Shown here: positions 1-32,000 of the stretch, in pieces
Numbering within the stretch: position 1 is the first letter of the stretch
Layout: each line of letters opens with the position of its first letter
Assembly (NCBI RefSeq): GCF_000014785.1
Contig: NC_008340.1
Span: 930,001 to 962,000, forward strand
Direction: 5' to 3'
DNA from: Alkalilimnicola ehrlichii MLHE-1
GTDB lineage: Bacteria > Pseudomonadota > Gammaproteobacteria > Nitrococcales > Halorhodospiraceae
Length of the DNA: 32,000 nucleotides
Made by a program: the position numbers and the translations under genes
The notes under the pieces: generated by a model
Databases searched by the model: none
The model's input: the letters and a program-made list of their open reading frames with translations, nothing else
Told to the model about the DNA's origin: nothing

Positions 1-639
1 AGTGCGCTCGATCCCGCGGCGGCGGCACGTCTGCTCACCCCGGCGCCCCTGCCCGAGTTGGTGTTGGCGCTGGATGAGACCCCGGTGGAGCGGCTGCAGG
101 CGATCCTGCGGGCGCTGCCCGCTGATCGGCGGAAGGCGCTGCTGGGTGCCCTGCAGCAACCCTCGGGCGCGGTCGGCCGGTACATGCGGCCGCAGGCGCT
201 GGCGGTCACCAGCGGCACTCCGGTGGCGGGGGCCCGCGCGAAGCTGTCCCGTCACGAGGCCTATGTCCTGTTTGTGCAGGACGCGCGTGGCCGCTATCTG
301 GGTTTTGTGACCCGCAGCAGTCTCGCCGGGCGGGATGGCCGCGAGACGGTCGAGCGCGAACTCCTCGGCACGGGGATGACCCTAAGCCCGGACCAGCCCC
401 TGCGCGGCGTGCGTGGGCTGATGGCCCGTGCCGGTGTTGGCGTGCTGCCGGTGCTGGACGAGTGGGGCGGCCTGGCCGGGGCGCTTCACGGCCGTGACCT
501 GCCCCCGGTGACCGTCAACGAGGTCCGCGCCCGGCGCCATGGCGGTGGGTTGCGGCGCATGCTCAGCCTGGGTGCGGTGACCGGTGGCCTGATCGGCCTG
601 CCGCTCATCGCCGCGCTGACACTCGGCGCCCTGGTGTAA
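1..639 (+). CDS. MgtE-N/CBS-pair domain protein, 5' end outside the window
   Basis: Frame 1 is open from base 1: SALDPAAAARLLTPAPLPELVLALDE precedes the listed TTG at 58. Stop TAA at 637-639. Helical MgtE_N-like repeats (ERLQAILRALPADRRKALLGAL) are followed by two CBS-like repeats (YVLFVQDARGRYLGFVTRSSL; VGVLPVLDEWGGLAGALHGRDL) and one C-terminal hydrophobic helix (LSLGAVTGGLIGLPLIAALTLGALV). It lies 59 nt upstream of mgtE on the same strand. Confidence 0.6.
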   Translation, partial: SALDPAAAARLLTPAPLPELVLALDETPVERLQAILRALPADRRKALLGALQQPSGAVGRYMRPQALAVTSGTPVAGARAKLSRHEAYVLFVQDARGRYLGFVTRSSLAGRDGRETVERELLGTGMTLSPDQPLRGVRGLMARAGVGVLPVLDEWGGLAGALHGRDLPPVTVNEVRARRHGGGLRRMLSLGAVTGGLIGLPLIAALTLGALV

Positions 640-698
640 CCAGAGATTAACCCGGCCCGTGCATCCTCACGGGCCCTGGCCTTGTCAAGGAGGCACCC

Positions 699-2063
699 AT
701 GCAAGAAGAAGAAAACCCGCTTGTCCCCCGGATCCAGGCAGCGCTGGCGGAGCGGCGCTGGAGTGACGTGCGGGAGGCCGTGGCCGACGAGGCGGCCCAG
801 GACATCGCCGACATCATGCTGGAGCTTGAAAAGGCAGAGCGTATCTTCCTTTTCAAGCTCCTGCCCCGACACCAGGCCAATGAGGTCTTCGCCTACCTCT
901 CACCGGACAACCAGGACGCGCTCCTGGAGGACATGACCGACGAGGAGACCCGCGAGGTCCTGGCCAGCCTGACGCCGGACGATCGGACCGCGCTGCTGCA
1001 GGAACTGCCGGCGACAGCCACCCAGCGGTTGCTGGAGATGCTGCCCCCCGGGGACCGGCGCCGGGCCCAGCGGCTGTTGGGGTATCCGGATGAGTCGGTG
1101 GGCCGCCTGATGACCCCGGAGTACATCTCGGTGCGCCCCAACTGGACCATTGAACAGGCGCTGGCCCACATCCGTGCCCAGAAGGAGCGGGGCGAGACGG
1201 TGAACGTCATCCACGTCACTGATAACGAAGGCAAGCTGTTGGATGCGCTGTCTATTCGCCGCTTCATCCTGGCTGAGCCGGACAGCACGGTCGAGAGCAT
1301 CATGGACTACCGCTATATCTGTGTCTCGGCCTTCGACGACCGAGAGAAGGCGGTGGAGACCGTGCAGCACTATGACCTCTCGGCCCTGCCGGTGGTGGAC
1401 TCTGAGGGCGTGCTGCTGGGTATCGTTACCCTGGATGACGTGATGGACGTGGCCGAGGCCGAGGCCACCGAGGACTTCCACAAGCTGGGTAGTGTGGGCG
1501 TGCTCAACCTGGGGCTCAAGGACGCCAGCCTGTGGGCCCTGTACCAACGCCGCGTGGGCTGGCTGGTGCTGCTGGTCTTTATCAACATGTTCGGCGGCGA
1601 GATCATCGGGGCTTATGAGGATACCCTGGCCGCCGTGATCGTACTGGTCACCTTCCTGCCGCTGGTGGTGGATACGGCGGGTAACGCCGGCACCCAGTCC
1701 GCCACCCTGATGGTGCGTGGTCTAGCGACCGGTGACGTCAAATCGAAGGATTGGCTGAAGCTGTGGAGCAAGGAGGCCATGGTGTCCGTGGCCCTGGGTG
1801 TCACCCTGGCCGTGGCAGTCGCCTTCCTGGGCATGTATCGCGGAGGTATGGAGATCGCTTACGTGGTGGCGCTGTCCATGGTCGCCGTGGTGTTCATGGG
1901 GAGCATGATCGGCATGCTGCTGCCTTTCATCCTGGCCCGGTTCAAACTGGACCCGGCCACGGCCAGTGCGCCGCTGATCACCTCCATCGCCGACATCTTC
2001 GGCATCCTGATCTACTTCGCCATCGCCACGGCTATGTTGGATGTGACTGGAGTGACGGGATAG
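699..2063 (+). CDS. mgtE: Magnesium transporter MgtE
   Basis: 454 aa. N-terminal MgtE_N helical domain, two CBS repeats, then the multi-TM MgtE channel domain with characteristic stretches FLPLVVDTAGNAGTQSATLMVRGLATG and DPATASAPLITSIADIFGILIYFAIA. AAGGAGG Shine-Dalgarno 5 nt before the ATG. Confidence 0.93.
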   Translation: MQEEENPLVPRIQAALAERRWSDVREAVADEAAQDIADIMLELEKAERIFLFKLLPRHQANEVFAYLSPDNQDALLEDMTDEETREVLASLTPDDRTALLQELPATATQRLLEMLPPGDRRRAQRLLGYPDESVGRLMTPEYISVRPNWTIEQALAHIRAQKERGETVNVIHVTDNEGKLLDALSIRRFILAEPDSTVESIMDYRYICVSAFDDREKAVETVQHYDLSALPVVDSEGVLLGIVTLDDVMDVAEAEATEDFHKLGSVGVLNLGLKDASLWALYQRRVGWLVLLVFINMFGGEIIGAYEDTLAAVIVLVTFLPLVVDTAGNAGTQSATLMVRGLATGDVKSKDWLKLWSKEAMVSVALGVTLAVAVAFLGMYRGGMEIAYVVALSMVAVVFMGSMIGMLLPFILARFKLDPATASAPLITSIADIFGILIYFAIATAMLDVTGVTG

Positions 2064-2222
2064 CGGCCTGAACGCCGTGGCGACGCATTGGTGTGCGCCC
2101 GCTGTCGCTGCGGTGGCCGGGGTGGCAATTGGGTTGCCCCGGCGATCGGCATGTTCATGCGGCAATCGATCAACTTACCGGGTAGACTACGGACGGTTTC
2201 TATAGGCTGGAATTCAAGGCGC

Positions 2223-2789
2223 ATGAGCATCAAGTCTGACAAATGGATCCGCCGCATGGCCGAGCAGGCCGGCATGATCGAGCCCTTTGAGCCGGGGCAG
2301 GTGCGGGAGGCGGGGGGTGAAAAGGTGATCTCCTACGGCACGTCCAGCTACGGCTATGACGTGCGCTGTTCGTCGCACTTCAAGATCTTCACCAACATCA
2401 ACACAGCCATCGTCGACCCCAAGGCCTTCGACAGCCGCAGTTTCGTCGACGTGGAGTCGGACGTCTGCATCATCCCGCCCAACTCCTTTGCCCTGGCGCA
2501 CACGGTGGAGTACTTCCGCATCCCGCGCAACGTGCTCACCATTTGCCTGGGCAAATCCACCTACGCCCGCTGCGGCATTATCGTCAACGTCACGCCGCTG
2601 GAGCCGGAGTGGGAGGGGCATGTGACCCTGGAGTTCTCCAACACCACCCCGCTGCCGGCAAAGATCTACGCCAACGAGGGGGTGGCGCAGATGCTGTTCC
2701 TGGAGTCCGACGAGGAGTGCGAGACCTCCTACAAGGACCGGGGCGGCAAGTACCAGGGCCAGCGCGGGGTGACCCTGCCGCGAGGCTGA
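2223..2789 (+). CDS. dcd: dCTP deaminase
   Basis: The ATG at 2223 gives 188 aa, [29 protein letters not shown]... The product is colinear with gammaproteobacterial Dcd as I recall it, e.g. [61 protein letters not shown] and [17 protein letters not shown]. The 45 extra N-terminal codons of the track ORF (start 2088) are Cys/Arg/Gly-rich and non-homologous. Confidence 0.93.
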
Positions 2790-2820
2790 CGCGCAGCGGC
2801 CCGTGGCAGGGCCTCGCGCC

Positions 2821-3168
2821 TCAGGCGAGCAGCTCCAGCAGCCGTTCCGGCGGCCGGCCGATGACGGCGCCCCGGTCGCTGACGCCGATGGGGCGTTCCA
2901 GTAGCCGGGGATGTTCTGCGATGGCCTGGAGCAGGGTCTCGCGGTCCAGGCCCGGGTCGTCCAGTGCCAGTTCCTTGTACAGCTTCTCCTTGCGCCGCAT
3001 CATGCCGCGCGGGTCATGGATGTCGAGCCGCTCCATCAGCGATGCCAGCTCGTCGGTGCCCGGCGGGGTCTTCAGGTATTGGATCACCTCCGGCTCCACG
3101 CCGTGGGCCTGCAGCAGTTTGAGCCCCTCGCGGGACTTGCTGCAGCGGGGGTTGTGGTAATAGCGCAT
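2821..3168 (-). CDS. arsC: ArsC-family reductase (glutaredoxin-type arsenate reductase / YfgD-like)
   Basis: The ATG at 3168 gives 115 aa, MRYYHNPRCSKSREGLKLLQAHGVEPEVIQYLKTPP...ERPIGVSDRGAVIGRPPERLLELL. It has the conserved YHNPRCSKSR active-site loop and overall colinearity with the ArsC/YfgD family. GGAGGAGA Shine-Dalgarno upstream. The longer track ORF (to 3243) adds non-homologous residues. Confidence 0.8.
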   Translation of the reverse strand: MRYYHNPRCSKSREGLKLLQAHGVEPEVIQYLKTPPGTDELASLMERLDIHDPRGMMRRKEKLYKELALDDPGLDRETLLQAIAEHPRLLERPIGVSDRGAVIGRPPERLLELLA

Positions 3169-3246
3169 GAGCGTCTCCTCCCGTAGTCCGGTTTCCATTT
3201 GTTCGCAATGGTTTGCCGCCGGCGCACAGCGGCCTCGGCCCAAGGC

Positions 3247-6200
3247 TCAGGCCAGTAGCGCCGCCTCCAGCCAGTCGATGATTTCAGCGTCGCGCCCGAT
3301 CGCCTCCAGGGGCAGCTCCACCTTGGCCAGCGCGGCGCGATAGCGCTCGTCGCGCTCCAATCGGGGCTGCGGGTCCAGGTGGCCCTCCGCCTCCAGGTAG
3401 CTCTCCAGCTCCTCGAGCTTGGCCCGGCGGAAGCCTGAGACCTCGCCGGCACCCAGGGCCTCCAGCAGGGCCCGGGCATCGCCGTGGTGGGCGTCGTTGA
3501 GTTCGGCGACCCGTGGCATAAAGGTGTCGCTCACCGCCCCGCTGGCCTCCAGCACCGCCCGGGTGACCGGCCGGCCGCGACCCTGGCGCCAGGCCTGCAG
3601 CCAGTGGTGGGCCAGTTGCACGCGGCGCGAGAGCTGCTCGCGCAGTTCCGCTGGCAGGTGGTGTTTAAGGGCCGGGTCCTCCAGCAGCCGCTGCAACTCG
3701 CCGCTGTGGTGGACGCGGTAGTCGCGCAGCAGCCGGTGGAGGGTGTCGAGCCGGTCGCGCAACAGGTGAAAGAGGTGGATCTCGCCGGCCGGACGCCAGG
3801 GGTCGATGCCGGGCACCTGCAGGGCGCGGGCGTAGCTTTCGGCGGTGTGCCCGTCCGGGGCCGGGACCGGCTCCGCCTCCGGCAGTTGCAGGGCTTGGTC
3901 GGACAGTGCGGAACCGGTACCGCGCAGTTGGGCCAGTTCGATGCAGTGGGGCCGCTGGCCCAGGGCGAGCTCCCAGCGCCGGGCGTCCTCCGGCTGGGCG
4001 CTCAGGTAGAAGATCTGGCGGCCGGTCTCCAGTAGCGCTGCGAGGCTGCCGGCCACCGCCTGGAAGCGTTCCGGGTCGGTGGTGGTGAGGGCCTCGTCGA
4101 GGATCAGGGGTAGCGGCCGGGTCTGGCGCTCCAGTTGCTCCAGCCACGCCACTCGCAGGGCGATCAGCAGTTGCATGCGGGTGCCGGTGGAGAGGCGCTC
4201 CAGCGGCTGGGGCTGTTCGCTATGGTGGTCCATTGCCTGCAGTCGCTGGTCCGGGCCCAGGCGTAACCCATAGCGCTGGTGGGTGAAGCGGGCAAAGAGC
4301 CGGTCCGCCCGGGCCAGGGCCTCGGGGCGGTGGGCCTGTTCGTGCCGGCGGGCCACGCGCTCCAGCAGGAACCGGGCCGCGGCCGCGGATAGGGCCTGTT
4401 CGCGCTCTCCGGCCAGCGCCTCGCGCGCCTCCTCGCGCTGGGCCAGGGCCTCCTCCAGGTCGTGGCGCTGGCGGGTCTGTTCCAGGCGGGTGCGGATGCC
4501 GGCGCGCTCCTCGCGCAGCGGCTCCAGCCGTCCGGCGGCCTCGGCGGCGTCCTCAGCGGCGCGGCGCAGGGCGGGCTCATCGCCGGCCTCCAGCCACTCG
4601 ATGATGTCGGGGTCGGCCTGCCCCTCCAGGTCCTCACGGCGCAGCCGGTAATTGCTCCGTGCGGCCTCCAGGGCCTGCCGGCAGGCCTGCCACTCAGGGA
4701 GCTGGTCGATGCGTTCCAGCAGGGTGGCCCGCTGGTCGGGTTGCAGGCCGGCGTCGTGGTAGAGCTGGTCGAGCTGCCGGCGGGTATCCCGAAGCTGGCG
4801 CTCCAATTCCCGGATCAGTCGAGTGGCGTTGTCCGCCTGCTGGCGGGCACGCTCGGCGGCCTCGCAGCGTTGCCGCAGGTCGTCCAGGGCGGCGCCCAGT
4901 GCCTCGCTGCGCTCCTCGCGCGGGGCGGTGTGCCAGGTCGCCAGGAAGTGGTGCAGGGTGTCGCGCAGGGTGTCGAGTTCCTGGGCCTGGCGGTCCAGTA
5001 CGGCCTCCTGGGCGGCCTGTTGTTCGCGGGCCTCCTGATGGCGGCTCAGCAGGCGGACGGCGCGGTCGAAGGCCAGCGGCAGTTCCGCGTCCAGGCCCAG
5101 GGCGGCGGCATGCCGGTGGAGGGCCTGCTCCGCCTCAGCCTGTTCTGTGCGCGCCCGGCCCCTTTGCGCGTGGAGTTGGTCGGCCTCCTGGCGCCGCTGC
5201 TGAAGGCTTCGGGCCTGGTGCCAGGCCTGTTCCAGCTCATCCAGGCGTTGCCGGACGGCGGCCTCCTCCCAGACCTCCGGGGCGGGGAGCGGCAGTTCAG
5301 TAAACCGGGTCTCGCTCTCGCGCCGGTCCCGGCGGCGCCCCATTGCCACGGCACTGGCACCGAGGCCGGCGAGCACCACCAGGCTGCTGGCCACGGTGGG
5401 CCAGTGGCCAAGGGTGAGCCCCAGTGCCGCGGTACCCGCGCCGCCCAGCCCGGTCAGCCCGAGGCCCAGCCAGTGCAGCGGCCGCGGGGCAGGCTGGCGC
5501 AGCCAGCGGCGCAGTTCATGGCAGCCCCGTTCCAGTGGCGCGGGGTCGAAGGGCTCAGCGTTGGGCTCCAGGGTTGCCAGGCGGGCGTCCAGCGCCTGGA
5601 GGCGTTCCCGTGCCGCGTGGGCCTCGTGGGCCAGCCGCTCCAGGCCGGCCAGCTCCTCCGGGGAGAGCGCCGGTTGCGCCCGGTCGTCGTCGGGGCCGCG
5701 GCCCAGGGCGCGGGCCGCCTGGGCCGCGGCCCGGCGGGTGGCAGCCAGTTGCTCGTGGGTATGGCGGACCTGTTCCTCCAGCCGGGTGAGCCGACGGGCC
5801 TGCTCGCCGGCGGCTTGCAGCTCCGCCGGTGGCGGGCCGCCATCCGCCAGACCGGTCGCCTGCCGGTCGGCCTCCGCCCGGGCCTGGTCGTCGCGGGCGC
5901 TGGCCAGGGCGCGTGCCAGTTCCGCCTCCTGCTGCTCCAGGGTCTCCAGCCGGTCGCGGGTCAGGCCGACGGGCATGGGATCGGGATAGCGGGCCAGGCG
6001 ATCCTCCTGGTGGCGCAGTTCCCGCGCGGCGTCGAGGGCCAGCAAGGCCTGCTCACAGGCCTGCCGGCGTTCCCGGGCCCGTTGCGCCTCGGCCACGGCC
6101 TCGCTGAGTTCCGGCAGTCGGGCCTCGTCGCTGGCCAGCGCCTGGTGTTCGCGCTCCACCCGGCGCAGGGCCTGCTGGCGCTGTTGCAGTTCCCGGGCGG

Positions 6201-6660
6201 CGATGCGCCCCCGCTGGGCGGACAGGCTGAACGGCTGACTCTCCCGCAGGGCCTGCAGGTCGTAGCCGCCCTGCATCTCGCGGCGCAGGGTGGCCTCGGC
6301 GGCCTGGTCCTCGCGGGTGGTTTCGAGCAGGCGGTCGAGCCCGATCCAGTAATAGCCGAGCCCCTCGGCGCCGGGCAGGGGTGGGGGCGCGCAGGGTTCG
6401 CCGTCGCAGCGCCAGTGGATGTCGCGGCCCAGCCGATCCACCTGCCATTGCCGCTCTCCCTCGCTGAAGGTGGCCGACAGCACCAGGTTGGCGGGGTCGT
6501 CGGTGCGGGTCTCCATCAGATGGCGCAGGGCCCGCACCACGCTGCTCTTGCCGGAGGCGTTGGGCCCCAGCAGCAGGTTGATCCGCGGGTCCAGCCCCTC
6601 CAGGTCGAATCCGGGGTGGATGCCGGGCAGTTGCCGAATGTGCAGGCTCTCGAGCTTCAT
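3247..6660 (-). CDS. SMC/SbcC-like coiled-coil AAA ATPase (YhaN-type) with a central membrane hairpin
   Basis: The ATG at 6660 (MKLESLHIRQLPG...) gives 1137 aa. Walker A is LLLGPNASGKSSVV at the N-terminus. ABC-signature-like LSTGTRMQLLIAL and Walker B LPLILDEAL lie near residue ~850. Between them are very long Ala/Arg/Glu/Leu/Gln-rich heptad-like segments. The start overlaps the stop of the upstream phosphoesterase gene by 4 nt (ATGA at 6657-6660). Confidence 0.8.
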   Translation of the reverse strand: MKLESLHIRQLPGIHPGFDLEGLDPRINLLLGPNASGKSSVVRALRHLMETRTDDPANLVLSATFSEGERQWQVDRLGRDIHWRCDGEPCAPPPLPGAEGLGYYWIGLDRLLETTREDQAAEATLRREMQGGYDLQALRESQPFSLSAQRGRIAARELQQRQQALRRVEREHQALASDEARLPELSEAVAEAQRARERRQACEQALLALDAARELRHQEDRLARYPDPMPVGLTRDRLETLEQQEAELARALASARDDQARAEADRQATGLADGGPPPAELQAAGEQARRLTRLEEQVRHTHEQLAATRRAAAQAARALGRGPDDDRAQPALSPEELAGLERLAHEAHAARERLQALDARLATLEPNAEPFDPAPLERGCHELRRWLRQPAPRPLHWLGLGLTGLGGAGTAALGLTLGHWPTVASSLVVLAGLGASAVAMGRRRDRRESETRFTELPLPAPEVWEEAAVRQRLDELEQAWHQARSLQQRRQEADQLHAQRGRARTEQAEAEQALHRHAAALGLDAELPLAFDRAVRLLSRHQEAREQQAAQEAVLDRQAQELDTLRDTLHHFLATWHTAPREERSEALGAALDDLRQRCEAAERARQQADNATRLIRELERQLRDTRRQLDQLYHDAGLQPDQRATLLERIDQLPEWQACRQALEAARSNYRLRREDLEGQADPDIIEWLEAGDEPALRRAAEDAAEAAGRLEPLREERAGIRTRLEQTRQRHDLEEALAQREEAREALAGEREQALSAAAARFLLERVARRHEQAHRPEALARADRLFARFTHQRYGLRLGPDQRLQAMDHHSEQPQPLERLSTGTRMQLLIALRVAWLEQLERQTRPLPLILDEALTTTDPERFQAVAGSLAALLETGRQIFYLSAQPEDARRWELALGQRPHCIELAQLRGTGSALSDQALQLPEAEPVPAPDGHTAESYARALQVPGIDPWRPAGEIHLFHLLRDRLDTLHRLLRDYRVHHSGELQRLLEDPALKHHLPAELREQLSRRVQLAHHWLQAWRQGRGRPVTRAVLEASGAVSDTFMPRVAELNDAHHGDARALLEALGAGEVSGFRRAKLEELESYLEAEGHLDPQPRLERDERYRAALAKVELPLEAIGRDAEIIDWLEAALLA

Positions 6661-7943
6661 GCGTCCGCCGCCTTCTGCGCGAGCAGAGCATCCAGGGCGG
6701 CCGTGCCGGCCTGCCACAGGCGGTCGGCCACGGCCCGATCATCCAGGGGGACGGGCGCCAGGTCCTGCCAGTGCTTGTGGCGGCACTCCGCCTCCAGGGC
6801 CTCCCGCGCCTCAGCAACCAGATTGCGGTACTCCGGATCGTCCGGGCCGGCGCGCAGGGCGAGCAGCTGGGCGGCCAGCAACCCCGCCGGGCTTGCCTCC
6901 CGGGCCAGGTGGCTCAGGTCGATTTCGGGGAGGGTCTCCAGGTGCAGGCGGTTGACGAAGACATCGGGCGGGCCGGGTAGCAGGGGGCTGTCCCGCAACT
7001 CATCGGCCAGCCGGTCGCGGACGGTGCCGCCTTGATCGACGCGCCCGGTGAGGCGGACCTGCAGGCCGACCAGCCGGGGTTGCCAGGCCTCGCCCTGCAG
7101 CCTCGCCTGCAGCGCCCGGACCTGCTCCAGCAGGCGGGTGCGACCATCTGCCGCATCGTTGAGGCCGCTCAGGTCGACAGCCAGTTCGTACCATTGCAGA
7201 GGCGCCAGCGGCCACTGCCGGAGTTCGGTGATGCCGCGACCATCCAGGCGGTAGAGCCAAGGCCCGCGTGGCCCGATCTCCGTGCGGCGCAGGGCGGTGA
7301 CCGAGCCCAGGTAGCCGGAGGGGTGCCCGGGGTCCAGCGGGTCGGGCCGGTGGATGTGGCCCAGTAGCCAGGCGTCCAGCCCGGCGCGTTCCAATTCGCC
7401 GGAGCTGACCGGGGCGTAGGGGCTGTCGGCCTGGTCGCGGTCACAGTGGAGCAGGCCGAGCTGCGGGCAGGACGCCGGCGGGAAGCGGTGATCGGCCAGC
7501 GGACTCAGTGCGCGCCGGGCCTCGACGAATGACCAGCCATGGACGATGGCTTCGGTGCCGTCGCGGCCACACAGCCGGGCCGCCTGCCAGCTACCGTCGG
7601 CGCCGAGCAGTTCGAAACCGGGCAGCTCCCGGGCCAGCCGGGGCAGCACGGCGGTGTCATGGTTGCCGCTGACTCCGAGCACGCGGATACCGGCCTCAAC
7701 CAAGCGCCGGACCCCGGTATGGAGCAGGCCGTAGGCCTCGAAGAAGTCCTGCTCCTGCTCTACCACGTCACCGGCAAAGAGCACCGCATCCACCGGCTGG
7801 CGGATGGCCGCATCCACCAGCCGTTGCCACGCTGCTGCGGGACCCAGGCGCGCCGGGTCATGTTGCTCGACGACCGCCTGGGGCAGCCCGGCGGGGCGGC
7901 GGCCCAGGTGCAGATCGCCCACGGCGAGGATCTCGAGCGTCAT
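6657..7943 (-). CDS. Calcineurin-like metallophosphoesterase, SbcD/Mre11-like (YhaO-type) nuclease
   Basis: 428 aa from the ATG at 7943 (MTLEILAVGDLHLG...). Phosphoesterase motifs appear in order: GDLH, FAGDVVE, VSGNHD, LLGHIHRP. GGAGG lies upstream of 7943, whereas the alternative ATG at 7961 has no SD. Translationally coupled to the downstream ATPase gene. Confidence 0.8.
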   Translation of the reverse strand: MTLEILAVGDLHLGRRPAGLPQAVVEQHDPARLGPAAAWQRLVDAAIRQPVDAVLFAGDVVEQEQDFFEAYGLLHTGVRRLVEAGIRVLGVSGNHDTAVLPRLARELPGFELLGADGSWQAARLCGRDGTEAIVHGWSFVEARRALSPLADHRFPPASCPQLGLLHCDRDQADSPYAPVSSGELERAGLDAWLLGHIHRPDPLDPGHPSGYLGSVTALRRTEIGPRGPWLYRLDGRGITELRQWPLAPLQWYELAVDLSGLNDAADGRTRLLEQVRALQARLQGEAWQPRLVGLQVRLTGRVDQGGTVRDRLADELRDSPLLPGPPDVFVNRLHLETLPEIDLSHLAREASPAGLLAAQLLALRAGPDDPEYRNLVAEAREALEAECRHKHWQDLAPVPLDDRAVADRLWQAGTAALDALLAQKAADA

Positions 7944-8143
7944 GCCTGCGTGTTCCTCCATAAGGACCGATGGGTATTGTACAGGGGGCGACGCCGGTGC
8001 GAGACAAAGGGCATATGCTTATAACTGGAACGGCTATAATCTATCACCGTCTTCGGCAGGTTCTATTGGCCAGAATGGTTTTAAATCTATAACATTCGGA
8101 AACGTTGATACGGAACGACTGTCGCTAACCAAGAGAGGTCGAC

Positions 8144-8806
8144 ATGACTGAAGAAGTGAATGAACAGCAAGAGCCCGTCCTCGCCATGCCGCAGCTGAAC
8201 AAGCCGGCCCCGGACTTCGAGGCGCAGACGACCCACGGCCCGAAGAAGCTCAGCGACTACCGCGGCAAGTGGGTGGTGTTGTTCTCCCACCCGGCGGACT
8301 TCACCCCGGTCTGCACCACCGAGTTCATGGCCTTCGCCCAGCGGTCCGAGGACTTCAAGGCCCTGAATACCGAGCTGCTGGGGCTGTCCATTGATGGCAT
8401 CCATGCCCACGTTGCCTGGGTCCGCAACATCAAGGAGAACTTTGGCGTCGAGATCAACTTCCCGATCATCGCCGACCTGAACATGAAGGTCGCCAATGCC
8501 TACGGGATGGTGCAGCCGGGTGCCAGCGACACCTCCGCGGTGCGTGCCACCTTCTTCATCGATCCCGAGGGCATCCTTCGGGCCATGATCTACTACCCGA
8601 TGACCAACGGCCGCTCCATCGACGAGGCCCTGCGCCTGGTCAAGAGCCTGCAGACCTCGCAGGAGCACGGCGTGGCCACCCCCGAGGCCTGGCAGCCGGG
8701 TGATCCGGTGATCGTGCCGCCGCCGGCGACCGTCGAGGAGGCTGAGGCGCGCAAGGATCAGGGCTACGATTACGTGGACTGGTACTTCTGCAAGAAGACC
8801 CTGTAA
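8144..8806 (+). CDS. 1-Cys peroxiredoxin (Prx6 / LsfA-like)
   Basis: 220 aa. It has the AhpC/TSA fold signature with peroxidatic Cys in FSHPADFTPVCTTEF, plus the Prx6-type C-terminal extension. Preceded by an AT-rich intergenic region and followed by a strong terminator. Confidence 0.9.
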   Translation: MTEEVNEQQEPVLAMPQLNKPAPDFEAQTTHGPKKLSDYRGKWVVLFSHPADFTPVCTTEFMAFAQRSEDFKALNTELLGLSIDGIHAHVAWVRNIKENFGVEINFPIIADLNMKVANAYGMVQPGASDTSAVRATFFIDPEGILRAMIYYPMTNGRSIDEALRLVKSLQTSQEHGVATPEAWQPGDPVIVPPPATVEEAEARKDQGYDYVDWYFCKKTL

Positions 8807-8859
8807 TCGGTCCAGAGGCCTCCGCGTCATAGCAGTATGAGATGACGTTGATGGGTCCA

Positions 8860-8894
8860 GCCGGGGTGCCACTGCGGTATCCCGGCCTTTTTTA
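8860..8894 (+). terminator. Rho-independent terminator after the peroxiredoxin gene
   Basis: GCCGGGGTGCC-ACTGC-GGTATCCCGGC forms an 11-bp stem (two G-U pairs) with a 5-nt loop, followed directly by CTTTTTTAT. Confidence 0.75.
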
Positions 8895-8911
8895 TATGGG
8901 AGGAGCGCATC

Positions 8912-9778
8912 ATGCAGACCCCCCTGGTGGAACCTTTCTTCGACGACGATACCCACACCTATAGCTATGTGGTGCAGGACCCGGACAGCCGGCATTGTGC
9001 CGTTGTCGACAGCGTGCTGGACTACGATCCGGCCTCCGGGCGCACCAGCTATGCCGGTGCGGATCGCATCATCGCCTACGTCCGGGAGCACGGCCTGCAG
9101 GTGGACTGGATCCTGGAGACCCACGTGCATGCCGATCACCTGTCGGCGGCGCCCTATCTGCGCCAGGCCTTGGGCGGCCAGATGGGCATCGGCGAGAACA
9201 TCCGCATCGTGCAGGATGTCTTTGGCAAGCTGTTCAACGCCGGGCCGGACTTCCCGCGGGACGGCAGCCAGTTCGATCGGCTGTTCAGCGAGGGTGACAC
9301 CTTTTCCATTGGCGGCCTGGAGGGCCGGGTGTTGCACACCCCGGGCCATACCCCGGCCTGCCTGACCTACGTGATCGGCGACGCCGCCTTCGTCGGCGAC
9401 ACCATCTTTATGCCCGACTTCGGCACGGCGCGGTGCGACTTCCCGGGCGGGGACGCGCGGGCGCTGTACCGCTCCATCCAGAAGATCTTCGCGCTCCCGG
9501 ATGAGACGCGCCTGTTCATGTGCCACGACTACGGCGCCCCGGGCCGGGATGAGTACCAGTACATGACTACGGTGGGCGAGGAGCGCCGGCACAACGTGCA
9601 CGTGGGTGAGGGGATCAGCGAGGACGAGTTTGTGGCCATGCGCACGGCGCGGGACGCCGAGCTCGGCATGCCGCGGCTGATCCTGCCCTCGGTCCAGGTC
9701 AACATGCGCGCCGGTGAGATGCCGCCTGCGGAGGACAACGGGACGGTCTACCTGAAGATCCCGGTCAACAAGGTCTGA
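8912..9778 (+). CDS. MBL-fold metallo-hydrolase (glyoxalase II / persulfide-dioxygenase-like)
   Basis: 288 aa. Metallo-beta-lactamase metal-binding motif ETHVHADH, later HTPGHTP and CHDY. GGGAGGAG SD 7 nt upstream of the ATG. Substrate class cannot be assigned from sequence alone. Confidence 0.8.
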   Translation: MQTPLVEPFFDDDTHTYSYVVQDPDSRHCAVVDSVLDYDPASGRTSYAGADRIIAYVREHGLQVDWILETHVHADHLSAAPYLRQALGGQMGIGENIRIVQDVFGKLFNAGPDFPRDGSQFDRLFSEGDTFSIGGLEGRVLHTPGHTPACLTYVIGDAAFVGDTIFMPDFGTARCDFPGGDARALYRSIQKIFALPDETRLFMCHDYGAPGRDEYQYMTTVGEERRHNVHVGEGISEDEFVAMRTARDAELGMPRLILPSVQVNMRAGEMPPAEDNGTVYLKIPVNKV

Positions 9779-9899
9779 ACCGGGGCCGGTCTGCACTGCC
9801 GGTGGCGGACCGTCCGTCGTCGGCGGCCTCCGGCGGGCGGGTGGCGATGGTACACTGTGCGGTCATCCCAGCCGCTCAGACTCGTTACGGAGCCCTTGC

Positions 9900-10427
9900 G
9901 TGAGCAGTTTCACCGTCACCCGTCGCGTCGAGATCGACGCCGCCCACCGGATCCCCGACCACGGCTCGCGCTGCCGGCACCTGCACGGCCACCGCTATGT
10001 GGTCGAAGCGGCCTGCGGCAACCCCAGCCTGCAGGAGGCCGGCGAGGAGCGGGGCATGGTGCTGGACTTCGGCTTTCTCAAGGAGGAGATGCTGGCGGTC
10101 ATCGACGCGCCCTGTGACCACGGCCTGCTGTTGTCGGTGGATGATCACGTCATGCTGGCCCTGCTGGCCGGCGGCAGCGACCGGCCCGAGGCGTGGCTGG
10201 AGGGCTTACGTGAGCGGGTGGCCGGGCAGGGGTACGCCGAGGGCCGGGACCCGGCGCTGGGCGGCAAGCTCTACCTGGTGCCCGGGCCGCCCACCGCCGA
10301 GGTGCTGGCCCGGCACTGGTACGAGCGCCTGGCCCCCCGGGTCCATGCTCGCAGCCGCGGCAACGCGGCCTTGCTGGCCGTCACGGTCTGGGAGACCCCC
10401 AACTGCTGGGCGCGCTACCAGCCCTGA
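9900..10427 (+). CDS. queD: 6-carboxytetrahydropterin synthase / PTPS-family protein
   Basis: GTG start, 175 aa. The VEIDAAHRIPDHGSRCRHLHGHRY motif (A-A-H-R ... C-x3-H-G-H) is typical of QueD/PTPS. C-terminal VTVWETPNCWARY resembles the family end. It carries an internal insertion relative to the ~120 aa E. coli-type QueD. Confidence 0.65.
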   Translation: MSSFTVTRRVEIDAAHRIPDHGSRCRHLHGHRYVVEAACGNPSLQEAGEERGMVLDFGFLKEEMLAVIDAPCDHGLLLSVDDHVMLALLAGGSDRPEAWLEGLRERVAGQGYAEGRDPALGGKLYLVPGPPTAEVLARHWYERLAPRVHARSRGNAALLAVTVWETPNCWARYQP

Positions 10428-10437
10428 TGAACTCGGC

Positions 10438-13400
10438 TTATGCCAGCGGGGCCGGGGCGCCGAACAGGTAGCCCTGGTAGCGGTGGCAGCCGTGGGCGGC
10501 GAGCCGGGTACGCTGGGTCTCGGTCTCCACCCCTTCGGCGATGACGTGCAGGGACAGGCTCCGGGCCAGCCCGATGATGGAGCCGACAATGGCGTCCGCC
10601 GCCGGTGCCTGCTCCAGGGACTGGACGAAGGACTGGTCGATCTTCAGCTCATCCAGAGGCAGCCGTTGGAGATAGGCCAGGGAGGAAAACCCGGTGCCGA
10701 AGTCGTCCAGCGAGAAGTGCACGCCCAGGGCGCGCAGCCGCTCCATGGTCGCGCAGACCTGATCCGGCTCCTCCATCAGCAGGCTCTCAGTGACCTCCAG
10801 CTTCAGCCGCTCCGCCGGCGCGCCGGTGGTTTCCAGGGCCTCGCGGACGGCCGCCACCAGGTCGTCGTGGCGGAACTGCACACTGCTGATGTTGACCGAC
10901 AGCGTCAGCGCCCGGGTGGCCGGGTCCCGGGCCCAGGCAGCCAATTGCCGGGCGGCGGCCTGCAGCAGCCAGCGGCCCAGGGGGATGATCAGCCGGCTTT
11001 GCTCGGCGATGGGGATGAAAACGCCCGGCCCGATGGGCCCCTGCTCCGGGTGCGGCCAACGCAGCAGCGCCTCGTACCCCAGGATGTCACCGTCCGGCCC
11101 CACCTGGGGCTGGAAGTGCAGGGTCAGGCCGCCGTCATGGACCGCGCGCCGCAGGCCCCGCTCCAAGTGCACCCGGCGCAGCATGTCCGCCTGCATCAGC
11201 GGGTCGAAGAAGCAGATGGCGTTACGTCCGCTTTGCTTTGCCTGGTGCATGGCCTGTTCGGCCTCTTGAACGGCCACCTCCGGTTTGGTCTCGTGGTTGC
11301 GGAAGAGCGTGATCCCGATGCTTGCGTGCAAATGGATAGGTTCGCCATCCATCACCAGTGGCGCCTCAAGCTGTTTAATCAGTGCCTCTGCCGCCGCCTC
11401 CGCGCCGCGGGCGGCGGCCTGGGTCTCCTCCGCCAGGTCGGTGAGCAGGACCAGAAAGTCATCGGCGTTGAGCCGGGCGAGGGTGTCGCTCTCGCGGATC
11501 GAGTTGGACAGGCGGCCACTCAGGGCCTGTAGCAGCCGGTCCCCCGTGCCATGCCCATGGGCATCGTTCACCGCCTTGAAGTGATCCAGGTCCAGGTACA
11601 GCAGCGCGCCCTGGCGGCGGCTGCGGTGATTGCCGCGCAGGCAATGTGCCAGGCGTTCCAAGAGCAGCCGTCGGTTGGGCAGCCCGGTGAGCGTGTCGTA
11701 AAAAGCCAGCCGGTGGACCTGGCGCTCGGCCTCCTTGCGGTCGCTGATATCGTGCAGGGTCGCCACGTAGTGGGTGATCTCACCGCTGTCGTCCCGCACG
11801 GCGGTGATGGTCTGCCACTCGGGGAATATCTCGCCGTTCTTGCGGCGGTTCCAGATCTCCCCCTCCCAGCTCCCGTGCTCCCGCACCTGTGCCCACATCC
11901 GCTGGTAGAAGCGCTCGTCGTGTCGCCCGGAGCTGAGCAGGCGGGGCGTTTGGCCCAGTACCTCGGCCTGTTGGTAACCGGTGATCCGGCAAAAGGTGTC
12001 GTTCACCCGCTGGATGCGGCCTTCGGCATCGGTGATCATCATGCCCAGATGGGTTTCGAAGGCGGCCGCCGCGATCCGCAGTTCCGCCTCCGTGGTCCGT
12101 GCTTCGGTGATGTCGCGGACCTGGGCCAGCGCCCCAAGGTACTGGTTATCGGCACCGCGCACCGGGCGCACGACAGTGGTGAAGGTCCGTTCCGTCCCGC
12201 CGAGCGTCAGCGTGTAGTCATACTGCACCGGGTCCTCACCGGCGGCGAGCCGCGCCAGGGCGTCTTTCAGGGGGGTGCTGAGCGGCTCCGGTAACACCGT
12301 CCGAAAGTGCTTGCCAAGGGCCTGTTCCGCGGGGAGCAGCAGTTTTTCCGGCTCGTCGGCATGAATGTGGATGAACCGGCCCTCTCTGTCGAACATGAAC
12401 AGCAGATCCGGCATGGCGTCGACCAAGGCCCGCAGACGGGCCTCGCGGGACTGGAGCGCCTCCTGCGTCGCCTCCCGCCCGCGCACCTCGAGGCGCAGGG
12501 CGCGCTCCAGGCTCCGGCGGTGCAGGTAATGGGCCAGCAGTGCTGTCCCCAGCAGGGCGGCGAGGGCAACCCCCAGGCCCATGGCCCAGGCCCGCTGACG
12601 CCAACCGCCGAGGGCCACGTCAATCGCCTCGCCGGAGATGACCACGAAGGGGAGGGCATTGACCCGTCGGGCGGTGTAGATGCGTTCCACCCCATCCACC
12701 GGGGAGCGCATGCGGATCCGGGCGGTGGCATGCCCCTGCTCGAGGAAGGCTGTTAGCTCCGGGGTCTCGACGGGCGTGCTGACCGGCACGGAGGCGCCGT
12801 CGCTGTCACGGTCCGGGTAACGGGCGACTAGCTGCAGGTCTCTGTCCAGCACCGTGATGCTCTCACCTCGGGAGAGGGTGGTGCGATGCAGGGCCTCCGA
12901 GAAGATGGCCGGATCCAGTTGGATGGCCACCAGGTTGGCGGTCGGGTCCGGTGCCCGGGAGATGCGCCGGAGGTGCATCAGATAGTGCCGGTCATCCAGG
13001 GGTGATCGGTAGAGGGAGGTGATCAGCTCGTGCAGGGTGGGATCGGCGCGGAACGCCGAGAGAAAGGCCGTGTCGCCCAGGTCTGTGCCCCGGGCCATGT
13101 CCTCCCGGGTGCTATTGAGCACCGTCCCGTCGTGGCGGAGGATGGCCAGCTCATTGAGGATCGGCAGACTGTCCCGGCGCAGGCGTAGGAAGCCGTCCAG
13201 CGCTTCGTCGCCCAGGTGATAGGGGATCATACGCTCTGGCGTCTCAGGGGCCAGGATGTGGGCGATGCCCGCCAGGGTGTGCTCGCTGACCAGTAGGCTG
13301 CTGCGGACCCACTCCGCCACCATGTCCACCCGCGCCTGGGTCCGGTCCGCGGCCAGAGCGATATCGCGCTGGTATTGATCGTGCAGCAGCCAGACCACGA

Positions 13401-13509
13401 CCAGCAGCAGGGTGAGAACGGCGCCCAGGTACCAGCCGACAGCCCGGCGGCGGACCACCGGATAGGCAAGCTCTGCGGGGGGGTGATCGGTATCGCGATG
13501 GCCCGACAT
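10438..13509 (-). CDS. Membrane sensor, periplasmic (Cache-like?) domain-PAS-PAS-GGDEF(degenerate)-EAL, probable c-di-GMP phosphodiesterase
   Basis: 1023 aa. Two TM helices (WYLGAVLTLLLVVVWLL; WAMGLGVALAALLGTALLAHYL) bracket a ~260 aa periplasmic domain. Two PAS/PAC units follow (e.g. GEIWNRRKNGEIFPEWQTITAVRDDSGEITHYVATLHDISDRKEAE). The GGDEF domain motif reads NADDF. The EAL domain has EALLR, DDFGTGFSSLAYL, KIDQSF and EGVETE intact. Confidence 0.9.
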   Translation of the reverse strand: MSGHRDTDHPPAELAYPVVRRRAVGWYLGAVLTLLLVVVWLLHDQYQRDIALAADRTQARVDMVAEWVRSSLLVSEHTLAGIAHILAPETPERMIPYHLGDEALDGFLRLRRDSLPILNELAILRHDGTVLNSTREDMARGTDLGDTAFLSAFRADPTLHELITSLYRSPLDDRHYLMHLRRISRAPDPTANLVAIQLDPAIFSEALHRTTLSRGESITVLDRDLQLVARYPDRDSDGASVPVSTPVETPELTAFLEQGHATARIRMRSPVDGVERIYTARRVNALPFVVISGEAIDVALGGWRQRAWAMGLGVALAALLGTALLAHYLHRRSLERALRLEVRGREATQEALQSREARLRALVDAMPDLLFMFDREGRFIHIHADEPEKLLLPAEQALGKHFRTVLPEPLSTPLKDALARLAAGEDPVQYDYTLTLGGTERTFTTVVRPVRGADNQYLGALAQVRDITEARTTEAELRIAAAAFETHLGMMITDAEGRIQRVNDTFCRITGYQQAEVLGQTPRLLSSGRHDERFYQRMWAQVREHGSWEGEIWNRRKNGEIFPEWQTITAVRDDSGEITHYVATLHDISDRKEAERQVHRLAFYDTLTGLPNRRLLLERLAHCLRGNHRSRRQGALLYLDLDHFKAVNDAHGHGTGDRLLQALSGRLSNSIRESDTLARLNADDFLVLLTDLAEETQAAARGAEAAAEALIKQLEAPLVMDGEPIHLHASIGITLFRNHETKPEVAVQEAEQAMHQAKQSGRNAICFFDPLMQADMLRRVHLERGLRRAVHDGGLTLHFQPQVGPDGDILGYEALLRWPHPEQGPIGPGVFIPIAEQSRLIIPLGRWLLQAAARQLAAWARDPATRALTLSVNISSVQFRHDDLVAAVREALETTGAPAERLKLEVTESLLMEEPDQVCATMERLRALGVHFSLDDFGTGFSSLAYLQRLPLDELKIDQSFVQSLEQAPAADAIVGSIIGLARSLSLHVIAEGVETETQRTRLAAHGCHRYQGYLFGAPAPLA

Positions 13510-13593
13510 GGAATCCCCTGTTCAGTACGAGGGCGTAGTTTAGCAGGTGGGATCGGCTGCCGGCCGGATGCGTCCCGAGGCCGAGTGGCCCGT

Positions 13594-13630
13594 AACGAAA
13601 AGCGGCGGACCCGCTGCCGGATCCGCCGCT
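13594..13630 (-). terminator. Rho-independent terminator downstream of tRNA-Pro
   Basis: On the minus strand, AGCGGCGGATCCG-GCAG-CGGGTCCGCCGCT forms a 13-bp stem (one G-U) with a tetraloop, followed by TTTCGTT. Confidence 0.75.
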
Positions 13631-13639
13631 CTCTGATGC

Positions 13640-13716
13640 TGGTCGGGGTGACTGGATTCGAACCAGCGACTCCTGCCTCCCGAAGACAGTGCTCTACCAA
13701 GCTGAGCTACACCCCG
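13640..13716 (-). tRNA. tRNA-Pro (anticodon CGG)
   Basis: The 77-nt minus-strand sequence is CGGGGTG TA GCTC AGCTTGGTA GAGC A CTGTC TTCGGGA GGCAG GAGTC GCTGG TTCGAAT CCAGT CACCCCG ACCA. It folds as a full cloverleaf with a 7-bp acceptor stem, TTCGAAT T-loop, anticodon loop with CGG at 34-36 and G37, and encoded CCA. Confidence 0.93.
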
Positions 13717-13732
13717 ATGGTCTGCTTGCCGG

Positions 13733-14704
13733 CTAGAAGGTGCGGGCCACGCTGAAGCGGGCCAGCGCCTCTAGGGCTTGCTTCCACTCGGAATCGGGCA
13801 GGTGGGCCAGGCGATTCACGGCCTCTTCCGCTTCGTCCCGAGCGAGGCGCTGAGTATAAGGAATGGCACCGGTGTTTTCAATGGCCTGTTGCACGGCGGC
13901 AATGCGCGATATGCCCCCCTCGCTGATCGCCTCCCGGATGACCTGGCGCTCCTCGGCACTGCCGCGGGCCATGGCGTAGATCAGCGGCATGGTGGGCTTG
14001 CCTTCCGCCAGGTCGTCGCCGATGTTCTTACCGATCTCCTCCGCCTTGCCCGCGTAATCGAGGGCGTCGTCCACCAACTGGTAGGCGGTGCCCAGGTGCA
14101 GGCCGTAGGCGGCCAGGTGGTCGGTTTGCGCCTGCGGCAGCCCGGCAATGGTCCCGCCCAGGCAACAGGCGGCCTCAAACAACGAAGCGGTCTTGCGGTA
14201 AATGACGTCGCGGTAGCGGGCCTCGGAGACGTCCGGGTCGTGGCAGTTGAGCAGCTGCATCACCTCGCCCTCGGCGATGGTGTTGGTGGTGCGGGCCATC
14301 ACCTGCATGATCGGCAGCAGACCCACCTCCACCATCATCTCGAAGGCGCGGGTGTAGAGGAAGTCGCCCACCAGCACGGCGGCCTCGTTGCCCCAGATGC
14401 TGTTGGCGGTGTCCTGGCCGCGGCGGAGGGTGGATTCGTCGACCACATCGTCGTGCAGCAGGGTGGCGGTATGGATGAATTCGACCACCGCGGCCAGCTT
14501 GATATGGTGCTCGCCGCGGTAACCGGCCGCGCGGGCCGCCAGCAGCACCAGTAGCGGACGCAGGCGCTTGCCGCCGCTGTTGACGATGTAGTGGCCCATC
14601 TGGTCGATGAGCACGACTTCGGAACTCAGGCGCTCCTGGATCAGGCGGTTTACGGCGGCCATGTCGTCGGCTGCCAGATTCCGTATTGCGTCGATGTCCA
14701 TCAA
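13733..14704 (-). CDS. ispB: Octaprenyl diphosphate synthase
   Basis: 323 aa trans-prenyltransferase. First Asp-rich motif LLHDDVVDES, second YQLVDDALDY, and KRLRP near the N-terminus. Colinear with gammaproteobacterial IspB. Confidence 0.92.
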   Translation of the reverse strand: MMDIDAIRNLAADDMAAVNRLIQERLSSEVVLIDQMGHYIVNSGGKRLRPLLVLLAARAAGYRGEHHIKLAAVVEFIHTATLLHDDVVDESTLRRGQDTANSIWGNEAAVLVGDFLYTRAFEMMVEVGLLPIMQVMARTTNTIAEGEVMQLLNCHDPDVSEARYRDVIYRKTASLFEAACCLGGTIAGLPQAQTDHLAAYGLHLGTAYQLVDDALDYAGKAEEIGKNIGDDLAEGKPTMPLIYAMARGSAEERQVIREAISEGGISRIAAVQQAIENTGAIPYTQRLARDEAEEAVNRLAHLPDSEWKQALEALARFSVARTF

Positions 14705-14734
14705 GCGGCGGTTCCGAAAGGTGAATGGCCACGC

Positions 14735-14763
14735 ATGCTAGGGTGGTGTCGCGGGGGTGTCAA
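14735..14763 (-). promoter_or_regulatory. Candidate sigma70 promoter of ispB
   Basis: The minus strand reads TTGACA (14763-14758), a 17-nt spacer, then TAGCAT (14740-14735). This places a start site about 25 nt upstream of the ispB ATG. Confidence 0.4.
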
Positions 14764-14950
14764 GGCAGTTGACATCCGGGCCGCTGCCAGGGCCGTGGCC
14801 GGGCCAGGGATGAGCGCCGGACCGGCACTATTCTGATAAGGCCGTTACCGGCCCGTGTTGTTTCTTCAGGGGCCTCTTCTATGTTTAAGATTGTTATACA
14901 AGACTTTTAGGGTTTTTTCGCCCATCAATGTTTATGGGGGGCATTCAGGT

Positions 14951-15376
14951 ATGTATCACCGCATCATGGTCCCGGTGGACCTGGCCCACCTGGGGGCGCT
15001 GGAGCGCACCTTGCAGGTGTCTGCTGACATGGCGAAACACTTCGGCGCCGAGGTCTGTTACGTGAGTGTGACCCCAGGTACGCCGGGGCGGGTGGCCCGG
15101 TCGCCGGCGGAGTACGAGCAGAAGCTCAAGGCCTTCGCCGAAGAGCAGGGCAAGCGGCATGGCCGGCCGGTGAGCACCAAGGTGTATGTCAGCGCCGATC
15201 CGGTTGCCGACTTGGACGATCTGTTGGTCAAGGCGGTGGACGAGGTGGGCGTCGACCTGGTCATCATGGGCACGCACCTGCCGCGGAAACTCGATGTCAT
15301 CATGCCGTCCCACGGCGGCAAGGTGGCGCGGCAAACCGATGTGTCGGTGTTCCTGGTCCGTCCACCTCGCGGGTGA
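14951..15376 (+). CDS. Universal stress protein (UspA family)
   Basis: The ATG at 14951 gives 141 aa, MYHRIMVPVDLAH..., with the typical Usp start and the C-terminal DLVIMGTH...GGKVARQTDVSVFLVR ATP-binding-type motif. The track ORF start at 14855 adds 32 non-homologous codons in AT-rich DNA. Confidence 0.85.
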   Translation: MYHRIMVPVDLAHLGALERTLQVSADMAKHFGAEVCYVSVTPGTPGRVARSPAEYEQKLKAFAEEQGKRHGRPVSTKVYVSADPVADLDDLLVKAVDEVGVDLVIMGTHLPRKLDVIMPSHGGKVARQTDVSVFLVRPPRG

Positions 15377-15427
15377 ACCCCGCCACCGTACTGCACACTG
15401 CGTCGTCAGCAACACGGAGGCCTACCT

Positions 15428-17152
15428 GTGGCTAAAGATAATGAACCGCAACCGTCTGACAACCAGCAATCAATCACCAACTCCGGCGAGATGGCCTCTG
15501 TGGGCGTGCCTGCGCCCGAGGGGCCGGCCAACCTGATCGACACCGATTATGTCATTGGCCAGGACAACATCACCGGCCAGATCCGGCTCAACCTGGACAT
15601 TCACGGCAAGGTCTTTGCCATCTCCGCGCTGGTCACCGTGTTTTTTGTGGTCCTCACCCTGGCCCTGCAGGACGAGGTGGCGCCGCTGTTCGAGGCCACC
15701 CGTGTCTGGCTCACCAGTAATCTCGCTTGGTTCTTCCTGCTCGCCGGCAACATCTTTGTGCTGGTCTGTCTCGCCCTGATCTTCTCGCCACTGGGCCGGG
15801 TCCGTATCGGGGGGGCGGAGGCGACACCCGATTTCTCCTACCTCGGCTGGTTCTCCATGCTCTTCGCCGCGGGTATGGGCATAGGGCTGATGTTCTTCGC
15901 CGTCTCCGAGCCCATCAGTCACTTCGGCACTGCCATGGGCGGCATCGCCCTGGAGGACGGGGCTCGCACCGACTGGGCGCCGCTGGGGGCCGCCGAGGGG
16001 AATACCGAGGCGGCGATCCGGCTGGGGATGGCAGCGACCATCTTCCACTGGGGCCTGCACCCGTGGGCGATCTACGCCGTGGTGGCCCTGGCACTGGCCA
16101 TCTTCGCCTACAATAAGGGGCTGCCGCTGACCGTGCGCTCCATCTTCTACCCCCTGCTCGGTGAGCGCGTCTGGGGTTGGCCGGGGCACCTCATCGACAT
16201 GTTGGCGGTCTTTGCGACCCTGTTCGGCCTGGCCACCTCCCTGGGGCTGGGCGCACAGCAGGCCTCCGCAGGGCTCAGCCACCTGTTCGGAATCCCTGAG
16301 GGCAACCTGACCATGGTGCTGCTGATCCTGGGGATCACGGCCGTGGCCATCGTCTCGATCGTGGCGGGGGTGGACAAGGGCGTTAAGCGTCTCTCCGAGA
16401 TCAACATGTTCGTCGCGGGCCTGTTGATGTTCTTCGTCATCTTCGTCGGGCCGACACTCCTGATATTTACCGGGGTGTTCCAGAACCTGATGGCCTACCT
16501 GGTCAACCTGCCGGCGCTGTCCATGCCCTTCGGGCGCGAGGACAGCAACTTCACCGAGGGCTGGACGGCCTTCTACTGGGCCTGGTGGATCAGCTGGTCA
16601 CCCTTTGTCGGCATGTTCATCGCCCGCGTGAGCCGCGGTCGCTCGGTCCGTGAGTTCCTGATCGCGGTCCTGCTGGTGCCGTCCATGGTCTCCGTGCTTT
16701 GGATGACCGCCTTTGGTGCCACCGCCATCGATCAGGTGGTCAACCAGGGCTTTGAGGGCGTGCGCGAGGCGGCACTGGAACTCCAGCTCTTCGTCATGCT
16801 CGGCGAACTGCCGTTGGCGCAGATCACCTCGTTCGTGGGCATCTTGTTGGTGGTGGTCTTCTTCATTACCTCGTCCGATTCCGGTTCGCTGGTGATCGAC
16901 ACCATCACCTCCGGTGGCAAGGTGGATGCGCCCAAGCCGCAGCGGGTGTTCTGGGCCATCATCGAGGGGCTGATCGCCATCGCCCTGCTGATCGGTGGCG
17001 GGCTGGCGGCCCTGCAGGCCATGGCCATCTCCACCGGTCTGCCCTTCACGCTGGTCCTGCTGGTGGGCTGCTATGCCATCTTCAAGGGCCTGATGTCCGA
17101 GCCCCGGGGTCTCCCGGAGCCGGAGGAGGGGCAGAAGGAGCCCAGCCGGTAA
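15428..17152 (+). CDS. BCCT-family betaine/carnitine/choline transporter
   Basis: 574 aa, about 12 TM helices. The hallmark BCCT segment is WTAFYWAWWISWSPFVGMFIARVSRGRSVREF. GTG start with GGAGG 7 nt upstream. Confidence 0.9.
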   Translation: MAKDNEPQPSDNQQSITNSGEMASVGVPAPEGPANLIDTDYVIGQDNITGQIRLNLDIHGKVFAISALVTVFFVVLTLALQDEVAPLFEATRVWLTSNLAWFFLLAGNIFVLVCLALIFSPLGRVRIGGAEATPDFSYLGWFSMLFAAGMGIGLMFFAVSEPISHFGTAMGGIALEDGARTDWAPLGAAEGNTEAAIRLGMAATIFHWGLHPWAIYAVVALALAIFAYNKGLPLTVRSIFYPLLGERVWGWPGHLIDMLAVFATLFGLATSLGLGAQQASAGLSHLFGIPEGNLTMVLLILGITAVAIVSIVAGVDKGVKRLSEINMFVAGLLMFFVIFVGPTLLIFTGVFQNLMAYLVNLPALSMPFGREDSNFTEGWTAFYWAWWISWSPFVGMFIARVSRGRSVREFLIAVLLVPSMVSVLWMTAFGATAIDQVVNQGFEGVREAALELQLFVMLGELPLAQITSFVGILLVVVFFITSSDSGSLVIDTITSGGKVDAPKPQRVFWAIIEGLIAIALLIGGGLAALQAMAISTGLPFTLVLLVGCYAIFKGLMSEPRGLPEPEEGQKEPSR

Positions 17153-17186
17153 ACGGGCTGGGGCCTGCTTGCAGGCCTGTCTGTCA

Positions 17187-17220
17187 GGGGCGGCCCGCCA
17201 CCGGCGGGTCGCCCCTTTTT
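17187..17220 (+). terminator. Rho-independent terminator after the BCCT gene
   Basis: GGGGCGGCCCGCC-ACC-GGCGGGTCGCCCC has 13 nt arms (one G-U; the innermost pairs must open to form the loop), followed by TTTTT. It lies between convergent genes. Confidence 0.75.
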
Positions 17221-17248
17221 AATGAGCGAGGGGCGGCCATAGGGCCTG

Positions 17249-17971
17249 TCAGCACCAGAGCTGGCCGAGCGACGTCTCCGGCGAGTAGAGCCGGCCGACC
17301 TGTGCCTGAAACAGCTCGGCCGTGGCCAGGGCGTCGTTCACCGCATGGTGCGAGTGGTAGGCCGGTAGGCCGTAGCGCAGGCGGCTGTCGTGCAGCCGGA
17401 TAGGCACCGGATTCTGGCCGAGGAACCGTTTCAGCCGCGACCAGCCCGACTGCCGGTGCCGTCGCGCCTCCAGCTCCATGGTGTCGATCACCGGGAACAG
17501 GAGGCCCTCGCCCACGCGGGCGCGCACGGCTGTGTCCAGAAAGGGGCGTTCAATATTGCGGTAGTGGACCACCGGCTGTCGACCGGCCAAGGCCTCCAGC
17601 AGCTCATCCAACACCTCCGAAAGATCGGGTGCGTTGGCCAGGTCCGAGTGGGTGATGCCGTGCAGGGTGATGGATTCGCTGAGCAGCGGGCGGGGTGGCT
17701 GCAGCAACCAGTGGCGGCGGTCGGGTAGCCGGATGCGCTGCAGGTCGAAGGGCACCAAGCCAATACTGACGATGGCATGGCGGTCCGGATCGAGACCGGT
17801 GGTCTCCATGTCCAGCGCCACCAGGGGGGCCTCGCCGATTGGCGTATTCGGCGTCAGGTCCCAGCCCTGAAAGTAGCGTTGCAGCCGCGGATCGCGGGCC
17901 TGTCTGGCTCGATCGGCCAAGTAGGCTGGCCACTGTGTGGCCGGGGTGGTGTTTCGTCGCCAAGAGAGCAT
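17249..17971 (-). CDS. DnaQ-like (DEDDh) 3'-5' exonuclease
   Basis: 240 aa from the ATG at 17971. ExoI is LVALDMETTGLD, ExoII HWLLQP...ITLHGIT region, and ExoIII HHAVNDALATAELF. The start at 17971 leaves 13 nt after the upstream stop. The track start at 18025 would overlap the upstream gene by 41 nt. Confidence 0.8.
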   Translation of the reverse strand: MLSWRRNTTPATQWPAYLADRARQARDPRLQRYFQGWDLTPNTPIGEAPLVALDMETTGLDPDRHAIVSIGLVPFDLQRIRLPDRRHWLLQPPRPLLSESITLHGITHSDLANAPDLSEVLDELLEALAGRQPVVHYRNIERPFLDTAVRARVGEGLLFPVIDTMELEARRHRQSGWSRLKRFLGQNPVPIRLHDSRLRYGLPAYHSHHAVNDALATAELFQAQVGRLYSPETSLGQLWC

Positions 17972-17984
17972 ACGGCGGCCTGGA

Positions 17985-19874
17985 CTAGGGCATGGGGTAG
18001 CGGAAACGCAGGAAGCGCTGGGCATTGCTCAGGACCTGGAAGGCGTCCTTGAGGTTGTGGCGCTCGGTGTCGGAGAGGTTCTCCGGCTCGATGTAATTGT
18101 CCGGCGGACGATCGTTCTGGATGTCGGCCACCTGATGCCGGATGCGCACCATGGACATGAACTCGAAGGCGTAGCGCAGCTTCTCGCCCACCCCCTTGGG
18201 CAGCAGCGTCGTCTTGCTGATGTCGTCTAACCGATCAAAGGTGTTCTGGGCGGTGGAGCCGCAGGCGAGGGCGTGCACCCGCACCAGGTCCACCATGGGG
18301 GCCGTACCCCGTCCCTTGAGATTGATGATGTTGTTCTGTTTGCCGTCCTTCTCCATCACGAAATCGCGCCAGAAGCCCAGCGGCGGCGTGCGGTTGAGGG
18401 CGTTACGGGCGAGGGCGGCGAGAAAGCGACTATGGCGCGGTGCAAGATTGGCGGCGAGGTCCTGCAGCTGCTCGACGAACACCTCCTCGCCATAGCAGCT
18501 CTCCAGATCGAAGAAGATCGAGCTGTGCAGCAGCCGCTCCGGCGTGGGCTGCAGGATCCAGTCGCGAAAGTACTCCTTCCACACTCGCAGCGGCTGGCGC
18601 CACTGGGGGTTGGTGGCCATGATGCCGCCCTTGCAATAGGTATAGCCCAGCTCCGCCAAACCGTCGGAGACCTGTTTGGCCAGCTCGGCGAAGTAGTCGT
18701 CGTGTTGCTCCGGGTCGAATCGGTCGTCCAGGATCAGCGCGTTGTCCTGGTCGGTGACGATGGTCTGCTCGTGCCGGGCCATGGAGCCCAGGACCATAAA
18801 GCAGTAGGGCACCGGCGGCGGACCCAGGGCCTCCTCGGCCAGCTCCAGCAGGCGGCGGGTGAAGCTGCGGCCGATGGTGGACTGGGCGCTGCCAATCATC
18901 TGTGAGTTGGCGCCCTCACGTTCCATGCCGACGAAGGTGTCGCGGGCGTCGCGGCGCAGGCGGATCAGGTGCTTGACGCTGCGCGCCCGGTAGATGCTGT
19001 CCACCAGGTAGAGGCTGCTGTGGGTCTCGTGGCGGAGGATGTCCGACAGGTGCAGCAGGCCGACCGGCCGGCGGCGGTGGAGCACCGGTAGGTGGTGGAT
19101 GTTATTGCGCAGCATGCTCAGGGTGGCTTCCTGCACGGTCTCATCCGACTGGATGGTGATCAGGTCACGGCTGGCCACCTCGCCCACCGGCGTCTCCGGC
19201 GGCAGCCCCTCCGCCACCACCCGGTTGCGAAAGTCGCTGTCGGTGACCAGGCCCACCAGCCGCCGTCGCTCCCCGCCACGCTCCACGGTCAACTGCTCCG
19301 GGTCATCGTCGGGCGCTCCCAGGACAAGCACCGAGGGGTTCTGGCTGTCTCGTATGAGCCGGGCCGCCTCCTGCACCGGGGTGGACTCATTCAGCATCAG
19401 CGGGCTGCGGGTAATCAGCTTGCGTACCCGGGTGGTGAGGCTGGCGTGATCGAACGTCTTCTCGACCGTGGTCTCAAGCCGCGGTTTCTCCAGTTCCACG
19501 AAATCGGCAAACTGTTCGTCCGCCTCGCACAGACGGTCGAAGGTGGTGCGCGGGATGTAATAGATCAGGGTGTCTTCGATGGCCTTGGCCGGAAAGCGTA
19601 CCCGTTGGTTTCGCAGCAGGGCGAAATGGCCGAAGATATCCCCCTCGCTCAGGCGGTCGTAGAGGGTGCCGTTACGGCGGTAGATATCCACCGCCCCGCT
19701 GCGGATGTAGTGCAGGTCGTTGATCTCCTGGTCCAGCTTGAGGATATCGGTGCCGGACTTGAAGTAGGCCACCTCCACCGTATCCGCCACCGCGTCGAGC
19801 AGCTCGTCCGACAGGGCATCGAAGGGGGGAAAGCGGGCCAGGTGCTGTCTGACTTCCAGCGATTCGATATCCAT
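17985..19874 (-). CDS. Cyclic-nucleotide-binding / CBS-pair / DUF294-type nucleotidyltransferase protein
   Basis: 629 aa. N-terminal cNMP-binding fold (YFKSGTDILKLDQEINDLHYIRSGAVDIY...GDIFGHFALL), then two CBS repeats. A GlnD-like NTase core follows (FMVLGSMARHEQTIVTDQDNALI), then a C-terminal DUF294_C-like helical region. Same strand as, and immediately upstream of, the exonuclease gene. Confidence 0.85.
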   Translation of the reverse strand: MDIESLEVRQHLARFPPFDALSDELLDAVADTVEVAYFKSGTDILKLDQEINDLHYIRSGAVDIYRRNGTLYDRLSEGDIFGHFALLRNQRVRFPAKAIEDTLIYYIPRTTFDRLCEADEQFADFVELEKPRLETTVEKTFDHASLTTRVRKLITRSPLMLNESTPVQEAARLIRDSQNPSVLVLGAPDDDPEQLTVERGGERRRLVGLVTDSDFRNRVVAEGLPPETPVGEVASRDLITIQSDETVQEATLSMLRNNIHHLPVLHRRRPVGLLHLSDILRHETHSSLYLVDSIYRARSVKHLIRLRRDARDTFVGMEREGANSQMIGSAQSTIGRSFTRRLLELAEEALGPPPVPYCFMVLGSMARHEQTIVTDQDNALILDDRFDPEQHDDYFAELAKQVSDGLAELGYTYCKGGIMATNPQWRQPLRVWKEYFRDWILQPTPERLLHSSIFFDLESCYGEEVFVEQLQDLAANLAPRHSRFLAALARNALNRTPPLGFWRDFVMEKDGKQNNIINLKGRGTAPMVDLVRVHALACGSTAQNTFDRLDDISKTTLLPKGVGEKLRYAFEFMSMVRIRHQVADIQNDRPPDNYIEPENLSDTERHNLKDAFQVLSNAQRFLRFRYPMP

Positions 19875-20084
19875 ACGCCGCCTGCCTCACCCGCGGAAAT
19901 CGGTAAGGAATCCAGTTTGCAGTGGTGCCAGGGAGACTGTAAAGCGCCGTGCGCCGGCGTGCAGCGATCCGGGCAACGCAATCAGGATGCGGATCTGCTG
20001 CCGGTGACGGAGGCGGTTGTGTCGACAGCTCAACGCTCATCCCAATGCGTCAGCAGGAAGGGGAGATGCCGGGCGGTCGATGCC

Positions 20085-20114
20085 TTGACAAGCCAAAAGG
20101 CACCCCCCTAGGCT
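20085..20114 (+). promoter_or_regulatory. Candidate sigma70 promoter of the vgrG operon
   Basis: Consensus TTGACA (20085-20090), 18-nt spacer, TAGGCT (20109-20114). It lies about 35 nt upstream of the vgrG ATG. The -10 is weak, so this is tentative. Confidence 0.3.
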
Positions 20115-20149
20115 AATCGACTACGGATTCCCATGCCAACGGACTGGCC

Positions 20150-22243
20150 ATGCCTACGGACAACGGACTGTACCTCGCCCTCTCGCGCCCCGGCGTGGCG
20201 GAGGCCGACCTGCCCCGGGTCACCGGGTTCACCCTGGATGAGCACCTCTCCCGGCCCTTCACCCTGACCCTGGACCTGGTCCACCCCTCACCCGATCTCG
20301 CCCCCGACGACTGGCTTGAGCAGGGCCTGGCCCTGGTGATCCATCAGGCCGGCCGCGTCACCCGCCGGGTCCACGGCGTGGTCACCGAGTTCCAGCGCGG
20401 CCGCACCGGCGCCCGGCGCACCGCCTACCAGCTGGTCGTCCGCCCCGCCCTCTGGCGGCTCTCCCTGCGCCGAAACTGCCGCATCTTCCAGCACGCCTGC
20501 CTGCTGGATGTCCTCCACACCCTGCTTTCGGAACATGGCATCACCGACGCCGCCTTCGCCGTCCGCCACCGCCCCGAGACCCGCGAGTACCTGGTGCAGT
20601 ACCGGGAGAGCGACCTGGCCTTTGTCCAGCGGCTTGCCGCCGAGTTGGGCATCGTCTACTTCCACGAGTTCGACGACACCCCCGAGGGCGGCCACCGCCC
20701 GGTGTTCACCGATACCCATCGGGGGTTGGGGCATGCGGGCGAATGGGTCTACCGCCCCCGCGCCGGCGGCGTAGCCGAGGCCCGCCATGTGCACACCCTG
20801 CGCGAGGCCCACCGGGTGCGCGCGCAGCGCGCCACCCTGGAGGATCGCCATTTCCGCACCCCCCGGCGGCGGCTGATCCACGCCCATGAGGCGGAGGGGG
20901 CCGAGTCGGGCGCCACCCCCTACGAGCACTACGACCACCCCGGCCGGTTTAAGAGCGAGGCCAGCGGCCGGGCCTTCACCCGGGTCCGGCTCGGCCAGTT
21001 GCGTGCCGACGCCCACACCGCCGAGGCCGAGAGCGATATCGCCGAGCTGCGCCCCGGCGTGCGCTTCACCCTGGATGGCCACGACGCCGGCGAACGGCGC
21101 CGGGACTGGCAGGTGGTCGGCGCCCGCCACACCGCCCGCCAGCCCGCCGCGCTGGAAGAGGACGCGATCCTGCTGGCCGCCGAGGGGCAGGGCGAGAACG
21201 AGGCAGGCGTGGCCCGGCTGAACAACCGGCTCACCCTCGTGCCCGCCGACACCGACTGGCGCCCGCCCCACGACCCGGACGCCGGCCCGCGCATGGAGGG
21301 CCCGCAGATCGCCCGGGTGGTGGGCCCCGAGGGGGAGGCGATCCACTGCGATGAGCACGGCCGGGTCAAGGTCCGTTTCCCCTGGGACCGCTACGCCGCC
21401 GATGACGAGCACGCCAGCGCCTGGCTGCGCGTCGCCCAGCCCTGGGCCGGGCCCGGCTACGGCGGGCTGTTCCTGCCCCGGGTGGGCCATGCGGTGATCG
21501 TCGACTTCATGGCCGGCGATCCGGATCAGCCGGTGATCACCGGCCGGGTCTACGATGGCCACAACACCCCGCCCTATCCGCTGCCCGAGCACAAGACCCG
21601 CAGCGTGCTGCGCAGCCGCAGCCAGGACGGTGAGGGCTACAACGAACTGCACTTCGAGGATGCCCGCGAGGCCGAGCGCATCCACCTGCACGCCCAGCGC
21701 GATCTCGACCTGCACACCCGCAACGACCGCTCCGAGACCATCGGCCGGCACAGCCACCTGGGCGTCCACGGCGACCGGCTCGCGGAGATCCACGGCGACG
21801 AGCACCTCACCGTGCAGGGCGAGCGGCGCGAGCGCACCGGTGGGGATCAGCATCTCAGCGTGGAGGGCACCCTGCATCTCAAAGCCGGTGAGGCCTGGCT
21901 AAGCGAATGCGGCCGGGAACTGCACGTCAAGTCGGGGCACAAGGCGGTCATCGACGCCGGCGCCGAGATCACCCTCCAGGCGGGCGGCAGTTTCATCAAG
22001 GTCGATCCCTCGGGCATCACCCTCAGCGGCCCCGGCATCCGCATGAACTCCGGTGGTCGCCCGGGCTCGGGATCGGGCCAACGCACGGCAACGCCCCTGT
22101 TGCCCGGGCGGGTCATGGCGGCGGAGGCCGATGGCTCCGCTAAGCCGGGACCTTCGGCGGTGCTCAAGCAGAGGTTCCTCCTGCACCAGGCCGCCCAGTC
22201 CGGGGCGGGCCTGTGCGAGGTATGTAGCGGCAAGGGAGAATAG
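20150..22243 (+). CDS. vgrG: Type VI secretion spike protein VgrG
   Basis: 697 aa. gp27-like N-terminal region (FTLDEHLSRPFTLTLDLV, YLVQYRESDLAFVQRLAAELGIVYF). gp5 OB-fold region (IARVVGPEGEAIHCDEHGRVKVRFPWDR...AWLRVAQPWAGPGYGGLFLPRVGHAVIVDFMAGDPDQPVITGRVY). Beta-helix repeats and GSFIKVDPSGITLSGPGIRMNSGG near the C-terminus. Confidence 0.93.
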   Translation: MPTDNGLYLALSRPGVAEADLPRVTGFTLDEHLSRPFTLTLDLVHPSPDLAPDDWLEQGLALVIHQAGRVTRRVHGVVTEFQRGRTGARRTAYQLVVRPALWRLSLRRNCRIFQHACLLDVLHTLLSEHGITDAAFAVRHRPETREYLVQYRESDLAFVQRLAAELGIVYFHEFDDTPEGGHRPVFTDTHRGLGHAGEWVYRPRAGGVAEARHVHTLREAHRVRAQRATLEDRHFRTPRRRLIHAHEAEGAESGATPYEHYDHPGRFKSEASGRAFTRVRLGQLRADAHTAEAESDIAELRPGVRFTLDGHDAGERRRDWQVVGARHTARQPAALEEDAILLAAEGQGENEAGVARLNNRLTLVPADTDWRPPHDPDAGPRMEGPQIARVVGPEGEAIHCDEHGRVKVRFPWDRYAADDEHASAWLRVAQPWAGPGYGGLFLPRVGHAVIVDFMAGDPDQPVITGRVYDGHNTPPYPLPEHKTRSVLRSRSQDGEGYNELHFEDAREAERIHLHAQRDLDLHTRNDRSETIGRHSHLGVHGDRLAEIHGDEHLTVQGERRERTGGDQHLSVEGTLHLKAGEAWLSECGRELHVKSGHKAVIDAGAEITLQAGGSFIKVDPSGITLSGPGIRMNSGGRPGSGSGQRTATPLLPGRVMAAEADGSAKPGPSAVLKQRFLLHQAAQSGAGLCEVCSGKGE

Positions 22244-22245
22244 CC

Positions 22246-22767
22246 ATGGATCACGGCGCATGGATGATGATCGATGGGGCGATCAACCCCGGGGCATTGC
22301 CCGCCATCTTCAGAGACGACGCCGGCGGCAGCGGCGCGATGGCCGTCCTGCATGGGACGGACTACGCGGCGATCGCCGACTCTGGGCCTTTGCTCGTGCG
22401 CGCAGGAGCGGGCAGCCACCTGATGGCGCAGTGGCGTGCAAACGAGCTGCCCGCACGCCACGCCTGGGTCTTTCAGAGTGACCGATCGGACGAGGAGGTT
22501 GCGGCCTTCTGGCGGCGTCGGCTGTTTTTCCTGGCGCCGGACGGGCGGCGATTCTGGTTCCGGTTCGCCGATGCCCGGGTCATGAGCAGAGCGCATGGGG
22601 ACAGGGCGCTCCCTGAAGGGTTCTGGCAGGGTCTTTCCGGCGTGCGTTTCCACCCACGACAAGCCGTCTGGTCCCCCGTGGACGAGGCGCGGGAGGGTGC
22701 GGACACCGGTGAATTCGTCATCAGCGAGGGGCAAGCGCAACGTATTGCCGGAGGGGCGGCGTCATGA
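22246..22767 (+). CDS. DUF4123-family T6SS effector adaptor/chaperone (Tap/Tec/VasW-like)
   Basis: 173 aa, starting 2 nt after the vgrG stop. DUF4123-like features are MIDGAINPGALPAIF, GPLLVRA and RFWFRFADARV (the family FR-[FY]-x-D-x-R-V motif). It is short for the family. Its stop overlaps the effector start (ATGA, 22764-22767). Confidence 0.75.
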   Translation: MDHGAWMMIDGAINPGALPAIFRDDAGGSGAMAVLHGTDYAAIADSGPLLVRAGAGSHLMAQWRANELPARHAWVFQSDRSDEEVAAFWRRRLFFLAPDGRRFWFRFADARVMSRAHGDRALPEGFWQGLSGVRFHPRQAVWSPVDEAREGADTGEFVISEGQAQRIAGGAAS

Positions 22768-25370
22768 CCATCGCCCAGTGCCCCTTGCTCGCCGCCATCG
22801 TCCCCGTCCGGTACGCCATCGGGGTCAACGGGGTGTCCAGCCCCTTCCTGGAGGACTTCGACCTGCCACCGTTGCAAGGCCGGCCGGTCACCGAGAGCCA
22901 GGGGTCTCCGGACGAGGCGGCTCCGCTGCGTTACGTCGCCCGGCCCCTTCGCAATGGCTGGTGTTACGTCTGGTTAGACAGCCAGCAACGGCTGGTCGAA
23001 TACCGGGTGCGCGGCAGCGCGCTGGAGGAGACCGATCGGGCCGGCGCCCCCATCGGGCCCACCGCCAGGGTCTGCATCTACGTACCGGCGGGCGAGACGG
23101 CCGCCATCGCCTGGTCCCCGGTGCGCTGGAGCGATGAGCAGTTCACCGCCATCGGGCGAGACGACGGCAGGCGCCGGGCCGTGATGCGCGAATTCGTGCC
23201 CGGCCAGGGGCCAGCCAGCAGCGCCGATGCCTGGTCGAACGAGATCCCTGAACTCGGCGAGTTTGACGAAAGGGACTTCCACTGGAGTATCGAGCAGCCC
23301 GCCACCCTGCCCGTATGGGAGGACATCAAGCGTGCGGTGGACGATGCCGAGCAGCACGCCACCGTGCTGGTGGACGACCCCTGGGGGGTGGTCATCGAAC
23401 TGGCCCACCTGGTGCGCCAGGGCCAGGCGCAGCGCGCCGACTGGCTCGCCAACGAAGGCGAGGAACGCATTCTGGCCGAGAACATCCTGGCCCTGGACCG
23501 TCAGGGCGAGGGCTTTCGCGGGCGACTCCCGCGGCTGGCCGACCGCGACCGCCTCGAGCAGGCCATTCACCACCATGGGCGGGAAATTAGGGCCATCGAG
23601 GAGAACCTCGATACCCTGGCCGCCGACTGGGCGCGCTGGATGGGCACCCTCTGGGGGGGCGAAGGCCCCGAGTCCATGGCCTCCGCCCAGAGCCACTTCG
23701 ACCCCTCGCTTGACGAACACCACGAGGCGATGGAAACCCTCTGGAGCGCGGCCCTGGGCGGTGTCACCCAATACGAAACCGGTGCCACCCTGGCCACCAA
23801 CCTGCTGGATCCCGATACCGGCCCCCCGGTCATGCCCGGCGGCCACTCCCTGTGGACGGCACTGTTGGGGCGGTTAGAACCGGTGCAACTGGCCGATGTC
23901 CAGCGCCTGGTCGGGGTCAGCGAGTCCCTGCAGGCCCAGGACTGGGAAACCTGGGCCCACAGCCTCAACCACCTGGCCGGACAGCTGGGCCACGGCCTGG
24001 CCACGGCCCGCGAGGGGCTGTTCCTCGTGCTCGCCACCACCATTGGGCCCATTCTCCGGGAACAGGGCGCCACCTCCGCCCACCGGACCCTGATCGCCGG
24101 CTATCTCGCCGCCGCGCTGGCGCGCAGCCGGCAGCGCCTGAAAGTGGAGTCGGTCGCCGCGCGCGCCCTGTTGGACTGGATGAACGAACCCAGCGCCCGC
24201 GCCGCCGGCGCCCCGTCGCCCCTGTACCAGATGCGCCCCGACCTGCTGCCCGAGCTCGACGCCCGGCAGGTCATCACCATCCGCGTGGTCGCGGAGGGCG
24301 CTTCTTCCGCCGAGGGCAACCCCTTCCTGCAGCGCGCCCTGCAGGAGGCCCCGCTGAAAAGCCTGCTGGTGCTGATGAATGGGTTGGTGGTGGTTCATGC
24401 GGGCAGCCAATTGGCCGCCGGTGATCGTTCCGTACAGACCGCAACAGCGGCGGCTGGGGGCGTATCCGGCACCATCAGCGCCACCGCCGCCACCATTCAG
24501 CACTTCGCGCAGATCCGCTCCGACGACATCCTTGCCCGCCAGGGCCTGTCCGCCGGCTGGCGGGGCGCCTTCGACCGCTACCTCCTCTGGGGTCAGGCCA
24601 CCAACCTGACTCTGTCGATCACTGCGGTCTTCGACGCCGTCTACTTCGGCTACGGCGCCTGGGAGAGCGTCCGCCAGGGGGATCGCCGATCGGGCACCAT
24701 CCAGGCCGGCATGGCCACGGCCGCCGCCGGCCAGACCGCCGCCGGCGCCCACGCCTTCCACACCTACCGCCAGGCCCGGCAAGCCCTGCTCGTGGGCCGG
24801 TCCACCCAGGCCGCGCGCACCGCCGCCCGGGCCCGGATCGCACCGGCCGTGATCCTCGCCCTGACGCTGGTCATCGTCGCCGGCGCGGTCAGCCTGCGCT
24901 TCACCCGCGACAACGAACTGGAACACTGGCTGCGCCGTACCCGCTTCGGCACCCACCCGGCCGACTGGGCCGGCGACCTGGACGAGGAACTCGGCCACCT
25001 CTACCGGCTGCTCTACCAGCCACGCATCCGGCTGGAGGCCCGCCAGGCCCGTAACCCCCGCTCCGGCGATGTCTACCACTACCGTGTCCTGCTGGTCACC
25101 TTCCCCGGCGCCACGCCCTTCCCGGGCATGTTCACCCTGGAGGCCACCGAGCGCTGGCGCACCGGGCTGGTCCGGCATGACGAACGCAGCCGGACCATCA
25201 CCGAAAAGGATCTCGACCTCGACATCGGCGGGGCGGAGGCGCCCGACGGCCCCGTCTACCGACTCATCTACCACAACACCCGGGAAGGCGACCGGCTGAG
25301 CTCCCTTTCCGGCACCCTGTACTATCGCCCGTTCCCCGATCTCACCCTGCCTCCCATCCGGATCAACTAG
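22764..25370 (+). CDS. VasX-like (BTH_I2691-family-like) membrane-active T6SS effector
   Basis: 868 aa. The N-terminus CPLLAAIVPVRYAIG plus GWCYVWLDSQQRLVEYRV matches my recollection of the VasX N-terminal loading domain. A cluster of hydrophobic/Gly-Ala helices at residues ~530-712 (LKSLLVLMNGLVVVHAG; LWGQATNLTLSITAVFDAVYFGYGAW; IAPAVILALTLVIVAGAVSL) suggests a pore-forming toxin. Its position after vgrG and DUF4123 mirrors V. cholerae vgrG2-vasW-vasX. Confidence 0.7.
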   Translation: MTIAQCPLLAAIVPVRYAIGVNGVSSPFLEDFDLPPLQGRPVTESQGSPDEAAPLRYVARPLRNGWCYVWLDSQQRLVEYRVRGSALEETDRAGAPIGPTARVCIYVPAGETAAIAWSPVRWSDEQFTAIGRDDGRRRAVMREFVPGQGPASSADAWSNEIPELGEFDERDFHWSIEQPATLPVWEDIKRAVDDAEQHATVLVDDPWGVVIELAHLVRQGQAQRADWLANEGEERILAENILALDRQGEGFRGRLPRLADRDRLEQAIHHHGREIRAIEENLDTLAADWARWMGTLWGGEGPESMASAQSHFDPSLDEHHEAMETLWSAALGGVTQYETGATLATNLLDPDTGPPVMPGGHSLWTALLGRLEPVQLADVQRLVGVSESLQAQDWETWAHSLNHLAGQLGHGLATAREGLFLVLATTIGPILREQGATSAHRTLIAGYLAAALARSRQRLKVESVAARALLDWMNEPSARAAGAPSPLYQMRPDLLPELDARQVITIRVVAEGASSAEGNPFLQRALQEAPLKSLLVLMNGLVVVHAGSQLAAGDRSVQTATAAAGGVSGTISATAATIQHFAQIRSDDILARQGLSAGWRGAFDRYLLWGQATNLTLSITAVFDAVYFGYGAWESVRQGDRRSGTIQAGMATAAAGQTAAGAHAFHTYRQARQALLVGRSTQAARTAARARIAPAVILALTLVIVAGAVSLRFTRDNELEHWLRRTRFGTHPADWAGDLDEELGHLYRLLYQPRIRLEARQARNPRSGDVYHYRVLLVTFPGATPFPGMFTLEATERWRTGLVRHDERSRTITEKDLDLDIGGAEAPDGPVYRLIYHNTREGDRLSSLSGTLYYRPFPDLTLPPIRIN

Positions 25371-25372
25371 CC

Positions 25373-26389
25373 ATGCAGCACCTACGCCGGTTCTTCGCCG
25401 ATCTCTCCCGCAATATCGGGCTGGCCGACGAGGTCATCACCCTGCGCCCCGACCGGCGCGCCGCCGCTCAGCCCATGCAGGCCGGCGATGTCCAGGACCA
25501 GACCGAGCACTACCTCGACCTTTCCACCGGCAGCTCAAGGGGCCTGTGGACCGGCATGTGGGGATTGATCTCGCTTTTGATGTTCTTACTGATGTTACCG
25601 ATTCTCTTTCAGGACTGGGAGGGGGTGGTCTTTGTTTTCAAGTTCATCGGTGCCATGGCCGGCGTCACCCTCTTCTTCTTCCTGCTCGAGGTTTTCTGGC
25701 CCGCGGCCCTGCCCCTGCGCTTCAATCGCCGCACCCGCGAGGTCTACTTCCAGGACGGCAAAAAGCTCTACCACACCCCCTGGGACGAGGCCGTCGCGTG
25801 GCTGCAGGAAACCCGCCAGGTCACCCACCATGCCGGCGTCAACCGGCTCACCCCGCTGCAGATCCTCCTCCAGCGCTTCCAGCAGCCCGACGAGGTCATC
25901 GCCGTCAACCTCAACCTCCCCATGGGCCACACCGCCCAAACCCAGGCCATGCTCTGGGAGTACCTGCGCTGTTACATGGAAAACGGCCCCTGGTTCGACG
26001 AGCAGGGCCGAAACACCCCCGAATCCACCCGCCAGGCGGTGCGCAAGCGCTTCGCCCAGCGCAATCGCACGGGCAAGATCGACATCGAACTCCACCGCGA
26101 GTTCGTCAACATGGGCGTCATGACCCGGGATGAAAAGTGGTTCACCAATGCCTTCCAGGCCGTCATGCTGCCCGCCCTCGTCCTGCGTGACTTTGTCTGG
26201 CAGCTCGCCCAGCGCCGGGCCGCACGCAGCCAGTGGCACCCCCTCGTGCGCGAACGCTGCCGCGCCGACGGCCCCACCTCCCGACTTTACGACATTGAGC
26301 GCGACCAGGGCCTGCACCCCGACGCCTCGCAAACCCTCCATCCCCACACCCAGCGTCGCTCTTCTCCGCACGAACCATCGAAGGCCTGA
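25373..26389 (+). CDS. Two-TM membrane protein, putative cognate immunity protein
   Basis: 338 aa, with the ATG 2 nt after the effector stop. Two adjacent TM helices (GLWTGMWGLISLLMFLLMLPILF; FIGAMAGVTLFFFLLEVFWPAAL) precede a soluble domain. The immunity role is inferred from position only. I recognise no named family. Confidence 0.55.
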   Translation: MQHLRRFFADLSRNIGLADEVITLRPDRRAAAQPMQAGDVQDQTEHYLDLSTGSSRGLWTGMWGLISLLMFLLMLPILFQDWEGVVFVFKFIGAMAGVTLFFFLLEVFWPAALPLRFNRRTREVYFQDGKKLYHTPWDEAVAWLQETRQVTHHAGVNRLTPLQILLQRFQQPDEVIAVNLNLPMGHTAQTQAMLWEYLRCYMENGPWFDEQGRNTPESTRQAVRKRFAQRNRTGKIDIELHREFVNMGVMTRDEKWFTNAFQAVMLPALVLRDFVWQLAQRRAARSQWHPLVRERCRADGPTSRLYDIERDQGLHPDASQTLHPHTQRRSSPHEPSKA

Positions 26390-28446
26390 TGTCGTTGAAC
26401 CTGGCGCCTCACATTGCCAATGCAGGCGACGCCCATATGCCTGAGTGGCCGGGCGAAGCCGGTGACGCCGAGCGTAACGACCTGGAGTCGCCCGCCGAGC
26501 TCTATTCGCAGCATCGCGAAGCCATAGAGCAGGTCACTGCCCGTTCAGGCGGCCACACGGGCTTCATTGGCGGGGCGCTGGCGCCCAACGGCATCGTCGA
26601 CGTGATCCGCCGGCAGGCGATGGAAGACTTCCTGGCCTATGCCACCCCGATGCAGGCGCAGTGGCAGAGCGAGTATCACCGTATCGGGGCCGACCTGGCC
26701 GCCATACTGCCCACCTGGCACACCCAGGCCCTGCTGCTCGACCGCGAAGAGGAGCATCACATCCTGCTGACCTGCCTGCTGGAAAAGCAGGCCGTCGAGA
26801 CCCTGCTGGCCTGCGGGCAGGAGGACTTCCTGTCGAGCTACTACGCCGGCGACGACCCGGTACCGGCACACCTGATGCATTACGTCCCCACCGCGTCCTT
26901 CGTGGAGGGATTCCTTTCCCAAAACACTGGCCTCCAGAAAGCGCTCACCCAGGCGTCCGCACTGATGGGCGCCCAGGGCGCACTCAGCCGCTACCAGCAG
27001 TGGCGGGGCGAGGTTGAACATCAGACCGGGCTGCGCTTTCGCAGCGTCGAGGGCCTCTCCGACGAAGCCCGAACCGCCATCGCGGGCGAAGTGCAAATCA
27101 AGGAGAAGCTGCTGGGGCAGGCGGTGCTCGGGACGTTGCTCGATGACGTACAGGATGTCGACCTGGGGCAGCGCATCACTACCCTGGCTTCGCGCTTGCC
27201 CGATGGGCAACGGCTGATGTTCGCGGAACGGCTGGGCCTGCTGGAGCTGGGCTGGGACATTCCCGATCAATCGGTACTGGGCCGCATCCAGCAGGCGCTG
27301 GACGACACCGATACGGCCATGACCCGGCTGACCGCGCTGGAGCGGGAGCTCGAGCAACTCCGGCGGAAACGCCAGCAGGAGATGGCGCGCGCGTCAAGGC
27401 GCGGTACCCGCCAGGCCCACCGCCGGGCGGCCGACCAATTCAACGCGCGCAAGATCCGGGAGGCCCAGGCAGACATCAACCGGCACAAGCGCCTGCTGGG
27501 CGAGGCATTCGACGCCCTGGCCGAGACCCGTGCGGCCGCCGGCAGCCCGGCGCAACTGGAGCGCTGGGCCAGGGTAGCCAATGGGGCGATGGGGGCCGTG
27601 GCCCTATTGGGTGGCCTTTCAGGTGCTCTCGAGGTTTTCAAGCAATCTCGGCGTATCGACCGCGCAGACACCGACGCCGAGCGACTGGCCTCACAGGTTG
27701 CCTTTACGGGCGCGGCCGGAGTCGCCCTGGGTGGCCTATCAATCGGCATCATGAGTATGGTCGGTCGAACCCTGGGCAAGCCGGCCGTCGCCTGGCGACT
27801 GCTGCTGCTCAAATTCGCCGGCCCCGCCGGCTGGGTGGTGGCGGTTGGCACCGCCCTGCTGATCATCGGCGAGGTGCTGGCCAATCGCTTCTCGTTGAGC
27901 CCTGTGCAGCGCTGGTGCCAGCGCAGTCACTGGGGGCGAGAAGATCAGGGCTGGGATCGCGAGGCCCACGAGCGGGAACTGGCCCGACTTGGCGATACCG
28001 ATCTCACGGTGGAACGGCAGGGGCAGGCCGAGCCCCATGGCGGCCCGGGGCCCGGGCCGGCAGGCACCGACCTCGCCATACGCATTGGCTTGCCCGGGCT
28101 TGACGCCCCCAATGCGGAAAACCTCGCGCTGGGCCTCTGGGGCGTCACCCCTCGCCTCAAGGAAATGACCCGAGACTTTCTCGAACATGCCGAGCTCGAA
28201 ACCCGGGGCTCGAGCTATGCCCTGCACTACCATTTCGATCCCGAAACATTGGCCGAATGCCACGAGTTCCGCCTCGTCATCCGCACGAAGGGCCCCGAAG
28301 CATCCACCACCCGGGTCTTCCAGTTGCATCGCCGCGGCACATCGCTCTCCGATGAGTGGAGGGAGATCTCCGCCCTCGGCGATCGTTTCCTCACGCGGTA
28401 CCAAGTGGGCAACTGGCCGGACATGCCCCTGACGCCCTGGCCGTGA
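26389..28446 (+). CDS. Paralog of the VasX-like effector lacking the N-terminal loading domain (putative second toxin)
   Basis: 685 aa. The ATG shares one base with the preceding TGA (TGATG at 26387-26391). Three hydrophobic helices lie at residues ~396-500 (GAMGAVALLGGLSGALEVF; VAFTGAAGVALGGLSIGIMSMVG; GPAGWVVAVGTALLIIGEVLA). They are followed by NRFSLSPVQRWCQRSHWGREDQGWDREAHERELARL. This aligns by eye with RFTRDNELEHWLRRTRFGTHPADWAGDLDEELGHL, which follows the last helix of the 868-aa effector. There is no PVRYA-type N-terminus. Confidence 0.55.
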   Translation: MSLNLAPHIANAGDAHMPEWPGEAGDAERNDLESPAELYSQHREAIEQVTARSGGHTGFIGGALAPNGIVDVIRRQAMEDFLAYATPMQAQWQSEYHRIGADLAAILPTWHTQALLLDREEEHHILLTCLLEKQAVETLLACGQEDFLSSYYAGDDPVPAHLMHYVPTASFVEGFLSQNTGLQKALTQASALMGAQGALSRYQQWRGEVEHQTGLRFRSVEGLSDEARTAIAGEVQIKEKLLGQAVLGTLLDDVQDVDLGQRITTLASRLPDGQRLMFAERLGLLELGWDIPDQSVLGRIQQALDDTDTAMTRLTALERELEQLRRKRQQEMARASRRGTRQAHRRAADQFNARKIREAQADINRHKRLLGEAFDALAETRAAAGSPAQLERWARVANGAMGAVALLGGLSGALEVFKQSRRIDRADTDAERLASQVAFTGAAGVALGGLSIGIMSMVGRTLGKPAVAWRLLLLKFAGPAGWVVAVGTALLIIGEVLANRFSLSPVQRWCQRSHWGREDQGWDREAHERELARLGDTDLTVERQGQAEPHGGPGPGPAGTDLAIRIGLPGLDAPNAENLALGLWGVTPRLKEMTRDFLEHAELETRGSSYALHYHFDPETLAECHEFRLVIRTKGPEASTTRVFQLHRRGTSLSDEWREISALGDRFLTRYQVGNWPDMPLTPWP

Positions 28447-28466
28447 CAACAAGGGACAGGACCTCC

Positions 28467-29801
28467 ATGCCCAGATCAACCATCGACGATACGTTACCCC
28501 CTATGCGCGCCGGCGAGCGCGAAAGCCGCGCCGGCGGCGAGCAGTACTGCCTGAGCCCTCTGCCCCTGCCCATCGACAGCGAACACGGCGTGGACGTGGC
28601 TCACATCGACGTGCGCCACGACGAGGTCACGATGGACCTGCGCCAGGGCGCCACCCCCGAGAGTCTCCTGGTTACGGGGCATATTGCCAGTGGGCTCATG
28701 ACTTTTTTGGCAGGACTGGCCCTCGTTTTCTTGCTGAGTGCCGTGTACAAGGGATCCCTTCCCTTCGAACTGGTAGTAGCAGGAGTGGGGGTTACTTACG
28801 GAATTGCGCTGTTTCCCTTCTTCATCGGCATTCTCTATCCCGATGTCATACTGAGGCGCATCCCACCCATTCGCCTGCATCGCCAACGCCGCGAGGTGGC
28901 CTTCGTGGTGGAGAGCCGGGGACAGAGCATTTGGTTACCCGACCCAACTAACATGTGGTTGGCGTCCACGGCCGGCACCATTGCCATGCTCACCGGATTT
29001 TTTGCAATATGGGATTCTGTGGAGTTTTTCCGCCCTGACGTTGAGGCGGCATTTCCTCTCATGATGCTGCTCCTGCATATCGCCTCCCTGGCCTTCCTGC
29101 CTCTCTATCCCTATTTCCATGACTTCTGCCGCAAGCTCGTCGGCCAACAACGCCAGACGGTGCTGGTCCCCTGGGAGGACGTGGTCGCCCTGGCGGTCTT
29201 CAACCCAAACCTCAGCGCCGGGGCGGTCACCGGCTTCGGCTGGAACTTCGCTCTGATGCCGCCCGATCCGGAACGACCCGGCTATACCCTGCCCGGGGCC
29301 GGCATCATCGTCGGGGTCGGCGGCCTCCCGGGCGCGCTGGCCCAGTGGGAGTACATCCGCCGCTTCATGGAGGAGGGGCCCGAGGCCATCACCTCTTCCG
29401 CCCGGGAGTGGGGCCTCGAGTGGTACGACGCCTACGTGGCCCGGGAAAAGGCCGAGTGCGAACGCACCCACGACAAGGCCCGCTGGCGGCGCTTTCGGCG
29501 CGAGCAGTGGTGGAATCATGCACGCTTCGCCCACTGGTACACCGAGTACCGCATGAAGCATGTGCTGCCCAAGGCGGTGCCCAAGGGCTGGCTGGCGGGG
29601 TGGTCCAGGCCCCTTCCCCGGGACCAGTGGGCCCGACCTTCGCGCGAACTCACTGAACTCGGCGAACAGCTACGCGCGGCCTACCAGCGCGGCGAGAAGT
29701 TCATCAAGATGGGCAATATCGAGAAACGCTTTGGGGTCGAGGTAGAGCCCTCCCCAGGTACGGCTTATCGCACACTGCCATTTGCGGCCAGCGCGGCCTG
29801 A
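28467..29801 (+). CDS. Four-TM membrane protein, paralog of the 25373-26389 product (putative second immunity protein)
   Basis: 444 aa from the ATG at 28467, 20 nt after the upstream stop. The track start at 28356 would overlap by 91 nt. Shared blocks with the 338-aa protein are IRLHRQRREVAFV vs LRFNRRTREVYF, VPWEDVVAL vs TPWDEAVAWL, and LAQWEYIRRFMEEGPEA vs AMLWEYLRCYMENGPWF. Two extra TM helices are inserted between the first two blocks. Confidence 0.55.
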   Translation: MPRSTIDDTLPPMRAGERESRAGGEQYCLSPLPLPIDSEHGVDVAHIDVRHDEVTMDLRQGATPESLLVTGHIASGLMTFLAGLALVFLLSAVYKGSLPFELVVAGVGVTYGIALFPFFIGILYPDVILRRIPPIRLHRQRREVAFVVESRGQSIWLPDPTNMWLASTAGTIAMLTGFFAIWDSVEFFRPDVEAAFPLMMLLLHIASLAFLPLYPYFHDFCRKLVGQQRQTVLVPWEDVVALAVFNPNLSAGAVTGFGWNFALMPPDPERPGYTLPGAGIIVGVGGLPGALAQWEYIRRFMEEGPEAITSSAREWGLEWYDAYVAREKAECERTHDKARWRRFRREQWWNHARFAHWYTEYRMKHVLPKAVPKGWLAGWSRPLPRDQWARPSRELTELGEQLRAAYQRGEKFIKMGNIEKRFGVEVEPSPGTAYRTLPFAASAA

Positions 29802-29804
29802 GCC

Positions 29805-30105
29805 GGCGCCATGAGCCAGACACCAACCGTTACGCTGCTCCAGGCTGCCCAGCCCAGAGCGGGCCTGTAAAAGGTATGCGGCGGCAAAGGAGTAAGGCCA
29901 TGGACCAAGGCGCCATGGCCGTCCTGCATGGCACGGCCTACTCGACATCGGTGGGGCGGAGGCGCCCGACGGCCCCGTCTACCGATTCATCTACCACGAC
30001 ACCCGGGACGGCGACCGGCTGAGCTCCCTTACCGGCACCCTGTACTATCGCCCGTTCCCCGATCTCACCCTGCCCCCCATCCGGATCAACTAGCCATGCA
30101 GCACC
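29805..30105 (+). pseudogene. Composite remnant: vgrG 3' end + DUF4123 5' end + effector 3' end + first codons of the immunity-like gene
   Basis: 29941-30105 matches 25218-25382 with about 6 mismatches in 165 nt (my by-eye alignment). That segment encodes the last 50 effector codons, the TAG, and CCATGCAGCACC. 29838-29940 matches the 22178-22372 junction (vgrG tail, stop, adaptor start) at lower identity. It has a premature TAA where the vgrG tail has Cys (GL*KVCGGKG vs GLCEVCSGKGE), a ~26-codon deletion in the adaptor, and an out-of-frame adaptor/effector fusion. Confidence 0.8.
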
Positions 30106-30791
30106 GGCGTCGGCGCGACCTGGGCATCGAACTGATGCTCGATGCCCCCGAGGGCTTCACCAGCGACTTCACGGGGCCGGCCGCCGAAATGACGGCATCG
30201 TCGCGGTACCCCTGCCGGACCCGCATGAGCGCCGAGCAGGACAGCGTCTTCCGGCGCGCGGCGGGGCATGCGCTGGTGTTTGTCCTGCCCGTGGGGCACC
30301 CCGAAGCTCCCACGTCGCCCAGCTCCGTCTGGTCAAGACCGCAGAGCGGGTGAGGGTAGTGGTCGACGGGCCGGCCATCTCTCGCGTGCTGGTGGGCTTG
30401 GCGATTTACAATTTGGCCGGTGAACTCGCAGGGTTACTTCACGTTGACCCAGACGAAGAGATTAGTTTGCAGGAGGCGAGGCTTGGTAGTGCAGGCCTCG
30501 ATCTGGTTGCGGCGTCCTGTTCCTGTCCATATCGACTCCCATCAGAGGGTGGTGGAGGATGCCGAACTGGTCCAGCACGAGGGTCGGCAGGACCGCGAGT
30601 TTTACAAGTCGGATGACTGGTGGTGGAACCACAAGCGGATCAGCTGCCTGAAGAGCCAGCTAGGGCTCTCAGTGGTATTGATAGGCTTCCCACCCAATCA
30701 ACTACCCCTGGCGCCAACTATGCTGCCAGTTGACCCCACAGATCGGCTGAATCGACATGGGCGCCTACCGGGAACAGCAGGCCCGGCAGAA

Positions 30792-30820
30792 TTGACGCCC
30801 CCCGGCGGGGCAGGTAGAAT
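30792..30820 (+). promoter_or_regulatory. Candidate sigma70 promoter of rplU-rpmA
   Basis: TTGACG (30792-30797), exactly 17 nt spacer, TAGAAT (30815-30820). This is near-consensus and lies about 125 nt upstream of the rplU ATG. Confidence 0.55.
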
Positions 30821-30946
30821 CCGCGCTCTTGAATCCGCTGCAGGTCGCGGCCCGGGTGTCCAGCCGGGAGAAGGCGGCCGGTCACCCGGTATCAGCGGAG
30901 TGGCAAGCGAACACCAGCCAACAGATTCACTAACGGAGAACGGGTC

Positions 30947-31261
30947 ATGTACGCCGTTATCAAGACCGGAGGCAAGCAGTACAAGGTCTCCGAGGGAGAC
31001 GTCCTGCGCGTCGAGAAGCTCGCCGGTGAGGCGGGCGCTTCCGTGGAGTTCGACCAGGTTCTGATGGTCGGCGAGGGCGACGACGTCAAGGTCGGCGCGC
31101 CCACCGTGGAGGGCGGCAAGGTGACCGCCGAGGTGCTGGGTCAGGGCCGTGCCCGCAAGATCGAGATCCAGAAGTTCAAGCGCCGCAAGCAGTATCGCCG
31201 CTTCGCCGGTCATCGGCAGCAGTTCACCGAGGTCAAGATCACCGGCATCTCCGCCGGCTGA
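30947..31261 (+). CDS. rplU: 50S ribosomal protein L21
   Basis: 104 aa, [25 protein letters not shown]...[13 protein letters not shown]. This is canonical L21. GGAG SD upstream. Confidence 0.95.
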
Positions 31262-31280
31262 TTCGGGAGGTTCAGCACTC

Positions 31281-31541
31281 ATGGCACACAAGAAGGCAGG
31301 CGGCAGCACTCGTAACGGCCGCGATTCAGAGAGTAAGCGTCTTGGCGTGAAGCGCTTTGGCGGTCAGAACGTGCTGGCCGGCAACATCCTGGTGCGCCAG
31401 CGTGGCACGCACTTCCACGCCGGTGAGAACGTCGGTCTGGGCAAGGACCACACCCTGTTCGCGAAGGCGGACGGTCAGGTGGTCTTCGAGCGCAAGGGCC
31501 CGCGCAACCGCCGCTACGTCAGCGTGCGCACCGTGCAGTAA
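31281..31541 (+). CDS. rpmA: 50S ribosomal protein L27
   Basis: The ATG at 31281 gives 86 aa, [52 protein letters not shown]... This is canonical L27. GGGAGG SD. The track ORF start at 31149 is an out-of-context upstream extension overlapping rplU. Confidence 0.95.
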
Positions 31542-31582
31542 ACACCACGCCCGGGCCATCCCGGCCTGCGTGAGTTTCCGGA

Positions 31583-31615
31583 AAGCCTCGTGTGTGCGCA
31601 CGGGGCTTTTCTTGT
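31583..31615 (+). terminator. Hairpin plus T-tract between rpmA and obg (terminator/attenuator)
   Basis: AAGCCTCGTG-TGTGCG-CACGGGGCTT forms a 10-bp stem (one G-U) with a 6-nt loop, followed by TTCTTGT. Confidence 0.55.
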
Positions 31616-31630
31616 ATGCGGAAGGGCTAA

Positions 31631-32000
<370 letters not shown>

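Follow-up and report, generated by a model that had tools for sequence, protein, structure and literature searches.

We asked whether the vgrG locus in the 32,000-nt stretch of Alkalilimnicola ehrlichii DNA analyzed here (the window) carries two toxin/immunity pairs, as proposed in its initial annotation, or one pair followed by the remains of others. The locus comprises six plus-strand ORFs between 20150 and 29801 that are separated, along genes 1 to 6, by a 2-nt gap, an ATGA overlap, a 2-nt gap, a TGATG overlap and a 20-nt gap, which bears out the earlier description of six closely spaced genes on one strand. The region was initially delimited from 20085, 65 nt 5' of the vgrG ATG, to 30105, 304 nt beyond the stop of gene 6, and the stretch 3' of gene 6 up to this end covers a degenerate third module that had not been described. 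Hcp, PAAR and core T6SS domains were absent from the other large ORFs of the window that were scanned, as noted before, and we class the locus among auxiliary, or satellite, T6SS vgrG islands. We consider it likely that this island records the serial replacement of effector-immunity (EI) modules, with one intact module, a truncated second toxin whose immunity gene was kept, and a third module present as a fossil.

The first gene, vgrG (20150-22243, + strand), encodes a T6SS spike protein of 697 aa with matches to Phage_GPD (8e-81), Gp5_trimer_C (Gp5_C, 2e-22), Phage_base_V (1.6e-16) and, above the cutoff, TIGR03361 (E-value 4.9e-166). It is followed by a short DUF4123 adaptor of 173 aa (22246-22767, + strand; PF13503, 1.6e-17, above cutoff), a putative Tap/VasW-like chaperone for effector 1, and by effector 1 itself (22764-25370, + strand), an intact 868-aa VasX-family (MIX/VasX_N) protein and predicted membrane-targeting toxin. 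Effector 1 matches VasX_N with 56.4 bits (4.7e-15; cutoff 27) and BTH_I2691_fam with 1.4e-33, a score under the curated cutoff of that family, and its full-length homologs (865-869 aa) bear the name "toxin VasX". The VgrG, DUF4123 and VasX-type N-terminus calls made initially are confirmed by these matches. Immunity 1 (25373-26389, + strand) is a 338-aa protein with two hydrophobic regions in a Kyte-Doolittle scan, in line with its first description as a 2-TM protein. The two membrane proteins of the island had been left without a named family; immunity 1 is a DUF6708 protein (1.9e-11), and the 444-aa product of gene 6 is distantly related to DUF6708.

Several Halomonas genomes share this module in the arrangement hcp-vgrG-DUF4123-VasX (867 aa)-DUF6708, in which an adaptor length of 175-181 aa is the norm. 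The A. ehrlichii adaptor is 39-45% identical to its relatives (tblastn), and immunity 1 shares 53-56% identity with the DUF6708 genes located 3' of the Halomonas effector homologs. By sequence, genes 1-4 are a canonical, intact auxiliary T6SS module. Their order of vgrG, DUF4123 adaptor, VasX_N/MIX effector and membrane immunity gene is that of V. cholerae Aux2 (vgrG2-vasW-vasX-tsiV2); this likeness, first proposed from the sequence alone, is upheld by the domain calls and by the recurrence of the intact module in Halomonas, and supports the reading as a satellite vgrG island. Differences from the Aux2/VasX family are the unusually short adaptor and the lack of hcp in the island.

Effector 1 resembles VasX, Tke5 and Ptx2 (BTH_I2691, MIX clan) in its VasX_N match above the Pfam cutoff. 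Its AF2 model (pLDDT 72) predicts a beta-rich N-domain, then a helical scaffold, then hydrophobic helices and, at the C-terminus, a beta-sandwich, an order that matches the one described for Ptx2, although the solved Ptx2 has no detectable sequence similarity to effector 1 outside the N-domain. A colicin-type pore domain, as suggested at first, found no backing in a Foldseek search against the PDB, which returned no significant match. By analogy with VasX, Tke5 and Ptx2, we infer that the adaptor would bind the MIX/VasX_N domain of the toxin and load it on the VgrG tip, that in the periplasm of a rival the hydrophobic helices would enter the inner membrane and collapse its potential, and that immunity 1 would guard sister cells. 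The domain logic of the VasX family and its periplasmic action have been reported (bioRxiv 10.1101/2025.04.30.651342).

The product of gene 5 (26389-28446, + strand; 685 aa) matches a protein of A. ehrlichii MLHE-1 with 100% identity. It is also ~90% identical to P0002, a 1099-aa "toxin VasX" encoded elsewhere in the same genome, and aligns to its residues 272-650 (92%) and 791-1099 (89%). It lacks the N-terminal MIX loading domain (P0002 residues 1-271) and an internal segment of ~143 aa that includes a hydrophobic helix (715-735, Kyte-Doolittle scan), both of which are present in the other nine relatives of the alignment. Full-length relatives in this alignment measure 1099-1159 aa and all carry VasX_N; in a wider set, full-length relatives span 1064-1218 aa, and the short matches are C-terminal fragments or split genes. 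A Pfam scan of the 685-aa protein gave no match, none of 34 close and 19 distant relatives has the architecture of gene 5, and a conserved MIX-less family of this type does not appear to exist. Gene 5 had been presented as a paralog of the C-terminal two-thirds of effector 1. We rejected this relationship: BLASTP between the two proteins detected no paralogy (E-value 0.18), and profile-profile comparison of the two effector families aligned only the MIX domain, ending at P0002 residue ~274, a domain that gene 5 does not have.

Both deletions left their mark in the DNA. The two HSPs against P0002 meet at an in-frame internal deletion site at an ALAE motif (codons 376-379; 27514-27525, + strand), and in P0002 this motif flanks the missing segment on both sides. 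At the 5' end, the tblastn match to P0002 starts at 26356, 33 nt 5' of the gene 5 ATG, and the frame reads ...SLFSARTIEGL-M. The 11 in-frame codons thus orphaned (26356-26388, + strand; P0002 residues 261-271) contain no start codon, overlap the tail of immunity 1 and form the deletion scar of the parent effector-2 gene, of which the gene 5 ATG is an internal Met. The last ~10 codons of immunity 1 lie in DNA that derives from effector 2 and is read there in another frame, and the Halomonas homologs of immunity 1 lack this 10-aa tail. The TGATG overlap of genes 4 and 5 is a by-product of the deletion junction, and gene 5 is a doubly deleted copy of a distinct VasX subfamily of 1100-1150 aa.

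Immunity 2, the product of gene 6 (28467-29801, + strand), is a 444-aa membrane protein, distantly related to DUF6708 and full-length when compared with cognate immunity proteins. It has four main hydrophobic regions and a weak fifth segment at 274-292 (Kyte-Doolittle scan) and is weakly related to immunity 1 (BLASTP 1e-5, 29% identity), which agrees with its initial description as a 4-TM paralog of the 2-TM protein. The gene directly 3' of a full-length VasX in two related loci (L001 and L002) is 73-78% identical to it by tblastn and 74-79% by protein alignment, and the 20-nt spacer between effector and immunity 2 is also found in L002. A second A. ehrlichii copy (P0036) is 85% identical, and immunity 2 evolves no faster than this copy (20 vs 20 unique changes). 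The canonical long-VasX module in relatives consists of vgrG, a DUF4123 adaptor of ~300 aa, a VasX of ~1150 aa and an immunity protein of ~443 aa; the ~300-aa adaptor is absent from the window. Gene 6 is, by these comparisons, best read as an intact cognate immunity gene of the long VasX subfamily, orphaned here. The doubled toxin/immunity layout proposed initially was rejected: gene 5, without MIX and the internal segment and with a deletion scar at its junction to gene 4, is a truncated remnant of another VasX subfamily, followed by its kept immunity gene.

Behind gene 6 lies a fossil of ~280 bp (29835-30113), composed of a vgrG 3' end (29835-29897, + strand; 80% identical to 22181-22259, tblastn match to vgrG residues 678-696), a DUF4123 5' end from which 78 nt are missing internally (29900-29944, + strand; tblastn match to adaptor residues 23-41, with 29909-29944 89% identical to 22333-22368) and the last 50 codons and stop of an effector-1 gene with the first 6 codons of immunity 1 (29941-30113, + strand; 95% identical to 25218-25390). 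The effector portion is 92% identical to effector-1 residues 819-868 (tblastn, 3e-27). This stretch is probably all that remains of another effector-1-type module, and its vgrG 3' end implies that whole vgrG-to-immunity units once stood in tandem, or were replaced as units.

The second pair had been thought new to VasX modules, but extra immunity genes and effector remnants 3' of VasX-type EI pairs are common in relatives: one locus reads VasX-imm-[81-aa VasX 3' remnant]-imm (L001), two hold immunity arrays (L005 and L006) and in another an immunity gene is followed by a further vgrG (L004). They also fit the published model in which EI modules are displaced and orphan immunity genes retained (Kirchberger et al. 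2017, PMC5361080). Like the arrays described there, the island has an intact EI pair beside vgrG and adaptor, then an immunity gene with a disabled effector; the orphan follows an effector 3' leftover and shows high similarity to immunity genes that form bona fide EI pairs with their cognate effectors in other strains, and there are signs of a recombination mosaic. It differs in its host (Ectothiorhodospiraceae, not Vibrio), in the unusual length of the remnant (685 codons, still an ORF, not a short 3' stub), in a junction that lies inside the preceding immunity gene and in a third fossil that includes a vgrG 3' end.

Genes 5 and 6 are probably what is left of an older module, one of the long VasX subfamily. 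One deletion would have brought codon ~261 of the effector-2 gene next to the 3' end of immunity 1, removing the MIX domain, and a second, between the two ALAE motifs, would have taken out the ~143 aa with one clearly hydrophobic helix, leaving a remnant that could not be loaded on the T6SS. Gene 5 is an uninterrupted ORF of 685 codons that still encodes three hydrophobic helices as well as the C-terminal domain, and it may well be translated, because the ORF is intact, an SD-like GAAGG lies 6-10 nt 5' of the ATG and its start overlaps the stop of immunity 1. Its product is probably inactive; the reading frame would have stayed open because DNA of 68% GC has few stop codons and VasX-type toxins do no harm in the cytoplasm. 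Unique substitutions number 25 in gene 5 and 16 in the full-length paralog, a rate not significantly higher in gene 5. The two share tracts of 232 and 143 aa without a single difference; gene 5 is therefore not obviously decaying, and is either of recent origin or kept close to its paralog by gene conversion.

A rather unlikely explanation, compatible with serial displacement, is that the gene 5 remnant and immunity 2 act as an orphan toxin-CT/immunity cassette and recombine with the full-length VasX/immunity locus present at another site of the genome. Identity between gene 5 and P0002 is a mosaic: there are 0/232 and 0/143 differences where P0002 and its next relative (P0003) differ at 21 and 23 sites, and 20/78 differences in a patch with only 4 sites that separate P0002 from P0003. 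This phylogeny is incongruent; exchange with external alleles could equally yield the mosaic. The remaining toxin divergence falls in the hydrophobic helices (21/52 at residues 410-461) and that between immunity 2 and P0036 in the TM hairpins (residues 61-203), and P0036 has higher identity to an immunity protein of Thioalkalivibrio (87%) than to immunity 2. Recombination of orphan cassettes has precedent (cited in PMC5361080), and orphan Rhs-CT and CdiA-CT cassettes likewise combine a 5'-truncated toxin gene without delivery domain and an intact immunity gene, 3' of a full system, with long tracts identical to the full-length gene that could support homologous exchange. In the island, however, the full-length partner lies at another locus and not directly upstream, the toxin is of the MIX/VasX membrane type and not Rhs or CdiA, and the remnant is also internally deleted; exchange is putative here. 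The 143-aa deletion separates the conserved flank from the variable patch, only ~30 identical codons away from the patch, and a crossover would therefore in most cases bring in a defective toxin; the second locus was compared as protein. Such a reservoir, if real, could enable the cell to exchange the variable membrane-helix region of its toxin in step with the matching immunity helices.

That neither module is used, for instance for want of a functional T6SS core or Hcp supply, with all six genes drifting, is very improbable: hcp, PAAR and core genes are missing from the window and the Halomonas modules begin with hcp, but vgrG, adaptor, effector 1 and both immunity proteins are full-length against their homologs and keep family-conserved residues, and the genome has at least one further complete VasX/immunity pair. 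Least probable of all is a true double-toxin operon in which the 685-aa product of gene 5 works as a MIX-independent toxin riding on effector 1, VgrG or the adaptor with gene 6 as working immunity, since the intact, tightly packed ORF with its SD-like motif, the kept helices and C-terminal domain and the intact gene 6 are outweighed by a start at an internal Met after orphaned codons, the loss of conserved residues including helix 715-735, an architecture seen in 0 of the 34 close and 19 distant relatives, and the missing canonical adaptor.

Serial displacement thus remains our preferred reading, and the island, with similar arrays in related loci, appears to follow this known pattern outside Vibrio. 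The orphan immunity 2 would have been kept and may protect the cell when neighbours deliver a toxin of the long VasX type.

Six tightly spaced ORFs were found on the forward strand at 20150-29801, namely gene 1 (vgrG, 20150-22243, 697 aa), gene 2 (DUF4123 adaptor, 22246-22767, 173 aa), gene 3 (effector 1, 22764-25370, 868 aa), gene 4 (imm1, 25373-26389, 338 aa), gene 5 (effector-2 remnant, 26389-28446, 685 aa) and gene 6 (imm2, 28467-29801, 444 aa). Their coordinates reproduce the spacing reported in the initial annotation, with a 2-nt gap, an ATGA overlap, a 2-nt gap, a TGATG overlap and a 20-nt gap. The products of genes 5 and 6 have 100% identity to the Alkalilimnicola ehrlichii MLHE-1 proteins ACN2MM_04845 and ACN2MM_04850, respectively. 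The interval then assigned to the island started at 20085, 65 nt 5' of the vgrG ATG, and ended at 30105, 304 nt past the last stop, because the remains of a third module extend there.

The satellite-island reading proposed earlier holds for genes 1-4, whose domains were confirmed by profile searches. Gene 1 is a VgrG that matched Phage_GPD (8e-81), Gp5_trimer_C and Phage_base_V, as well as TIGR03361 (5e-166, 553 bits for a cutoff of 186). Gene 2 is a DUF4123 adaptor (PF13503, 1.6e-17, 64.3 bits for a cutoff of 25.8) that directly precedes effector 1, the two genes overlapping by ATGA. The VasX-type N-terminus suggested for the 868-aa protein was recovered as VasX_N, spanning residues 11-147 (4.7e-15, 56.4 bits, above the Pfam gathering cutoff of 27), and gene 4 encodes a DUF6708 protein (PF20455, 1.9e-11, 44.6 bits for a gathering score of 27) with two hydrophobic regions. 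The scores of both proteins against the BTH_I2691 family model NF041559 are significant (116.5 bits for effector 1, 32.6 bits for the effector-2 remnant) yet miss its cutoff of 150 bits, which points to divergent subfamilies in both cases. Homologs of gene 3 named "toxin VasX" occur in Halomonas and Modicisalibacter (865-869 aa, 48-56% full-length identity), and the same module was found in Halomonas sp. 328 and sp. 1513 in the order hcp, vgrG, DUF4123 (175-181 aa), VasX (867 aa) and one to three tandem DUF6708 genes (~331 aa). Since the adaptors of these Halomonas modules are of that length, a short adaptor is normal for the gene-3 subfamily. Genes 1-4 constitute a canonical, intact module.

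In the AlphaFold2 model of effector 1 (mean pLDDT 72), residues 9-203 form a beta-rich N-domain and residues 754-867 a C-terminal beta-sandwich; between them lie a long helical region and hydrophobic helices at ~530-710. This secondary-structure layout is compatible with the domain order of Ptx2, a VasX-family toxin for which cryo-EM resolved MIX, scaffold, TMD and Ig-like CTD (bioRxiv 10.1101/2025.04.30.651342). A profile built from the alignment of the long VasX subfamily to which gene 5 belongs (A1) matched the Ptx2 N-domain (6e-9). A colicin-type pore-forming domain had been suggested for the toxin C-termini; we found no support for this in effector 1, since a Foldseek search of its model against the PDB returned nothing at E <= 0.001 (the best matches being small beta-sandwiches at E ~0.1, with neither colicin nor Ptx2 among the 50 matches listed) and PDB sequence and profile searches likewise gave nothing significant. 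This agrees with the Ptx2 authors' description of VasX-family folds as unique (bioRxiv 10.1101/2025.04.30.651342).

Gene 5 (ACN2MM_04845, annotated "hypothetical protein") had no Pfam match, VasX_N included, and its sole match was a weak one to the far C-terminal part of the BTH_I2691 model. It had been described as a paralog of the C-terminal two-thirds of the 868-aa effector, a relationship that the comparisons did not detect: BLASTP between the two gave an E-value of 0.18, and profile-profile alignment of their families confined homology to the MIX/VasX_N domain, where residues 2-247 of gene 3 pair with residues 23-274 of P0002 (probability 95%). P0002 is a full-length "toxin VasX" of 1099 aa encoded elsewhere in the same genome, and the close relatives of gene 5, P0002 among them, are all 1099-1159 aa long with a VasX_N domain (PF20249). 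Gene 5 aligns to P0002 residues 272-650 (92%) and 791-1099 (89%); residues 1-271 and the internal segment missing from gene 5 are present in every other member of an 11-sequence alignment. Its start thus corresponds to parent residue 272, just past the MIX/VasX_N domain and almost exactly at the end of the sole domain common to both effector families. Internally, ~143 conserved residues have been lost between two ALAE motifs (gene-5 codons 376-379, nt 27514-27525), among them the hydrophobic helix at P0002 715-735. Both deletions were placed at sequence level; the AlphaFold2 model of P0002 was of too low confidence for use (pLDDT 38). We conclude from these alignments that gene 5 derives, by truncation, from a VasX subfamily other than that of gene 3.

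The first of the two deletions could be traced at the gene 4/5 junction (~26350-26388). The tblastn match of P0002 starts at 26356, 11 codons 5' of the gene-5 ATG, and these codons lie in the frame of gene 5, without a start codon (...SLFSARTIEGL-M). In gene 4 this DNA is translated in a different frame (26351-26389), which adds a 10-residue C-terminal tail absent in Halomonas homologs; on this evidence the tail is chimeric, encoded by DNA derived from the long VasX gene. Lost in the deletion were the native stop of gene 4, the intervening DNA and ~260 codons from the 5' end of the long toxin gene. Because parent-gene codons continue upstream of the ATG and the gene-4 tail is out of frame, we interpret the TGATG overlap as an accident of the deletion with no evolved coupling signal. 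The parent codons ATC GAA GGC CTG ATG supply an SD-like GAAGG before the gene-5 methionine, and gene 5 may be translated from this accidental SD/ATG.

The product of gene 5 is most likely neither secreted nor toxic, because it has lost the domain used for loading as well as some of the conserved helical region. No second DUF4123 adaptor lies ahead of gene 5. Degeneration of the remnant is not obvious: in a relative-rate test it had 25 unique substitutions against 16 in P0002, a non-significant excess. The persistence of its ORF is weak evidence for function, since stops are rare in DNA of 68% GC (spurious antisense ORFs of 200-500 codons are numerous in the same region) and VasX-type toxins are harmless in the cytoplasm (bioRxiv 10.1101/2025.04.30.651342). 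Separately, we observed that P0002 and gene 5 share a 47-aa deletion absent in all nine other aligned relatives (A1 columns 336-382, ~P0002 residue 335), just past the MIX domain and roughly at the immunity-binding "sensor region" of Ptx2; the full-length paralog may itself be atypical.

Gene 6 (ACN2MM_04850) encodes a protein with four main hydrophobic regions and 29% identity to gene 4, scoring 18.2 bits against PF20455, below the gathering score of 27; some of its close homologs do carry this domain, and a DUF6708 protein, Tsi3a, has been listed as a T6SS immunity protein in one paper. We compared it with loci encoding the long VasX type. In Billgrantia kenyensis (L002), vgrG (685 aa), DUF4123 (299 aa) and VasX (1148 aa) are followed after a 20-nt spacer by a gene for a 442-aa membrane protein, and the locus of Thioalkalivibrio sp. 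ALE10 (L001) has the same gene order. Gene 6 aligns end to end with the genes right after full-length VasX in these two loci (74-79% identity by protein alignment, 73-78% by tblastn). A second copy in A. ehrlichii, P0036 (ACN2MM_00665), is 85% identical to gene 6 and forms with P0002 a second, complete VasX/immunity pair in this genome, which would lend indirect support to a T6SS core cluster (TssA-M, Hcp) elsewhere in it. Using Billgrantia as the outgroup, we counted 20 unique changes in each of the two A. ehrlichii copies and saw no sign of decay in the sequence of gene 6. These comparisons identify it as an intact cognate immunity gene of the long VasX subfamily, orphaned in the window, and it most plausibly protects against long-type VasX toxins from neighbours.

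Downstream of gene 6, at 29835-30113, we detected a further set of remains that lay within the initially annotated interval and was undescribed there. All pieces are on the forward strand: 29835-29913 corresponds to the final ~63 nt of vgrG together with the beginning of the adaptor gene (80% identity), 29909-29944 to an internal stretch of that adaptor gene (89%), leaving a 78-nt deletion in the adaptor 5' end, and 29941-30113 to the end of gene 3 (50 codons and the stop) running on into the first six codons of gene 4 (95% nucleotide identity). From its composition we interpret this stretch as a collapsed vgrG-adaptor-effector1-immunity1 module. Searching 30114-30790 with the module proteins and their homologs gave no match.

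As previously stated, no Hcp, PAAR or core T6SS gene was present among the other large ORFs scanned in the window, which have housekeeping functions (MgtE, dCTP deaminase, an SbcCD-like pair, PAS-GGDEF-EAL, ispB, Usp, BCCT, an RNase T-like exonuclease, DUF294, rplU and rpmA), with rplU-rpmA directly downstream of the island. A promoter/terminator scan performed no better than on shuffled sequence and gave a sole promoter-like site, upstream of rplU. At the start of the initially annotated interval, a perfect TTGACA followed after 18 nt by TAGGCT (20086-20125), below the scan threshold, could be a candidate island promoter. A tRNA gene (13643-13716, reverse strand; Rfam RF00005, 61.7 bits) lies directly downstream of ispB, ~6.4 kb from the island. 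The divergent SbcC/SbcD-like pair (3247-7961, reverse strand), a 1156-aa SMC/AAA ATPase and a 434-aa metallophosphoesterase, gave weak matches only, to sbcD, Mre11 and the PADLOC defence ATPases mad3, LmuB and GajA. A 569-aa ORF at 8087-9796 (reverse strand) had no match in Pfam, NCBIfam or PADLOC and lies where the GC content per kilobase reaches the window minimum (59.7% vs about 68%); the ORF may be of foreign origin, or else no real gene. Our literature search for T6SS in Alkalilimnicola found nothing relevant.

Related loci were inspected for similar remains. In the Thioalkalivibrio locus, VasX and its immunity gene are followed by an 81-aa VasX 3' remnant (6412-6654; 84% identity to the P0002 C-terminus) and a second immunity gene. 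Three tandem DUF6708 genes stand behind the 867-aa toxin of Halomonas sp. 328 (L008, 12608-15602), another vgrG lies right behind the immunity gene of Halomonas casei (L004, 6888-8153), and an extra VasX fragment is present at the end of a Halomonas contig (L003, 9266-9460); two further loci contain two tandem immunity genes (L006) and three immunity-like genes (L005). The same displacement process is visible in relatives. In a representative library of 1.8 billion proteins, full-length relatives of gene 5 were 1064-1218 aa long and the short matches were C-terminal fragments only. Two homologs, P0028 (879 aa) and P0030 (822 aa), were considered as MIX-less toxins and as orphan cassettes and were rejected on both counts, being full-length genes interrupted by a frameshift or gap, each with its own DUF4123 gene upstream. 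Since all short matches are fragments or split genes, we found no conserved MIX-less toxin family of ~685 aa.

Comparison of gene 5 with P0002, made like that with P0036 at the protein level, revealed a mosaic of identity. Gene-5 residues 58-289 and 462-604 are identical to P0002 (0/232 and 0/143 differences), where P0002 differs from its next relative, P0003, at 21 and 23 positions, respectively; residues 290-367 differ at 20/78 (4 between P0002 and P0003) and residues 410-461, in the hydrophobic helices, at 21/52 (23 between P0002 and P0003). Differences between gene 6 and P0036 are likewise concentrated in the TM hairpins (residues 61-203), and gene 6 is less similar to P0036 than an immunity protein of Thioalkalivibrio is. 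The mosaic, together with this affinity of P0036, indicates recombination. Gene 5 and imm2 could accordingly be read as a maintained orphan cassette that swaps its membrane-helix region and the matching immunity helices with the full-length locus by gene conversion; the mosaic and the variability of the toxin helices and imm2 hairpins speak for this reading, which we nevertheless consider unlikely. If true, VasX-type pore toxins would gain Rhs/CDI-like toxin switching, the cassette being an allele reservoir for the full-length locus. The divergence in the toxin hydrophobic helices and immunity TM hairpins also marks where specificity between toxin and immunity protein may lie in this toxin family, structurally characterised only recently, and provides testable allele pairs.

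We favour displacement with retention of an orphan immunity gene. The locus conforms to a model of incoming effector-immunity (EI) modules that oust existing effectors but leave their immunity genes behind as orphans (PMC5361080). As in the arrays of Kirchberger, the window contains, past an intact EI pair, an immunity gene (imm2) whose upstream toxin lacks MIX and ~143 internal residues; this orphan resembles the cognate immunity proteins of complete EI pairs (73-78% by tblastn and 74-79% by protein alignment for L001 and L002; P0036 85%), and scars are present at the junction (~26350-26388), the internal deletion (27514-27525) and the fossil (29835-30113). What had been described as a doubled toxin/immunity layout is instead a displaced, doubly deleted effector with a retained orphan immunity gene, followed by a third-module fossil. 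By analogy with VasX, Tke5 and Ptx2, genes 1-4 would form a working module in which the toxin, bound by the adaptor at its MIX domain, is loaded on VgrG; it would act from the target periplasm, its hydrophobic helices entering the inner membrane and collapsing the membrane potential, and the membrane immunity protein would block the insertion/depolarisation step. We infer these steps of loading, periplasmic action and immunity, as we do the inactivity of gene 5 and the protection by gene 6.

For annotation, gene 5 should be a truncated VasX-family remnant and gene 6 an orphan immunity gene, and the locus should not be counted as two effectors. The three-layer fossil record indicates that the displacement and retention described in Vibrio also shape VasX-type islands in haloalkaliphilic Ectothiorhodospiraceae and in Halomonadaceae.

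Follow-up and report, generated by a model that had tools for sequence, protein, structure and literature searches.

The open reading frame of 685 codons at positions 26389-28446 of the forward strand (Mlg_0842) is probably a deletion relic of a second VasX/BTH_I2691 pore-forming effector gene in an effector-immunity array. The window, a 32,000-nt stretch of DNA within which all positions are given, comes from Alkalilimnicola ehrlichii MLHE-1, and the frame was confirmed where an earlier, sequence-only reading of the same DNA had placed it. With the 444-aa membrane protein gene that follows it, the relic forms a pair of a known kind, familiar in T6SS clusters, in which both the effector relic and the immunity gene are orphans. 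Directly 5' of the relic lies a complete VgrG-DUF4123-VasX_N effector-DUF6708 set (20150-26389), in which the 868-aa protein is the loadable effector of the locus and the 338-aa DUF6708 protein presumably the product of its immunity gene. The features of the cluster are as follows.

20150-22243, + strand: VgrG spike gene at the head of the auxiliary T6SS cluster, 697 aa (ABI56192; Pfam Phage_GPD, Phage_base_V and Gp5_trimer_C)
22246-22767, + strand: DUF4123 (Tap) adaptor gene, 173 aa (Pfam DUF4123, E 1.6e-17)
22764-25370, + strand: full-length 868-aa effector of the VasX/BTH_I2691 family with VasX_N (MIX) present (Pfam VasX_N, E 4.7e-15; NCBIfam BTH_I2691_fam, E 1.4e-33)
25373-26389, + strand: DUF6708 membrane protein gene, 338 aa (Pfam DUF6708; C-terminal tail compared with homologs)
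26354-26356, + strand: 5' deletion junction, where the 3' end of the DUF6708 gene is joined to codon ~261 of a VasX-type gene (blastn against contig L008; start of VasX homology)
26357-28446, + strand: probable relic of a VasX gene of the 1099-aa type, ancestral residues 261-650 and 789-1099 (BLASTP and tblastn to P0002; family alignment A1)
26389-28446, + strand: open frame of the relic, 685 codons, Mlg_0842
27514-27525, + strand: scar of the internal deletion, the sole remaining copy of the 12-nt direct repeat GCnCTnGCCGAn ('ALAE') (DNA alignment with L009 and L001)
28467-29801, + strand: intact gene of a 444-aa multi-pass membrane protein, the cognate-type (probably orphan) immunity gene of the relic (P0035, P0036)
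29836-30113, + strand: third-tier remnant, ~280 nt (self-blastn, tblastn, alignment A6)

A simple and uninformative scan revealed neither sigma-70-like sites in or upstream of the 685-codon frame nor terminators between the genes, and no mention of the locus tags was found in the literature.

A full-length counterpart in the same genome

Mlg_0842 is ~90% identical to P0002 (ABI55399), a 1099-aa toxin of the VasX/BTH_I2691 family encoded elsewhere in the genome. In BLASTP, residues 1-379 of the ORF align with residues 272-650 of P0002 at 92% identity and residues 356-685 with residues 768-1099 at 89%. Homologs of 1146-1151 aa occur in Halomonas, Vreelandella, Billgrantia and Thioalkalivibrio, and in family alignment A1 the relic groups with the Halomonas and Thioalkalivibrio proteins of 1146-1150 aa. 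The NCBIfam model BTH_I2691_fam (NF041559) matches ORF residues 386-528 with its positions 717-849 only (E 3.2e-8; 32.6 bits against a cutoff of 150). Despite this sub-cutoff score, descent from the VasX family is clear because of the ~90% identity to P0002. An AlphaFold2 model of P0002 outlines a helical part (233-948) followed by strands (954-1090), but the model, built from a 15-sequence alignment, is poor (mean pLDDT 45, pTM 0.28) and lends weak support only. All full-length homologs have conserved the basic coiled-coil segment that had been regarded as the ORF's own (A1 columns ~620-690). In tblastn, P0002 also matched 7026-7409 and, in antisense, the 868-aa gene; these matches were judged to be artefacts of Ala/Gly-rich composition. 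Mlg_0842 is annotated as 'hypothetical protein', and RefSeq now begins it at Met17, which yields 669 aa.

Two deletions

The relic lacks ancestral residues 1-260, which form the MIX/VasX_N loading domain, and its open frame starts at ancestral residue 272. No Pfam match to VasX_N was obtained in the 685-aa ORF, whereas P0002 carries the domain at residues 27-100 (E 1.1e-22). The absence of the N-terminal domain had been recognized from the sequence alone; the missing part comprises ~260-271 residues, not ~180. The family profile matches the solved Ptx2 toxin (9qpv) at profile positions 6-248 only, which is the part missing from the ORF. The truncation point coincides with the boundary between the MIX and the alpha-helical domain, as defined for Tke5 (PMC12909789) and Ptx2 (bioRxiv 10.1101/2025.04.30.651342).

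VasX homology begins at 26356/26357 (tblastn), 33 nt 5' of the ATG and within the last 11 codons of the DUF6708 gene. For these codons and its stop codon the DUF6708 gene uses VasX-derived DNA in a different frame. A metagenome contig (L008), with 92.8% nucleotide identity, runs collinear with the window as far as 26353 (blastn) and then continues into an intact VasX N-terminus (VasX residues 1-186). The mappable breakpoint of the 5' loss is 26354-26356. A chance overlap between a DUF6708 tail and VasX codons was ruled out by the native DUF6708 end in L008 (TQGPH followed by the stop), from which the gene in the window diverges exactly at the start of VasX homology. The intact N-terminus at the same position in L008 indicates that the truncated form arose by deletion. 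Exact matches to the junction sequence in the metagenomes scanned numbered 0.

The second loss is an in-frame deletion of 139 codons between two 12-nt direct repeats, identified by aligning the DNA with L009 and L001, in which both flanks are present, and is a slippage deletion between these repeats. Two blastn segments, 26575-27524 and 27514-29806, overlap at the scar, and the peptide at the deletion junction of Mlg_0842 is FDALAETRAAAG. The deletion takes out the hydrophobic segment 715-735, the first of four in the membrane-inserting region of the full-length protein (Kyte-Doolittle), and leaves the three segments that the earlier reading had correctly counted in the ORF (residues 396-417, 436-459 and 471-503).

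The same truncation boundary was found neither in the 13 homologous loci of the VasX type (L001-L007, L009-L014) nor in L008; the match in L012, which starts at residue 263, does so at a contig end and is uninformative on truncation. Remnants and extra immunity genes do recur, namely an 81-aa VasX C-terminal fragment with a second immunity gene in L001, a 5'-truncated VasX copy beginning at about residue 545 in L003, and tandem immunity genes in L005, L006 and L013.

The probable orphan immunity gene and further remnants

The 444-aa protein is full length and 84% identical to the immunity protein encoded beside the full-length toxin. In each of the 12 other loci with downstream DNA, a homolog of its gene comes after the VasX gene, a count that leaves out L007 and L011, whose contigs end inside the VasX gene. 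The differences between the two immunity proteins concentrate in the transmembrane (TM) region, and those between the two toxins likewise in theirs, the most divergent toxin patch being the TM hairpin at ORF residues 410-461. With differences focused on the TM parts of both toxin and immunity protein, the orphan pair looks like a distinct specificity type.

The third tier at 29836-30113 contains the 3' end of a VgrG gene, DUF4123 codons 1-5 and ~30-41, the last 50 codons of an 868-type effector with its stop (residues 819-868 in tblastn) and the first 6 DUF6708 codons. Self-blastn aligns 29941-30113 with 25218-25390 at 94.8% identity and 29909-29944 with 22333-22368. Judged by its sequence, this piece is the remnant of a whole VgrG-DUF4123-868-DUF6708 module and plainly dead. 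At the other locus of the same genome, a reciprocal relic (P0208, 171 aa) consists of DUF4123 residues 1-16 and residues 732-868 of the 868-aa effector and is followed by an intact DUF6708 gene. The DUF6708 proteins of both loci end in RRSSPHEPSKA, from which a junction with VasX codon 261 like that in the window is predicted at the other locus too.

The fate of a relic product can be considered in the light of studies on related toxins. The MIX domain binds the Tap adaptor (PMC12909789; bioRxiv 10.1101/2025.04.30.651342), and Tke5's alpha-helical region without MIX suffices for toxicity once it has been exported to the periplasm (PMC12909789). Ptx2 located in the cytoplasm is not toxic. By analogy with MIX-less Tke5, the relic fragment might retain toxic activity. 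Devoid of MIX, it would bind neither the DUF4123 adaptor nor VgrG and would not be fired by the T6SS. If toxins of the VasX family are active from the periplasm alone, any product formed in the cytoplasm, possibly because translation happens to be coupled to the DUF6708 stop codon, would do no harm and be nearly neutral to selection. Selection would act on the orphan immunity gene, which may shield the cells against kin with the matching toxin variant. The frame of the relic presumably stays open through its young age, through patching by recombination with related alleles, or both.

Divergence pattern and recombination

Some observations count against a relic, including the possible activity of the fragment and a start codon that could allow translation (see below). 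The frame of 685 codons is open, with no frameshift or stop, and both deletions fit the folded domain boundary, one at the MIX/alpha boundary and the other internal and in frame. At the sequence level, the residue changes also show no sign of decay: 4 of 224 family-invariant columns are changed in the relic (1-17 in full-length members), and lineage-specific changes number 10 in the relic and 9 in the full-length copy. The 52 sites at which the two differ are distributed in a strongly patchy manner, with identical runs of 232, 143 and 79 residues, the longest of which was reached in 0 of 100000 simulations. ORF residues 301-360 match the allele P0004 at 57 of 60 positions whereas the full-length copy matches P0003 there, and 31 of the 52 differences are at sites where both variants segregate within the family. 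This patchiness points to recombination.

It might be argued from this pattern that the MIX-less copy and its immunity gene form a silent cassette for recombinational switching of the toxin-immunity type, in which the region that determines TM and immunity specificity is swapped with that of incoming DNA or of the full-length VasX gene at the other locus through homologous recombination, as in Rhs and CdiA orphans, for which this has been shown. The patchy differences, the match to P0004, the segregating variants and the apparently distinct specificity of the orphan pair are in line with such a function, and activation of an orphan has been demonstrated experimentally (Koskiniemi et al. 2014, as cited in PMC5361080). 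However, patchiness records past recombination, not selection for a reservoir; recombinants that span the 139-codon deletion would inherit the defect and yield a defective toxin; and the same process clearly left the neighbouring remnants, 29836-30113 and P0208, as debris without function. We regard a switching cassette as unlikely, yet as the most serious competitor of the relic. Somewhat less probable still is an extended form of this proposal, according to which the two vgrG loci are a reciprocal exchanging pair and the relic is a working recombination cassette, not debris. If this were true, each locus would hold one loadable VasX-family toxin and, together with a variant immunity gene of its own, a copy of the other's toxin that lacks MIX, and gene conversion between relic and full-length gene would shuffle the TM specificity patch in a cargo T6SS effector that is neither Rhs nor CdiA.

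Start codon and possible functions of a MIX-less protein

At 26387-26391 the ATG of the ORF overlaps the TGA that ends the upstream DUF6708 gene, as had been noted, and a weak Shine-Dalgarno-like GAAGG lies 4 nt 5' of the ATG; together they could permit translation. The overlap had been taken as an argument for expression, which it is not, because VasX-derived DNA starts 33 nt before the ATG: the ATG is the ancestral internal Met272, and the TGA is the CTG-ATG of Leu271-Met272 in another frame. Start codon, overlap and GAAGG all lie within inherited coding sequence (I-E-G-L-M).

These features bear on the proposal that the ORF is an expressed, functional MIX-less protein with a new role. Its translation would be coupled to that of the DUF6708 gene, and it would serve either as a co-effector that rides on the 868-aa effector or, inside the cell, as a partner or decoy of the immunity proteins. 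Besides the overlap and GAAGG, the intact frame, the retained conserved residues and the position of the truncation at the boundary known from Tke5 and Ptx2 would agree with it, and binary effector/co-effector modules reportedly exist in T6SS. Against it stand the inherited initiation signals, which were not shaped for initiation, the lack of a signal peptide or other export feature, and the absence of the truncated form from the other loci examined, with the full N-terminus present in the closest relative, L008. A new role is thus quite improbable. Among the functions that had been suggested earlier, a partner riding on the first effector and a structural or immunity component found no support; an orphan toxin module comparable to those of Rhs/CdiA comes closest to the evidence. 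The ORF does not derive from the 868-aa neighbour.

The earlier view of the ORF as a paralog of that neighbour is correct only in the sense of a distant relationship. A profile-profile comparison of the two family alignments with hhalign (probability 94.6%, E 6.6e-8, 240 columns) pairs residues 729-1000 of P0002 with residues 541-800 of the 868-aa protein, including the W-x5-[FW]-G motif, which establishes the common C-terminal block at the profile level. The proposed shared mid-region was aligned by neither hhalign nor BLASTP. Pairwise BLASTP of the 685-aa and 868-aa proteins yielded nothing significant, the best E of 0.22 falling in an unrelated segment. An origin as a local paralog, through tandem duplication with the loading domain lost, would account for membership of both proteins in the VasX/BTH_I2691 superfamily and for the C-terminal TM-helix region and motif that they have in common at the profile level, but with the near-identity of the ORF to a different toxin, P0002, the different immunity families (338-aa DUF6708 and 444-aa protein) and BLASTP results by which it is already refuted, it retains practically no probability.

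Significance

As it stands, the relic is an ordinary product of known processes. Its recognition corrects the annotation, in that the 'hypothetical protein' is probably encoded by a decayed VasX toxin gene whose partner is probably an orphan immunity gene. It offers a clean, breakpoint-resolved example of eroding effector-immunity arrays of the VasX/BTH_I2691 family, which has recently been structurally characterised. The erosion includes one deletion at the MIX/alpha-helical boundary and another by slippage between 12-nt repeats, with smaller remnants nested nearby, and two loci of a single genome hold reciprocal relics. Continued exchange between the relic and the full-length gene, if it occurs, would extend orphan-cassette switching from Rhs/CdiA to MIX cargo effectors.

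Comparison with known systems

The closest parallel is found in the T6SS clusters of Vibrio cholerae, where orphan-immunity arrays arise through effector displacement (Kirchberger et al. 2017, PMC5361080). In both organisms the array lies 3' of a complete VgrG-adaptor-effector-immunity set, a 5'-truncated effector precedes an intact cognate-type immunity gene, and several tiers of remnants, full-length counterparts elsewhere and recombination signatures are observed. In contrast to the V. cholerae arrays, the A. ehrlichii remnant is unusually long, its 685 codons covering the whole toxic region minus one segment; L008 points to an internal deletion in an array of two effectors rather than to displacement by a module coming in from outside; and the full-length counterpart resides in the same genome, at the locus that holds the reciprocal relic.

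Orphan toxin-immunity modules of Rhs and CdiA (Koskiniemi et al. 2014; Jackson et al. 2009), as far as they are described where PMC5361080 cites them, likewise consist of a toxin 3' part without a delivery-competent 5' part, paired with an immunity gene, and share homology with a full-length gene that could serve recombination. The relic differs from them in being a VasX-family cargo effector, whereas PAAR/Rhs and CdiA are polymorphic toxins with a sharp constant/variable boundary; its homology to the full-length gene spans its entire length, it has suffered an additional internal deletion, and its recombinational activation is putative.

With regard to the VasX/BTH_I2691 pore-formers, among them V. 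cholerae VasX, Pseudomonas putida Tke5 and P. aeruginosa Ptx2/TpeX, the relic derives from a bona fide member. Unlike the functional members it lacks the DUF4123-binding MIX/VasX_N domain and 139 residues that include the first hydrophobic segment. It retains three hydrophobic segments within a central alpha-helical region, the conserved motif RFSLSPVQRWCQRSxWG and a beta-rich part at the C-terminus, and a membrane immunity gene likewise follows it.

Origin of the 685-codon ORF

The + strand of the Alkalilimnicola ehrlichii MLHE-1 window carries an auxiliary type VI secretion (T6SS) cluster headed by vgrG:

20150-22243, +, VgrG
22246-22767, +, DUF4123 adaptor, 173 aa
22764-25370, +, effector, 868 aa, with a VasX_N (MIX) domain
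25373-26389, +, DUF6708 membrane protein, 338 aa
26389-28446, +, 685-codon ORF (GenBank ABI56196, Mlg_0842)
28467-29801, +, multi-pass membrane protein, 444 aa

The current RefSeq start of Mlg_0842 is Met17, which gives 669 aa. In many Gammaproteobacteria an ispB-like polyprenyl synthetase gene adjoins rplU-rpmA. In the window the two (13733-14704, -, and 30947-31541, +) are parted by ~16 kb that contain a BCCT transporter, a DEDD exonuclease, a cNMP/CBS/DUF294 protein and the whole T6SS array, which suggests that this interval is an insertion hotspot. Elsewhere in the window, a 569-aa ORF (8087-9796, -) with no match in Pfam or NCBIfam lies within the lowest-GC stretch (0.597 at 8001-9000).

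The sequence-only reading regarded the 685-codon ORF as a paralog of the adjacent 868-aa effector. A homolog search revealed instead that it is a copy of a 1099-aa 'toxin VasX' (P0002, ABI55399) encoded in the same genome. Residues 1-379 correspond to P0002 272-650 (92% identity) and residues 356-685 to P0002 768-1099 (89% identity). The remaining relatives, from Halomonas, Vreelandella, Billgrantia, Thioalkalivibrio and metagenomes, all comprise 1146-1151 aa and possess VasX_N. Based on the two blocks, the ORF is a copy of a P0002-type toxin devoid of the first ~260-271 residues and of 139 further internal residues. The N-terminal domain is thus missing, as had been proposed, but the loss exceeds the ~180 residues then assumed and is accompanied by the internal one. 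It is essentially certain that the ORF descends from a VasX-type gene by loss of its 5' part and of an internal segment. In the family alignment of the ORF and 14 full-length homologs (A1), the two VasX copies of A. ehrlichii lack the same 47 residues that all other homologs have (columns 336-382, P0002 residue ~333, window ~26570-26575) and therefore derive from one lineage; by this comparison the 'full-length' P0002 is itself internally shortened.

Deletion breakpoints

VasX-derived DNA begins at 26356 (tblastn), 33 nt before the ATG of the ORF, and its in-frame translation, LFSARTIEGL-MSLNL, is identical to P0002 262-276. Since the VasX reading starts before the ATG, the ATG at 26389 is the ancestral internal Met272 codon. 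The DUF6708 TGA arises where the ancestral codons for Leu271 and Met272 (CTG-ATG) are read in a different frame, and the last 11 DUF6708 codons ('RRSSPHEPSKA') are VasX DNA read out of frame; homologs of the DUF6708 protein have different C-terminal ends. The overlap of start and stop codons, earlier taken as an argument for expression, does exist but is fortuitous.

The closest relative, a JGI metagenome contig of 5634 nt (L008), matches window 21589-26353 with 92.8% identity and ceases to be collinear exactly at 26353. There, DUF6708 is followed by a 69-codon duplicate of its 5' end (4788-4994) and then by a VasX gene with its N-terminus intact, covered for residues 1-186, where the contig stops. 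The simplest reading of this comparison is that a deletion in the MLHE-1 lineage removed the intervening DNA and VasX codons 1-260. In the same contig a frameshift near codon 730 divides the 868-type effector gene (1182-3789) in two. The internal 139-codon loss is flanked by two 12-nt direct repeats, GCnCTnGCCGAn, both encoding 'ALAE', of which one copy remains at 27514-27525, a pattern commonly left by slippage or short-homology deletion.

According to solved structures and dissection of the family members Tke5 and Ptx2, the MIX domain (residues 17-238 and 36-259, respectively) binds the DUF4123/Tap adaptor, the alpha-helical region after MIX provides membrane-inserting helices and is enough for periplasmic toxicity, the beta-rich C-terminus is dispensable, and toxin in the cytoplasm is harmless (PMC12909789; bioRxiv 10.1101/2025.04.30.651342). 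The A1 profile matched the solved Ptx2 chain 9qpv_A only at profile positions 6-248, the part absent from the ORF, which places the truncation at the MIX/alpha boundary. Of four hydrophobic segments, the first (P0002 715-735) is taken out by the internal deletion, and the three hydrophobic helices recognized earlier are retained at 396-417, 436-459 and 471-503. An AlphaFold2 model of P0002 (pLDDT 45) was too poor for use.

Relation to the 868-aa effector

No significant match between the ORF product and the 868-aa effector was obtained by pairwise BLASTP (best E 0.22, in an unrelated segment). Profile-profile comparison of A1 with A3, the alignment of the 868-aa protein and 13 relatives from an exhaustive HMMER search, gave, over 240 columns, a probability of 94.6% (E 6.6e-8). 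P0002 residues 729-1000 are paired with effector residues 541-800, a region that spans the hydrophobic helices and the motif RFSLSPVQRWCQRSxWG in the ORF family and RFTRDNELEHWLRRTRFG on the effector side, whose Trp and [FW]-Gly are invariant in both alignments. The NCBIfam BTH_I2691 model matches both proteins. The shared C-terminal back end of the sequence-only reading is therefore real at the profile level, and at that level the likeness is one of ancient superfamily homology. The presumed shared mid-region was aligned neither by BLASTP nor by the profiles, and the coiled-coil considered private to the ORF is conserved in all full-length homologs of A1.

Recombination and maintenance

Of the 685 sites, 52 differ between the ORF and P0002, and these are strongly clustered: residues 58-289, 462-604 and 607-685 are identical, and the longest identical run (232 residues) was attained in 0 of 100000 simulations. 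ORF residues 301-360 match another VasX allele, P0004, at 57 of 60 positions; P0002 there matches allele P0003. When the differences were polarised by other homologs, both variants segregated in the family at 31 sites, and private changes numbered 9 in P0002 versus 10 in the ORF. Family-invariant columns are altered at 4 of 224 positions, within the range of full-length members; three of the four lie within the first 36 residues and include two Leu-to-Pro changes. These protein sequences provide clear evidence of recombination in the history of the truncated copy and no evidence of accelerated decay. This pattern would fit youth, homogenisation or purifying selection alike.

The most divergent toxin patch between the ORF and P0002 is the transmembrane hairpin (410-461). 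Identity is 84% between the two immunity proteins and 90% between the two DUF6708 proteins, and the differences lie mainly in transmembrane helices. This concentration of toxin and immunity differences in transmembrane parts suggests that the truncated copy and its partner immunity gene represent a distinct specificity variant.

Further remnants and homologous loci

Just 3' of the 444-aa gene, at 29836-30113, a ~280-nt remnant of the whole VgrG-DUF4123-868-effector-DUF6708 module was found. Several independent internal deletions cut it to this size, leaving:

VgrG 3' end
DUF4123 codons 1-5 and ~30-41
last 50 codons and stop of the 868-type effector, 94.8% identical to 25218-25390
first six DUF6708 codons

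The layout, strand and order of the second MLHE-1 locus (P0208, P0210, P0112, P0036, P0002; ABI55396-ABI55401) were inferred from consecutive accessions:

VgrG-family gene, annotated 320 aa, with a different C-terminal tail
one further gene between the VgrG-family gene and VasX
ABI55399, full-length VasX
ABI55398, immunity protein of full-length VasX, 443 aa
ABI55397, 171-aa chimera of DUF4123 residues 1-16 and 868-type effector residues 732-868
ABI55396, intact DUF6708 gene

Its VgrG is identical to the window VgrG over ~240 aa and then continues into an unrelated tail. With this accession-based layout, each locus contains one loadable effector with its immunity gene; after these comes the other locus's effector in truncated form, together with an intact immunity gene. 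The second DUF6708 copy ends in the same VasX-derived tail, so that the DUF6708-VasX junction is older than the separation of the loci or their homogenisation.

Among 13 VasX-type loci and one 868-type locus, L008 (together L001-L014, from genomes and metagenomes), that of Thioalkalivibrio ALE10 (L001) contains an 81-residue piece of the VasX C-terminus, after which comes a second immunity gene, and that of Halomonas C05BenzN (L003) includes a 5'-truncated VasX copy from ~residue 545. Tandem immunity genes occur in L005, L006 and L013. Truncated remnants thus recur, but the MLHE-1 boundary is found in none of the other loci. In L003, a long CA/TG-type microsatellite (8680-8860; translation HTHTHT...HSHSHS or MAMAMA) lies in the AT-richer DNA that separates the truncated copy from the VasX immunity gene upstream of it. 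In the metagenomic L013 (3823-3841 and 4739-6029), VasX is frameshifted near residue 808, as is the first immunity gene, which is followed by an intact second one.

Interpretation

Since it has no MIX domain, the ORF product would not be loaded onto the T6SS. If made, it would be harmless, and the truncated gene would be kept as a passenger of the orphan immunity gene, the selected element; this is probably the correct explanation. The main rival, a recombination cassette, draws on the patchy identity, which supports past exchange; the internal deletion and the neighbouring debris speak against a maintained reservoir, and such a role is rather unlikely. An expressed MIX-less protein with a new role, for which the fortuitous stop/start overlap is the sole positive evidence, is highly improbable. 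An orphan effector remnant with an orphan immunity gene is a known kind of arrangement, here unusually well resolved and with relics neatly reciprocal between two loci of one genome. The reading of the ORF as a passenger of its immunity gene agrees with the orphan-immunity arrays described in Vibrio cholerae and with Rhs orphan modules (PMC5361080).

Follow-up and report, generated by a model that had tools for sequence, protein, structure and literature searches.

A decayed type VI secretion cassette as a probable third layer of a displaced array in Alkalilimnicola ehrlichii

The scar at 29835–30105 of the window (the whole stretch of 32,000 nucleotides of Alkalilimnicola ehrlichii MLHE-1 that was analysed) is very probably the remnant of a once-complete type VI secretion system (T6SS) cassette of type A. 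It represents an allele other than the intact one, and it would be the third of four layers left by serial displacement. The layers follow one another from vgrG onwards: module A is intact, cassette B has a crippled effector and an intact immunity gene, the scar (called A′ here) is reduced to five snippets, and cassette C is reduced to six snippets that end at the rplU promoter. Decay grows with distance from vgrG. The original prediction had described the scar as dead DNA left by a once-complete module with vgrG, adaptor, effector and immunity gene, related to the intact one, and the homologies, a stop codon and the reading frames agree with this. We infer the former completeness from the five snippets because no intact A′ allele was found in the related genomes compared. 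The coordinates of all features are collected in Table 1.

Table 1. Features of the T6SS auxiliary island and its downstream border (window coordinates).
Feature	Position	Strand	Basis
T6SS auxiliary island, about 10.8 kb, DUF294 gene to rplU promoter	19963..30781	+	L008 comparison
vgrG, intact; last 21 codons are the source type of scar piece 1	20150..22243	+	Pfam Phage_GPD 8e-81, Gp5_trimer_C, Phage_base_V
DUF4123 adaptor, intact, 173 aa	22246..22767	+	Pfam DUF4123 1.6e-17
effA, VasX_N/MIX-type effector, intact, 868 aa	22764..25370	+	Pfam VasX_N 4.7e-15
immA, DUF6708 membrane protein, immunity gene, 338 aa	25373..26389	+	Pfam DUF6708 1.9e-11
p685 (685 aa), relic of effB, a 1146-aa VasX_N effector	26389..28446	+	blastp vs L014 effector
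immB (p481, 444 aa, true start 28467), intact immunity gene of effB	28467..29801	+	L014 homology, weak DUF6708 match
Scar piece 1, vgrG′ tail (last 21 codons)	29835..29899	+	BLASTN, local alignment
Scar piece 2, adaptor′ codons 1–6, ends in merged repeat GGCGCCATGG (29909–29918)	29900..29918	+	alignment
Scar piece 3, adaptor′ codons about 32–40	29915..29940	+	BLASTN, alignment
Scar piece 4, effA′ last 50 codons and TAG	29941..30093	+	BLASTN, alignment
Scar piece 5, immA′ start ATGCAGCAC(C), then effC relic junction	30096..30105	+	alignment
85-aa 'hypothetical protein' ACN2MM_04855, chimeric pseudo-ORF	30096..30353	+	word-based search, famC-locus comparison
effC relic, residues 234–258 and 292–310 of a 1137-aa VasX_N effector, two frames	30108..30223	+	tblastn
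effC relic, residues 668–766, frameshift near 30300	30222..30517	+	tblastn vs L026 effC, E 4e-22
immC (famC) relic, residues 44–98	30528..30692	+	phmmer 2e-15; local HMM 7e-26
immC relic, residues 324 to end, another frame, in-frame TGA	30697..30795	+	famC comparison
rplU promoter-like site TTGACG-17-TAGAAT, core DNA common to L008	30792..30820	+	promoter scan, L008 alignment

When 29601–30500 was compared with the rest of the window by BLASTN, and in addition by local alignments, three significant matches were identified, and nothing beyond them rose above noise. The first (29835–29918 to 22181–22263; 79.8% over 84 nt with one gap, E = 8e-15) covers the last 21 codons and the stop of vgrG together with adaptor codons 1–6. 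The second (29909–29944 to 22333–22368; 88.9% over 36 nt, E = 9e-8) corresponds to adaptor codons about 30–41; these two stretches of the intact adaptor are the source type of scar pieces 2 and 3. The third (29941–30113 to 25218–25390; 94.8% over 173 nt, ungapped, E = 4e-75) comprises effector codons 819–868, TAG, CC and ATGCAGCAC, and the last 50 codons of effA are the source type of piece 4. The order in the scar is the native one: vgrG tail, adaptor start, second adaptor piece, effector end and immunity start. That diverged copies of four non-adjacent module pieces lie here in native order is therefore confirmed almost to the base. The BLASTN comparison with module A, proposed earlier as a check, gave both identities and breakpoints at clear significance (E down to 4e-75). 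The effector tail had been credited with about 6 mismatches in 165 nt, and this count is exact up to 30105. The final 8 nt of the third match carry 3 mismatches and are already part of the next fragment.

The adaptor has lost 78 nt (26 codons) between GGCGCATGG (22255–22263) and GGCGCGATGG (22333–22342) of the intact copy. A single merged copy of the repeat, GGCGCCATGG, is left in the scar at 29909–29918, as expected from the claim that GGCGCnATGG-like repeats bound the deletion. The scar was indeed reduced by several deletions, with this one falling between direct repeats of 9–10 nt. The junction of the 2.85-kb deletion after piece 3 shows microhomology of at most 2 nt. At the left join, 29806–29834 has no recognisable source. 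A premature TAA is present at 29868–29870 within the vgrG′ tail, and the adaptor′ start (ATG at 29900) is in a different frame from the effector′ tail (frame of 29941), so the pieces are mutually out of frame and interrupted by a stop, as had been noted. The homology at the end of the vgrG′ tail is real, but the earlier reading of this end as 'GV*' is not, since the natural stop is mutated and the tail reads ...KGVRP in frame.

No intact ORF was found in the scar. A promoter and terminator scan of 29500–31300 gave no signal beyond chance in the scar, and an Rfam scan of the same interval gave no family there. The scar itself has no detectable present function. Its only consequence is that the effector tail of the intact module and that of the scar form direct repeats of 165 nt, 96% identical and 4.7 kb apart. 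If these recombined, immA would be deleted, an outcome against which selection should act.

Layer A is the live module. Homologues of effA in Halomonas carry the name 'toxin VasX', and family annotation suggests that effA encodes a putative pore-forming effector, neutralised by the membrane protein encoded downstream. By Pfam, a VasX_N/MIX effector with a DUF4123 gene upstream and vgrG before that is found in A, and also in cassette B as it occurs in L014, a 27-kb Logan contig. Comparison with the junctions in L004 (a metagenomic contig) and L014 showed that a deletion has left the last 12 codons of immA (26354–26389) and the start codon ATG of p685 built from DNA that came from effB. A scan of genome contigs with effA alone found no relative, and a metagenome scan found no contig beyond the one already found. 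Look-ups of exact protein matches for effA and for the MLHE-1 paralogue P0033 were negative.

The order of genes in L014 is vgrG, a 305-aa DUF4123 adaptor, the 1146-aa VasX_N effector (effB) and a homologue of p481. With this effector as the reference for blastp, p685 corresponds to effB residues 272–697 and 815–1146 (68% and 83% identity). About 118 residues are missing internally, and the N-terminal VasX_N/MIX domain is gone; a Pfam search with p685 was without a match. In the Tke5–Tap3 structure, this domain is the adaptor-binding interface (PMC13133200). p481 is 79% identical to the gene directly 3′ of effB in L014, and immB would now be an orphan immunity gene, as judged from homology and gene order. 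A paralogue of p481 with 84% identity is located elsewhere in MLHE-1 (ACN2MM_00665).

L004, the closest relative of module A, is 92.8% identical to window 21589–26353. Its immA is followed by a second copy of the immA 5′ end, 194 nt long, then by the final 70 nt of adaptor B and by effB with its N-terminus intact. It appears that L004 displays the state preceding that of the window, from which the window would differ by one further deletion. At 4784–5199, the immA 5′ duplicate of L004 is fused about 27 nt later to the end of adaptor B, so that this contig has a junction scar of its own.

The GC3 signal by frame indicated decayed coding sequence 3′ of 30113. The 690 bp after the scar consist of fragments of effC and immC (family famC) and reach the −35 box of rplU. 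The scar had been taken for the last feature of the island, but relic DNA is recognisable up to 30795. Similarity to module A does stop abruptly at 30105, as was stated; this is not a simple end but the A′/C junction, beyond which lie pieces of a third effector and of the immunity gene that goes with it. The first effC relic (30108–30223) is 76% and 68% identical to effC of locus L026 by tblastn, and its matches extend to about 40 loci. An exhaustive phmmer search with 30420–30779 as the query gave a best E of 2e-15 for famC, and 30697–30783 matches residues 317–345 of one 349-aa famC member. A weak p481-like 'WWNH' match at 30576–30680 was set aside, since famC matches far more strongly. The annotated 85-aa protein ACN2MM_04855 had looked like an orphan gene, with only a self-match in a word-based search. 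The famC-locus comparison shows that it is a chimera of three immA′ codons (ATG-CAG-CAC) and effC fragments.

When genomes were scanned with an alignment of famC, 64 loci turned up, in Halomonas, Billgrantia, Marinobacter and Oceanimonas, and in most of them the end of vgrG lies about 3.5 kb upstream of famC. In L026, vgrG is followed directly by the 1137-aa VasX_N effector effC, with no adaptor gene, and this directly by famC. Such a setting makes famC a candidate new T6SS immunity family of membrane proteins without a Pfam match. Tests for kinship between famC and DUF6708 gave no support. One database protein (P0113) is a VgrG N-terminus fused to a famC N-terminus, a recombination scar elsewhere.

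The scar is a different allele from the intact module. In the 173-nt tail, the scar, the intact copy and L004 are roughly equidistant from each other (9, 10 and 7 differences). The scar has D/D in common with L004 and with the alleles L005 and L006, and the intact copy alone has N/E; two of the 6 differences between piece 4 and the intact copy are amino acid changes private to the scar. Over the end of vgrG and the first codons of the adaptor, the intact copy and L004 are 100% identical, and the scar is only 80–89% identical. Because the intact copy equals L004 in these segments and the scar is 11–20% off, the allele of the scar split before the intact copy and L004 diverged. The statement that the scar is not a simple recent tandem copy is upheld by these tail residues and by the vgrG/adaptor comparison.

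The unequal divergence across the segments of the scar, which had been used as an argument for its history, is real (Fisher p = 8e-4), but it does not carry that argument because the gradient is family-wide. Between the intact copy and L005/L006, which are 83%-identical alleles, identity in the three segments is 63%, 58–64% and 89–92%. In the effector tail, pS is 0.17–0.30 compared to 0.29 gene-wide, and pN is 0.04 compared to 0.14 gene-wide. The gradient is ordinary protein-level constraint on the tail, and no mosaic origin is needed. The 5′ parts, which have to change in step with the adaptor and the tail of VgrG, evolve fast.

In the history that we favour, new cassettes would have been acquired serially beside vgrG, with the conserved vgrG core supplying the homology at one end of each incoming piece and an illegitimate join closing the other. 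The cassette that stood there before would be shifted downstream, where it would lose expression and selection and then be whittled by deletions. The scar starts in the vgrG tail, which is where an illegitimate join would be expected if an incoming B fragment had been anchored in the vgrG core. A′ would have undergone at least four deletions: a left truncation within the vgrG tail, the 78 nt between the GGCGCnATGG repeats, 2.85 kb between adaptor codon about 41 and effector codon 819, and a last one that starts at immunity codon 4 and runs into effC. If every insertion is taken to have been vgrG-proximal, we infer the order of arrival as C, then A′, then B, then A. The live module A most likely arrived later than B. 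The original prediction had an older module displaced by an incoming related one. The displacement of an older module is retained, but the immediate upstream neighbour of the scar is cassette B and not the intact related module.

What a displacement model leads one to expect was compared with the array. The relic is downstream of, and in the same orientation as, the intact module. The 3′ end of the old effector is kept (29941–30093), as it is in p685 of cassette B and in the loci L079 and L080. The relic is a distinct allele or type, and the array mixes A, B and C. The cognate immunity gene is kept intact for B and is down to two fragments for C; only ATGCAGCAC(C) is left of the A′ immunity gene, unlike in classical orphan arrays.

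Parallel states were observed in other genomes. In L014, two diverged A-type effector fragments lie directly after immB in native order (E = 1e-7 and 2e-4). Halomonas koreensis DSM 23530 (L015, 2444–17033) has two tandem vgrG modules. The first is C-type, with vgrG, effC and famC, and the second has a 5′-truncated vgrG (residues 494–694), a DUF4123 gene, an effA-like gene and two to three immA-like genes. By its gene order, this locus looks like an intact analogue of the C-then-A order of relics in the window. In L079, effB and immB come first, and behind them stand another effB, of which only the final 201 codons are left, and another immB; L080 has the last 18 effB codons ahead of immB. Three tandem DUF6708 genes are present in Halomonas sp. 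328 (L011).

We tentatively raise a broader proposal, which we consider rather unlikely as it stands. The vgrG-tail/adaptor-start snippet may be the footprint of a vgrG-anchored illegitimate join, such loci may be a datable stratigraphy, and famC may be a new immunity family for adaptor-less VasX-type effectors. The truncated vgrG of H. koreensis, the VgrG–famC fusion ORF and the immA/adaptor-B join of L004 are parallels to such a footprint. If true, the loci would record, as a 'stratigraphy' of several steps, how such weapons turn over in gammaproteobacteria of soda lakes and in halophilic ones.

The borders of the island were defined by the sister genome L008 (GCA_049200435.1, 3.19 Mb). Here the genes are in the order ispB-Usp-BCCT-exonuclease-DUF294-rplU-rpmA-obg, and the island is absent, with 8 nt in place of the 10.8 kb. 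L008 3129–9494 aligns with window 13586–19962, and L008 9503–10720 with window 30782–32000. No integrase was found in Pfam scans of the long ORFs of the island, and no tRNA or target-site duplication was found at its borders. How and when the island reached this site is not marked by either an integrase or a target-site duplication. The stop of the immC relic (30793–30795) overlaps the rplU −35 hexamer, and its last four codons with the stop (30782–30795) lie in DNA that is 99% identical in L008, which lacks the island. This mildly favours the view that the empty site of L008 may be a secondary loss and not the state of never having had the island. Since the whole island is absent from the sister genome, we do not assert that the older layers were resident at this chromosomal site; they may predate the arrival of the island.

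The identity between the window and L008 is uneven over the core flanks, with values of 97.7%, 93.7% and 99.1%. Such variation across 13586–19962, 7775–10496 and 30782–32000 suggests recombination tracts around the island site. L008 2711–3135 aligns with window 10438–13509 (minus strand), where a PAS-GGDEF-EAL gene is mostly lost in L008. Five short remnants are in native order (window 10658–10855, 12061–12204, 12605–12640, 12965–13024 and 13478–13505), and their alignments overlap by 7–12 nt at every junction, which is microhomology at each breakpoint. The result is a mosaic produced by multiple deletions, in the manner of the T6SS scar.

Other explanations of the scar were weighed against displacement. 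An assembly artefact, in the form of a chimeric or collapsed repeat, had been named with the original prediction as what could undo it. Short-read Logan contigs do end inside the repeat, and in three independent assemblies they all begin at window 30045. This position is k−1 = 30 nt before the mismatch at 30075, which terminates a 43-nt exact repeat run, and it is precisely where a k=31 graph must break if the reads contain both copies. The copies are also 5–20% divergent, window 25467–32000 is matched at 100% identity by another complete NCBI genome (CP183314.1, 3.26 Mb), and the MLHE-1 annotation places the 85-aa ORF after p481. We see practically no chance of an artefact. In-situ tandem duplication of the intact module A, followed by divergence and deletional decay, would involve no foreign or older allele. 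Scar and intact copy are of the same module type, their tails are 96% identical over 165 nt, and relatives do carry tandem immunity duplicates. We nevertheless regard duplication as improbable: a different cassette (the B relic, 3.4 kb) separates the copies, the scar keeps ancestral states common to L004, L005 and L006 where the intact copy is derived, and the intact copy matches L004 in the vgrG tail and adaptor start with the scar 11–20% away.

A more serious alternative, which we hold to be possible although doubtful, is that B, A′ and C, or the whole array, were layered in a donor and arrived as a block, so that A′ was never resident here. The sister genome lacks the 10.8-kb island and has flanks of 94–99% identity. 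L014, which comes from a different organism and is attached to a main T6SS cluster, also has A-type fragments directly after immB, and the transfer of complex arrays as stable blocks has been proposed by Kirchberger et al. (PMC5361080). Yet L014 and the window keep different A′ pieces and junctions, so much of the erosion must be lineage-specific, and the end of the immC relic in DNA common to the island-less genome hints at a loss there. The junction of effector tail, TAGCC and ATGCAGCAC might instead be a dedicated recombination site and the scar a retained 'landing pad'. This junction is 89–96% identical among alleles that are 83% identical otherwise, and junction-type sequences recur at module borders in L004, L079 and L080. 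In the last 50 codons, however, pS is at the gene average and only pN is low, which indicates conservation at the protein level, and on the analysis of pS and pN we rejected the idea of a recombination site whose DNA sequence itself is conserved. The island has no integrase, and recombination between the 165-nt repeats would delete immA and be self-toxic, so a landing pad is very improbable. Nor does the array resemble an integron, with no integrase among the long ORFs of the island and a junction that is conserved as protein. Serial displacement of an A-type cassette is the reading that we retain.

With this reading, the scar is a legible record of T6SS cassette turnover, with four generations in 10.8 kb and breakpoints placed to a few bases. 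The annotation is corrected as well, in that both p685 and the 85-aa ORF turn out to be relics and p481, as far as homology can tell, an orphan immunity gene. A full-text literature search for Alkalilimnicola and 'type VI secretion' returned no paper with either term in its title or abstract.

Several known systems are similar. Orphan Rhs-CT/CdiA-CT and immunity modules are said to have been reported downstream of rhs and cdi loci by Poole et al. in 2011, and orphan Rhs/CDI toxin-immunity modules reportedly by Koskiniemi et al. in 2014. Displaced 3′ toxin fragments with immunity genes and short homology to the main gene are common to those systems and to the island. In contrast to Rhs/CDI, the units here are whole vgrG-adaptor-effector-immunity units and not C-terminal toxin tips, and Pfam identified no Rhs/YD or CdiA pretoxin (VENN) domain in effA or p685, only VasX_N or nothing. 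Among known effectors, a similar system is that of the VasX/Tke5 (BTH_I2691 family) pore-forming effectors with DUF4123 adaptors (PMC13133200). As in that family, effA, effB and effC have VasX_N/MIX, effA and effB follow DUF4123, and the immunity genes encode membrane proteins. The difference is that effC is without an adaptor gene, and the likeness is one of domains and gene order. In agrobacterial vgrG loci (Wu/Chang-lab, mBio 2021, PMC8546570), recombination takes place within vgrG, between the core and the variable C-terminal part. There, as here, downstream cassettes are exchanged as units, and orphan immunity genes and immunity clusters are found. The events in that study were inferred from synteny networks, whereas here leftovers of vgrG tail, adaptor and effector can still be read.

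The auxiliary clusters of Vibrio cholerae provide the closest comparison, and the original prediction had already likened the setting to Vibrio T6SS auxiliary clusters and orphan arrays; the layered A, B, A′, C array agrees with this. In the model of Kirchberger et al. (2017, PMC5361080), homology-facilitated illegitimate recombination brings new modules in beside vgrG, and the old ones are shifted 3′. Older modules downstream, retained 3′ ends of old effectors, heterogeneous arrays and foreign alleles are features of the V. cholerae clusters (PMC5361080) that are found here also. The island differs in its lineage, with Halomonas-type VasX modules in Alkalilimnicola, in the immunity gene of A′, which was lost rather than kept, and in that all three cassette types are VasX_N pore-former types. 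The scar also keeps the vgrG tail and the adaptor start, which would mark an illegitimate join inside vgrG. Displacement thus affects the complete unit that starts with the vgrG tail. The array is a well-preserved case of a known evolutionary process in another lineage, with no new mechanism or class of element, and it supports the displacement model outside Vibrio.
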